DNA of 63,868 nt, filler included, from Craspedostauros australis (taxonomy: Eukaryota): the NCBI GenBank assembly GCA_030167865.1. It is 20 parts of 20 records of this genome, joined end to end, with 100 filler letters (N's around TTAATTAATTAA, not from the genome) between each part and the next. Parts side by side here need not be neighbours in the genome. Positions count along the whole stretch, not along the records: positions 17,340 to 24,385 come from JALAGF010002718.1; 19 more parts are not named here. The stretch is one strand, 5' to 3'. Positions 1 through 63,868 of this stretch are shown here, piece by piece. The notes under the pieces were generated by a model. It saw nothing but the letters and a program-made list of their open reading frames with translations, did no database searches and was not told the DNA's origin. How positions within the stretch are numbered: position 1 is the stretch's first letter; the number at the start of each line of letters is the position of its first letter. Both the position numbers and the translations under genes were made by a program.

Positions 1-2499
1 AGTCTACTTTATCACGACTCATCACGAGTAAAACTCCACAACTAGTGTTATCGTGACCCATTCTGCATTTGGTGCAGGTCGTAGCACGCGTATTGATATT
101 TGGAGCACGAACGCTTGTGCTGCATGCAAGAACGAACGCGCCACGCACAACACAGGGATTGATACAATCTGCGGCTGAGCAGGACGTGTCGTACGACACG
201 CACGCCACACATGCCTGTTGGTTCAAAGCGCTAACTGCGACAAAAACAAGAACAACAAAAAGAAAACGGCGATGTTTGTTGCACCCAGACATGTGGTGCT
301 TCAATCGCTTGTGTGGATACTACTATCTACAAGCATGTTCATATTCTATAATGGTAAGAATGTTGCTCGCATCAAGGTCCGGAAGAGCAGAAGAGTACGA
401 GCTACGAGGTACGAGTTGCACCTTCGCGTCATGGCAGAGATTGCTTGTGAGAGCAACGCCGTGACTGCCTCCAGGAACCATCCAGGTCGACGAGCACCAG
501 ACAATCGCATCGTGCAAACAACGACCACAACGCACAGAGCTGAATGCTAAGGAATGGGCAGAATAGAACCATGCAACAGCATATCTTCACGTCTTCGTCC
601 GTTGCTTGTATGAATTCTGCGACAACCGACTGCCAAATGTAGAGTAGAGTAATCGTTCTTGACTCCACGAGCGGCTACAAGGCGAACGTTCGTACACTAC
701 GTATGGGTGAAAAGACGGAACAGGTGATTTTTTGCTACACCAACAAACAGCCGCGAAAACACAAACAGAGAAAGAAACGAATACACAAACAGACAGATAT
801 CGTTGGAACAAACAGACGAGCAGAAACAAAGACATACATGCCTCGTGTTGGTGCTGACCTCTCGCTTCAGACAGACCACACACAATCTGGAACAGCACTC
901 TGTTTCGCTCTGTCGTATCGCATCACATTTCGTCACATCACGCCGCATCATGCTGTGTACTATATTGCTGTGCACAGAATATCATCTGAGAACACCGGCG
1001 ACAATGCCTGCAGCAGCAACGCTGGCCGCGATGTTGAAGCTGGCTGTTTCGTGTTGGCTTGTTGCTTGTCGTCCTCGCCGAGCGGAATCTGCAAGGGGCA
1101 CAGGACGCACAAGTCTCGAGCAAAGACAAAGGCGGAGACGTGATCATTCGGGGCTCAACCTTCGTCGTGGAACTCCCTAAGTTGCGTGAGCATGTTCATC
1201 GGAAAATAAAAACATCAAACGAGACTGGCTTCGTTGCGTTCGTTGGCTCCGATCGGCTTCACTGTGGGCGTGTCGGAGATGTTCCTCCTCCCGTTCACAT
1301 CTGCTCCAGAACGCCTGCCCCGATTCTCACCGACGCTTTTGCTGTCTCACAATGCTCACGTATTTCGCTGGCCGTTCGTTGTGCTGCGAAATGTCCGGAA
1401 GCTCTTTCTCCCTGTGGAGTCCGAATATCGTCTCCTCCTGCTCTGTTTCTTGCTTGTTGCTGCTGGGGATGTACGAGGTACGGGCACGAATAATCGGAAC
1501 AGGCTACTATTGGTATCAAGGAGTAGAGTAGAGTAAATTGGAGCAGATTGGATTGGAGCAGAGTTGAGCTGAGTTCGAGTACGCGTGTGAGTACTACTAT
1601 GCATCTGTGCTTGCGAGGCGATGTGGTGACAACGATGCAAACGTCGGTTGCGAGGCGATGCGATGACAACAGCACAAACGTCTTTTGCGCAGCGAAACCC
1701 CCATAGAATCCAAAGAGGGCTTTGCGGAAGGAAGATATCTCACTGGGAGCGGCGATGTTCCGACAATGATATTGCGAATAGCTGGAACTAGTGACTCACA
1801 AATTAAGAACATCACATTTTGTCACTTTGCAATTGAAGACAACATTGCCTTGTTGACATTTGCGACAACCAGTGCCGCTCGGAAAAACTTAGCGTTCGTG
1901 TCATGACAGTGAATGGACCGGGGAAATAGGATGTGCCAATAAGTAGTGAGAGATTTCGTGACGCGAACAATCACGGTTTCGTTGTCTGGTGGGAACCACA
2001 TGCTTCGTTTCTGGCTTCTGTGTCCATGCAGAAACACACACATTCTCGACAACACCTTTTCTCCCGAACGAACGTGAGGATCCCTCCACCTAGAAAAAAA
2101 AAACGGCAGAGAAACAAGCCAACCTTTGGGGCGCTGTGGGCATGAATGGCAACGGCAACAGCAATGGCAACGGCGGCAATGGCAACAACGGCAACAGGAG
2201 CACCACCTTCAAAACTGTCACAAACAGCAGCGCAAGAACCAGCAGAAGATCCATTTTCGCATTGTGCCCATCGCTGTGCTGAAGCGACGTTCCTTCGTGC
2301 GTCGCCGCTGCCCACTTCTATCATACTGAATCACTCGTGCCGTGCGAGCAACTCGTCCACTTGCAAGTCCAAGCACGAATACTTCCGCACCTCATGCATC
2401 TCATCTGTGGGTGCCAATCAAAGATCAACAATCAACGTTCAACCACCTTCCAATCCTCTGTGAGGGTAACCGCTCATACCCGCGCCACAGCTCAACAAG

Positions 2500-5400
2500 G
2501 TGAACAACACAAGCAATATCTCAGCCACAGCCACAGCTACAACTGCAACCGTAACATATCGTACGAGTCCACCACCTACAACACTTCCAAACGAAGCCTT
2601 GGTCCGACGAGGGCAAGGAGGAACGACGACACCTGCGGCATCTGCGGCATCTGCGAGAACTGAGACAACTGAGACAACTGCGACAACCACGACAGCACAC
2701 ACCACAACGCGCTGCAGGATGATATGCTCAGCTCAGAATGTGACCGAGCAACACTGCATTCCTCCCCACCGAGGAAGCAAGCATGCTCGGACCGGGCCGT
2801 CGCGCCAGGAACCGGCATCAGCCCAAGGCGGCGTTAGCAGTGCGTGCGGCAGTATCTGCACAGACAATGCGAATACAGATGACGGCCGTTCACAGTCTTC
2901 AGTGGCTGGGCAGACTGCGTTTCGCCTTTCCCCCAGTCGCAAGAGCCAAACCGCAAATGGCGGCGAGAGCGGCGACATCTGTGGACGGCCAACAAGACGT
3001 GAACATGAAGACAAGAGAAGCAATGCGGACGGAAGTGCGCGCAAGGCAAGATCGAACGATCCAGAAGGGACGACCAAGAAGAAGCCAAGGAAGAAGCCAA
3101 AGAAGAAGAGGCAGAAGAAGAGCGTGAAAGGCAGCAACGCAAGCAGCCAAGAACACAAGCAGGAAGACAATGACAGCAGGGAAAGGAAGAAGAAGAAGAG
3201 CAACAAGACGAAGACGAAGACAAAGAGGCAGGGCAGCAAGGCGACGAAACACGGGAACACGGCGCGCAAGTCTAGTGGCGATCATGCGAGTGCCAATGCC
3301 GGCGTTGCACTGGACAATACAGAAACAGAAACAGACGGCAGTCACACATCTCATGCTTCGCTGCCTTTTGCGTCGCGGCCGCCACACATCGAAGCCGACG
3401 GCACTAATGCCTTGGTACGCAATTCCAAAGAACGCAAGAAGATAGAGGAAGCATTGAAAGACACCAGTCGATCCGCACCAGCAGAAATCGCGATCGTACC
3501 TTGTAACTCCGTTGAAGACGAAGAACAGAAGTCGCCTCATGCCACGGTACGCCAAGGGGAGCGAGATTCGCCTCCAGCACAGCAATCTCAATCCGAGGCT
3601 TCAAAGATCAAGATGCCACAACGAAAGAAAAGCCAGCAACGGCAGCAACGACAGCAACGGCGACAACGACAACAACGAAAGCATGCAGCGCAAACAAGAT
3701 CCGGCGCACAACAGCAACCTCATCAGCGCACGCTGAAAGCTGGAGCAGACAAAGCAGGAGGGGGAATTGCGCCACCCGCCAACCCAACAAACATGGCTGG
3801 GCAGAACCTGGCTTCCTCAAATGTCTTGGAAACTGCTGCGGCCATCGCATCTGCACTTGAGATTGTATCGCCTCCACCCTCGCAACCAACTACGCCATTG
3901 CCTTCACCAACGTCGTCCCCGCCGCCGTCATCGTCGTCCAAACAGAAGAAGAGCAGGCTCGTCAAGCGGTACCCTCGAGCTGCTGCAATCCACCCAGAGG
4001 TTGACGTGAGCCCAGCAAGACAAGAGCAAGTTGCCGCCGATGACGATTTCAACCCGTTGCGGGCGAGCACAGCCGGCCAACCACAGCCACCACCACCACC
4101 ACCACCAGCAGCAGCACCGACAGGATCCGCACGATTGCTTGAAGAAGATGCGGTGCAAACAACAACGGCCACTGCACAAAGCAGAGGGCATGCCACCCGC
4201 CGTCGAAAACTCAAGACAACCTGGCCGCCAGTGACAAATCGCAGATCAGAGAGCCCCGACAGCCGTCGTCATGACGCGGTGAGCGCGGTAGAACGGTGTC
4301 GAAGGAGGCCAGGGATCATGGACGTGAATCCAACACATGATATCCATCACAGAACAAGCAGAGGAGCTTGCGATTCAGAGTGGTGCACCAAGGGCATCCG
4401 ACGAGCCCAGCTCGACCTCAACACCCAATCGATCAGTGGAACCGTCAGGCGCAGGAAGGAACACTTCCAACTGGTCTCCAACGCCGTGGCAACTGCCAAT
4501 CTGGTTCAGCAAATACCATCGCCATCGAACTCTCCACTACCCGCCATCAGGAAGAAGAAAGAGCGTCTTCGGGACAAGAAGCGATCCAGACGACGAAACG
4601 ACGGTGGCAGACCGGCAAAGTCTGTGTCAGCTCCTCCAAGAACGTCGGCACCAGTATCTCCAATGACACCCGCCAAAAAGCCAAACGCAGTACGACGGAG
4701 TTCGAATTGGCAGCGAGGTGCAGAATCAGTCGAAAAGAGCCCTGCTGATCGTCCTAACGCACCTCCACGCCACGACCACCCACTCCAGACACTTCCGCTT
4801 TCCCATTCGAAGGATAGCACAGGTGGGGTTTGCCTTTTTCTCCCCCATGCATTGGCAAAGCGTCAGAGCATGAATCTGATATTTTCCAACAGCCGGGGAA
4901 GCGGGAGCGTCCCTTTGGATGGCAAGGACAAGCGACTGTTGCCACCACAGCGACGGCGGTCGAGCTGGCATGCGAGCACCGCGCTGCAACGTGACAGAAG
5001 ATTTCACTCCAATCATGAGACACGCACTGGTGAAGAGGACCGCAAAACCGAACTTGGTTGCCACGATGCCCCTTCTACGCAAACGTTGCATCATTCGTTG
5101 CACCACAGCACATGCGCTCGTGACGTGCTCGCTGACGACGATAATAGCACCAATGGTGGTCACGACGAAGGCAGCAGATACGACGACGACTTCGAAAACG
5201 ACGAAGCGCACGACGACTTTGATGAACACGACCCGTTCTTCGCCAAGTTGCCATCGCGCGGGCTCTTCCGCCGCCACAGCGCACAACCGCTCAAGCAGCT
5301 CTACAAACGGAGGCATCGGCAGATGTACAACGGGACTGAAGATGGTGACAGCCTCGAATCGAGCCTCTTGCACCCAGCTCGCCGCCGCAAGCATCAGCCG

Positions 5401-7779
5401 CCACGACGAGAGCGAACGAACTACAGGTTCCGATACGATGGCCCGACCACCTTGGCGTTAGACCGGGTGTACTCCCACGACCTCCTCGACGGGGACCGCT
5501 TCAATGCCGGCAACGCAGGATCCACCCCGTTGGATCGTCCCAGACGAAGCCAACGCCAACGTCAGCAGACTGAAGCCAACCGGACCTGGTCTGAAGGTTC
5601 CGCAGCCACTCGAAGCATGTCAGCGCCTCCAGCGAAGCCTAACAGGGGTACTTCCAAGAGCCTCGGCGGAAGTGACATCGACGACAGTCTTCACGACGAG
5701 TCCTCCTATGAAGAGCATGGTAACGGGTCCGGCGGTTCTGATTGCTCGATCGTTTCAGATGATCATCTATCAGATGATGAATATGAGGCCAAGGGGCACA
5801 TCCTCAAGGCCACTTTGCGCCCAGATGTTTGGGTGACGCCCATTCGTTCAGCCTGCTCCACGCGATCCAATTCCATGCCATCACGAGACGACAACGCCTG
5901 CACAAAGGCCGGACAAGATGGAGATACAACTTGCCGTCGCGGGCCTGTTCTTTCAGCATCCCCCAATGACCACTTGGACCCTGCGTTCTCCACCTCCGAT
6001 GTCAGCGTAATGTCTGCGCGTCAGTCGAACAGCGAGAATGCGGACGCCTCTGGAACGCCGTCCGCGGCGGTATCGGACGGCGCGCAGCAACGTGACGATG
6101 ACGCCTTCCAACCGTCCACGAGTACAGAGGAAGCTGATCCTGTGCGGAGGTGGAAGATCAAACGGGTTTGGTACGTCGACCATGTCGATGCGGACGAGGA
6201 AGAAATGGTCGCCGAGTCACGAGAAGAGCTCCATGAAGGCCTTCGCAAACTCTTCGGTGTCCCTCCCGAAGACGAGACCAAAGCACCTGACAACGTTCAC
6301 GATGGCGCCGACGACAAGGACAAGGTAGGCGTCGATGGCCAAGCCGGGCAACCATTTGGTTCACGGCATGCGCTGCATGTGCCTGCACGGAGTGGCAACG
6401 AGGCAGCAGCCTCACCATTGTCTCGTGCAGCACCAGGCATCATTGCTGATGGAGCAGATGTCGACGATGACTCCTTGGGGGCAGGGCAAGCGAAAACACG
6501 TAGCGCTGTACATGCAAATGAAGACGCAAGCGCAAATGAAGACACAAATGCGAAGGTGAGCCAGGATAGCTGGCAGCAATCTCCTTCATCTGTCAAATCG
6601 CAATACTTCAAGGCATGGCGAGTGACGAGGTTGATCGATATCGACGGCGAGCTGTTGGACGAGCAGGACGGCTCTGAGCATTCCATGACAGACGACGACC
6701 TCATGGATCATCTGGCGACAATGGCCACGGAAGAGCTGGAGTACGTGGAAAGGCAAGACGAAATATCCGATAAAGAAACAGAGGGTGGGCAGAGTGACGA
6801 AGAGTCAGTATCGTCCATCTGGCGCGACCAGTGTGGAGATAGCGACGGTGAGGAAAAAGCTGCCGAAGACGATCAACGCAATCTCGGCCAGCACATGAAA
6901 AACGCAATCTCTCGCCACAGCTTGCGTGCATTCGGACGGCCAGATGTTTGGGTGTCGACGGATGGCAGCGGCTTTGCATCACCAGCCAGCCGCAGCTACA
7001 GAATCAAGAGGACATACGTGGTCCAAGACGACGATGAAGACAGTATTTCGGATGACAGCTTCGCCATACGAGTCGATGGCGAGGATCTTCACACCAGCGA
7101 AAGTCCAGCTGGCACAAATTCGAACGGATCCCAAAAACCCAATTTCAAGTTCACCACCCATAGTCATGCAAATTGCTTTGATGATGACGATGACGACGAT
7201 GAAAGCGATATGGGAGCCGACAGCTACAGTTACAGCGAAAGTGAGTGCGACAGCAGTAGCGACAGCAGCAGCGAGAGCAACAGCGTGAGTGAAGAAAACA
7301 CCTTGTGTCGGACGGTTGATGACATCCCCGAGTCACCGGTGACACCCAAAAGCTTGGGTTGCAGTGGCAGCTTGCACGGGGAACGCGCTTTCCAACGTCC
7401 CGACGTGTGGGTGTCACCAGAAGTCAGAGAACCGAGCACCAAAGTTCGATCGTGGACCATCAAACGCATCATCGATATCCCTTCAACCTTGCTCACTGAT
7501 TCCGACGATGAAACTGATGAGGAAGACAACATCAAGCACGCGATTGAAGATGATACATGCAACGAATTTGACAAGGGAGATGGCACAGGCGCAGGCACAG
7601 GCACAGCTCGTAACGTCGACCACGATGCAAGAGGAAAGAAGGTGCACTCCGAAAGGGACGGCAAAGACTCCGATTCTTCAAGCTCTCGCAATGAGACTCC
7701 TTTGCCCAAGGCACTCGACGATGTGGACTCCAAGAATGACAGAACGCCAATCAAGTGCAACCGCAAAAGGATCGCGTGA
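2500..7779 (+). CDS. Large, mostly disordered hypothetical protein: basic N-half, acidic C-half, repeated RPDVWV / W-x-I-K-R modules
   Basis: 5.3-kb uninterrupted ORF. The start is uncertain: the first in-frame ATG is at 2719, and the same-frame ORF 2146-2463 could be an upstream exon. Confidence 0.8.
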   Translation: MNNTSNISATATATTATVTYRTSPPPTTLPNEALVRRGQGGTTTPAASAASARTETTETTATTTTAHTTTRCRMICSAQNVTEQHCIPPHRGSKHARTGPSRQEPASAQGGVSSACGSICTDNANTDDGRSQSSVAGQTAFRLSPSRKSQTANGGESGDICGRPTRREHEDKRSNADGSARKARSNDPEGTTKKKPRKKPKKKRQKKSVKGSNASSQEHKQEDNDSRERKKKKSNKTKTKTKRQGSKATKHGNTARKSSGDHASANAGVALDNTETETDGSHTSHASLPFASRPPHIEADGTNALVRNSKERKKIEEALKDTSRSAPAEIAIVPCNSVEDEEQKSPHATVRQGERDSPPAQQSQSEASKIKMPQRKKSQQRQQRQQRRQRQQRKHAAQTRSGAQQQPHQRTLKAGADKAGGGIAPPANPTNMAGQNLASSNVLETAAAIASALEIVSPPPSQPTTPLPSPTSSPPPSSSSKQKKSRLVKRYPRAAAIHPEVDVSPARQEQVAADDDFNPLRASTAGQPQPPPPPPPAAAPTGSARLLEEDAVQTTTATAQSRGHATRRRKLKTTWPPVTNRRSESPDSRRHDAVSAVERCRRRPGIMDVNPTHDIHHRTSRGACDSEWCTKGIRRAQLDLNTQSISGTVRRRKEHFQLVSNAVATANLVQQIPSPSNSPLPAIRKKKERLRDKKRSRRRNDGGRPAKSVSAPPRTSAPVSPMTPAKKPNAVRRSSNWQRGAESVEKSPADRPNAPPRHDHPLQTLPLSHSKDSTGGVCLFLPHALAKRQSMNLIFSNSRGSGSVPLDGKDKRLLPPQRRRSSWHASTALQRDRRFHSNHETRTGEEDRKTELGCHDAPSTQTLHHSLHHSTCARDVLADDDNSTNGGHDEGSRYDDDFENDEAHDDFDEHDPFFAKLPSRGLFRRHSAQPLKQLYKRRHRQMYNGTEDGDSLESSLLHPARRRKHQPPRRERTNYRFRYDGPTTLALDRVYSHDLLDGDRFNAGNAGSTPLDRPRRSQRQRQQTEANRTWSEGSAATRSMSAPPAKPNRGTSKSLGGSDIDDSLHDESSYEEHGNGSGGSDCSIVSDDHLSDDEYEAKGHILKATLRPDVWVTPIRSACSTRSNSMPSRDDNACTKAGQDGDTTCRRGPVLSASPNDHLDPAFSTSDVSVMSARQSNSENADASGTPSAAVSDGAQQRDDDAFQPSTSTEEADPVRRWKIKRVWYVDHVDADEEEMVAESREELHEGLRKLFGVPPEDETKAPDNVHDGADDKDKVGVDGQAGQPFGSRHALHVPARSGNEAAASPLSRAAPGIIADGADVDDDSLGAGQAKTRSAVHANEDASANEDTNAKVSQDSWQQSPSSVKSQYFKAWRVTRLIDIDGELLDEQDGSEHSMTDDDLMDHLATMATEELEYVERQDEISDKETEGGQSDEESVSSIWRDQCGDSDGEEKAAEDDQRNLGQHMKNAISRHSLRAFGRPDVWVSTDGSGFASPASRSYRIKRTYVVQDDDEDSISDDSFAIRVDGEDLHTSESPAGTNSNGSQKPNFKFTTHSHANCFDDDDDDDESDMGADSYSYSESECDSSSDSSSESNSVSEENTLCRTVDDIPESPVTPKSLGCSGSLHGERAFQRPDVWVSPEVREPSTKVRSWTIKRIIDIPSTLLTDSDDETDEEDNIKHAIEDDTCNEFDKGDGTGAGTGTARNVDHDARGKKVHSERDGKDSDSSSSRNETPLPKALDDVDSKNDRTPIKCNRKRIA

Positions 7780-10700
7780 AGTCAAAACGTTGGTCGATAA
7801 AGAAGACATAGCCTTAATCCAGAATGCCACGGCTTCCATCGGCAACCAAAAATCGTTCTTCTATGTCTACTTATACAATTCTACGCAGTTGTACTCCTTC
7901 CTGCACCTCAGTACACATCGTAAACATTTCATGGCACAACACTCTTCAACTTCACTGTGGAATACTGCACTCCACCGCGCTGCAATACACTTTCGAGAAC
8001 TCGAGCATGCTTTTTGCATTCCCATGTTGAAATCGATGACACAGCGGCATTTCGGATGTACAATACCAAGGTCACGTCCTACAATTCTTCGAGTCGTATG
8101 GAACTGAATTTCAAACCTCAGCCACGGCACGGACATAACGTGTGCTATCCCAATTGCATGTTTCTCCAAAACTACCATCGACTTGGATCTTCTCCCACGG
8201 ATTTAATCGATCCCAGCAACAATCATCAACAGCAAGAATGTGAAACGCTAGTGTTTGGCCACGAAGAAATTGACAATTGTGTTCATTCTATCATATGTCG
8301 ACAAAGCAACTCTCCAACAATCGCCACACTGCGTTGCTTCGTCAAAAGAATGAATTGGAAAACATCATGGTAAACTAACGAGATATGTTGGAGGAATGGA
8401 ATGAAAACCGATTTTGCTTTGATTGCAATGGAACAAACATCATTCTGTGGAATCTTGAAGTATCATCCTGGCATCATCTCCTCATACTACACGAAGTCCA
8501 GATACAAAACCAATCTTGATATTTCTCTTGAATGAACTTGAATCAACTTTGCAATGGGCTCTTTCAATGTTGACCCCGCAACATCAGAATGAAGCTTGCG
8601 AAAATGTTGCAGTCACCCGCGGATCTGCAGGATAGAGGAACTAGCAAAAGGTTTACTAGCAATAGTAGGTGGTAGTTTCTGTCATTATCACAAGGCCCAC
8701 CTCACCTTCGCAGGAAGCAACTACTACCCGCACTTTCAACAGGCGTGACTAGAAGCTTGATCGGCAAAGGAAGTTCTGACTTCCTGACCAAGTACAAATT
8801 CGTCGACGAATCATAATTGATATCGAATAAGTTCAGAAGCTCAAACCAACCCACTTCAAGTCGTGTGTCTCAATCGACATGGCATACGAATAGAACGTGA
8901 CGGAACAAGTGAGCGCCCTTCAATGGGTGTTGAATTCAAGCAATCGAATCGACGTTTCTCAACTCGTATGCCTTCGTTTGTCACATCTCACGAAAGAATG
9001 ACGCGGATTGCAGAATGCCATCGATTGGAGCAATAATTTTCTGCGTTTTGAGCCCTGCATATCGTTAATGCCGCGTGACAACATTCCGCTGTGTTCAATC
9101 TGGTCTCTTGGATTCCTTTGATGTTGACGCGAAGTCGTTGCATAGACGAACCCGCGATTGAGCTGTTGGGGGTGTTCATACGTGGCTCAACACCCCTACG
9201 CAGGAGCCTCATGCGATACACTGACTTTGTCGCTTCGGCATGAATTGATCGCTTTCCAGTGCGCGCCTGTTGAGACATTCATCTTCGTAGGCAGTCATGA
9301 CCCTACTATTTTGATGCGTCGTACTTGTCGTTGACTTTGCCGTCGACGAATCGTGAAAGGGACGGATCTTGCAACTGGTCTACAGGCTGGAGAAAAGTAC
9401 ACAGTCGGTATTGATAGAGTTTACTTAGCATGTGTTTCTTGTTTCTAAGAGTACAAATCTTGCGGTTTACTTCCACGGTACGACACTTTCAAACCACTCT
9501 ATCCACCTTGAATCGCCCTGACTTCGGCGCGAACGAATGCGCTCCTTGACTATTGGTTGTGACTGCTGCAAAGCGTCATCCTGCGATTGTTTGACTACGG
9601 CACTTCAACTCTTCACCAGTGGAACAAATGAGTTTTACTCGACGAATGGCTGTTCGTCGTCTTGAGGTGAAATCAGGACTTAATTTCACATCGACGATCC
9701 ACAAAAAGGACCTTTACCACCCAAGAACACAGTGCTACCATCGTTGAAGCGTTCAATTGAGCGCCTGGCAATGAGCCAAACAACAAGATCTTTCACATAC
9801 AGATCAACGCTACACATCAGGGTTGCTACTGTGATTCGAATCATCGAGTCCACATCCCCTTTGCCAATTCGGAGTGGTACATTGTTCCTCCTTTCACTGC
9901 ATCGGTATGGATCTTCTCCTAGCAATCTTCGAAAGTAAAACGGAGTCCCACCGATTCCGAATGTCAGTCAAATGAGCGTCTTATATCTTACAATCTACAT
10001 ATTGATTTGAGGTTTGACTGCAAACACAAAAACGTCACGGAAAACCATGCTCGAATCTACGGATGGACACAAAGGAATCACATGACATCTCCTTCTATTG
10101 TCGAAACAAATGAAACTCTCAATCAGACAAGAGTGACTTGTACTGTCCTGGTTCATCCATTTGCGTCCACCAAACTCAAACAATTCACTTCCGCGTCTGA
10201 GTGTGTCCTCCCTGCGGCCCATGCTTGGCATTTCTGTCATGAAACTGCTTTTCCATGTTGATGACATTATTCATGCAGCGTTCCCATAAAAAGAGTTGAT
10301 ACACTGGGCAGGTGCATATCCAAGAAAGGTGGTTCTTCATTGACTTCGTGTTCGGGCTTAATGACGGCGTGGATTTTCCTTTGTGGAGTCACATTGTGGT
10401 CGATTGTGTTCGACGCTGATATGTCTCTCTCATCCTTTCGCCGTAGCCACGACCTGAAGTAGTCACAAGGACGAAGAAATAGTGGGAATTGTGTGAACCC
10501 TGTGTGAGACCAGGAAGCAATGGTTGGAGACACTGACAAGCTCGCCCGGTCGTTGTGAATTTGTGCCACAGTCATTCAACTACCGGCGTGCTTTATACAG
10601 ATCTACATCACGAACCAGGTACAAGAGTTCATCTGTGGATCCGTACGTCGTTCACATACAGACCGACTCCCGTGCAAGACATGAAATGCTCATCACTTGC

Positions 10701-13103
10701 GGCAAAATGAAATGATGCAAACCAATATACAATTTACCCCTTTCTGACGATGGCTGGGAGGAGGTAACAGCAAAATCATGCACATGATCATGCAGATGTG
10801 CGTTGAGAAACGCCCAACATCACGGTCTGATGTGCGGTGTTGCGTACAATACATGAAACAGCATTTCACAATGCATTGGACGAAGTCTTGATTTCCAATA
10901 ATAATGGCAGAGGTGCATTCCATCGACAGTGGAAATAGTCATCTGAGGCAAAAACTGGAAGATTGGGTTTTCGGCAAAGACGTATTGGTCATAGATATGT
11001 GAAAGATCGAATTGCAAGTGGTTTTGCGTACTTTCTGAAACATTTTCCGAGGCAGAGCGAAATTAATTATAGATTCATTCAATCGCTCAAGCTTCGGCAG
11101 GAAATATGTATATTTTCCCGAAAGGAAAGTGAATTGCATTGCATCGACTGGCCAGGGGACCCTCCCTTGTACTAGCCATGCAATGCTTCGCATCTGTACA
11201 GTCCCATGGTCGACCGTGGATGAGAACAGCTACGAGAACGTTGTTTCCTTTTCCGTTTGGTCATCTCTTCTTAGGTCATTGTACAAAAGGGCGTTTTTAT
11301 CCTAGGTCGAACTTCGTCGTGCTTGATGTTGGCATCGGCATTTCGGTCAAGGAAAATAGCACAGGACGAGAATTTGGTACGTACGTACTACTTACCGTTG
11401 CCATTCGGTGAAGTTTGGCGGTGATAACAAATGCACGATCTGGGATGCAACGTGGGGATATTGCCGGCGGCTTGGAAGGTTCCAGTAGGTACCAGCGAAA
11501 GATCATTGGCGCCATTCGCAGATAGAATAGGGCAAAAACGCGATGGAGAAGCGAAGATAGAAACTACTATTTGTTTGAAGAAATCGGCTCCAGTCCCAGT
11601 GCGTTGAATCGCACAGGGGCACAAGGCGTGAAAGCGTGGGTAGGGGTCATGCCTGGGAACGCGCAGGAGTGGGTAGGGAACGCCCCGCAATTCCTCTACC
11701 ATGGTTGCTTACAATGCTCCGCAAAATGAAACTGAGATTTCATCTCAACTTCAGATTGTTCCTTTCTGTAGCTCTCCTTGGTGTATAGGAAACAAAAACA
11801 CAAAGCACATGGTATCTCTGACACTAGGTCGCGGCAAAACTTCGTGTTGGAGCGATCAGCAACATCTGGGTGGTGGTGCAATGACGCAAAGAACGTAGCC
11901 TTCATGCCTTGTATGCGTACCACTACACTTTGTTCGATTCATTATGCCATGTCACTTCGCGCGTCTAATGGACTGTTGTCTCTCAGACGACAGCTCTGGA
12001 AATACAATTGTAGGCTCTGCTTGACAATATCGCGTCGAGTGTGTTTGGCAATGGAGTTTGGTCGTCAAGGCCAATCCTCGAGAATCATCTGCCGTGTCGT
12101 CAGGCTCGTAGCGATCATTTGTAGATGGAAGTCACAGGTTTGTCATGCGTTTGTTCTGAAGGATGATACGTAGTTTTGGCAACAACCAGCGGATACTGAA
12201 TTCTTGGATACCATCTTGCAATCTGTACCATACGGTTGACCATTTTCTCTCTCTCTCTCTCTCTCTCTCTGAAGCCATTGAAGATCTGCCATAACCGACA
12301 ATAAAGCTGGAATTTGCCATCACCTCGAGTTGCAGTTCTTGAAGAAGGACTCTTCCGCTCGCAACCGGCATTGATGGGTGCTGTCCAGATGTTGTTTTTC
12401 TATCATTGTGCTCGCTTTGGAAACGAATGCAAACTGTCGCAAGAGCAGAATCAACGAAATGGCACGTTGCTTGTTTCGGACTATGGAGTGGTTGGTGAGA
12501 AATGCTTCGAAATGCTTCGAAATGCATAATAAGTGTGTACCTTCGTGGCCGAGCAGTATGTTCCAACCGCTTGCTCAGAGTCATTCCTGACAATCTGGTA
12601 TGCTCATTGTCGAGAATAGATGCGTGGATTCAGTCCCGGATGGAACACTCACTATGCTGCATCATCATCATTCGTTCAGCACATACGACCTGCACCAAAT
12701 GCAGAATGGGGTCACGATAGCACTAGTTGTAGAGTTTTGGCCCCTTGTTGCCACTGGTTTGCTTGCTTCTGGGAGCAACGGCGATTGTACATTTAGAGCT
12801 ATTTCGTGTTGTTCCTCCATGATCCGTCTTCTACGTCACAGGATGGATTCGACGTCATGCGAAACCACTCACAACACAAGACGTGAGTGCTTCTCGCAGC
12901 ACATGGCCCTTGCTTCGCGACACAACGTGATGGCTCCACGACGCACACACCAATCGCGCCGCAACACACGCGGACCGTGCTGCAACACAAAAATAGCGGT
13001 CCTCGTCACAAAAATCACATCACTCATCACAAAACACAAAAAAACACCCCACACCACACATCACACCACAATCCTCCATGCCATCAAGCAGACGATGCGC
13101 ACA

Positions 13104-13203
13104 NNNNNNNNNNNNNNNNNNNNNNNNNNNNNNNNNNNNNNNNNNNNTTAATTAATTAANNNNNNNNNNNNNNNNNNNNNNNNNNNNNNNNNNNNNNNNN
13201 NNN
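13104..13203. other. Artificial contig-joining linker (44 N + TTAATTAATTAA + 44 N); first of 19
   Basis: The same 100-nt cassette with stops in all six frames also occurs at 14856, 16000, 17240, 24386, 26140, 27742, 29035, 30971, 32767, 35554, 38422, 39852, 42151, 54214, 56223, 59509, 61550 and 62677. Confidence 0.98.
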
Positions 13204-13518
13204 TACACTGCAGTGTAACTACATGTGCGGAGAGCAAAGTACTGTATTGATTGTCTACTCTGTTGCACTGAATCAAGTGCATCAGTGTGGGGTCTCGCCA
13301 AGTTGTGTGGCATCGTTTCTTCACCCTACTAACACCAATAAGCTAACTCATAATAACAGACAAGGATTAGCTACAAAGCACTCTACTNNNNNNNNNNNNN
13401 NNNNNNNNNNNNNNNNNNNNNNNNNCTCTCTTGAACTGCATCACACGGCTATCCCGAAGCCGGCAGATTCACGAGGCATTCTCCACCGATTCGCGACGCC
13501 TACGCCCGAATCCTAACT
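13204..13518. mobile_element. Partial copy of LTR-like element family A (right end ...GAATCCTAACT)
   Basis: Colinear and highly similar to 39156-39471, including the palindrome TACACTGCAGTGTA. Similarity ends at CCTAACT(A). Confidence 0.85.
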
Positions 13519-13857
13519 AGCATCGTCGCCATCTCCATGGATACGAAGGAGAAAGCGACTGCCATGAAGGACGCAGTTGTCGACAAGAGCGATGCAGAGC
13601 TGAAGCTTCCATTGGCGTACGGCCTCACTGCAGAGCAGGCCAAGGAATGGCGACTGTACATGTCAGCTGGTCGCCCAGATACTGCCGAGCCCCGCGTATT
13701 TTCGGAGCCTGGTCTGTTCGTGGTGGACGGCAACAAGAACCTGTTCTTCGAGGTGTCGCATTTGGCATCATTCAGCTCTCCGAACATCGAGGAGTTGGTC
13801 GGTGGTCTATTGTGGGCTTGCGTCAACTACTATCCGGCTCGTGGTCAGATGCACTAA
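13519..13857 (+). pseudogene. C-terminal half of an AhpC/TSA peroxiredoxin-like protein, cut off from its 5' half by element A
   Basis: In-frame SIVAISMD..LAYGLTAEQAKEWRLYMS..EPRVFSEPGLFVVD..YPARG matches the peroxiredoxin-like family. The frame begins at the element terminus, and the N-terminal CxxC half is absent. Confidence 0.8.
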
Positions 13858-15370
13858 TTACCTTTCAATTGAATGTGCGGGTGGGCCACAGTTGTTGCAT
13901 GTGGCTATGCGGAGACTGATTTCACAATGAGCGAGTCGGACAGGAAGTGGATGTACCATACCATACGCAAGACAATCCACAAAATTCTTCTGTCTGCATG
14001 CATGATTGGCTGAATGGGTGGACCGCTGAATCAAGTAACGTATGTATAATGCTGTGGAACGAAACAATGAAGCACGCGACGAAAGATAAGAGATCATAGA
14101 ATAGATCTCCCGATGATTCGCCATTGCACACATGCGTTGCGAATGGATGAACAATCACGCTCATCAGTGGCTGGCTTTACCTCTGGCGTTGTCTTGGGCG
14201 TCGTCGTTCTTGGATACAGGACGATGACAGTCTGGTGCCCATCCAACACATGGACAAGAGCATCACTGCCGGTACCTGATCTAGGCACAACGCTGTCATA
14301 CTATCATGTTTGCAGATGAGCACAATACTCCATTCGAATAGAACTGTAGTGCTGCAGAGCGTTCCTCTCAATGATTGTATTATATAATAGATACGTCCAA
14401 GTACGTATTGGTGATCCGAGTGGCCATTGGACACATACCGCCACATGTCAACGACGTCGCCTCAACTCGTCCTCGACTCTGTCGTGCTATTGTCGGAGCG
14501 ATGCGCTTCCTTTTTCTGCGAACAATCGAGTTGAGATAAGAATGCACCAGGGATGATGACGGGAGTGACTTGTTTTTTGGCTATAGATTTTGGCAACGCA
14601 TCAACAACCAACTCATCTCCTCGCATGTGTGTGTGCGCACCATTCCAACACCCATCTCTCTTCGCCTATTGGCTTTGATCTTGTGTAGTAACTGTTCTAA
14701 TANCTTTTAACGAAGTATTGTCGGGCATCGCCCGACACTTGTTAAAACTACTTTTTGACACGGGGAGGATCCCTTGTGCTTGCACAATATCCATCCAAGG
14801 ATGGTCCTGGCATTTCACACACCGCCTTGACTGTCCACCACCCCCCATCCAACTCNNNNNNNNNNNNNNNNNNNNNNNNNNNNNNNNNNNNNNNNNNNNT
14901 TAATTAATTAANNNNNNNNNNNNNNNNNNNNNNNNNNNNNNNNNNNNNNNNNNNNCACGGTCCTGGTTGACATTTTCCATCGGTCATCCTTCGCCTCGGA
15001 TTAAGTACGGTCATCTTCGCGTTCATCAATCGGGAAATTTACACGGTCCCGTCTGGCCTTCCATCCGTCGGTCAGTCACAATTCGAGACATCACGCACGG
15101 ATTAACCGCAGTCCACTCGTGACATCACACTACCGCTGACGCCTTCGCCATCACTGGCGCTTTGCATCCGGCACCACTTCCATTCCCGACGAATTCCGAC
15201 AAGCGCAGAAATCCACCGTCACATCCCAGCGAACGCTTCGACATCACAGCGGATGGCACAGTCATTTCCAAGTGTGACCACTTTCCTGGGAGCTGCGGGA
15301 ATATACTCGTCTGGTAATAATAGCAACAAATTGAACCAACAACCACATCCTCGCAACACCCAGCTACACG

Positions 15371-15999
15371 ATGTCCAACGCAATCCCAATCAACGACNCC
15401 ATCCTGGCACACGTCCTCAGCGTTCTCGGATATGACGACTCGTCCAATGAGTGGCTTATCTTGCATACCGAAGAGATCCGAACCATCATGGATTTCGCTT
15501 CGCTCCATCGCGAAGACATGCTTGAGATGAACGCCACCATCCAGGTGCCTGATCCAGAACCCGACTACGTAGCCCAACTGTCTAAGGTAGCAATCCGGAA
15601 ATTCACGAATGCCATTGGCTGGTTCAGTGCTCAACCTAACCCCACTGCAGAGACATGGCTAGATCTCACGGAAGCCTTGTACATGGAGTATGTCGCCCGG
15701 ACGTTCGTACCCTCGCCCGCATCCTCAGCCGCCATGCCTGACGCAACCACCAGTGCATTCCCCTTCGGACCAACGAAAACCGAACCAACGGAGAAGACCG
15801 GACGCGACCTCGCCGCAGACTTCAACCGCAGCATCAAACGTAACATTNNNNNNNNNNNNNNNNNNNNNNNNNNNNNNTACTTCGCTACATTCCATCGTCG
15901 TCTGCGTGCCACCGCTGCTGCTCATGGCATCTCCAATGTTCTCGATGTTGACTACACCCCGCCCGATGAACAAGCCGAGCTCTTCAAAGTGCAGTCCAC
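15371..15999 (+). mobile_element. gag: Ty1/Copia (CoDi-type) gag N-terminal region, truncated by contig end
   Basis: ADFNRSIKRN..F.TFHRRLRATAAAHGISNVLDVDYTP..ELFK resembles diatom Copia gag. It is preceded by a C-rich leader. Confidence 0.75.
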
Positions 16000-16099
16000 N
16001 NNNNNNNNNNNNNNNNNNNNNNNNNNNNNNNNNNNNNNNNNNNTTAATTAATTAANNNNNNNNNNNNNNNNNNNNNNNNNNNNNNNNNNNNNNNNNNNN

Positions 16100-17239
16100 G
16101 TCTCGTTTGATCTTGCTGTACACTTTGCGTGTGTCCATGGAGTCGAACTCTTTCTTGATGGCTGCTCGATATCCCTTTTGATGGATGGGATCTGGGTGAT
16201 TGAAGGCTCCATCGAATGTCGTTGGTTCGATGTGCTTCTCTGGTTCCTTGTTCTCGTCCTGCATCGACAGTCCAATGTCGATCGCTGGTGCGTCGGTGAT
16301 GATTGCATTCATTCCATATAGTCCTGTTGTGCTATGGTGAGTGATCTCGATCTCTCCTTCATCTGCGATTTCTTCGTCATCTGTAGTTTCGTTGTTGGAG
16401 TCGTCGGTCACCTCGTCGCTGAGTTCATCACTCGCGTCATCGGATGATGGATCGCTTTCATATCCTTCTTCCTTTCGACCTCGTTCGTTGAAGTCTGCGA
16501 GCTCACGTAGAGCTCTGGGAATGCTCTTCCCTGTAGTTGACTTGGGATTAGTTTCTCCCTTCCTGCCTCGTGCTTCGTGACGTCGGATCCTCTCCTTTCT
16601 AGCTTTATCACGCTTGTTTGGCTTGCTCGGTGGAGGTCTGGAAGGTGTACCATGTGTAGATCTCGCTGGTGTGTTCGGAGGAGTGACGCTTGTGTCATCG
16701 TCGGCTTCGTCGCCGGATGGTGTGATCTCGTCATCCTCATGATTGGATTCGCTCCGATCTTCCTCGTCGTTATGGACCAATTGAGTTACTACTCCGTCGT
16801 CCTCATTATCCTCGTCGTCGCTGTCTGATAGGATATAGTACATGTTGCTGTCAGCAAAAGATACTCTCTTTGCTTCCGATGCTTGACGCGTTGCCGTCCT
16901 TGGCATCGCTCCCTTCCGTCCAATGATTGTTAAGCCATCTGCGTCCGTTGTTCCTACTTCGTTGGATATGTTTGGTGCTGGTGTCCAGCCACGGAACTGT
17001 CCGTATGATTGGTTGAGCCATTTGATGTCGCGAGAGCAGATGAGTGACTTGGTTGATGGTCTGTACATGTTGTAGACCCCTGATGCGTGTTGGTGTGCAT
17101 ATCTGATGAACACCATCTCTTCTCCTCTATTCTTGAGTTTGGCGGTGATCCCGCTGTAGGTAGTCTTCACAACACCCACCTCTCCAAATGTACGGAGTGC
17201 ATCCGCATATGGTGGATCGTTGCCGAAGAATTGTCGATG
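16100..17239 (-). mobile_element. pol: Ty1/Copia pol fragment: integrase C-terminal SH3-like region, acidic linker, start of RT
   Basis: LRTFGEVGVV..KLKNRG..FIRYA..YNMYRPSTK..SRDIKWLN, then EPTTFDGAFNHPDP..AAIKKEFDSM. Open across the whole contig. Confidence 0.92.
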
Positions 17240-18390
17240 NNNNNNNNNNNNNNNNNNNNNNNNNNNNNNNNNNNNNNNNNNNNTTAATTAATTAANNNNN
17301 NNNNNNNNNNNNNNNNNNNNNNNNNNNNNNNNNNNNNNNAATAGATGGCGAACAATGATGACACTGTAGTAGAGTCTACAATAGTACTGCATTGCACAAT
17401 CGCACTCTACTGAAGTCAACGCCACGCACTTCTCTTCCGCAAGATGAAGGAGCACTACCGCTTTGCAGACACACACACAAACTACCAGACAGACTAACAA
17501 GACAACACAAGATACTGACATGAAGGCATACCCTACAAGACCGATAGAACTGAAACNNNNNNNNNNNNNNNNNNNNNNNNNNNNNNNNNNNNNNNNNNNN
17601 NNNNNNNNNNNNNNNNNNNNNNNNNNNNNNNNNNNNNNNNNNNTTTTACCGCTGCTTTGTCCGTTGGGCATGGCCGGCGGACACATTTCCGCCTGGTCGG
17701 CGTGATGGCTGAATCCTTTCCGGTCGGAGTAGTATGAGTCTTATCGATGTCGTATGCGTCAGTGCAGTTGTCTCATGGCTGTGTTGTCGATGATTGGTCG
17801 TAGTGGCTATCGTGTAACGTCGTTTCAACGGTTTCATACATATCCCGGTTTGACCCAATTGCGCTCAGCTAGTTCCACTCACAAATTTGAGTTCCGTTGA
17901 CAACATGTGGCGCGAGATTGGTCCATAAATGGGTTGTTCTGAGCGACATCAAGACGACAACGTTGTTCTGTTCTTCCACAAAATTGGCGTTGGCAGGATC
18001 TTTCCAGGTGAACTGTTGGGGTGACTTCTCCACATTGTCATGTCTGGAGTTGAAGAACCTCGGCACACACAGTTCCAGCGAACGGCCACAGAGACAACAC
18101 CACGCCATGACACGTGACGCTCGTGCAAGCGACTCATCGTCGTATGCATGCTCATGCGCAGCAACCCACAGGTGTACGCATGGCTGCTCTGCTACTCTAC
18201 GACAGGTGCTTCCCACTCATCCACCTTCTTGTCCTCTCCACACAAGAGGGGAGCGTTCGCCACATGCGAAAAACCAACGAAGACGGCGGCTGGCGAAGGA
18301 ATGGCAGCAGTTCCTGTTGCTGTTCGTCCCTTCCTTCCTCGGACTCCAAATCATCTCATAAATTCTTCATCTCGTTGATGACGAAAAGCC

Positions 18391-21300
18391 ATGCATTCTC
18401 ACTTCCACCAACGAATCCTTGCTGCTGTGGTGCTTGCGGCGCTTGCCGCTACGGCAGTGGCATCCCCGGTGCCAAAGTTGACGGTGAGTACGAGCAAGAT
18501 GGCAACTGTCACTGTTGTCTCGACGCGTGGGGGTTCCTTCTTTGCTGGCATTCTCGCCTTGCCCCATCCGCATCCACAGACATACGCGTACGTGCATTCA
18601 ATTCAATGATCCCATCCTCAACTCAACCATGATTCTGCACCTTGCATTATACAATACATTACAACGCGTCACATCACATCGTGTCACGTCCTTCATCACA
18701 CAACCAACAACTGAATCTTTCAGGAGCCATGCCTCGTCTCGGCACGGATCATTAGCGCTGCCGGTGGAACGGATGCAACTGACTTATCTTGCATGCTCCA
18801 AGGCTCCGATGAGGAAGAACATGGGCCTGTGCATTTGACCATCGAAGGGCTGACGCCGGAATGGGCCAAGAACAACCAAGCATGGCCAACTTCCTCTTCC
18901 AAGTCCACCTTGTTTCTGGAGAATGTCATCATCGATGTCACCGACTTCTCCTTGAAGCTGCCGGACTTGACGACCGTCGATGACATGACGATCGAGCATC
19001 ATCAACCAAGCGAACAAAGCGATGGGCATGGACATGGACATGGTCGTTCTCTGAATACTCCTGATGTCTTTGGTTCTGGTGACAAGAAGTTCCTCCTCAT
19101 CCAGGCCGTCTTCCAAACCAACTACACAGTTCCCAAGTCCCTCATCAAAGATGAGATCTTCGGCGCTCAGCCCAACTTCACCGACCAGTTCGCGGCCATG
19201 TCTTTTGACAAGCTGAGGCTCTCCACCATGCCGACGAATGGGACAGATGATGGGATTTTGACAGTTGGGTTTTCACCTGATGTTGATCCCACCACTCTCC
19301 AGGCAACAGCAGTTGATAATCTCATCTCGCAATATCTGAAGCAGGAGGTGAAGATCTATGATGACTTTGATTTCTTCTTGATCATGGTCCCATTCTCGTT
19401 GGCTAGCCCCATTGGAACTGGTTGGATCTGTGAGTGCCGACAAGAACCACGCAACTTGTATCTCCGTGTCAACATTACGCACTGATATCGCGATGAGCTC
19501 GACCCGTGATCATCCTCCTATCTAACCCATCTCACTCCAGCGTGTAATACCATCTTTCTTCCGTGCGAATCAAACTCTCCCGATTATCAACGCGCGCACC
19601 GATGTAACCAACACACCACTGATTCACAGCGTACGCCTATTTCGACCAAAAGATCAGCGTGTACAACGGTATCGAAGAGTATCCAGGCACGCACTGGGCG
19701 GCCAACCTATACTTCATCCTCAACGGACTCGGTCGCAACTTTGGGCTTGACAATTCCAATCGGAACGGGGAAGAGTTCGGAGATCGCAGGTAAGCGCAGT
19801 CAATGCGCCAGCAGAGACAGAGAGAGAGGTTGGAGGCGATCTGTGACTTGCTGCATCAATCTTTGTGGACGGATGGACAACCGGACACAAGAACGCACAC
19901 AATCAAACTCCAGAGAGAGCACATTGGACGCGTCTGTCATGTTCTGGTCCTCATCACATGAGAGGAAACCTGTTTCTCGTTCGAAGCCCATCTAACCTCC
20001 GTCTTTGTGTATCCTCTTCCTCGTTGTTGACGTCCTCCGGTCAATGGATTCCGACCCCAACATCGACTATTATTCCGCAGCGGCGCGATGGGCGGAACAG
20101 TTTTTGGTCCATTTTTTAATGAAACGCTGAGCGATAAGGTGGGGTACAACGGTAAGTGCTCCTGCGTCGTCGCCTTGCGGAGAGCCAGGGCCCAAATGAT
20201 TCCATTGCAGGAGGAGTCGTGTCACCTCATCACATATGATGCGATGCGACACTCTACGTACGCTGTCTCACCAATCACTACCTTCTCCATCGTTTCGTTC
20301 TTTGCGTCCGCGCCAAATCATTTCACACCCTCCTGCCCATGCTGCAAACCAACTCCTTCAATACCATTACCCATGTGCCTGCCCCTCCACCAAACATAGG
20401 TGCCAAGAGCTGGGTGATGGGGTGGTACTCCGATCAGACCACATCGCTCACCGGAGGTCAAGACATCGACTTTGAGGGAAGGCTCTGCGGAGTGGTCGAT
20501 TATGACCCCGCTGACACCAGCTTCGACGTCATCATCCGAATTGACGATCCTGAGAGTGAACTGAACTACTACATCGCCTTCAACAGAGCCATCGGCTTCA
20601 ACGCCGATTCTCCACTGGGCAGGGATCAGGTCCTCGTGACAAGGGCACAAGACCACAGCACCGAGACTCGATCCTCTAATCTGGAGGCCATCCTGAACAC
20701 GACACAAACATCGTACAGAATTGATGCCCAGTCGTCTTTGTTGGATGGGATCGTTATTTCGGTATCCAACATCGATGATGACTCGACCACACCCATGTGT
20801 GTGACGGTGAGTGTGAAACTGGATTTCAGTCAATCGCCAAGTGAAACACCATCCGTTTCTATGGCACCATCATTGTCATCACCTCCATCGAATGTTCCGA
20901 GTGTGACCCCCTCGTCTGTCCCAACCGGAAGTTGTGGCACGTGGGATTCGACAGCGATCGCCGCCTCTCGCTTCGATGAGCGCATTGAGTCATTCAGATT
21001 CGATGTTCGCATACTGGACAGCATCGAATTCACCGCCATCAAGGTCGCCGTGGCTGCTGGATTCACCAACATGCCATACACGATCTTCTTCCGTCCAAGC
21101 ACCTGGGATGCCGATGGCACCTGGACTCAGATTGCATCAGGAAACAACGGAGAAACGGACTCGTCTGGCTTCACCCCCTCCCTCATATTTGATCAGCCCG
21201 TGGCGGTGTCTGCGGAGAATGACATTATATCCTTCCGCATTGACATGGCCGACAGGTTGAGGGATTTGGCTTCACCGTCTCCGTTTGTGATCCCAGAGGA

Positions 21301-22318
21301 CTTTGTCGTGTGTCCAGACTGCCCATTCGAGGTATTCACCGGACAAGGTAGCCTCGAAGTTGGAAACAACCCGCCTAATTTCAGCGATGGTTTCCCCTTC
21401 TTGTCCGGCATCCTCGAATTCTGTCGGGATTCGAGCACCGAGATGCCAACTGGATCTGCTTCCCCCACTACGACAACATCGCCATCAATCCAGCCATCCG
21501 CAGGCCCCACACAGGCACCAACAGACACCTGCCGCGACGCAAAAACAGCAGGTCTCCCAAGAGCATTCTTTGACGACACGGTCGCTTCAGTGCGACACGA
21601 CATTCAGATTCTGGATAGTGTCGACATCACAGGCATGAGGCTTGTCCTGCCATCGATGGGGAACCAAAATTTCACAATCTTCTACCGCCCAAGTACTTGG
21701 GATGCGCCCGGGAATTGGACAGAACTTGCATCGGGAATGATCGAGGCCAGAGGTGGTGGCAATTTCACAGATGTGATTGCATTCGACCAACCTTTGGCTG
21801 TGTCCAAAAGCGACGACGTGATCTCCATCCGCATCGATGCACGAACGAGCACAGGGAATGAATTCACGAACACCATCATTCCCATCCCTCCAGACTGGCT
21901 TGATTGCGACAATTGCCCATTCACTATCTTTGCGGGAACGGCGAGTGCTGTTGTCGGTGATTATCCTCCTCCTCTCTACGATGGTTTCTTTGAGTACTTC
22001 ATGGGTTCACTGGAATTCTGCAACGGCAACTCGATGATGCCGTCATCCGCGCTGTCATCCACGCCGTCATCCATGCTGTCGTCCACACCATCATCTGCGC
22101 CGTCATCCACGCTGTCGTCCGCGCCGTCATCCGCGCCGTCGTCCATACCGTCATCTGCGCTGTCGTCCGCGCCGTCGTCCTTCCCTTCCTCCCAACCATC
22201 TCACATGCGCAGCACGAAGGGGACGAAATCATACAAATCGGACAAGTCATCAAAGGAGAGCAAGACAAAGTCTCCCAAGTCATCCAAATCAAGCAAGTCG
22301 CCGAAGAGCTCTGAATGA
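18391..22318 (+). CDS. Secreted peptidase M11 (gametolysin)-like protein, catalytically dead, with two tandem C-terminal domains and a K/S tail; about 982 aa
   Basis: Exons 18391-18483, 18724-19429, 19630-19789, 20081-20151 and 20400-22318. All introns are GT..AG with compatible phases (total 2949 nt). Signal peptide MHSHFHQRILAAVVLAALAATAVA. M11 motifs GWISYAY..SVYN, DRSGAMG (Met-turn), NGAKSWVMGWY and YYIAFNRAIGFN. Confidence 0.88.
22030..22200 (+). repeat. Coding 12-bp (PSSA/LSST) tandem repeat, Ser/Pro linker
   Basis: Repeated (c/t)gtc(a/g)tccrcgc units. Confidence 0.85.
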
Positions 22319-22913
22319 GACCATTCAATGAGTATGGATACTCGTGCATCCAGCTCCTGTAGCAACAATGAAGGCAGATGTTGGTCTATCACCAAACCAT
22401 GGGACATTCCTTGACCACGGGATGAAGGATGCCATCGAAGCCCGAGGATTGAAGAATGAACAATCTACTCCATCATACAATACATGATAGCGTCTTCACA
22501 CAAGCACATGTAATATAATACATTGCAACCTGCCAAGCTCCTCCGTCCACATAGCTCGTATAATATATTCTATTCTATAATAATATAATAGAATAGTATG
22601 CAGGCCGCCCGCAGAATACTGTTTGTACGTATGGTAGGTGTGCTTGCTGCCATTTTGGTCGGATTCATGTTTACAACTGTTCCATGGTGATACGCTCTGG
22701 GCAGGAGCACTTCGTGAAATCCATTCTCATCCTCCATCGTAAAATGACCGCCAAGAGTTGGGATTCGTGTGTTGTTGCTGATGCGATTCGTTGAGAAAGT
22801 CTTGCGAACTGTTGGTTCCAGGATGACCGTTTTCGCCATCGTCGTCGCCATCGCCACACCCCAATACTCCTCCACATTCATCCTCTCTCTCTCTCTCTCC
22901 AGAGATCCTCGCC

Positions 22914-24385
22914 ATGGGCACTTTGACAAAGTCAACGAAGAAACAATATGCCGCCGTTGGGGTTCTGGTGTTGACGAGCTTGCGGCAAGCCATCCTCGTG
23001 CCGCAGTCCTTTGTTGATGAGCCGAGCGGTTTCTTTACTACGACGACAGCCTCCGATCGCAGCGACAGCAGATCGCCACAAAGCCGGCCTCCGATTGCTG
23101 CTGCGGAAATGCTGAGAGACTTTCCCGAGTTCATGCTGCAATGGCCGACCGAAGCAAATCTCACGGATCCGCTTGCGACCAGTCCACCGAAGCACAGGTG
23201 CAACATCTTCAACGCCAACATTCCACACAGATTCCAGATTACCAACCACTCAACAACCTACGACACCGATGCTGTCTTTGGCAGCAAGTCTCAGAACTTC
23301 CACGAAGCATGGCGAAGCAACAAGCAGGGCAGTGGAAGGGATGACACCGATGCAGCCGAGCATGCGAATATGCTTGCTAATGCCATGGCAGGTGCAGATG
23401 CACAATCCGACAGGTTACCTTCTGCCAACAGTACGACTACTGGTGCGATCATCAAGACGGCTGCGTGCGCCATCACCAACTTCACATTCTCCCACCACTT
23501 CCCACATCAGACGCAGCACACCGTCTCCTGCTGGTCGCTGTGGCAACACTTTCCGAACGCGGCACATGTCTTGATCTTGCGTCAAGAGGATTACGCAAAG
23601 TTCTCCAACGCTTCCACGTTTAGCAGGGGCATGATCCAAGTGCTGCANGCAAGTGGCGTCTCCATCCTCCAAACCACCGTCGACGACTTCGTGCAAAACC
23701 AAGCATCCAACATGGAAGAAACGGTCTTGGTGGAGACGCCGGCCGCCGATTTTCAGGGATTCGCGACGGCGCACGAAGGTGATATTCCAAGTTTGAGACA
23801 CAGTGCGCTGGCAGCATTCGGGCTGGATGGATACAGCAATGCATACTGCTCTCCCTATCTGTTGAGCGATGGAACCGCAACCGCCGCGAGCAATGGGACG
23901 GCAGGCGAGACCATCACCGAGATGCGCCAACCCCGCATCGCCATCGCCACTCGCGTTGAGACGCGATCGTTGATCGGCGCGCACACCATGGCCAGCCATC
24001 TGCGGGATCAGNTCAAGTTGNGGTACACGCCACCGGTTCTCTTGTTNGAGACGCTCTCGTTTCAGCAGCAAATCGAAGCCTTCAACAACGTCGATATCCT
24101 TGTGTCTGCGCATGGTGCGTTGCTCACCGGCATCTTTTTTATGCACCGATGCAGCGCAGTCATCGAGGTGTTCCCAACTGGATACGGCCGGACGCGGTAC
24201 TTTGGAACGCTGTCAGCAATCTCTGGTGTGAATCATTCCTACGTGTACCTGGGCAACGACATGGTCGCTGAGAGCGCCAGAAACAAGAGACCGAGGCAGA
24301 TCTGGAAAGCCAGGATCGCTCATTTGTGCGCACCGGTCCATGCGCTTGTCGAAGCTGTGCGCCTACAGATCGACCAATGGAACAA
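22914..24385 (+). CDS. Glycosyltransferase family 61 (DUF563) protein, 3' end lost in the gap
   Basis: N-terminal hydrophobic anchor; HFPH; PRIAIATR..RSL; LSFQQQIEAFNNVDILVSAHGALLTGIFFM..SAVIEVFP..YFGTLS, the GT61 signature region. Confidence 0.88.
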
Positions 24386-25195
24386 NNNNNNNNNNNNNNN
24401 NNNNNNNNNNNNNNNNNNNNNNNNNNNNNTTAATTAATTAANNNNNNNNNNNNNNNNNNNNNNNNNNNNNNNNNNNNNNNNNNNNTGAGGAAGTAACATT
24501 TTGGTGCTGTTGCGAATTGTGAGCTCTTCGTGTGTCGGGAAATGTCAAAATGAAGCGAAAACACAAATGTCAGCAAGGCAACTGCCATCATTGTCAGCAT
24601 GGTGCGTGAAAGAACTGCAACTTGGCAACAACGAAACAGTGTTTCCCCTCGTAGAACTCTGCTTGTCTCGTGGTAGAACAGTTGTTGTCACCTTTCGCCT
24701 TTGGGGAGCTGATCACACGATACGCCCTGCGACAAACGCGAACTGTTGTCCCCGCGATGCCACTCGATTGCGCAAGGGTGCTAAAGAAACCAGCATCCAA
24801 CGGACGACGAGGTCGTATTCTTTTCTTCATGGCCNNNNNNNNNNNNNNNNNNNNNNGGTGTATCCACGACTCTGTGTGGGTGGTCACTTGGAATGACGTG
24901 TGCGCTGTTTCGTTCGTCCCTGTACTGTAAGACAAGAGCACTGAGGAGGGCAGAGCGAACATGTTTGGAGTCGCCGGTCATCCTTTGTATTGGCAAACTC
25001 CTGCGTGCGCGATGTTGTCACCCACACTGAGGACTCCGGCAAGGGACTTGTGCGCAGTATGAACAATGATGGACCTACAGTCATGAGGATGCAAATACGG
25101 ACGGCAGGCTTGCATTGGCATCCGACGCATGGCGTGTCTGTGTCTTGCGAAAGTCGTGCTCATATCGCGTTCACGTCGCGCTCATGTCATGTCGA

Positions 25196-25673
25196 TTGCT
25201 GGTCGATCGTGTCTCGTTTGCTGGTCGATCGCCCCTCGTTTGCTGGTCGATTCTGCATCGACTTTCGCCTATTTCAGAACTTTCGACACGTCTCATACGA
25301 CATTTTTCCTTATGGAAGCGTGTCACTATTGCGTAGGTGACAAGGTTGCGAACGCTGCGATGCAAAACTCTCATGTCGATTGTGCTTCGGAATGCTGTCG
25401 TCAATCAACACCAAGCACTTCTGCTGAACAATATAGACAGTATGTTCCATCCGTCCTATCTACTCGCACATTATGCACCATACTGCCAATTAAAAGACAA
25501 CTATATTAGATATCATAGCATGGTGAACTATCGCCACATGTCACAGTGACAGATCTGCTGTAAATTTGTGCAAATTAGTACTGCTTCAGTGTCGTTTGCT
25601 GGTCGATCGCCCCTCGTTTGCTGGTCGATCGTGTCTCGTTTGCTGGTCGATCGCCCCTCGTTTGCTTGTCGAT
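25196..25673. repeat. Two clusters of a 22-bp tandem repeat TTGCTGGTCGATCG(TGTC/CCCC)TCGT
   Basis: About 2.5 units at 25196-25251 and about 3.7 units at 25592-25673, with the two variants alternating. Confidence 0.9.
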
Positions 25674-26239
25674 GCCTGTCCTGTCTCATGCGTGTCGCAC
25701 ACCCATGTCGTGTGGGTGTCTATCCTAACGCACTCCACATAGAGGCACATGGTGAGTCGCACGCGAGCTCAACGATTCCCTGACGAAACGGCGCACCTGG
25801 TGAAGAGCCATCACGTCACGTCAGAGTGCACGTGCATTGTTGGAGGCGTGTGTGACGCAGGCCGAAGAACCATGTGTATCGTCAATCGTCGACTCACAGG
25901 AACCGTGTTTAGCGTACGTTGAGCGTTGAGTCTAGGGTGCTTCAACTATACACCAACCATCGTAGATATATACTTGTAATAAACATATACATATTAATTC
26001 AATATACATTCATTATATTATAAGTAGAGTATACAACCAAAAATGTGGGACTAGGCAGGCGTCTACCATGCGTTGAACGCTAGTGGAAGAGAGTAGCACT
26101 ACACGTCATGCCGTGTACTATTACGCTGCAACACGGTGANNNNNNNNNNNNNNNNNNNNNNNNNNNNNNNNNNNNNNNNNNNNTTAATTAATTAANNNNN
26201 NNNNNNNNNNNNNNNNNNNNNNNNNNNNNNNNNNNNNNN

Positions 26240-27741
26240 GGCAGTGATCCTGCTGTAGGTAGTCTTCACAACACCCACCTCTCCGAATGTTCAAAGTGAA
26301 TTGGCATATGGTGGATCGCTGTCGAAGAATTGGCGATGTGGCGATGCTTTCTGGTTCTTTGCCATGGTGATGTTGGCGATGGCAGTGGCAGTGCTCGCAG
26401 CTGCTGCCCACAATCCATGCCTGTACTCATCATTGAGTTGTGCTCTGTTGAGCATGGAACGGATCTTGGTGTAGAGATATGCAAACTTGCGCTCCACTCT
26501 ACCATTCTGCTGTGGCGTGTTGGACACCGTGAACTCGAATTTCACATTCAGTCCAGCATCGATGAGAGTATCCTGTGTGGATTTGTTCTCTCCGCTGTTG
26601 TCTCCTCAGAAGATGATTTGTTGATCACCTGTCTGTGATTTGATTGTGTGGACAAATCGTTTGATATACCCTGGTTGGTCGCTCTTGTTCTTGAGAAAGA
26701 AACTCCAGCAGTGGTCCATGCAACCGTCAACGATCAGGGTCCAGTAGCGTTTATCTCCGAAGCTATGTGTTTAGTGTAACTAATGTTGATGAAGAAGCGT
26801 TCGCTGTGGCGAGTCGCTCGTGTGATTCTGGCCATTGGCATATTATTCACTCTCGCGTTCGCGACCGCGCAGTCGCAACATACCGGCATCTCGCCGATGA
26901 TCTTCCATCCGTATTAGGCGGCTGTCTGCTTCATGGTTTCGAGTTGCACATGACCGAGCATTCAGTGCAAGTTCCTCGCGCTCACCTCCTTGGATGGACT
27001 CTTGACAATGGCTTTGGAAGCCTTATCGTCCTTGGTTGGCATGATGAGATGCATCTGCACTCCCATGATGAATCCGTTGGATGTGGGGAAGACACAATTG
27101 AAGATGATCTTCTTTCTGGATCCATTGATGATGTCCATCACAATGGCGTCGTTACCAATCTGGTAGCCGTTGTACAGCGCCTTGTTCGTAGAGAAATGGT
27201 TCACCCACATCTTGGGTGTGTACTTCACATCGTCAAGTCGGATGATGTGGCATGTGTTGTCTCATTGCTTGACCTTCAAGCAAATGGACCCAATCTTGGG
27301 AGAGTCCAGCTTTGTGCTGTCTCCCACTTGTATGAAGGACTTGTTGTGCTGCATGTTGAAGAGGGCAGCGTCTGAATTCACGATGTGACACAAAGCTCCG
27401 CTGTCAGCAAGCCAGGTGTCCTTGATGACCTTGTCCTTGTACTTGGTGCTCAGCTCATGGAGCTGTTTCATGGCAGCCGCTGCCATGTCGTCTTCATGGA
27501 CTCCATCTTCGTTGTAGGGATTCCCGTCTTCATCATCCATGCCATAGTAGTTTGGCTCTGTGACCGCTGCTGGCCATGTGTCTTCTTGGTGGGTTCCTGT
27601 CACCAGATTGTAGGGTGTGACTTGTGGTCGCTCGCGCAGGAGCACCTGCACGCACCCTCCAAGAATGTAGTGCAACTCCGTCTCTGGAATGGGCTCCTCA
27701 TTCACTCCTTCCAACAAACGGTTGATGATGACTGAGTTGGC
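26240..27741 (-). mobile_element. pol: Degenerate Ty1/Copia protease-integrase, same family as 16100-17239
   Basis: WLADSGALCH (protease), H..LGH, IVDG..DHCWSFFLK, DNSGEN, TPQQNGRVERKF and GLWAAAA, with in-frame TGA stops. 26255-26284 matches 17156-17185. Confidence 0.93.
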
Positions 27742-27841
27742 NNNNNNNNNNNNNNNNNNNNNNNNNNNNNNNNNNNNNNNNNNNNTTAATTAATTAANNN
27801 NNNNNNNNNNNNNNNNNNNNNNNNNNNNNNNNNNNNNNNNN

Positions 27842-28236
27842 GCCTTGTGGCAAGCTGTCTCTTTGTTGTCCTTCTTGTTGTTTGCTTGCTTGCTGGATGA
27901 TTTGGTGAGTGATGCTTTGAGCTGCTTCGTCTTGGCCCGGAGAGCAAGGAGCTGCTTGTCGCAAGAAAGACGGTTCCATGTGCTGGCATTGACCAAGCTC
28001 TGTTACTTGGTCTCAGCAGTATTCATGAGACTGATGTAGTCTGGAGTACCGCAGTCGCTGCAGTGCTGGATGTGGCTGACAAACTCTTCATTGTATGATA
28101 TGTNGTATGCAGTGATGAGTGCAAAGGTGACTTTGCTGCCAACTGTTTTGCCTTTGGACTGGAGAGTGAAGACTTGGTTGNNAACGTGGTTGTTCAGCTN
28201 CTTGATGTTGTTGTTGAAGTCTTTGAGCTTCAACCA
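27842..28236 (-). mobile_element. gag: Degenerate Copia (CoDi-type) gag fragment
   Basis: DFNNNIK.LNNHV.NQVFTLQSKG..LITAY..EEFVSHI..LMNTAETK*..TWN..QLLALRA, with an internal stop. Confidence 0.65.
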
Positions 28237-29034
28237 ATGTAGATTGATACCAACCGCACCACTCCAAGCACACTCCCAAGAGTACGGCCATGGAGCCTGC
28301 AGTGTTAGATCCGTCTGGAAGTTATTGAAATATATGGATGCTGATATCACGCAGTACTGCGTTGGACGAGACTGCACAGTACGCATCACCTTGTACAGCA
28401 TTATGCATACCAATGCATTGCACAGGCCGTTTTCAGAGATCCAATCAACTGGACAACTCCAAGCACACTCCAAAACGTGCGGTCATCCAGTGCGAATTCC
28501 TAGATCAGTTTACAAGGGATCCAATTCTATGGATGCTGATACCAAGCAGAACTGAACAATACGCATTGCGCTGTACAACGTTCTGAGCATGTGTGCATAC
28601 AAAATGTCAATCATACTCCAATCCAACACTTCGATGCCTCCGAATCTCCTCCAAAGTGTACGAATATTGAGTTCAAAGTGATCGATCCATGTGGGAAGGA
28701 CTTAAATCTACAGATCAAGATGTCGTTTGATGCGTAGCTCACAGTGCTGCCATGCACAAAACGCCATGATATCCAGATCCATTGGTATGAGTACCTTCCA
28801 GAAGGATCCAAGACCTCAAACTTCGTGGCTGTACCCCATGGAGTGTGCTTGGAGTGGTGGGGTTGTTACAATCAAGTATGCTTGACCTTTTGTATGCACA
28901 TATGACCAACACAGTACACACAGTGACCAAACAGTATCGCAGGAATGGAGTACATGTAGTCTGAAACTCCTTGCAGTTGGATGTAGACCATTCCAAGGTC
29001 GGTACATGCCAATGGCGATGTCAGCATGCAATCG
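28237..29034. repeat. About 200-bp units arranged direct-direct then inverted (foldback-like)
   Basis: ACTCCAAGCACACTCC at about 28261 and 28457, with its reverse complement at about 28840-28855. TGTGCATACAAAA.GTCAA.CATACT also occurs in both orientations. Confidence 0.75.
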
Positions 29035-29808
29035 NNNNNNNNNNNNNNNNNNNNNNNNNNNNNNNNNNNNNNNNNNNNTTAATTAATTAANNNNNNNNNN
29101 NNNNNNNNNNNNNNNNNNNNNNNNNNNNNNNNNNTGGACTTTTAGTCCATTGAATCAATCGCCGTGTCTCTCTCTCTGATGGATCCGTTGATTGATTGTT
29201 CGGTGGCATCAAGATACCGAAGCACACCATGTTCCCGCGCGTATTGTGTCACTCCGATTGGCAAAGTTCCAGCCTCCACGTATACGCACACCACACCACT
29301 CGAAGCGCTGAGGCTGCATCGATCGGAGTATGTGTAGTATCGTGGTTGACTCCCCCAAGACCATCACAGAGGGATGTGCCTACTCATATTACACAAACAA
29401 TGGTATCACATGAAGAGGCACAACTGCACAGCGTGGCCAAGTCGGGCACCATCGAAGGTCGTATCGTGCGAGCGAGCGAGCTAGTCAGCTTCGGATCATG
29501 ATGTAGCTGTCCACGGTCATATCATATCATACCACGCCATACCATACCATCGCATAGCATGTCATACACAGTGGCGGAACTGCGCAAGTCCATGCAGGCG
29601 TGTTGACTGACGACACGTTGCTTCATGATGAATGCACAGGATCATGAAATGGAGGACAGCAATCTTGAGCAGATGAGCTCACAATCGCCATCCAAGCGCA
29701 ACTGATTTGGGACCACATACTCTGCCTGCTCTATCAGCTCTACTCGTACGATTGTACCACCAACAGGGACGACCACCAATCATCAACAACAGCGACAACA
29801 AGAAACGG

Positions 29809-30970
29809 ATGAACCGCGACATGGATGCTGTCGCCAACACCAATACCAACAGCCATCATGATCCAGACTTCAAGACTTTCTGGAAACAACTCCATCGAAG
29901 ATGGTGGATCCCGAAGACTGTATTCAATGTGCAGTGTCATCCAAAACAGCAGGTTGAATGCTATAGTGTCACACCCAAGCGGACGGAATACTGGGACATG
30001 GCCATCGAAGCAGGATTCACCTTTGCTGACTTGGAATCGATGAAGCGGCGGCACAAACATGTTGCTCTATCACTTCGTGTTCTATTGAGCGATTCGTTTC
30101 GCCAGGGCTGCGGGCGGATGTGTATTCGATCCCTGTATCTGAACTTCGGCAGGGATGGCCAATTGGGAGAAGAAGACAAGCAAGCGATTCGCTTCGTGGT
30201 TCGATTGGCTACCGAACATTCACCCAAGTCTTCATACAGCAAAGGCATCTGCTTGCCTCAATGCTTCGTGGAGATGAAGCAGCTCCACGATATCCCTCTT
30301 GTGACACATGGTGTGCATTTGGATTCATGTGATCTTGTTGATTGCGACAAGCTCATGTTCAACATCTCCCAAAACTCCAAATACGTTATGTTTAGTAACT
30401 GTAAGCTCGCCAATGGGGGCGCTGATTTGTGCAGATGGCTGTCTCCAAACAATTGCAGCATCACTGAAGTATCCTTCGTATGCACCCGCGTCACTTGTGA
30501 TACCTTGGCAAAGCTATTCCAGTCAAACAAGCGCATCAACAAGCTCCAAATCAATATCTGTCGGGACAACAGCACCCAACACATCCACTCACAAGAAATC
30601 GACCGGATCATCCACCTCCTTTCAGATGCATCACACCTGAAGGAGCTTGGTGTTTCTGGTGTTTGGATTGGGTCATCGGAGCCAGAGCAGATGACATGGT
30701 TCGACGCATTGATATCGCTCCTGGGAAACAAGAGCTTGTCTTCTCTCCAATACAGTCGCTTTTGGAATCCTGGCATGTCTGAAGCTCCACCCGAGACCCT
30801 CTCGGCACAGATGGAAGCACTTCAGCAAGCCTTGGAGCAGACTACCCAACTCACCTATCTCTACATTTCTCCACGCCCGTCTGGCAAACATGCCCATTCA
30901 TACAATGCGCTTGTTGAACATAGCTTGCGGCGAAATCATCGCAACAAGGTGAGAGCAGTGCTGTGTTCCC
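29809..30970 (+). CDS. RNI-like leucine-rich-repeat hypothetical protein, 3' truncated
   Basis: 1.16-kb ORF with degenerate LxxLxL units (IRSLYL, ITEVSF, INKLQI, LKELGV, LSSLQY, LTYLYI). Confidence 0.65.
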
Positions 30971-31264
30971 NNNNNNNNNNNNNNNNNNNNNNNNNNNNNN
31001 NNNNNNNNNNNNNNTTAATTAATTAANNNNNNNNNNNNNNNNNNNNNNNNNNNNNNNNNNNNNNNNNNNNCGCGCACTGTAGGCCTAAAACATTATAGGT
31101 CTATCTAAGTACCTTCTCGTTTGGGCCTACTGGGGACAATTTACCGTGCGCCCCTGCCAAGGTCACACCCGCTTCCTCCCTCCCTCTCTCCCTTCCTTTC
31201 TGTTTTGTCCAGGCATTGCACTTCAGACTCATCGATGGATCTGTGCGCCGCACCATGTGCGGAA

Positions 31265-31837
31265 TCATGGCATGACGAAGACGGTGAGCAACTGATCCCA
31301 GATGGACATTCCCGTCACCATCTCGCCGATGAAGAACGCCATAGCCGCAAGGATCGCCATGCGTCCCAGATTCAATTCCATTTCCAAATACGATGTCATC
31401 AGTGATTTTCTGTTGATGTTGCTTTGGGAGCTCTTCATCGGCAGATCCATCAATCGGACGGATGCCATCATGGTATTCCTGTCTGTCGTGGTTGCGGTCT
31501 GCAAGATGTCTCGTGTGTACTCCTGCCGCGGGGCTTGCGCCATGACTGCACCTGTGCTCGCGCTGCTGCTGCTGAACGATGATGGTGGGTTGTTGAAATT
31601 AGGTGTGATTGGTGCGATGGCAACGGCAGGTAGCGCATTGGAGGTACTGCTACTGCTCATGTTGTCGTCCATGATCTGAGGACGCTGGTTGCGACGCAAT
31701 GCTCGTCCAAGCCGCCTTCGAATGCCGAAGGATGGTCGGAATGCCGCAGCTGTGTTGTGCGATGGCATGACCGTGATGGCAATGATGATCAAGGAGCAGA
31801 CGGAGAGGAGGGAGATGGTTGGCGTGCGGGTCATCAT
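31265..31837 (-). CDS. Plastid-targeted one-helix LHC-like (OHP/SEP/Hlip-like) protein
   Basis: Signal peptide ending AAAF-RP (ASAFAP-type) plus an Arg-rich transit peptide. C-terminal ELNLGRMAILAAMAFFIGEMVTGMSIWDQL is an LHC-type helix. Confidence 0.8.
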   Translation of the reverse strand: MMTRTPTISLLSVCSLIIIAITVMPSHNTAAAFRPSFGIRRRLGRALRRNQRPQIMDDNMSSSSTSNALPAVAIAPITPNFNNPPSSFSSSSASTGAVMAQAPRQEYTRDILQTATTTDRNTMMASVRLMDLPMKSSQSNINRKSLMTSYLEMELNLGRMAILAAMAFFIGEMVTGMSIWDQLLTVFVMP

Positions 31838-33433
31838 GTTGCTTGCGTGAGTTGCTGTGATGTTATGATATTTGGTTGACGTTGATGTTGCGAAGTGGAG
31901 TGGAATGCAGTGCTTCAGTTTGATTTTATGACCTGATCGGCGATGCTCTGTTCGTTGTTCTTGATTGTGAGCTTGTTGGTGATGTGATGTTGTGTGTGCG
32001 TGTTGGATGATGTGGTGATGTGGTCGGCGTCTTCGGCGATGCCAGACAGAACATCACCGTTGTGATGTGTTGCTCGCACAGAGAGAGCGGAGAAGGAAGG
32101 GAAAGACCCAAGACGCATCGTGCACGAGCAACAAAGACCGTGATCGTGCGAAAAGTGCCCAAACAGAAAAGAAGAAGGAACAGATGAGAACCGGACAGAG
32201 ATCTCATCTGTGACTTGTGCCAGTCACCAGTTATTTTGATGGCATGAGGAACACGTCGTTGAGTGAAAAGGCTCCGCAGCCTGCGTCCACCCTCTCTGCC
32301 CGCAATTTGTGCCCACCAATGCTGTCCAGCAACAATACTTAGTCTCATGGATCAGGATGGATGTATCGAGGAATGGCCAGACAGAAATTGATTGATCAAT
32401 GGATGTTGCACCCCGTGTGGCATGGTGGAGAGATGAACAAGGCAGAGCAAACATGCGAGTGTGATGGAGAGTGCGATGGAGAGCACGTTTGCGGTGATGG
32501 CCCATGGGTGTTGAAGATACAGAATGATCGTGACATACGAGCCGAGCAGAGAAGATGTTGCGGCCAACACGAATAGAGTTGAGCGCAGCGTCCAACTCCA
32601 GCACACGTAGTCGTATGGTACATCGAGGGCCATTGAGTTGTGCCGAGTCAAGGATTGCTATGAAGCGCTCCGCGATGTGAGAGGAGATCCTGATACTCGC
32701 AGCTCATATACTAGTATATGATACAAGTAGTATTGGGGGATGTGGGTATTGTGTGTGTGGGGGGAGNNNNNNNNNNNNNNNNNNNNNNNNNNNNNNNNNN
32801 NNNNNNNNNNTTAATTAATTAANNNNNNNNNNNNNNNNNNNNNNNNNNNNNNNNNNNNNNNNNNNNCACATAAGGAGGATGACAGGCAGGGCCTGACATC
32901 CATCCTTCAACTCATTACCATCTTCAGATACCAAGACAGGTATCTGAGCGACGTCGGGAGTTGCGGGAAATGAGATCAACAGAGAAAGAGAAAACGGTTC
33001 ATGACCAAAAGTCTCATGCGTGACCTGACACAGTCTACAGAGAACAAGACTAGACATAGACTAAGGTGAATATAGACTTTTGATCTGATAGCTGTCACTT
33101 CAGATTCTCAATCTATGCTAAAGTACATGTGCGACGATTTTCGCTTCTCTGGGGGCCTAAACCTCCGGATCCTGAAGGGTCCGCATCGCTCCTCGTGACG
33201 GTCGGTCACCGATAGAGGAGGAGAATGTCGTATTGATCGTTTCTCTCGTGTTGGTTGTGCTGTGCCGTGTGTGTACTGTTGATCCTATTGTGTTTGCTGG
33301 AGAGCACGCACAGCTTAACCGTACACATTAGGCTGTGTTATACAATATCATAGAATAGAATACTCATGAGTCCACACACAGACCCCCATTGTCACAACTC
33401 AAAATACATGGATATCAACATTGATGTTTGATA

Positions 33434-35553
33434 CTACACGTTGTAACATGATGCAGGAGCGGTACACACGCCATCACCATCCGCGATCCCGTCGGAACTA
33501 CTCTCGCAGGCCTCGCTGCCAAGGCAACTACCATTGCCGACGTCGTACGCAGAATAGCATGCGGAGTACCCAATGCACGAGTCGTTCCCGATGTTGTTGG
33601 CGTAGCACGCAAAATCACCAAGGCATGACCCCGAGCCGATCGTTTTTGAGGCTGCAGCGATTTTGCAAGCATTGACACCTTGACAGCTTTCCTCTCCGAT
33701 TACGTTCAAGGCGGCTGAAATAGTGCAGGAATTCGACCCCCCACCACAGGATCCGCTGTTGATATAATTGTTGTTGGCAGTGATGATGCAAGCTTGTGTG
33801 ACGGTGCAAGCATAGGCCTTGATGACGTTGTTTTCAGCGCCTGATTGGATGGAGCAGGCTCGGGTTTCGTTGCACGAGTTTTGGAAGATCTGGTTGCTGG
33901 TGCCGGTGATGTCACAGGCATCGAGGGCAACGCAAGCTCCGCCGTAGATGTAGTTGGAATCGCCATTGATGGCGCAAGCAGAATCTCCGTTGCAGGAGCT
34001 TCCAAGTAGCTGGTTGGAGTTGCCAGTGATATCACAAGGTTCGCTCCCAATGCAAGATCCGTAATAGAGATCGTTGTAATCTCCCGTGATCGTGCATGTC
34101 GTTGGGGCAGTGATGTTCCCCGCCGAATTGTCGTAGCAAGTGAATTTGAGCATGTTCGAGTCTCCGGCGATGACGCATGCATTATAGTAATAGCATGCGA
34201 AGTCTTGCAGATCGTTCTTGTCTCCAGTGATGTTGCACGAGTTTTGGAAGTGGCACGCCTTATCTCCAATGGAGTTGAGGCTACCGTTGATCACGCAGGC
34301 ATCATGCATTTTGCAAGAATTGCCAATCTTGTTGTCATCGCCATTCACGGTGCAGGCCTTGCTTCCTCGACATGCATCTTCCAACATTTCATTGTTGTTG
34401 CCATTCACTCTGCAAGCCTCCGTGGCTTGACATGATCTGGCGGAGAAGATGTTGTTGTCGCCCTCCACATAGCATGCCCCGATGCCTACACATGAATCAC
34501 TGTGGAAGATATTGTTGCTGGCAGTGGTGTTGTATAGATTTCCGCAGGAATATTGAAGTCTGCAAGAGTTCGATTCGAAGGTGTTGTTCGTCGAGGCTCC
34601 ATACGTGAAGCATGCACTTTGTGCGGTACAGGCGCTGTCTCCGACTGTCACATCTGAGGCAAGTGACTCAAAATAGCAGGCGTACTCGAGAGATCCATTG
34701 AGCACCAAGCACGAACCCTCACCGACTGAGAATTGGGACACGTCCACCGCATAGCATGCTTTTTTGCCGAGGCATGAGACAGGCCCAATGGTGACGCCCG
34801 TGGCTCCACCAAAGGTACATGCGCCATAGCCGTTGCAGCTTCCTGAACATATCTCTACGTCGCTGCCACTCCATTTGCAGGCATCTGACGGAGCAACCCC
34901 TGTGCAGAGGCCCGTTCCGTCAGAGCAACAGCAGTCCAGGCCTCCATTTTGACAGAACATGATCGCGCCAGCTGCAGTGCCAGTGAAGCAGCTGGCGGTT
35001 GGTTCTTCGGAGGGGAAGACTGAAAGCGTTGGAGAAAGGGAAGGGAGGTCTGAAGGTGCGACGGACTCGGTTGGAGTCTGCGACGGCATATTGGATGGAG
35101 CGATGGACTTTGTCAGTGTCTGCGACGGCATATCAGAAGGTGCACTGGACTCGCTCGGGGTTTGAGACGGCACATTGGAGGGCGTAAACAATTCTGTCGG
35201 GTCGAAAGACGGCACCATAGAGTTTGTCGGTGTCTGCGATGGCGAGTCTGATGGTGCGCTTGAGTCCGTTGGAGTTGCAGATGGCAGAGTTGATGGTGCG
35301 CTGGAATCAGTTGGAGTTGCAGATGGCAGAGTTGATGGTGCGCCTGAGTCCGTTGGAGTTGCAGATGGCAGAGTTGATGGTGCGCTTGAGTCCGTTGGTG
35401 TCTGCGATGGCAGAGTTGATGGTGCGCCTGAGTCCGTTGGTGTCTGCGATGGCAGAGTTGATGGTGCGCTTGAGTCCATTGGAGTTGCAGATGGCAGAGT
35501 TGATGGTGCGCTGGAATCAGTTGGAGTTGCAGATGGCAGAGTTGATGGTGCGC
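33434..35553 (-). CDS. Extracellular-type protein: S/T/P mucin-like stalk followed by about 22 Cys-rich repeats; 5' end lost in the gap
   Basis: ORF open to the contig edge. 14-aa repeats APSTLPSATPTDSS, then about 20-aa repeats (S/A)C-x5-C-x-I-x-G-x-x-N-x-(I/L). Confidence 0.9.
35220..35553 (-). repeat. 42-bp coding minisatellite (at least 8 units)
   Basis: GATGGCAGAGTTGATGGTGCGC recurs every 42 bp. The contig breaks inside the array. Confidence 0.95.
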
Positions 35554-35762
35554 NNNNNNNNNNNNNNNNNNNNNNNNNNNNNNNNNNNNNNNNNNNNTTA
35601 ATTAATTAANNNNNNNNNNNNNNNNNNNNNNNNNNNNNNNNNNNNNNNNNNNNTCGCGCAGGAGACCCATTTTGCCTGTCGTTGTCGTCATTTTTTGTTT
35701 GTGTGGTTGCCAATTCGAATGAATCCCGTTGGGTCTTCGATGTTAGACCTGAGGGAAATTAT

Positions 35763-36086
35763 CTATATTACCATGGCTCCCAGCAGGAAGGTCCCATCCG
35801 AATGAATGGACAGAGAGCAGGGAACCTTCTGCTTGGATCGGCTATTTGACGACGACGATGACGATGATGTTGGTGTTGAGACTTTCGCTTGCTTGTGCGG
35901 CATGCTCGGGAAGATGCTCGATGAATCCCATCCGACGAATGGACGTGCAATGCCTCCACCGGATAGATGGAGGTCCCATTTGCCAACCGCGTAGGTCTCC
36001 GGATCGATGCCAGAAGCATGCGTCTGAGTGACCCAGCACAGGAGCGCGACGGTCATGAATAGATGATGGCACAAGGCAAGCTTCAT
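35763..36086 (-). CDS. Hypothetical protein with signal peptide, probably incomplete at the 3' end
   Basis: MKLALCHHLFMTVALLCWVTQTHA followed by GKWDLHL..CSLSIHSDGTFLL. It stops near the contig edge, so an intron or frameshift is possible. Confidence 0.5.
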   Translation of the reverse strand: MKLALCHHLFMTVALLCWVTQTHASGIDPETYAVGKWDLHLSGGGIARPFVGWDSSSIFPSMPHKQAKVSTPTSSSSSSSNSRSKQKVPCSLSIHSDGTFLLGAMVI

Positions 36087-38231
36087 GTTTGATGCGATCG
36101 GAGTTGATCGTGTGTCTGTCTTTGCGCCCACCGCAGTCGCTAATAGAGCCCAAACGTAATGGCTGTTGTCTTGTTGGCTGTTCTTTAGCTGTAGGCAGAG
36201 GCTTGACTGGCAAGCAGGTCCGGACGAGAGTCTTCTGTTCCACAAGTAGTCAATTGAGAATACTGGTAGATGGTGAAGAAACGTGCGGATTATGAGATTA
36301 GTGCTATGGTTCTTNNNNNNNNNNNNNNNNNNNNNNNNNNNNNNNNNCTGTATGACAATGCGTGTGGGTTGTGTAGCCCAAGTACCGTGAGTCGAGATCC
36401 GTCGTCTGGGTTCTGTGAGAGACAATGGGCGATGATGCTCGTTGTTGTGGCTTTGGTTCCGTGCGTCGGCGTTTTGGCGATGGTGGGTGTCAGGAACTTG
36501 GTTATCGGAACCTCATTGGTTCCCTGACACGAATTCCGAAGATCCGCTTCAAGGTTCTGGATCTGTCTCCAAACGTGGGGTCCGGCGAAGTATTCATTCG
36601 ATCTACTGGAATGCTGACGAGTCGGATGATTCGTAGTCTCTCTCGCTACGGTGGCTACTAGTTTAGCTCTATTAGTCGCAACCCCGTATTTTCCAGATCG
36701 ACTCTGCTTTTCTTGACTTTGACTTTGGCTATGATGAGTGGTGGTGGACGTGTTGTGAGCACAACTTGATTGGTTGGGGAATGTGGCAGCGTCAAATGAA
36801 GGGAACGCCACAGAGAGCATCGGTGCCGTTTTGCTTCTTGTTTGGTGGTGATTTCGAGATGATTTGATCACGAATGAGTCTTGGATACGAAACAGAGAAC
36901 TAGTTTTGGGGTTTTCGGTAATTTATTGTTTTCATAATAAACAGCGCATGATGCGTCAGAATGGTTTGATCACCGTGCACAATGCGCAAACATTCGCCGG
37001 ACCAATCAGAACACGCCCACCGACAACAACAGTCGCCACCAAAACACAAGAGAGATGACAAGAAAGAGGAAACAACAACGAAGTTGGGACAGACTAGCTT
37101 CGGGATGGATCCGGGACTTGAATGTCCATTCCGCGTACACGGTATTCGTATCCAAAACCGATACTGTGATGAAAGGCTACCGCACACGCGATGTGTAGTT
37201 GAACCACAATCCACGCTTTGCTCACCCTCCAGCTCATGCACTCCTGCCACCTGTCCAGCTCGTCATCCTGCCAAACATGCACCCATTTTGAAGCATATCC
37301 ATGTGAATGGATCAGCTGCTGCTCCATGGGTGATGATGCTGGACGACTGTATGTGTGCAGAACTACCACGGCATGCTGCTGCACAACAAAGAACGGCTAC
37401 AGTACGACAGCATGAACCCCACCTTTTTACTCGATCGTCCTATCAACAGTAAGCTTAACACATAAAACAAGCAATCAGAAACAAGCTTCACAGCTTACTT
37501 CCGAGTCTACTACAGTTACATCATCGTCTGATACAGCTTCGTCCTCAACATCAAACGGCGTCAAAACCGGTTGAAGGACAGATCATCCTCCTGACAACGT
37601 GCAAAAGACACGGAATACCAACTACGTGTCTCCTCCGTTGATTCACAATTGGTGACATCAGTCATCGATCGACCAGAACGATCCCACGAGTCGATGGTTC
37701 TCTTTGTTCCATGACAACAGAAGAGAACAACTTCCCTCTCTTGATTGTTGTTCGCACGCGACCGAGGGAAGCGCAGTAAATGCCATATAATGGTCGGTTT
37801 TTGGTTTCTTCACGCTTGAGGCATGTTGCACGGTTTTGGGATCGGTAAAGTCATGCACAAATGGGACTACTTGAGCACGCCTTTCCCGTGTCGACATGAC
37901 GTCGAACTCATTTACGCACGTGCTCGACATGTCCTGCACTGTGTGCCAATGACGATGATGTCCGCTTTGCGCTCGTTCCACCCCTGTCGCGTCTGCTCCA
38001 ACACACGCAAATTTCCAGACCCACAACCCATGGCATCGCCCCCTTCCCTCATCATCGCCGTGCGACACATTTGCCCCTTGCTTGTCGGCGCGATGTCCTC
38101 AGGTGGACATCGTCTTTCCAACTCGTACGTTTCTTCGCGCAGGTTACTTTCGTGCCTTTGTCCGGGCGGTTCTATCTCACATTGCTGTTCAGAACCATCA
38201 CGCGCTCCTACAACATACACGGAATGATGCA

Positions 38232-38421
38232 TGTCGAGATGTGCATGTGAGTATATGTCAAGATGTACGTGTATATGTGCATCGTTCACCCGTTATTCTC
38301 TCATACGCACTTGGACGGTATAACTACATTCGTGTCTATAGTATACTGTGATTCGTCAGAATTACAGGGGAAATGGAACACACGAAAAGGGGCAAGATTT
38401 CTGGAGGAAATTTGCAAATAA
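38232..38421 (-). mobile_element. End of LTR family B, reverse orientation
   Basis: Starts TGTCGAGA. It is the reverse complement of about 56400-56585 and of 39718-39851. Confidence 0.88.
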
Positions 38422-38521
38422 NNNNNNNNNNNNNNNNNNNNNNNNNNNNNNNNNNNNNNNNNNNNTTAATTAATTAANNNNNNNNNNNNNNNNNNNNNNN
38501 NNNNNNNNNNNNNNNNNNNNN

Positions 38522-39851
38522 TCGGTGTACACCAGTTGTCTTGCCCGATGCTCTCGGCGCTTCAATCTGTTTTGTAGATTCAGTCTCCGACTATGAGTCG
38601 GTACGTGAGATCATCTCTCGCTCCTCTCTGTATTCTCTCTCTCTCTCTCTCACCATCGTGTGCTCGTGCTACACGATACTCCGTGTTCGATGCGTGCTCC
38701 GCATTCGACACTCCGTTCATTCAGTACTGGCTTCTACTCCATGAGTACTTACTATTTGAAGTTCACCTTCAGTATCCATGATCTTAGTTGAGATTCAATG
38801 AGGGACAGACTATTACCGAACACGGTATCAACCTGATGGGAGAAATTCTTGTTTTGGCGCGAAATCTTCCGACTTGATCGACCACCAAATCTTTTCTCCT
38901 CCTTTCTCTCCTCCATTCACGAATCCATCATGACTCAAATATGACCGACCTGACTCACACCCCACCTTGGGAACTATATGCTCCTCAGATCCTTTTACTA
39001 CAACATACCTCGATTCCTTCATGCTGATGACTACTGCACCACTGCTGTAGTCTTAACGCGTGTATCCAACCTGCTTCAACTCAAGCAATGGAATCCAAGA
39101 ACCAGCTCCAACCACAGCCACTGCTTCATGGTCGTCACTGCCATGTGCCATGATCTACACTGCAGTGTATCTACATGTGTGGAGAGCNAGGCGCTGTAAT
39201 GACTGTATACCCTGTAGCACTGAACCAAGTACATCAGTGCAGGGTCTCGCCAAGTTGTGTGACATCGTTTCTTCACCCTATTTACACCACAAGCTAACTC
39301 ATAATAATCACAGACAAGGATTAGCTACAAAGCACTCATCTACTCATTGTTACAGTAACAACTCTTCAATAAGTACACCCCTCTTGAACTGCATCACACG
39401 GCTATCCCGAAGCTGGCAGATCCAAGAGACATTCACCACCGATTCGCGCCGACTACGCTCGAATCCTAACTATCTTCATGGGTCATCGTATCTTCGCCTC
39501 CTGCTCTGACTTGGAGACAGCTGTCGACGTGGTGACATGTTGACATCCTGTTGACGTCAGTAGGCGTCCTTCTGCTCTCCAGATGTCACGTTTCATTGGT
39601 GATGCAGTAGTCTGTCAGATGATATCATCATCTGAGGTTTAGTTGGGAAGTACCTCGAGATTCTCTTGGTACCATTGATGCATGGACGGACGATCTTCTG
39701 ATTCTCTCAGAAATCGTTATTTGCAAATTTCCTCCAGAAATCTTGCCCCTTTTCGTGTGTTCCATTCCCCCTGTAATTCTGACGAATCACAGTATACTAT
39801 CGACACGAGTATAGTTATACCGTCCAAGTGCGTATGAGAGAATAGCGGGTG
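38522..39851 (+). mobile_element. LTR family B copy, both ends in gaps, interrupted by element A
   Basis: 38522-38785 plus 39477-39851 is colinear with about 40600-41300. The right part is near-identical to 56323-56530. Confidence 0.85.
38786..39471. mobile_element. Complete 686-bp solo-LTR-like element A with AGTT..AACT termini and 5-bp TSD ATCTT
   Basis: ATCTT at 38781-38785 and 39472-39476. Termini are AGTTGAGATTC and GAATCCTAACT. An empty site is visible in the B copy near 40880. Confidence 0.88.
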
Positions 39852-40289
39852 NNNNNNNNNNNNNNNNNNNNNNNNNNNNNNNNNNNNNNNNNNNNTTAAT
39901 TAATTAANNNNNNNNNNNNNNNNNNNNNNNNNNNNNNNNNNNNNNNNNNNNGGTGTTAGTAGTTTGGAGTCATCCGTTTCCAGATGATTCTTGTTCTGCG
40001 TGGGACCATGTTGGTTGTGTATTGATCCCTGTTGTCATTCCAACTTGTCCAATGCATTTGCAATGTATTTGCTGCAGGCAGGCTTGCAGCAGATACTGTG
40101 ATAACGCCTGATCCACAGCCACTGTTGGGCCTCAAGAAGCCAATCGGCCACATGAATGATGTCATTATGCTTCCGCTGACACTGCATGAGAGTGCCAGCA
40201 TGCACCCTGCGGCATTGGCTGCAGTGGGTCGCCATCAGTGTGTCCACATGGCATGTCATGATGCTCAAAATATCAAGCCATCCCAACAA

Positions 40290-40696
40290 TATGGCGTTTG
40301 ACATCGACATGTTGTCATCTGGCAACAATCCACATGCTGACATCACCTGGAACAGCATGAACGACCAAGAGCAGCTACATGTCTTCGACATCGCTCCTGG
40401 ACATCGTGCTCGTCGCATTCCGTAGTGGCAATCCAGACTGCGGCATTCATATCTCATGGATAACAGCGAACATGAGGTGTGGACCCTGGGCAATGTGGCA
40501 TATTGGCAAATTCCGCTCACGGATACTCTTGCGACTGTTGATGGTGGTGGTGGTGGTTGTTACTATTTCGTTTGCTATTTCATAGCATTGTTCTGGTGCT
40601 TCTCGGAGTCTCCCAATACTCTTGGTGTCTCTCAACTATCGTCCAACTATGAGTTGGCATGTGAGATGCTCTCTCGCTCTTTCTTGTATTCTCTTG

Positions 40697-40744
<48 letters not shown>

Positions 40745-42150
40745 TGTTGGTTCTGCACGATAATCAGTGTTAGATACATACTCTGTATTTGATACATACT
40801 CCATCATTTCGTCCTCTACTGGTGCACTACTCTGTGAGTATTCGCCAATGTCTCATCTGAACTCCTCCTTGCATATCCATGATCTTGATGCCACTTGGTC
40901 ATTGAATCTTTGCCTTCTTGATCTGATGTGGAGACAGATGTTGATGTGGTGACATGATGACATCCTGTTGATGTCAGCTGTCATCTTCCATGATCCTTCA
41001 GATTCCATATTCCATNGATGATGCAGTNGTATGGCNAGGATATCGTCATTTGAGGTTTAGTTGTGAAATACATCGATCCTTGCTCGATGTCATGCATTTC
41101 TGTCAGTTGATGGACAGACAGCATTCCTGATGCTCTCAGAAATGATTGTTCACAAATGTCCTTCCAAAATTCTGATTTTTTGTGCCCGATTTTGTGATGT
41201 GATTTCGATCAACCACAGATCAATCACAGATCACTCACGACACAAATGTTTGCGCCGCTTGTGCGTAGAGCATAAGAGAACAATGGGTGAGCGATGCACA
41301 TACACATATGTACATTCCAACAGGCAAGGCAGCAATCACAGGGCACATATTCATGGCTACTCTGGCTGCTATGGATTTCTGGCTGTTCATTGCTGTCACA
41401 ACCATGGAGAACAAGACCATCTATGGCGCTGACATTTACAATGCATTTGCTGAGGCTTCTTGTGGTGCACAGAAGTACTACATGCCTGTTGATAGCCCCT
41501 TTGCTGAATGGTGACAGTCGTAGGGACGCGCACCCATTCCGTGTGGCTGCATTACTCTCATCAGCAAGAATCTTCAGGGTCATTCCTGAGCACTATGGCA
41601 GTGGGCGGTGCACATCGATGCACAGCTGCAGCACATGGGTTTCAGGCCCATCATGCATACTCTATGCCTATACCGCGGCGCTTACAAAGAACACAACATG
41701 CTCTTTCTATGTCAGGTTGATGACTTTGCCATTGCATGCAGCGATGTAGCGGCTTGCTCCACGATCTGCGATGAGCTTGGATTCGTTCCTGTTCATTCCC
41801 ATGAAATGATTCAGCGTTCTCGAACACTCCATTGGTGCGGATCTGATCTAAACTTCCACACGTGTCTCCATCCACAATAGCACACATCTCAATAAGGTTT
41901 TCAAATGGCATGAGCAGAAGAAGATGAATGGTGCGCTCACTCCAATGGATGATGGCAATGCGCACATACGCAAGCTGGACGATTCTGAAGCCTTGGATGC
42001 ATGCGGCCTCAAGCAGGCACAGACAGACATTGAATGCTATTGTGAGGCTATTGGTGAACTCATCTGTCCTATGATCACCTGTAGGCCAGCCATCGCTTTT
42101 CCCATCGTGAAACTCTTGCAATTCTTGGCGAGGCTGGCCATAGATCATTT
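40290..42150 (+). mobile_element. pol: Degenerate Copia (CoDi-type) pol: IN-RT linker and reverse transcriptase, interrupted by a solo LTR B
   Basis: IYGADIYNAFAEA, CLYRG..LFLCQVDDFAIA (RT YVDD-equivalent) and AIGELICPMITCRP, with stops and frameshifts. Confidence 0.9.
40494..41322 (+). mobile_element. Solo LTR, family B (829 bp, TG..CA, TSD GGCAA)
   Basis: GGCAA at 40489-40493 and 41323-41327. Ends TGTGGC..TCCAACA. Internal (CT)n tract is shared with the 38522 copy. Confidence 0.78.
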
Positions 42151-42250
42151 NNNNNNNNNNNNNNNNNNNNNNNNNNNNNNNNNNNNNNNNNNNNTTAATT
42201 AATTAANNNNNNNNNNNNNNNNNNNNNNNNNNNNNNNNNNNNNNNNNNNN

Positions 42251-43130
42251 TGAGTGTGGTGTGTAGTGTGGTGTGTAGTGTGGTGTGTGAGTGTGGTGTG
42301 TGAGTGTGGTGTGTGTAGTGTGCTGTGTAGTGTGAGGGTGAGTGTGAGGGTGAGTGTGAGGGTGAGTGCGAGGGTGAGTGCGAGGGTGAGTGCAAGGGTG
42401 AGGGTGAGTGCGAGTGCGAGGGTGAGTGCAAGGGTGAGTGCGTGCCATTGCTGCTCATGTGTGTCTTAGGGTGTAGTATCGTCCTTGTATTGTGGGCTAT
42501 CGTGCATTGGCATGTTGTGTGATCAAGTTTTGGCTTTGTGGGCATTGTTCGGGCGCTTGTGTGTGTGTGTGTGTTTTTGCTGCCAGTGTGTTGGGAGCTA
42601 TGAGCAACATTCTTTTTGGGTTGTTGTGCGTTGGGGTGTAGTGAGCTGTGTCTTGATGTGTGATTGGTACTGTCGATTGTTAGGGTGATGCTTTTGTGTC
42701 CTGGATTTTTGTGCTTTGGCCTGTAGTGAGCAGTGTCTTAGTGTATGATGGGTGCTGGAAATTGCTTTGGTTTCGTGCATTTTGTTATCGTGCATAGGTG
42801 TGTAGTGAGCAGTTGGTGTCATGTTGTGCCATGGCCTTGTCTCTGTGCATGGCTTGTGTGTCTTGTGTGTCTTGTGTGTCTTGTGTGTCTTGTGTGTCTT
42901 GTGTGTCTTGTGTGCCTTTGCTACTCGTGTATGGAGGGTTAGGGGTTATTAGTGATGTTGTATCTTGGTTTTTTGTGCATTTCCTTGTTGTGAGCAGTGC
43001 GTGAGCAGTGTATGGGCACTGTATGGGCAGTGTATGGGCAGTGTGTTGTGATTTGGCCATTCAAGCTTGTAGGGAACCATGTGATCAGTGTGTGTGCACT
43101 GTGCGCACCGTCTGTGTGTGTGTGTTGGCC
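42251..43130. repeat. TG-rich low-complexity region with micro/minisatellites (GAGGGTGAGTGY, TGTGTGTCT)
   Basis: 12-bp units at about 42330-42440 and 9-bp units at about 42853-42914. Confidence 0.9.
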
Positions 43131-46050
43131 AGTGAGTGAGGGGCTGGAAGTGACTGCAAGTGTGAAATATTGTGATCCAACATGGTCCATCTTTGAGTCT
43201 GATAATGAACATTGTGAAGTTGCTGGCTGCATGTGATATGGTTGCGGAGCATCGAGCGTGCCATGGGTCATGTGTGAACATTGTTGGATGTGTGATTACC
43301 GCAATTGGCAGTGGTGAGAGAGTATCCAGAAATGTCTGCAAGTGTGAGATGTTAGGGTGTTAGGGTGTTAGGGTGTTAGGGTGTTAGGGTGTTAGGGTGT
43401 TAGGGTGTTAGGGTGTTAGGGTGTTAGGGTGTTAGGGTTTTGTGATCCAACATGGTCCATCCTTGAGCATGACAATGAATATGATTGAGTAGCCAGCTGT
43501 ATGTGCCACGCTTGGTCCATGTCAAGGTAGCTTCGAAGTGTGTATGAGCGTTGTTGGATGTGTGATTACTGCAGTTGGAGGTGTTGAGATATGGGCCGGA
43601 AGTGAGTGCAAGTGTGAGATATTATTGTGATCCAACACGATCCATCATGATCCATCTTTGAGTGAGACAATGATGGTGATGGAGTGATTGGCCGCATGTG
43701 ATACACTTGGGCTATGTCATGCATGGTATGGGCAAGTGCGGCCGTTGTTGGATGTGTGAAATATTGCTGTTGATGGTGTTGAGACATGGGCTGGAAGTGA
43801 CTGCAATTGTGAGATATTATTGTGATCCATCATCCACCATGGTCCATCTTTGAGTGTTACTGTGACAGTGACAATGAGCATCTTGGAGTAGCTGGCCGCA
43901 TGTGCTACGCTTGTATCGTGTCATGAGTGTTTTGGGGCGTGTGTGAGCGTTGATGGTTGTGCCATTACCGCAATTGGCGGTGGTGAGAGAGGATCCGGAA
44001 ATGTGTGCAAGTGTGAGATATTACTTTGATCCAACATGGTCCACCTTTGAGTGAGACAATGATGGTGATGGAGTTGCCAGCCACATATGATACAGATGTG
44101 GTGTATGGTGTATGGTGTATTGTGCGTGCCATGGGGCGTGTGTATGCGATGTTGGATGTGCGAGTATCATTGTTGGTGTTGTTGTGAGAGTGACTGGAAG
44201 CATCTGCATAATTTGAGATTGTGTGATCCATCATGGTCCATCTTTCGAGTGTGAAACTGAACATCGTGGAGTTGCCAGCCACATGTGATACAGACGTGGT
44301 GTATTGTACGCTGTATGTTGTACGTGCTATAGCTATGGAGCGTGTGCATACAATAGACAATGTTGAATGTGTGATGCATTGCATTAGATGGTGTTTGCAG
44401 AGGGACCAGAAATGACAGCATGTGCAAGAAATTGTGCTCCACCATGATCCACATTTGAGTGTGAAGGCAACAACGAGTATCTTTGAGTTGCCGATCGCAT
44501 GTGATATGGATGTAGTGCACTGTGCGTGCCACTGAACATGTGCGAGCGATGTTGGATGTGCAATTATTGCAGTTGATCGTGTTGTGAGAGTGGCCGGAAG
44601 TATTGTGTCTGCAAGTATGTGATTTTGTGAGCCATCTTGGTTCATCTTTGAGTGTTACTGTTACAGTGACAACGAGCATCATGGAGTTGCCGACCGCATG
44701 TGATATGGATGTGATGTATTGTGTATTGTGTGTGCCATGGGGCGTGTGCAAGCAATGTTGGATGTGCGATTATTGCAGTTGTTGGTGTTGTGAGAGGGGC
44801 TGGAAGTGTCTGCTGTTGTGAGAATTCGTGATCCATCATCCATCATCATCCATCATCATCCATCATCATCCATCTTTGAGTGTGACAACGAGTATCATGG
44901 AGTTGCCAAGCGCATGTGATATGGATGTGGTGTATTGTGCGCGCCATGGGACGTGTGTGGGCAATGCTTCAGGTGTGAAGTATCGCAGTTGATCATCTTG
45001 TGAGAGTGGCCAGAAATATCTGCAAGTTTGAGGTTTTGTGATCCATCATCCACCATGATCCATCTTTGAGAGTGACGGTAACAATGAGCATCATGTTGTA
45101 GCTGACCAGATGTGATATGGATGTGGTGTATTGTGCGTGCCATGGTCTGTGTGCTAGCATTGATGTTGGATGTGCAATTATTGCAGTTGATCGTCTTGTG
45201 AGAGTGGCTGGAAGTATCTGCAAGTTTGAGGTGTTGCGATCCATCATGGTCCATCATGATCCATCTTGAACGTGACAGTAACAATGAGCATCATGGAGTT
45301 GTTGGCCGCATCTGATACGGATGTACTATGTCATGCGTGCCACCGAACATGTGCGAGTGATGTTGGATGTGCGATTATCGCAGTTGATCGTCTTGTGAGA
45401 GTGGCCGGAAGCGTTGTATCTGCAAGTATGTGATTTTGTGATCCATCTTGGTTCATCCTTGAGCATGTCAATGAGCATCATGAAGTTGCCAACCACATGT
45501 GATATGGAGGTGGTGTATTGTGCATTGCATTGGGCATGTGCAAACGTTGTGAGATGTGCAAGCATTGCAGTTGGTAGTGTTGACAGAGTTAGGGTTAGCC
45601 GGAAGCATTGTATCTGCATGTGTGAGATATTGTGATCCATCATGGTCCATCTTTGAGTGTGACAGTAACAATGGGCATCATGGAGTTGCTGGCCACATGT
45701 GCCACGCTTGTATTGTGTCATGTGTGGTGTGGGACGCCTCCTGGCATTGTTGGATGTGTGACTACTACAATCAGAGGTGTTGAGAGAGAAGCTGGACGCA
45801 ACTGCAAGTGTGAGATATTGTGATCCACCATCCACCATCCACCATCCACCATGGCCCATCTTTGAGTGTGATGGTAACAACGAGCATCATTGAGTGGCTG
45901 GCCACATGTTCCATGCTTGCAGCCGGTCATTCATGGTGTGGGACGCCTCCTGGCGTTGTTGGATGTGTTGTTGGATGTGTTGTTGGATGTGTGACTACTG
46001 CAATCAGAGGTGTTAAGAGAGAAGCCGGAAGTGACTGCAAGTGGGTGCTG
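43130..46050. repeat. Degenerate subtelomeric satellite, about 200-bp unit, about 14 copies
   Basis: The anchor TTGTGATCCA..ATGGTCCATCTTTGAGTG recurs about every 190-210 bp (43171, 43441, 43627, 43822, 44027 ... 45631, 45819). Confidence 0.92.
43350..43437 (+). repeat. Interstitial telomere-variant array (TGTTAGGG)11
   Basis: 11 perfect 8-mers, with the G-strand in the same orientation as the terminal telomere. Confidence 0.97.
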
Positions 46051-46189
46051 TGTGGAGAGTGATGGCAGTTGCTGTGCATTCCATTTGAGCGTATGAGTTG
46101 TGTATGGCTAATGGAATTGTATTGATAGTGTGTCAGCTGCTCTACAGTGTGTTCCAACCGTGTGTGGAGAGTGTGATAGGTGCTTCGAA

Positions 46190-46358
46190 TGTGTGTGTAT
46201 GTGTGTGTATGTGTGTGTATGTGTGTGTATGTGTGAGTGTGTGTGAGTGTGTGTGAGTGTGTGTGAGTGTGTGTGAGTGTGTGTGAGTGTGTGTGAATGA
46301 GTGTGAGTGTGTGTGAATGAGTGTGAGTGTGTGTGAATGAGTGTGAGTGTGTGTGAGT
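46190..46358. repeat. (TGTGTGTA/TGTGTGAG-type) microsatellite
   Basis: Direct reading. A counterpart lies at 53020-53200. Confidence 0.95.
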
Positions 46359-47685
46359 GATGAATTTGTATCAAGGGTTAGGTTGGGCGATACTTTTAGG
46401 AGTTAGTCGCACGGTTGGGGGTGGGGTTTAGGAATAGATACCTGCTAATTTTCATTGTGCTGTGAGTGATGAAAAGGGTTTCAGCATTTTGAACTTGTGG
46501 CAAGGGTGAATGGCTGATGAATTTGTATCAAGGGTTGGGTGGGCAATACTTGCAGCAGTTAGTTGTGTGGTTGGGGGTGGGGTATAGGAATAGATATCAG
46601 CCAATGTGTGTTGTATGGTGAGTGATGAAAAGGGTTAGGGTGTTCCAGCATTTTGAACTTGTGGCAAGGGTGAATGGCTGATGAATTTGTTAGAGTGTTA
46701 ATGTGCGATGAATTGGTATCAAGGGTTAGTTTGGGCAATACTTGCAGCAGTTAGTTGTGTGGTTGGGGGTTAGGGTATGGGGTATAGGAATGGATATTGG
46801 CCAATATGTGTTGTGCCGTGAGTGATGAAAAGGGTTACAGCATTTTGAACTTGTGGCAAGGGTTAATGTGCGATGAATTGGTATCAAGGGTTAGTTGGGG
46901 CAATACTTGCAGCAGTTAGTCGCGTGGTTGGGGGTGGGGTATAGGAATAGAAATCAGCCAATGTGTGTTGTATGGTGAGTGATGAAAAGGGTTCCAGCAT
47001 TTTGAACTTGTGGCAAGGGTTAATGGGTGATGAATTGGTATCAAGGGTTAATGTGTTAATGTGTTAATGTGTTAATGTGTTAATGTGTTAATGTGTTAAT
47101 GTGTGATGAATTTGTATCAAGGGTTAGGTTGGCAATACTTTTAGGAGTTAGTTGCGTGGTTGGGGGTGGGGTATAGGAATAGAAATCAGCTAATGTGCGT
47201 TGTATGGTGAGGGATGAAAAGGGTTACAGCATTTTGAACTTGTGGCAAGGGTTAATGTGCGATGAATTGGTATCAAGGGTTAGTTTGGGCAATACTTGCA
47301 GCAGTTAGTTGCGTGGTTGGGGGTGGGGTATAGGAATAGATATCGGCCAATGTGTGTTGTATGGTGAGTGATGAAAAGGGTTCCAGCATTTTGAACTTGT
47401 GGCAAGGGTGAATGGGTGATGAATTGGTATCAAGGGTTAGTTGGGGCAATACTTGTAGCAGTTAGTTGCGTGGTTGGGGGTGGGGTATAGGAATAGAAAT
47501 CAGCCAATGTGTGTTGTATGGTGAGTGATGAAAAGGGTTCCAGCATTTTGAACTTGTGGCAAGGGTTAATGGGTGATGATTTGGTATCAAGGGTTAGTTG
47601 GGGCAATACTTGCAGCAGTTAGTTGCATGGTTGGGGGTGGGGTATAGGAATAGATTTTGGCCAATGTGTGTTGTGCTGTGAGTGA
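46358..47685. repeat. 157-bp telomere-associated satellite, 8 copies
   Basis: GGTTGGGGGT anchors at 46413, 46569, 46761, 46926, 47158, 47315, 47472 and 47629. The core spacing is 157 bp; longer units carry short expansions. Confidence 0.95.
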
Positions 47686-48176
47686 TGGCAATTGATGTAC
47701 ATTCCATTTTGGATGTACGAGTTGTGTTTGGCTTTGCAACATCATGAGTGAGCTATGTTCCAACCATGTGTCAACCGTGTGGACAGTGTGTGCGGTGTTT
47801 GGAGTGTGTGCATGTGCTGCGGGTCGAGATCAGCCAGTTGTTGTTGTGGGTTGAGTGATGGCCATTGCTGTACACTGCATTTTGGTAGAGTGAGTTGTAT
47901 ATAGCTTGCAGAACTGTGTGTCAACCATTGTCAACCATGTTGTCAGTGTGCAAGGTGGCTGGAGTGTGTGCATGGGCTGTGACTGCACACATCTCAGTGT
48001 GAATTATGTGGTGGATGATGGAAATGGCTGTGCCTTGCATTTTGGGTTGTCCGCAGCGTGAACCATTATGTGTGAGCTGTATGTGAGCTGTGTGTGAGCC
48101 ATTTGTGAGCCATATGTGAGTCATGTGTGAGTAGTGTGTGAGCTTGGTGCAACCAATGGGTTACCTACTTGACAGT

Positions 48177-48920
48177 TGTTGGAAATCCGGGGTTCTAGTC
48201 AGCATGAATCTAAGCTGTTATTAGATCATACCGTTTTAGAACTGTGAGCACATCCTCACTCTCACTCTCTCTTTCAATTTCAATTTCATTGTAGGTGTTC
48301 TCTGTGGTGTCATAGCGAGGCGTCATTGTATTCCTGAAAATATTCAATGTGTCTTGCTCATGCATCCTCCTGCACCTTCTATCATGCCCTCGCCCTGATG
48401 CTTCATCGTCTGCATCTGCACACTCTTACCCTTCCACATATGTGTGGTAGGGGTCCACAGTCCTGCATGCTATCTTGTCATATATTTCAGCTCTTTACCT
48501 TGTGACATCTTGTTTCTACTTGTTTACAATTGCTGTCACCCTCAGTGATGTCCCAAACCTGCGGTCATTCTGACCCTTTCTGAAGTGCCAAACCTGCAGC
48601 TGTTCTTGTCTGTAGGAGGGGCGCGTGCTGTCCTCCCAGATGGAATGAAGCTCTTGCTCACTGCCCTAGTGATGCTGTTGTTTGTTTCATTGTCTTGTTT
48701 GGGTTGGCGTCAGGACATCCTGTCAAGCGTCGTCATGGTTGTTCTTGATTCATGAGGACAGGCTGTTTTTCCTGGTTCACGAGTGTGATGAGTAGGACGC
48801 GAATGTGTGATGGATAGTGGACAATCATGTGATGAATAATGCCCAAAGGTGTGATGAATAATCTTGGGAGGTGCAGCAATCATGGGTATTTTGACAAAGT
48901 CGAACCCTCGATTCCTAACA
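48177..48920. mobile_element. Solo-LTR-like element C (744 bp, TG..CA) with 6-bp TSD GACAGT
   Basis: GACAGT at 48171-48176 and 48921-48926. 19-bp imperfect terminal inverted repeat. The right end is homologous to 62860-63056. Confidence 0.85.
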
Positions 48921-49183
48921 GACAGTGTGAAGAGTGGTGGGTGCGGACGATAGCCTCGAACTCGCGTTATTCGTTTTCTTGCGCCATTTGAACAGTATGT
49001 GTGCTGTGTGCGCAGTTCAAGAGCTGTGTTTCAGTGTGGGGTGAACAGTGTGCTAGCCTTTTGAGCTGTGTGGTGAGATGGTAATCGATATATATATATA
49101 TATTATTGTGCTATGATGTTGATGTGGAAAGTGTGACGCATGGACCTCGCTGAGACTGATTCATGGTTGCTGAGTGTGTGCAT

Positions 49184-50671
49184 TCACTCGTCATCTTCAG
49201 TTGCAGAAGCACGGATTTCTGTAAGCTCTTGATTCAAAGTGGTCACACTCTTCTCAAGGCCTTGGAGCCTCTTGAGGACGTTCTCCTTCTTGGTGTTCTG
49301 CTCATTCAACTTTACATTGGCGGTTTTGAGGCCAGTGCATTGCTTTTGGAGCATCTCAATCATGAGACGCTGCTTCTTCATGGTTTGCTGTGGTGTGTCT
49401 TCATCACAATCACGATCAGTGTGTGGGGCATCATTGTGTCCAACAAAACCACGTTTGGATGGAGATGATGCAGCTGTTGCAGCAATGGAGGGGAAGGGAG
49501 GCAGTGCAGCAACTGGTGCAAAGACAAAGGGAGAAGTGTTGGGCGATGTAGGCATCTGAGGTGGTGCTCTGTGAGTGCTGTTTTCATGAGATGCGGTCAT
49601 TTGAGATCCTTGATTTTTGTGTACATGAGATGGAACGCTGCTGTGCTTAACAGGCGGTGCAGATGCAGCAGCTGGTGCTGGTTGTGGCATTGATGGTGTC
49701 CTGTTGGTGTCCTTGTGAGTTCTCCTGTACTTGGAGGGCGATACACCCACAGATGCAGCTGCTGGTGGTGCCTTGCGGGTGGGTCTGCGCATGAAAGGCG
49801 ATGTGGCTGGTGCTGGTGGCGCTGCTGGTTGTGCCTTGCGGGTGGGTCTGCGCGTGAAAGGCGATGTTGGTGGTGCTGGTGTTGATGGTGTCCTGCGGGC
49901 GTCTGTGTGAGTCTTCCTGTACTTGGAGGGTAATACACTCACAGATGCAGCTGCTGGTGGTGCCTTACAGGTGTCCTTACGCGTGAAAGGCCATGAAGAT
50001 GCAGCAGCAGCTGCTGGTGGTTCCTTGCAGGTTCCCTTGCGCATGAAAGGCGATGTGACTGGTGCTGGTGGCGCTGCTGGTGGTGCCTTGTGGGTGTTTG
50101 TACGCGTTAAAGGCGATGGAGCTGTTGCAGCTGGTGCTGATGGTGCCTTGCGGGCGCCATTGTCCATGAAAGGTGATGTGGCTGGTGCTGGTGGCGTCTT
50201 GCAGGTGTTCTTGCGCGCGAAAGGCGATGTGGCTGGCGCTGCTACTGGTGCCTTGCGGATGTCCTTGCGCGTGAAAGGCGATGTTGGTGGTGCTGTTGGT
50301 GTTGGTGGTGGTGCCTTGTGGGTGTTTGTACATGTGAAAGGCGATGGAGCTGTTGCAGCTGTTGCATCTGGTGCTGATGGTGCCTTGCAAGCACCATTGT
50401 CCGTGAAAGGTGATGTGACTGATGCTGGTGGCGCCTTGCAGGTGTTCTTGCGCGCGAAAGGCAATGTTGGTGGTGCTGGTGGTGGTGCTGCTGGTGGTGC
50501 TGCTGGTGGTGCTGCTGGTGGTGCTGCTGGTGGTATCTTGCGTGTGGTTTTGTGCGTGAAATGCGATTTGGCTGGTGCCTTGCAGATGTCCTTGCAGACG
50601 TCCTTGCAGACGTCCTTGCAGACGTCCTTGCGCGAGTTAGAACACTGAGTTAGTACCTTGTCAATTTGCAC
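49184..50671 (-). CDS. Subtelomeric ORF: Pro/Ala/Lys-rich SPFxRK repeats plus C-terminal coiled coil; start uncertain, possibly decaying
   Basis: About 1.5-kb ORF with about 12 imperfect units SPF(T/A/M)RKxT(R/C/H)KAPPA. The last 65 or so residues are heptad-rich. There is no ATG at the 5' end. Confidence 0.55.
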   Translation of the reverse strand: MQIDKVLTQCSNSRKDVCKDVCKDVCKDICKAPAKSHFTHKTTRKIPPAAPPAAPPAAPPAAPPPAPPTLPFARKNTCKAPPASVTSPFTDNGACKAPSAPDATAATAPSPFTCTNTHKAPPPTPTAPPTSPFTRKDIRKAPVAAPATSPFARKNTCKTPPAPATSPFMDNGARKAPSAPAATAPSPLTRTNTHKAPPAAPPAPVTSPFMRKGTCKEPPAAAAASSWPFTRKDTCKAPPAAASVSVLPSKYRKTHTDARRTPSTPAPPTSPFTRRPTRKAQPAAPPAPATSPFMRRPTRKAPPAAASVGVSPSKYRRTHKDTNRTPSMPQPAPAAASAPPVKHSSVPSHVHKNQGSQMTASHENSTHRAPPQMPTSPNTSPFVFAPVAALPPFPSIAATAASSPSKRGFVGHNDAPHTDRDCDEDTPQQTMKKQRLMIEMLQKQCTGLKTANVKLNEQNTKKENVLKRLQGLEKSVTTLNQELTEIRASATEDDE

Positions 50672-51730
50672 TCAAAACGGACTCGACCACTTTTGTCCAT
50701 TTATTGTCAGACTTCTCGTGACGTCATCATCTCAGCAAAAATCTGTGTGCATATGTGGCCTTTGATTCTGAGTCTCCTTTGATGAGAAACCTTGGTCACA
50801 GCAAGGTCTCTCATGCACAAGCAACATGTGTATGCAGCTCTCTGATGATACAGCCCACTTATGCATATGACCAGAATGAAGAACACACGAACAACACCTG
50901 AGCCCATTGACATCGTGGTCATGGTTTTCAAGGAAAGAGATCCTGCTTTCAGTGAAGTCTGATCTTGTTTCAGCAACTTACTAACCTGTGCTCCTGCATT
51001 GCTTGTCAACATTCCAGCCCCGCTCATGCAAACATTTGCATAGAAGTGGTCATGATCATTTTGTTGTCTGAGCAACTCTGAGCTTGGTGAGCAAGAGGAG
51101 ACATTGAGTGCATTCTTGTGCGGNACATCGAGTAAAACCAGCAAAACTCGAATGTGATGAAGATGCAAACATTCTTCATCTCATAAAAACACAGAGCTTA
51201 CAACTTAATACTAAAACTCAATCAACAACCACATCAGAGCACAAAACAAACAACCATAGCCACGACCTCCATCAGTACAGCTTGGACATCAAACGGTGAA
51301 AACCGGTCACAAGCACTGAGGGGAGCGTATCAACTATTTCGTCTGTCTTCGTCACATCAAAAACAAAACAAAAATCATACAAGTGGCAAAGACATCGATT
51401 CCGCCCATCACTGACCACTGCGCCACGGAGCGAGCGGCACTGTCGGATTCAACACGAATACTACGTTTCAAACCGGCTAACTTCAACTGGTAGCTGCGAT
51501 CGGTTCGCAACTATCTGCTTCAGATCTACCATCGGATAAGGCTTCCTCTGCCAACAGCAACTGGGCCTTGAGCCCCAACCAACCAACACCAAGCTCGCCA
51601 GACGAGCCACCAACAGATGCAGAGTGAATCCAGTGCACACCTTCCGCCATTTGGAAGTTGGGTTGGAGCTGCAGCCCACATCAATCGATTTCAAGCTCCC
51701 TGAGGATACAGGATCCCTGACATTCCCATC

Positions 51731-52270
51731 ATGAATGAGGACAGAGCACCTGCAGGCGACCAGCCAGAAGCTGGCAACATGCCTGCCATTCAACCAACTG
51801 CAGAGCAGCTTGCCGCTGAGCAACGTGCTGCCAAAGAGCAACAACTTGCCACCAAGCAAGAAGCTGCCGCAGATCAACAACCAGCTGCAAACGAAACTGG
51901 AGACGAAACTACCGGATTGCAAGCAGCAGCAGGACAACAACCGCAGATGCAAGACATCCAATCAGCCATTGAGCAGATCACCACTCTTCAAGCCGAACTG
52001 CAGCAGCACCTTGATGCAATGACTGCACATGAGCTGGAACTCCGGAACAGGGAGGCCACTCTCGAACAAGAGCAACAAGCGCTTCAGGCCAAGAGCGTCA
52101 AGCTCCAAACCCAAGCTGTCAAGTTCAATACCATGGTGGACTCGCCAATTGACCCCCCCCCCCCTTCAGGAAATGATGAGCATGACAAGCGCATCATGAG
52201 CATGCTGGATGATGCCACACCATTCAGAACTCCCACTCCACGCAAGCCCACCAAACCTATCATGGCAACA
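51731..52270 (+). pseudogene. Q/A/E-rich coiled-coil ORF fragment, possibly a retroelement ORF1/gag remnant
   Basis: Coiled coil IQSAIEQITTLQAELQQHL..LEQEQQALQAK. In-frame TGA upstream at 51701. Composition switches abruptly near 52270. Confidence 0.4.
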
Positions 52271-52519
52271 TTGTGGAGGAGGGAGGACTGCCTCAGGGAC
52301 GGGTGGAGGAGGGGGCGTGAGCTGCTGGGGGGCAGCAGTATCAGCATCAGTGGTCTGGTTGGTGGCACCACAATTGCCTCTGTTGTTGGCATTGTTGGCA
52401 CCATTGCTGCAGCTATCATTGTCAATGACAACGCCACTGTTGGCAGCACCACTGCAGTATGGATTCACCACAGCAGGATGGGCAGGAAGGAAGGAAGAAA
52501 GGAAGGCATATCATGATCA

Positions 52520-53200
52520 GTCTTTGAGTGTGGCAGTAGCAACGAGCATCACGGAGTTGACAGCCATATGTGCCACGCTCCTGCCATGTCATGCGTGGTG
52601 TGGGACATCTCCTGAAGTTGTTGGATGTGTGACTACGGTGATCAGAGGTGTTCAGAGAGAGGGACCGGAAGTGGCTGAAAGTGTGTGTTGTGTGGTGAGT
52701 TATGGCAATTTCTGTACATTGTATTTTAGGGTGTGTGAGATGTGTGTGTGTGTGTGTGTGTGTGTGTGGCTTGCATAACTGTGTGTGAACCATGCTGACA
52801 GTGTTTTTGGAATGTGGGGTGTGTCCATGGGCTGTGTCCATGGGCTGTGTCCATGGGCTGTGGGTGGATATTGGCCAGTGTTTGCTTTTGTGTGATGTGT
52901 GATGTGTGATGTGTGGTGATTGATGGCCATTGCTGTGCGTTCCATTTGAGCATATGCGTTGTGTATGGCTAACGGAATCGTATTGATAGTGTGTCAGCCG
53001 CTCCACAGTGTGTTCCAACTGTGTGTGAGTGTGTGTGAGTGTGTGCGAGTGTGTGTGAGTGTGTGTGAGTGTGTGTGAGTGTGTGTGAGTGTGTGTGAGT
53101 GTGTGTGAGTGTGTGTGAGTGTGTGTGTGAGTGTGTGTGTGAGTGTGTGTGTGAGTGTGTGTGTGAGTGTGTGTGTGAGTGTGTGTGTGAGTGTGCGTGA
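52520..53200. repeat. Second copy of the 200-bp satellite unit + linker + GT microsatellite module
   Basis: 52520-52685 resembles 45860-46045, and 52922-53019 resembles 46061-46158. Confidence 0.9.
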
Positions 53201-53269
53201 GTGTCTGAGATGGATATCGGACAGTGTTTTTTTTGTGTGGTGACTGATGGTAATAGCTGTTCACTGCAT

Positions 53270-54130
53270 GTTTGGGTGTTAGGGTGTGAGTTGTGGCAAG
53301 GGCTAGGGTGCTAGGGTGCTAGGGTGCTAGGGTGTTACGGATTTGTATCGAGGGTAAATGTGTGATGGATTTGTATCAAGGGATATGGTGTTAATGTTTG
53401 ATGAACTTGTATCAAGGTTTAATGGGTGATGAATTTGTATCAAGGGTTAGTTTGGGCCATACATGCCAAAGTTAGTTGGTTGGTTGGGGGTGGGGTATAG
53501 GAATAGAAATCAGCCAATGTGTGTTGTTTGGTGAGTGATGAAAAGGGTTGGTGCTTTATGAACTTGTAGCAAGGGTTAATGTGTGATGAATTTGTATCAA
53601 GGGTTAGGTTGGGCGATACTTGCAGCAGTTAGTTGGGTGGTTGGGGGTGGGGTATAGGAATAGAAATCAGCCAATGTGTGTTGTATGGTGAGTGATGAAA
53701 AGGGTTAGGGTGTTAGGGTGTTAATGTGTGATGAATTTGTAGCAAGGGTTAACTTGCGATGAACTTGTATCAAGGGCTAGGGCGTTAATGGGTGATGAAT
53801 TTGTATCAAGGGTTAATGGGTGATGAATTTGTATCAAGGGTTGGGTGGGCAATACTTGCAGCAGTTAGTTGCGTGGTTGGGGGTGGGGTATAGGAATGGA
53901 TATCAGCCAATGTGTGTTGTGCCATGAGTGATGACAAGGGTTAGTATGTGATGAACTTGTATCAAGGGTTATTGTGTGATGAATTTGTATCAAGGGCTAG
54001 GGTGTTAATGTGTGATGAATTTGTATCAAGGGTTGGTTTGGGCAATACTTGCAGCAGTTAGTTTCGTGGTTGGGGGTGGGGTATAGGAATAGATATCGGC
54101 CAATGTATGTTGTGCCATGAGTGATGACAA
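53270..54130. repeat. Distal 157-bp satellite array (4 copies plus partial subunits)
   Basis: Anchors at 53482, 53639, 53875 and 54068. Confidence 0.93.
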
Positions 54131-54213
54131 GGGTTAGGGTTAGGGTTAGGGTTAGGGTTAGGGTTAGGGTTAGGGTTAGGGTTAGGGTTAGGGTTAGGGT
54201 TAGGGTTAGGGTT
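54131..54213 (+). repeat. Telomere (TTAGGG)n, chromosome end
   Basis: About 14 perfect units running to the contig end, G-strand 5'->3' outward. Confidence 0.95.
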
Positions 54214-56322
54214 NNNNNNNNNNNNNNNNNNNNNNNNNNNNNNNNNNNNNNNNNNNNTTAATTAATTAANNNNNNNNNNNNNNNNNNNNNNNNNNNNNNN
54301 NNNNNNNNNNNNNCAACAGGGACAGCCGCTCTCCCCCTTGTTGTGCTTTGTCATGATGCTGAGAGCCACTTGGCTTGCCTTTTGGCTTCAGGTAGTATGT
54401 TTTCTCACAATGGCGCGGTGTCCCCTTGGGTACGCAAGCGAATTGGAGAGGCAGACCAGACAGAGAGCAGCTGGTTGTTGACATACAGGGAATAGGCCAC
54501 ATCCTCACCGAGATTTTTCGCACCCTGCAACCCATTGCCCAGGAGGATCGTGCCTCAACACACATGGCCCCATTCTCCACGTATTGTGATCCATTTGTGT
54601 GGTCCAAACCACGGGAGCGGACGAGAACACCGCCGCAATTATTGGGTTCCTTCTTCGTTTCTCGTCCCCCCCCTTTCTCCGCCCCCTGTTCATCTGTGAA
54701 TGTTTGTCGCGCTTCTTTCATCGAACGTCATCTTCCTCGGTCTCTTGATTTCGAGACGTAAGTTTAGGAAACCGCCACAAACAGCAACGTTGTACATACA
54801 ATGATGCACTATAATACGATGCAGTTGCGTTGATGGAAATGTAAGCTACTATTTCATAGATCCGTGATGTATAGTAAAATAGTTGCATACTGTGTGAAGG
54901 ATCCTATTTGATCCCAGCAGCAGAAAGCACAGGAAACAACCTCAGAAGAACAACAGGCAGAGAAGGGATGGAGAAACGAGGAAGGAACCCAGATCCCGGT
55001 GGGGTCCACGCGTCTCGGGGCACGGTTCCTCGGCCATGCGTCCTGAGACGCGAAAATCTCACCAGGGATATCTTTTCTCTTCCTGTGCTGGAATGTGTGG
55101 TCACACAGCGAGCACGTGTGCATCGAGGTGTTGCGTTTTATGGCGCCTCTGTGTGTCGGTGTCGCTCTTGGGTGTTGTGGCCGAGGAAGAAGGCACCCTC
55201 AATTTTGCGACACAGTCCTGCCGCGTGTTTTGGGGGCACCAAAACATGATCACTTGGGGTATGTTTGGAGACATGGTCGCCCAACGAACTTTGGTCCTCC
55301 CCCGTTCCCACACACGCACCAACACAATCCGAACTTGTCAATGACCAAGGGTAGGAGAAGCCGGAACATGGAGTTCCTGACACGTTACCATACCATGCAT
55401 CACAAAGACAAACAGCTTCCGACACAGAAGTGCTCCTTCTCGTACCTGGAGATAGATGCGTCTGGTAGAGAGCTGATCCTCCTGTGACATTCCCTCAACA
55501 AGACGAGATGACGCAACACGAGCAGAGGTCGAGAAAAGTCACATGCTTCATGGCGTTTTGCACACCACTGCTCCACAGTATTGTAACTTTGCGCTCGAGA
55601 CAGTATTGCCTATTGTATTTACTCTATGGAGCGGTCGGAGACGCATGAGAGGAAGCTTGTGAGTACTGTCTGGCTGTTCTGTGCAGCATTGGCTGCCAAA
55701 GATACCTGCTTGATGGGATAAGGGTCAAACTTGACAGTGTGGCAGTGGCGGCACGTCAATCATGCACGCGCGCGTCGGAAAATCTCGGGTTGAGGCCGAC
55801 TCTGTTCGTACGCACTCGTCTGCCTGGGCGCCTTTGGCATGATTGCGATTTTGCCCATGCAGGGGATGAGGTAGCAAGGCAGCACTGGGTAGGGCTCAGA
55901 GAGTGATCGTACTTTCCAAGTGTGTCTCGATCTGCAGTGGATATTTGAGTGAACACCGATTCAGGGTACGATCGGCGTGGCTCGAGCTCCTCTGTGTGCT
56001 CGTGGGTCCAAGGAGGTGCGTGTCAGGCGATCATTTCTGTGGGAGCGCTTTCGCTTCTGTACGACCTCAGAGTGGGAAATGAAGCAGTGATGGACGTCCA
56101 TTAGGGCTGGCTGCCTGCAGAGTCTTCGGTGCCTTTCCAGGGTGAGGTCCTGGCGAAGCTGTCCATCAATGGATGGTATTCGTATTTACTAGTACGCATA
56201 TGCACCGCATCTCGCCACTGCANNNNNNNNNNNNNNNNNNNNNNNNNNNNNNNNNNNNNNNNNNNNTTAATTAATTAANNNNNNNNNNNNNNNNNNNNNN
56301 NNNNNNNNNNNNNNNNNNNNNN

Positions 56323-56585
56323 TGGGAAGTACCTCGAGATTCTCTTGGTACCATTGATGGATGGACGGACGATATTCCAATTCTCTCAGAAATCGTCGAT
56401 TGCAAAATTCCTCCAGAAATCTTGCCCCTTTTCGTGTGTTCCGTTTCCCCTGTAATTCTGACGAATCACAGTATACTATCGACACGAATGTAGTTATACC
56501 GTCCAAGTGCATATGAGAGAATAACGGGTGAACGATGCACATATACACGTACATCTCGACATATACTCACATGTACATCTTGACA
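56323..56585 (+). mobile_element. Right end of LTR family B (..TCTTGACA)
   Basis: Near-identical to 39643-39851 and to the reverse complement of 38232-38421. Confidence 0.88.
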
Positions 56586-57826
56586 CCTGCGATGTCCATA
56601 CATGGGTCATGCAGCAGGTACATCCCAAATACAAGCAAAATGTGACGATGCGACGGCCAGCAGAGCCACCATGCATTGAGGGGACCAAACTGGGATATGT
56701 ATGAAACCGTTGAATTGGCGTTACGCTATAGACATGCGTACCAATCATGGACGACACAACATGGAAGCAGATGCACTGACTCATATGACATCGATAAGAT
56801 TCATAATCTGCATCTTTACCTCTTTTTCATCTTAATTGGGTTTCACGTGTGTAATAACTTGCCAAATGAGAACCCCAAGCACAACAAAGGTTGGGATGAA
56901 TCACCCAAACTCCCCCTCAATTCACCCTTCAATGGGATGGCTTGCTTGTGCCAGTGATAAACTCTAAGCCATTTGATTGGCCGGAGTCGCCAGCCATGCC
57001 AAAAAATAACCACTCGAACCCCTCCAATTGGGCGATGGTTGGTGGTCGGCGGCAGATGGTCCACGAAGTACGAGTATGTCAAGGGAAATGAGGGGAGATA
57101 GTATGGACATGGCAGATTTGGAGGGTCTGACGGCGAGGCTGGCAGGTCGTGCTTTCTCAGACTGAGGATCCACAACGAAGCAACGTACCACGAGGGAGTG
57201 GTCCTGTGAGTTGATATGCTGAATGTGATACTGTGATGGCTGGTTGCATTTTATGAGATGACTGATTCATCGTTCCAAAACGCAGAGAAAACCAGAATCA
57301 TTTTCTCCTCGATAGCTCGTGCAGATGTCATGGTTGGTAGCTTGTTTCGCACGATATTGCTCTTCCTTCTCTTCCCACGTGCTCTCTGTCGTTCGTTGAG
57401 ACTTTCACACAAACAAGAGAGAGAGAGAGAGATTTGAATCAGAGGGAAGTTTTGGTTGTTGCACTCCGCTGATGAATCCCAGGTTTTGGCGCAAAGAAGG
57501 AACGGGAGAGAATCATCAAGAGATGACTCCAGAAGAGACGGCAGCCGTTGAGAGACGACGTGGCATTGGATAAGGTCCGGAAAGTTTGCCACCGACAATC
57601 TTTGTGATGTGTTCAGCAACGCAATGTGCGGAGTATGCATGCTCTGTTCGTTGTGTGCGCAACATGTAGTTTTCACAGCTTACTCATGTAACCACATCCC
57701 TCTCCACTGCACTGACAAGATGCTTTGCGGCAAGCGTTTCGTCCTTGTGGATCGCCGCTTTCTTTTGGCCCTGCGCGTGCGGCGCGGAGTGTCACTGCGC
57801 CCACCCCACGACGGCAGCATGCCGCG

Positions 57827-58639
57827 TTAGAAACTCGCCAACCGCAGATGCATCGGCAGCGATCTTCTCAGATCATCCGCATCGCTGGCGGAGAAGGTGC
57901 TGATATTAGACCATTCGCTCGTGGAGTGCGTGCTGGCAGAGAAGGTGCTGCCATCAGACCGTTCGTTCGTCGAATGCGTGCCGCCGCCGCTCTCCGAAGT
58001 GTCGAAGAGATCTGGCACGGCCTTGCTGCCTTGCCGCAGAGCGAGGTCAATGTCTTGACCGACCTTGGGCACGATGGCGTCGAGGAGGCAGGAGGGTCCG
58101 CAGGCCACGCAGTTGAACATGGCGTCGTCGTCGGCCCATTTGTGGACGAGACCGCCCGCGACGAGCTTGTTGAAGTTGGGTTGCACCTTGGAACCCCTTG
58201 TGACCTTACAGAGGCGCCACATGCATCCGAGATCGGTGCGGCCCATCCTGGAACCGACTGGCCCTGACATGCCATGCGCCATGCTGCCGTCCGAGAGACG
58301 CAGGATGTCAATGACGAGGAAGGCCTTAGGTTGCTTAGAGGGCGAGCAGCTGTATGTGGTGGAGAATATGACGTCGAGGGCCTGGATGACCTGGTTCTCC
58401 AGCTTGCGCGGGTCCATGCGCGTCGTGAAGAGGTTGGATCGTCTGGCGCGGTCGTCCATGCGGACGATGACCTGCGTGCGGGAGCAGAAGGAGTTGGGCA
58501 ATCCATTGAAGTCCATGTTGAGCGGGAAGTTGTCGATGAGTTCATAGCCCGTGAGCCTCTGGAACTCCTTGAAGCCTTCGTCAGTGAGAGCGCCCGGTTT
58601 GGCCTGCTTGTCGCTCATGTTGGCGAATATCTGCGACAT
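57827..58639 (-). CDS. Hypothetical protein, probably the last exon of a spliced gene
   Basis: 270-codon ORF with strong C/G third-position bias, an AG acceptor just upstream, and a 16-aa duplication near the C-terminus (THSTNERSDGSTFSAS / THSTSEWSNISTFSAS). No family recognised. Confidence 0.55.
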   Translation of the reverse strand: MSQIFANMSDKQAKPGALTDEGFKEFQRLTGYELIDNFPLNMDFNGLPNSFCSRTQVIVRMDDRARRSNLFTTRMDPRKLENQVIQALDVIFSTTYSCSPSKQPKAFLVIDILRLSDGSMAHGMSGPVGSRMGRTDLGCMWRLCKVTRGSKVQPNFNKLVAGGLVHKWADDDAMFNCVACGPSCLLDAIVPKVGQDIDLALRQGSKAVPDLFDTSESGGGTHSTNERSDGSTFSASTHSTSEWSNISTFSASDADDLRRSLPMHLRLASF

Positions 58640-59898
58640 CCTGATGCTATATTCTATTTGTACTGTCCTCTGCGATGCGCAATGTCATCGCATTTGGTTG
58701 TGTATTCAGTTGGCGTTGTTCCTGTTTTGGGTGTTGGAAATGGCAAGGGTGAAGCCGTCGATGAATGGATGGTTGGATGGTTGGATGAATGGGTGGGTAC
58801 GCAGATCGATGAATGAGCAAGTCGAGGTGCCAGCCGATGATGAACAGACGCACGCTGGTCTGAATGCTGTTTGATGTCGGTCGTCCAGTTTGATCGCTTG
58901 TGTGGAAAGAAGGCCTGCTCTTCTCCGATCGTCGGTTTCCTTGTGAGTGAGTGTCAAAGATCAAGCTCCTTTTCTTCACCAAATATGGCATCAACTGAAA
59001 AGAGATGGTGATCGTTGGCCAGCTGTCTTCGGATTTGTTGTGGCCTGGCTGATGGCACAAGAGGTGAGTGGATGGATGGGACCATGCAAGAGAGAGAGAG
59101 AAAGGTCAACGCAGTGCACTGATCCACGCATCGATGCATGAACTGGATCGGTGGAAATAGCCAAGATGACGAATGGACCTGCCACTTGGCATCGACGAAG
59201 AGCACCTCGTTCCATACAAGTGCTCTTCTTGCATCGTCAACGGCGTCAGCGGCGCCAACGGCGTCATAGTTGATCGGCCAAACACTCTCCCTTGCGAGGA
59301 AGTCGCCTTGATCTGTCCATTTGTTGGAGACGAACAAGTGAATTTTCTGAAACTTCGATCGTGATTTTGTGGCAGTGGGTGCGACACTTGTGTTGGACAC
59401 GAAAACTGCAGCTTAACCGTCTGTCTCCAAGTGCGAAAAGTTCAGTAGGGCATTGTGCGCAAGCGAACGGATATGTCGGAACGCACAAGCAGGGCGACGC
59501 TCCATTGTNNNNNNNNNNNNNNNNNNNNNNNNNNNNNNNNNNNNNNNNNNNNTTAATTAATTAANNNNNNNNNNNNNNNNNNNNNNNNNNNNNNNNNNNN
59601 NNNNNNNNGTATGGCGTGAAGACGCTCGCGATTCGTGCCTGTTCCTGTTCCAGAAGTGCGCAGATGGAGAATGGAGTGTTGTAGAGAGATCTGGCGACGA
59701 CCATGTCGCACGACGAGTTCACGAGTATGGAGCTGCGAGTATAGTGCGAATATAGTATGGTGCGATTATAGTATGGATATGATACGAGAAGGGAGCGACT
59801 ACGATGCGAGTAGAGCACACCACCAGAGTATATCAGGAGAACGTTTAGAAGCAGAATGCGATAGTCGAATGGTACATTCCTTGTTTCCGGACATTATT

Positions 59899-61549
59899 CT
59901 ATTCTGCGGAGGACTCGGTGTTCTTCTCGCCACTTCTCAGAAACGATTTGAAGAAGGAGGCTTGGATTGACACCCTCTGCTCCCAATCATACTTCATCAC
60001 CCTTTCCATCAACCATTCATACAAAGCATATGAGGCGATCCTGTCGGTTCTGTCTTTGCTTTCTTCGGTTGCCTCGCATGCAGCTTTTCGGACCTTTTCA
60101 GATAGCTGTGGTGTCTTCTTCTTCTTTGTGGGCGACATCATCCTGATTTTTTGTTCGGATGCCCACAATGGTTTGGATTCCGAAGAGGACGACGCATTGG
60201 GGTGTGTCACGATTGATTTGGCAGGTGGCTTCGATGACATTTTCACAGTTGGCGATGCTGATCCAGATGACACCGCCGATGATGACGCCAATGATGACGA
60301 TGGATTTGCAGTTGCTTTCCTGGATGCTGTCTTCGTGCATGCTTTCGTACTCGCCTTTTTGGTGTACGTGATTGCCCAACCCGATTCGACAAAGTCAGGA
60401 GCCTCGACCTTCTGCTCAACTGTGACGGTGTTGGCTTCGTCGCCAGGGCGTGGCTGCGAGATAAAATCGAAGACCCAATTTGTGACGAGATCGCGAAGAA
60501 CAGCACTCTTTGGAGTATCAGGCTTGCCGCGAGCGCGTGATGTGCGTGTTGTGTATTTTGGCGGAGGCTTGGTTTCGCCTGGCGTCTTCACGAAGGCAGG
60601 TTCGATCTCTTTGATTTCTTCGCTTTCGAAGTGTATTTGCAGATCTTGGATGTCGTAGCTGTCCAGCTTTTCTTGATCGATGATCTCTGGCTTGGTGATA
60701 CCAGAGGATGCTGTGAGTACAGCCCTGTTGTCGCGAAAGTCCACCTGATGCACACCTCGACAGGGAATCTCTTCTGTTCGAAATGGCTTGTTTTCGAGTC
60801 CATCGGATTGCATGACGGTGGTGCCCTTCAACTTGCCGGCATGTGCAAGCACGGTGATTGTCCCCTTGATCTTGTGCTTTACGAGGTTGGTGTAGATACC
60901 TTTCTCTGTCAACCCCTTTGCGCCCTTTGTGCGGTTGATGGCTCGTCTCAGAACGTTGCCCACGATACCAAAGTGGCCATCCACTGGACTCTTGCCGGTC
61001 TGAGCTTCTGTGAACAGCCACTGCGTGATTTTGGGTAGTTTTGATGGTGGCATTGACCCGTGATTCTTGGTGGCTTGGTCCTCACTTTTTCGCTTCGCGA
61101 CCAAAAATGCGTTGGATTTGATGCGTCTGTGTTCTTCCCTCTGCGCCTTTCTCCCTGCTCGTGCTTTTTGTTCTGGCGTTTTCGCAACAGGCTTCCTTCC
61201 CACAGCCCTCTTCACCTTTCTTCCACATTTGGCCTTGATTGGGCATTTAGTGCTCTTTTTGACCTTGGTAATGGTGCCAACAGTTGTCCTCATGGTTGCC
61301 TCGGTACCGCAAGCTGTACTTGCAGANGTGGNTATTGCGGTAGCAGCAGTGTCATCAGCTGTACTTGTAGATGTGGTAGTTGTGACAGCGTTGATGCTAT
61401 TGACAGCAATTGTCATGCTGCTTTCGGTTTTGGACTTGGAATTGAGCTTGATAGCAGCAATGGGGTGCTTCTTATCATACCCCTTCATGTCGAATGCGAC
61501 CCCATGCTCACCTCTGTTGAGACCGTGGATCAGTCGGATGGATGACGGG
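59899..61549 (-). mobile_element. Putative DDE DNA-transposase C-terminal part (Sola3-like motif), 5' end lost in the gap
   Basis: WLFTEAQTGKSPVDGHF (60970-61020) resembles the F(S/T)EAQxGKxxxD motif of RNase H-fold transposases. The frame is open to the contig edge. Confidence 0.55.
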
Positions 61550-61649
61550 NNNNNNNNNNNNNNNNNNNNNNNNNNNNNNNNNNNNNNNNNNNNTTAATTA
61601 ATTAANNNNNNNNNNNNNNNNNNNNNNNNNNNNNNNNNNNNNNNNNNNN

Positions 61650-62676
61650 GCGAACACTTCAACCGCAATTGGATTCACCTCGCCGAGAGTCACCAATCTC
61701 GGGACCGGCAACTCCATTACCACCTTCAGATTCGACACCAACTGAAACCGGCTCCACAACACCAACCATGCCTAAGCTCGAATCAACGCCAGCAAGACCT
61801 CGAAGCACGAGAAGTCGCAAACAACCAAAGCGATTCACGTATGCGCGCATGGGAGGCAAAGCCGCATGGTTAGACGACGAAGATACCGATGACTACTACT
61901 TCTGTCCCGCAGTGGCTAGCATGGAAGAAAACGAACAGGAAGCAACAACCAGGGAGCTACACCCTGATTCTGCATCAATCATCACATTCTCACAAGCTGT
62001 CGTCGATTGCTTGCACACAATCGAACCCCTCCAACGTGAAGGCAGCGACTCTCTCTCCATAGACTTACACCAATTCAAGGTGGATGCCAACTATCTACTG
62101 CGCAGACTTCGACTCCGATTCAACACTTTGAATCCGCAACCAACCAACGTTGTCCTTCCAACATTCGCGCCAAAGGCGACTGAAACAAGAGAAGACAACA
62201 TCAACATGGCCGATTGGTGGCAGCCGGACCCAGACGACATGGTCGAAGAAGGACCAACGCCATTCCAAGACGTCTACGAGGACTTCTACTCGGACATGGA
62301 AAGACACTTCGAAGTCGACCTTCACTGCGAGATTCGTTGCGACGACCTCAGGAGACAAGCGACTGACTACGCTGTCGGCCAATTCGTCAACAGACTGAGC
62401 ACTTTCATTCGAACCGGCATCATGAACCCCAGCTTCGATGCCTTTGACTACATGTCATCGGCCAAACCAGAGCCATGGTCGTATCAGGATTCGGAATATT
62501 TGATGATGAAGGGTTTTCTTCCTCCCGAATCCAGAATCAGTGGAAACACCTTCTTCAAAAGAACTCGCTCCGTGTGGAACGCCATCTCTGAGAATCATCA
62601 CTATCGTCTCGCATTCGAACTACTCCGTCGCCAAGTTACGACCATCCGTCCAGGGCCATGGCCACAGCCAAGTGAG
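61650..62676 (+). CDS. Open frame spanning the contig; probably the post-integrase region of an LTR retrotransposon
   Basis: P/T/S-rich stretch followed by RSTRSRKQPKRF, a typical post-integrase linker motif. The remainder is unrecognised. Confidence 0.4.
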
Positions 62677-62776
62677 NNNNNNNNNNNNNNNNNNNNNNNN
62701 NNNNNNNNNNNNNNNNNNNNTTAATTAATTAANNNNNNNNNNNNNNNNNNNNNNNNNNNNNNNNNNNNNNNNNNNN

Positions 62777-63056
62777 ATCGATGTTTCTCCTGTGACGTCG
62801 TTGTTTGGATCGTCGCGATGTCATGCTTGATGTTGGGACATCCTGTTTTTCGATGTCGTGGCTTTTCTTGATTCAGAGAGGACAGGCTTGTTTTCTTGTC
62901 AAGACTGAGATCAGTCACGTTCGTCTTGAGTCACGGGTGTGATGAATAGGACTCAAAGGTGTGATCAACAAGAGTTGACTTCAGTCGTGATTGATAATTT
63001 TGGGAGGTGCGGCAATCATGGGTATCTTGACAAAGTCGTACCCTCGATTCCTAACA
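62777..63056. mobile_element. Right end of element family C (..CCCTCGATTCCTAACA)
   Basis: Homologous to 48740-48920. Similarity stops at the CA terminus. Confidence 0.85.
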
Positions 63057-63221
63057 GAGAGAAAGGATGCAAACAACAGAAACATCGCATCACTCTCACA
63101 ACAGCAGCATCCATCACATCGAGCATCAAGCAAGCGCGCGGTTTCGTGGTTGATCATCGAAAACCCGTCCTTCCTTGCTGTGAAAATTTTCCTTTCCCCT
63201 CCGCCCGTCTCTCTTCCCGCC

Positions 63222-63868
63222 ATGACGGTCTTCGACTTCGGGTCCGTTCGCTCTGCCTCTCGCTCGTCTCCTTCGGGTGGTGGCGGTGGCTCTGCGACCC
63301 CCGCTGGTGCCCCTTTGGGTGCTCCTGCTGGTGGGTTGTTTCCGCCTTCTGCGGTGGCGTCTGTTACTGGGGGGGGGTTGGTGATGGCGATGCGGTGGTG
63401 TCGTTGTTGTGGGTCGAATCTGTGGGGTCCATCTGTGGTGGTATCATTGGGGGCTCAGAGGAGAAGGGCGCTGTGCGCTTCTGCACTCGCTCTCTCTGTC
63501 CAACGAAGAGCCATGTCGGGAACAAGGCTCCCCTGCGCGATGGGAGCTTCTACGTCCGCACCATCAAGGCNNNNNNNNNNNNNNNNNNNNNNNNNNNNNN
63601 NNNNNNNNNNNNNNNNNNNNNNNNNNNNNNNNNNNNNNNNNNNNNNNNNNNNNNNNNNNNNGCAGTGTGGCGTGCCTTTCTCCGCGACCTCGCCACCTCA
63701 CGCCTCCGTGTCGAGGCTGGCGAGGATGTACCGATCGTCTCAGTTGACGATTTCGCAGCTGTTGAGGACTTGGCATCCCCTCGTCGCCTCGCTCTCCGCA
63801 TCAGCCCACGCGCAGACGAGGTCTCCTCCATCAAGCTGCAAGAGCTGGACATCGTGGCACCTCTGCCA
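63222..63868 (+). mobile_element. Putative gag-like ORF with CCCH knuckle, frameshifted in a G9 run; possibly ORF1 of a tyrosine-recombinase retroelement
   Basis: ATG at 63222 with a G/S/P-rich leader. After G9 (63369-63377) another frame reads ICGGIIGG..RFCTRSLCPTKSH..K..FYVR and continues past the N gap to the window end. Confidence 0.4.

Follow-up and report, generated by a model that had tools for sequence, protein, structure and literature searches.

Can a peptidase of the gametolysin family (M11) lose its whole zinc site and still be kept by the genome that encodes it? The question is raised by a gene on the + strand of a 63,868-nucleotide stretch of sequence from Craspedostauros australis (assembly GCA_030167865.1; the window hereafter), in which an earlier note had read a secreted M11 homologue with its catalytic segment hidden in small exons and its catalytic residues erased. 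We regard the locus as a real five-exon gene encoding a divergent diatom M11 paralogue, and its product as a pseudo-peptidase probably kept by selection, which may, with less confidence, be a wall-anchored, non-cleaving binding module; to the reading as a whole we give a probability of roughly 0.6.

A five-exon gene with intact splice sites

The gene and its parts up to the end of the M11-like domain are as follows.

18391-18483, 18724-19429, 19630-19789, 20081-20151 and 20400-22318, + strand: five-exon gene, spliced by coordinates
18391..18483, + strand: exon 1, start codon and signal-peptide-like N-terminus, 31 codons, donor ACG/GTGAGT
18724..19429, + strand: exon 2, prodomain (conserved C34 and C54) and N-terminal half of the M11-like domain
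19045..19053, + strand: R-S-L, an R-x-L at the boundary of prodomain and catalytic domain, residues 139-141
19630..19789, + strand: exon 3, active-site helix region of the M11-like domain (hhalign)
19722-19754, + strand: erased zinc site, N298-G-L-G-R302-N-F-G-L-D-N308 (profile alignment)
20081..20151, + strand: exon 4, rest of the Met-turn (S-G-A-M-G) and the next loop
20400..20824, + strand: start of exon 5, C-terminal half of the M11-like domain, to about residue 485 (hhalign)
22316..22318, + strand: stop codon TGA

The spliced frame of 2949 nt comprises 982 codons and a stop, with no internal stops. All four introns (240, 200, 291 and 248 nt) are of the GT...AG type and each contains one to three stops on read-through, bearing out the earlier description of intact splice sites and an open frame. 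Their borders are ACG/GTGAGT...TTTCAG/GAG, TCT/GTGAGT...TCACAG/CGT, CAG/GTAAGC...CCGCAG/CGG and ACG/GTAAGT...ACATAG/GTG for introns 1 to 4 respectively. Translation starts at the first ATG downstream of an in-frame stop, and by inspection the first exon is signal-like, with a hydrophobic core at residues 9-24 and A-V-A preceding S25, in agreement with the signal peptide read before. There are no N letters in 18391-22318; in this draft sequence N runs lie outside the gene, such as those near 17400-17700 and within 22827-24437, and a retrotransposon fragment with assembly gaps is present at 16052-17740, just upstream. No paralogue of the gene is found in the rest of the window.

Homology to Peptidase_M11

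Our reference profile was built from 12 full-length diatom proteins (alignment A2), all of which match PF05548 and carry an intact HExxHxxxxxH. Residues 30-519 of the spliced product match it in one alignment, with a score of 185.5 bits (E 1e-58 with Z = 1), whereas 500 shuffles gave 3.8 bits at best. This upholds the earlier reading of an M11 homologue with a catalytic segment in small exons. By hhalign against the same reference, the family alignment of exon 2 (A1) gives a probability of 100% (E 2.9e-59), the segment 20402-20860 gives 99.0% (E 4.1e-18), and exon 3 alone gives 87.4% (E 3.7e-6) and pairs N-G-L-G-R-N...N with H-E-x-G-H-N...H of the diatom M11 profile. The cluster nearest to exon 2 in the Atlas is labelled 'Gametolysin peptidase M11 domain-containing protein' (0.94). 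Where introns 2, 3 and 4 are removed, the joined sequence is matched by unbroken stretches in the homologues: G-W-I/S-Y-A-Y at exons 2/3 corresponds to a continuous G-W-I-A-Y-A-Y, F-G-D-R/S-G-A-M-G at exons 3/4 aligns with Y-G-D-x-S-G-x-M-G, and Y-N/G-A-K-S-W at exons 4/5 aligns with C-F-N-G-A-K-x-W. Judged by these alignments, the gene product is a true homologue of the diatom Peptidase_M11 proteins.

When four exon translations were scanned one by one against Pfam, PF05548 was absent at E <= 10, and it is found below threshold in three of the seven closest fragment relatives (14.3, 14.5 and 20.2 bits; the cut-off is 21 bits). Those seven make up alignment A1 and come from eight matches in an exhaustive representative search with exon 2; the eighth, P0005, was dropped as spurious, being a protein of 1025 residues that is internally repetitive and was matched in 9 short stretches. 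A word-indexed protein search with exon 2 and A1 as queries returned no longer relatives. The family profile searched against PDB sequences gave a Pro/Thr-linker artefact, with MMP-12 and similar proteins matched at the motif only (E ~0.1). The one metagenome locus from a single-protein scan (L001) was discarded, since tblastn tied it to the query through a single 8-residue pattern matched by chance.

The zinc site is replaced and the fold signature is kept

The M11 motif is HExGHNxGLxH. Against the ligand and base positions of H-E-x-x-H-x-x-x-x-x-H, codons 298-308 of the product carry H298N, E299G, H302R and H308N, precisely the four replacements that had been read at 19722-19754, and the site is intact in all 12 reference relatives. 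Insertions of 7 and 5 residues relative to the homologues flank it. Around the erased site the signature of the fold persists. G301 and N303 are kept, as are W289 and W352 among the M11 structural invariants, and the Met-turn, also recognised earlier, retains D318, G321, M323 and G324, crosses the exon 3/4 junction and occupies columns that are invariant or nearly so in the 12 homologues. The structural G and N of the earlier note therefore stand; its 'GL', however, is not a fixed feature, as seven of the 12 diatom relatives have N-L there. The prodomain aligns from residue 30 and has both conserved cysteines and the R-x-L, and the R-S-L that the note had placed after the prodomain falls in columns conserved in at least 10 of the 12 homologues. 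In diatoms at large, R-x-L has been described as a motif for the processing of precursors (PMC4557024). As a separate observation, absent from the earlier note, none of the four conserved cysteines of the catalytic domain is kept.

Since HExxHxxxxxH is lacking, the product is to be classed as a non-peptidase homologue rather than as a peptidase member. It is predicted to be unable to bind catalytic zinc or to hydrolyse peptide bonds in the metzincin manner, and hence to be a pseudo-peptidase. That it might still be a hydrolase, through another metal site or other chemistry, we consider very improbable: none of the four positions holds His, Glu or Asp, Gly stands in for the general base, residues 140-485 retain no His other than 288 and 429, and no metzincin is known to work without the lost residues, as set out for M11 and M12 in PMC7518263. 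Pointing the other way, the Asn and Asp near the site might serve as ligands for Ca or Mg. The first ligand of Volvox M11 enzymes is reported to vary, with Q in place of H, which also counts for a remaining hydrolase.

A wrong gene model or an assembly error, with a true transcript carrying an intact HExxH, would also yield such a site, and the sequence is a draft interrupted by N runs. The gene itself is free of N, however, exon 3 aligns unbroken to the homologues on both sides of the motif, and a single error cannot explain the change of four separate codons. The alternative exon with an intact HExxHxxGxxH that the earlier note had allowed for was not found either, as the + frames of 18000-22500 hold HExxH only at 21865, out of frame in exon 5 and right after a stop. 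An artefact of this kind is accordingly most implausible. The same erased site was seen in no relative, the closest three being fragments that end at or before the position of intron 2.

C-terminal domains, repeat and tail

Beyond the M11-like domain, exon 5 encodes two domains, a repeat and a tail.

20933..21430, + strand: C-terminal domain A, 166 residues, 4 Cys, predicted all-beta, no known family
21530..22027, + strand: C-terminal domain B, a tandem copy of domain A (40% identity, E 7e-41)
22040..22201, + strand: Ser/Pro-rich repeat, residues 891-944, period 12 nt, 11.8 copies
22217..22306, + strand: Lys/Ser tail, residues 950-979, four overlapping matches to K..K..K.{1,2}K..K (regex)

Exon 5 has no match in Pfam, and the Atlas clusters nearest to domain A are uncharacterised diatom proteins (0.95). 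An AlphaFold2 model of domain A from a two-row alignment has a pLDDT of 57.7 and a pTM of 0.59; searched with Foldseek against the PDB, domain A has no match at E <= 0.001, and the rows returned are generic beta-sandwiches with TM <= 0.48. The penta-lysine pattern of the tail matches four times in the product and in none of the 12 active homologues, and neither the two 166-residue domains nor the tail is found in any of these relatives. The pattern is reported in 29% of silica-associated diatom proteins compared with a background of 1.5% (bioRxiv 10.1101/2021.09.18.460806), although low-complexity Lys/Ser tails can match it trivially. The two domains, the Ser/Pro repeat and the tail with its match to a silica-targeting pattern are newly described here.

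These modules permit another account of the gene, in which the beta domains and the Ser/Pro/Lys tail do the work of a silaffin-like wall protein and the dead M11 domain is a vestigial passenger, acting as a chaperone for folding or secretion or being clipped off. The four penta-lysine matches and the constraint on the duplicated domains agree with it, pseudopeptidase domains are discarded in some ADAMs (PMC11266112), and further R-x-L triplets occur at residues 547 and 631. Both triplets lie within domain A, however, rather than in the stretch that links the M11 domain to the C-terminal modules, and the preferential keeping of M11 structural invariants (the Met-turn, G301, N303, W289 and W352) argues that the domain must still fold. 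We therefore think a passenger role rather improbable and prefer a pseudo-peptidase whose M11 domain is itself of use.

Pattern of loss and constraint

The 12 homologues have 37 invariant columns, of which the product keeps 20. The losses are unevenly distributed: 0 of 4 zinc-site columns and 0 of 4 cysteine columns are kept, compared with 20 of the 29 others (for targeted loss, Fisher p is 0.017 with the zinc site taken by itself and 6.3e-4 with the cysteines included). Every active homologue has the full set of 37 common columns, and 37-46 columns are invariant when the remaining 11 are compared without it. Over the 165 codons compared between domains A and B, pN reaches 0.403, and pS, at 0.835, is saturated. 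With structural invariants retained, catalytic and disulfide ones replaced, and the frame and splice sites intact, these data suggest, indirectly, that the gene is kept under purifying selection. Of the earlier claim of a selected pseudo-protease rather than a decaying gene, the homology and the four replaced residues hold; 'selected, not decaying' is supported indirectly, by this evidence and by the place of the gene in a well-supported clade whose members have two cysteine losses in common.

In a tree, the gene clusters with three environmental fragments (P0001, P0006 and P0007; SH-like support 0.987) and has the longest branch of the clade, 1.49 substitutions per site compared with 0.65-1.14. 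Together with the retention of only 20 of 37 invariants, this branch fits relaxed constraint as well as it fits a new function, and it would be expected of a recently inactivated relic, a duplicated M11 gene that is drifting and has yet to acquire a stop or frameshift. As M11 genes have multiplied strongly in certain diatoms (three Pseudo-nitzschia genomes contain 17, 50 and 33 copies, PMC11499653; domain enriched in Chaetoceros tenuissimus, PMC8613185), dead copies are to be expected, and the retrotransposon fragment and gaps upstream of the gene are in keeping with such a fate. Set against this, 982 codons are open over five exons with all eight splice-site dinucleotides intact, pN between the domain copies is far below a saturated pS, and the C-terminal modules are elaborate and missing from the 12 active relatives. 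Moreover, the replacement of all eight catalytic and cysteine invariants, several through at least two base changes, while 20 of 29 others persist, is not a pattern that uniform drift would yield. A relic is thus unlikely in our view, and we retain the reading of a selected pseudo-peptidase.

The equivalents of C190 and C252 are missing in all four members of the clade. It is possible, though doubtful, that the window gene and the three fragments represent a conserved clade of diatom M11 pseudo-peptidases without cysteines or zinc site, in which wall-degrading enzymes became permanent wall components, the cleft holding wall glycoproteins instead of cutting them and the penta-lysine clusters embedding the protein in silica.

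Comparison with known systems

The product has the prodomain cysteine pair and the R-x-L in common with diatom M11 proteins such as those of Fragilaria crotonensis (P0009-P0012), MMETSP (P0013, P0014 and P0018) and Mediolabrus comicus (P0015), and resembles them in the layout of the catalytic domain, the Met-turn and the C-terminal half of the domain. It is 21-30% identical to the 12 reference proteins over 310-319 aligned positions (31-89% among the 12) and differs from all of them in having four of four zinc and base residues and four of four catalytic-domain cysteines replaced. Many diatom relatives have Pro/Thr/Ser-rich linkers behind the domain, and some have basic C-termini. Chlamydomonas gametolysin, the MEROPS type enzyme of M11, shares a Pfam family with the product by transitive homology only; both are secreted zymogen-type proteins, the product being without the zinc site. 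The substrates of gametolysin, a zinc enzyme, are wall glycoproteins rich in Pro/Hyp, and the zinc-binding sites are reported as conserved in most Chlamydomonas isoforms (PMC8643629).

Dead metzincins are an already known kind of protein. The ADAM pseudopeptidases of family M12 (ADAM2, 7, 11, 18, 22, 23, 29 and 32, and C. elegans unc-71) likewise keep the Met-turn with ligands and base substituted, and act through protein-protein interaction (PMC11266112); unlike the product they belong to M12 and to another kingdom, and carry accessory disintegrin, Cys-rich, EGF and transmembrane parts. The M11 family is not treated in that metallo-pseudopeptidase review, where the string 'M11' occurs twice, as article numbers among the references. 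Our literature search on gametolysin and Peptidase_M11 turned up no description of an inactive M11 protein; the supplementary figures with M11 sequences in PMC8643629 and PMC11499653 may show further members lacking the motif. An engineered metzincin mutant, OgpA H205A/E206A, no longer cuts, still binds O-glycopeptides and serves as an enrichment reagent (PMC7518263). It differs from the product in being an artificial double mutant of a bacterial (Akkermansia) protein; it bears the NCBI label M11, whereas its authors see OgpA as the founder of a separate family (PMC7518263), and OgpA was unmatched when the diatom M11 profile was searched against PDB sequences. Silaffins and other silica-associated proteins share with the product a signal peptide, R-x-L, Ser-rich low complexity and K..K..K.{1,2}K..K clusters, but are mostly disordered and without enzyme-like domains, whereas in the product a large folded protein ends in a short tail that holds the clusters.

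Proposed role and significance

As the metal and catalytic residues are all gone and the rest looks intact, the product probably binds without cutting or belongs to the wall. We propose, with lower confidence, that after secretion and processing at the R-x-L the dead M11 cleft would act as a non-cleaving binder of the wall proteins or glycoproteins on which active paralogues work as proteases. The two novel beta domains could add binding surface, and the Ser/Pro stalk and penta-lysine tail may fix the protein to the silica of the cell wall, where it would reside as a scaffold, an adhesin or a substrate-shielding decoy. By analogy, we propose the still substrate-binding OgpA H205A/E206A as a working model for the dead cleft.

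We know of no function assigned by anyone to the diatom M11 families. Their genes reach 50 per genome (PMC11499653). If the chemistry has been lost, the fold kept and a tail of the silica-targeting type gained, the targets of the family would be proteins of the organic wall and frustule, and the product could be a natural substrate trap for finding them. It would also extend to the M11 family, described as algal and without a solved structure (PMC7518263), a pseudo-peptidase concept documented so far mainly in the animal M12 and M14 families, in the account given by PMC11266112. Should the gene turn out to be no more than a drifting copy, it would be of the ordinary sort that expanding gene families leave behind.

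M11-like motifs in prokaryotic genomes

A degenerate DNA pattern for HExGHNxGLxH matched 120 loci in prokaryote genomes, 80 of them with full flanks, from which 60 frames were scanned. Three of the 60 motif-bearing frames reach PF05548, the others being reprolysin-like, M66, M43, M54 or M10, or without assignment. These bacterial M11 seeds were left out of the final argument because full-length diatom relatives were found. A search of genomes with PF05548 itself was positive in 2 of 3 and then in 5 of 401, with partial matches throughout (33-48 bits).

A five-exon gene related to the M11 family

Between 18000 and 22500, a listing of all stop-to-stop frames shows two large ones, at 18715-19485 and 20240-22318; the 800 nt or so in between contain nothing but short frames. 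Splicing by coordinates yields the following gene:

18391-18483, + strand, exon 1
18724-19429, + strand, exon 2
19630-19789, + strand, exon 3
20081-20151, + strand, exon 4
20400-22318, + strand, exon 5

The spliced gene is 2949 nt long (982 codons plus a stop) and has no internal stops. All four introns (240, 200, 291 and 248 nt) are GT...AG with good extended consensus, and each would add 1-3 stops if retained. The exon joins 2/3, 3/4 and 4/5 read G-W-I/S-Y-A-Y, G-D-R/S-G-A-M-G and Y-N/G-A-K-S-W, and introns 2-4 are independently supported since these joins lie inside homologue sequence that is continuous and conserved. The earlier note, which had placed the catalytic segment in small exons with intact splice sites and a stop-free frame, was accurate in coordinates, exons and residues: residues 298-308 are encoded exactly by 19722-19754, and the eight splice dinucleotides are intact. 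No N's occur within the gene, and an assembly artefact at the site seems most improbable.

When the four exon translations were scanned separately against Pfam, there was no Peptidase_M11 match even at E <= 10, and two word-indexed searches found no longer relatives. An exhaustive search of exon 2 against 1.84 billion representatives returned only eight proteins at E <= 0.001, seven of which are short frames (219-332 residues) from environmental contigs of 1.2-1.9 kb and stop where intron 2 lies or close to it. Three of the eight have sub-threshold matches to PF05548 (14.3, 14.5 and 20.2 bits; cut-off 21 bits). In the Atlas, a language-model resource, exon 2 adjoins a diatom cluster named 'Gametolysin peptidase M11 domain-containing protein' (score 0.94; 191 of 256 features shared), 11% of whose members carry PF05548. 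With the most M11-like fragment, P0008, as query for longer proteins, we recovered 12 proteins of 501-768 residues (E 1.6e-48 to 2.2e-9), four named 'Gametolysin peptidase M11 [Fragilaria crotonensis]' and the others from MMETSP transcriptomes and Mediolabrus comicus. All 12 match PF05548 (best E 4.7e-19) and carry the complete motif H-E-x-x-H-x-x-x-x-x-H, with a Met-turn downstream of it.

Against a profile built from these 12 only, with the window protein left out, the spliced product scores 185.5 bits (E 1e-58, one-sequence database) in a single alignment over residues 30-519, compared with at most 3.8 bits for the reversed sequence and 500 shuffles (281 of the shuffles were reported, the remainder lying below the reporting limit). 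Comparison of unspliced pieces with the 12 by hhalign gave probabilities of 100% for the exon-2 family (E 2.9e-59), 87.4% for exon 3 alone (E 3.7e-6) and 99.0% for residues 1-153 of exon 5 (E 4.1e-18); in the exon 3 alignment, H-E-x-G-H-N and H sit over N-G-L-G-R-N and N. The M11 homology proposed earlier therefore holds, and from these alignments we regard the window protein as an established homologue of the diatom family; its membership as a peptidase is not established, because the defining motif is absent.

Exon 1 encodes, by inspection, a signal-like N-terminus (a basic residue, a 16-residue hydrophobic core and A-V-A), in keeping with the signal peptide suggested earlier, and the R-S-L site suggested to follow the prodomain is found at residues 139-141, in alignment columns that at least 10 of the 12 relatives conserve. 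PMC4557024 describes R-x-L as a general motif for processing the precursors of diatom wall proteins.

Selective loss of the zinc site

Residues 298-308 read N-G-L-G-R-N-F-G-L-D-N, so that the zinc ligands and catalytic Glu, intact in 12/12 relatives, are replaced as the earlier note described (H298N, E299G, H302R, H308N). The four catalytic-domain cysteines are also replaced (C190M, C252M, C290A, C341G). Overall, the window protein retains 20 of the 37 columns invariant across the 12, including G301 and N303 within the motif, W289, W352, both prodomain cysteines and the Met-turn (D318, G321, M323, G324), which had been reported as intact. Nine other invariant positions are changed too, for the most part conservatively (R>Q, L>F, V>F, S>Y, Y>F, S>T, P>D, D>N, plus one deletion). 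The loss is non-uniform: 0/8 catalytic and cysteine positions are retained versus 20/29 others (one-sided Fisher p 6.3e-4; zinc site alone, p 0.017). Each active relative retains 37/37 all-12 invariants, 37-46 columns being invariant among its other 11.

In metzincin catalysis three His residues hold the zinc and, together with the Glu, activate a water molecule, as PMC7518263 sets out again for M11 and M12. With these four residues gone, the window protein would hold no catalytic zinc and activate no water. Only two His and two Cys occur in residues 140-485, so a replacement site with three ligands is not evident; residual enzymatic activity is very unlikely. The search extended to another exon with an intact motif, and none was found on the + strand of 18000-22500, where the sole other HExxH is out of frame within exon 5, right after a stop. 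The alignments show the signature of the M11 fold and, as predicted from the residues, without its chemistry, and we place the probability that the protein is a pseudo-enzyme at about 0.9.

The main rival explanation is a young M11 duplicate that is drifting. M11 families are large and dynamic in diatoms, and their expansions were already known (PMC11499653 and PMC8613185); the branch of the window gene is also long. The loss is targeted, however, and the 982-codon frame and all eight splice dinucleotides are intact; both points argue against drift, which we consider unlikely. The way the residues were lost, taken with the open frame, leads us to infer selection for a non-catalytic role, and the gene is probably maintained by selection.

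Relatives of the window gene

Identity over the catalytic region is 21.0-29.9% between the window protein and the 12, compared with 31.0-88.7% (median 41.1%) among the 12. A tree of the exon-2-equivalent region from 20 sequences (the window gene, seven fragments and the 12 full-length proteins) groups the window gene with the environmental fragments P0001, P0006 and P0007 (SH-like support 0.987), the window gene having the longest branch of that clade (1.49). The equivalents of C190 and C252 are missing in these four and present in the other 16 compared. More than one environmental source therefore contains a cysteine-less M11 subgroup, as seen from the exon-2 region; the three fragments stop before the zinc site. 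No paralogue was found elsewhere in the window, and the sole match from a metagenome scan for relatives was rejected as a chance match.

C-terminal domains and tail

The M11-like domain is followed by a Ser/Pro linker and two 166-residue domains with four cysteines each, A (20933-21430) and B (21530-22027), which are 40% identical (E 7e-41). Neither has a Pfam match, neither has a counterpart in the active relatives (0/12), and their Atlas neighbours are uncharacterised diatom clusters only (0.95, recognition being lower than usual). A model of domain A is all-beta at low confidence (pLDDT 57.7) and has no PDB match at E <= 0.001. Between the two copies, over 165 codons, pS is 0.835, which is saturated, and pN is 0.403, half of pS, indicating that the domains have been shaped by purifying selection since their duplication. 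One could propose that these C-terminal modules hold the function and that the M11 domain is vestigial or clipped off, which we think improbable.

Downstream of the domains, a Ser/Pro-rich stretch is encoded by a 12-nt tandem repeat, and the last 33 residues contain 11 lysines with four overlapping matches to K..K..K.{1,2}K..K. A bioRxiv preprint reports that this 'penta-lysine cluster' is enough to direct proteins to silica in Thalassiosira pseudonana, and that it occurs in 29% of silica-associated versus 1.5% of background proteins (10.1101/2021.09.18.460806). The pattern is present in 0/12 active relatives. Three of these (P0009, P0011, P0012) have short basic C-terminal tails, with K/R runs or R/K-P-T repeats and no penta-lysine match, and a basic C-terminus may recur across the family.

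Possible function

The most economical mechanism is that the dead M11 cleft would bind substrate without cleaving it. A precedent for metzincin binding without cleavage is the OgpA H205A/E206A double mutant, an engineered dead Akkermansia O-glycopeptidase, which lacks one ligand and the base yet still holds O-glycopeptides so firmly that it is used to enrich them (PMC7518263). Natural ADAM pseudopeptidases retain the Met-turn, like the window protein, and act through protein-protein contacts; homologues of metzincins that lack activity are thus already known (PMC11266112). The Ser/Pro stalk and lysine clusters would place the protein in the wall, and the best reading of these parallels is a wall-resident protein that may act in binding, as a scaffold or as a decoy; anchoring to the silica wall is a tentative suggestion from the tail. 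Supplementary sequence figures of two M11 papers aside, our literature searches turned up no account of an M11 protein without activity. Three features distinguish the window protein: the zinc site is fully erased and none of the four domain cysteines survives, the tandem domains are new, and the tail is of the silaffin type.

Surrounding sequence

Immediately downstream of the gene, a frame at 22827-24437 (+) matches Glycosyltransferase 61 (E 4.8e-9) and contains several ambiguous bases and one N run; its place beside the gene for a secreted protein rich in Ser and Pro could be fortuitous or could reflect a functional link. Upstream, 16052-17287 (-) is a retrotransposon fragment, as judged by its retroviral-type polymerase SH3-like domain (E 1.3e-7), and is bordered by assembly gaps (N runs at about 17400-17700). 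The 1769-residue open frame at 2470-7779 (+) matches no Pfam family at E <= 0.001, and the region that holds it has an unusual A-over-T skew (up to 0.37). A 722-residue frame at 33434-35605 (-) has a C-terminal DUF7640 (E 6.7e-22) and includes a 42-nt tandem repeat of 7.5 copies (35238-35553).

A telomere unit of the TTAGGG type, AGGGTT, occurs in 14 perfect copies at 54130-54213, and 11 perfect copies of TGTTAGGG lie about 10.7 kb upstream at 43350-43438; these could be telomere-like repeats of the interstitial kind, or could mark either a subtelomeric region or a misjoined scaffold. Arrays of a satellite with a length of about 157 nt and 28-nt sub-repeats (46516-47687 and 53401-53840) flank the genes at 49-53 kb on both sides and adjoin the telomere-like repeat, and G-over-C skew is very strong (up to 0.59) at 42-48 kb.
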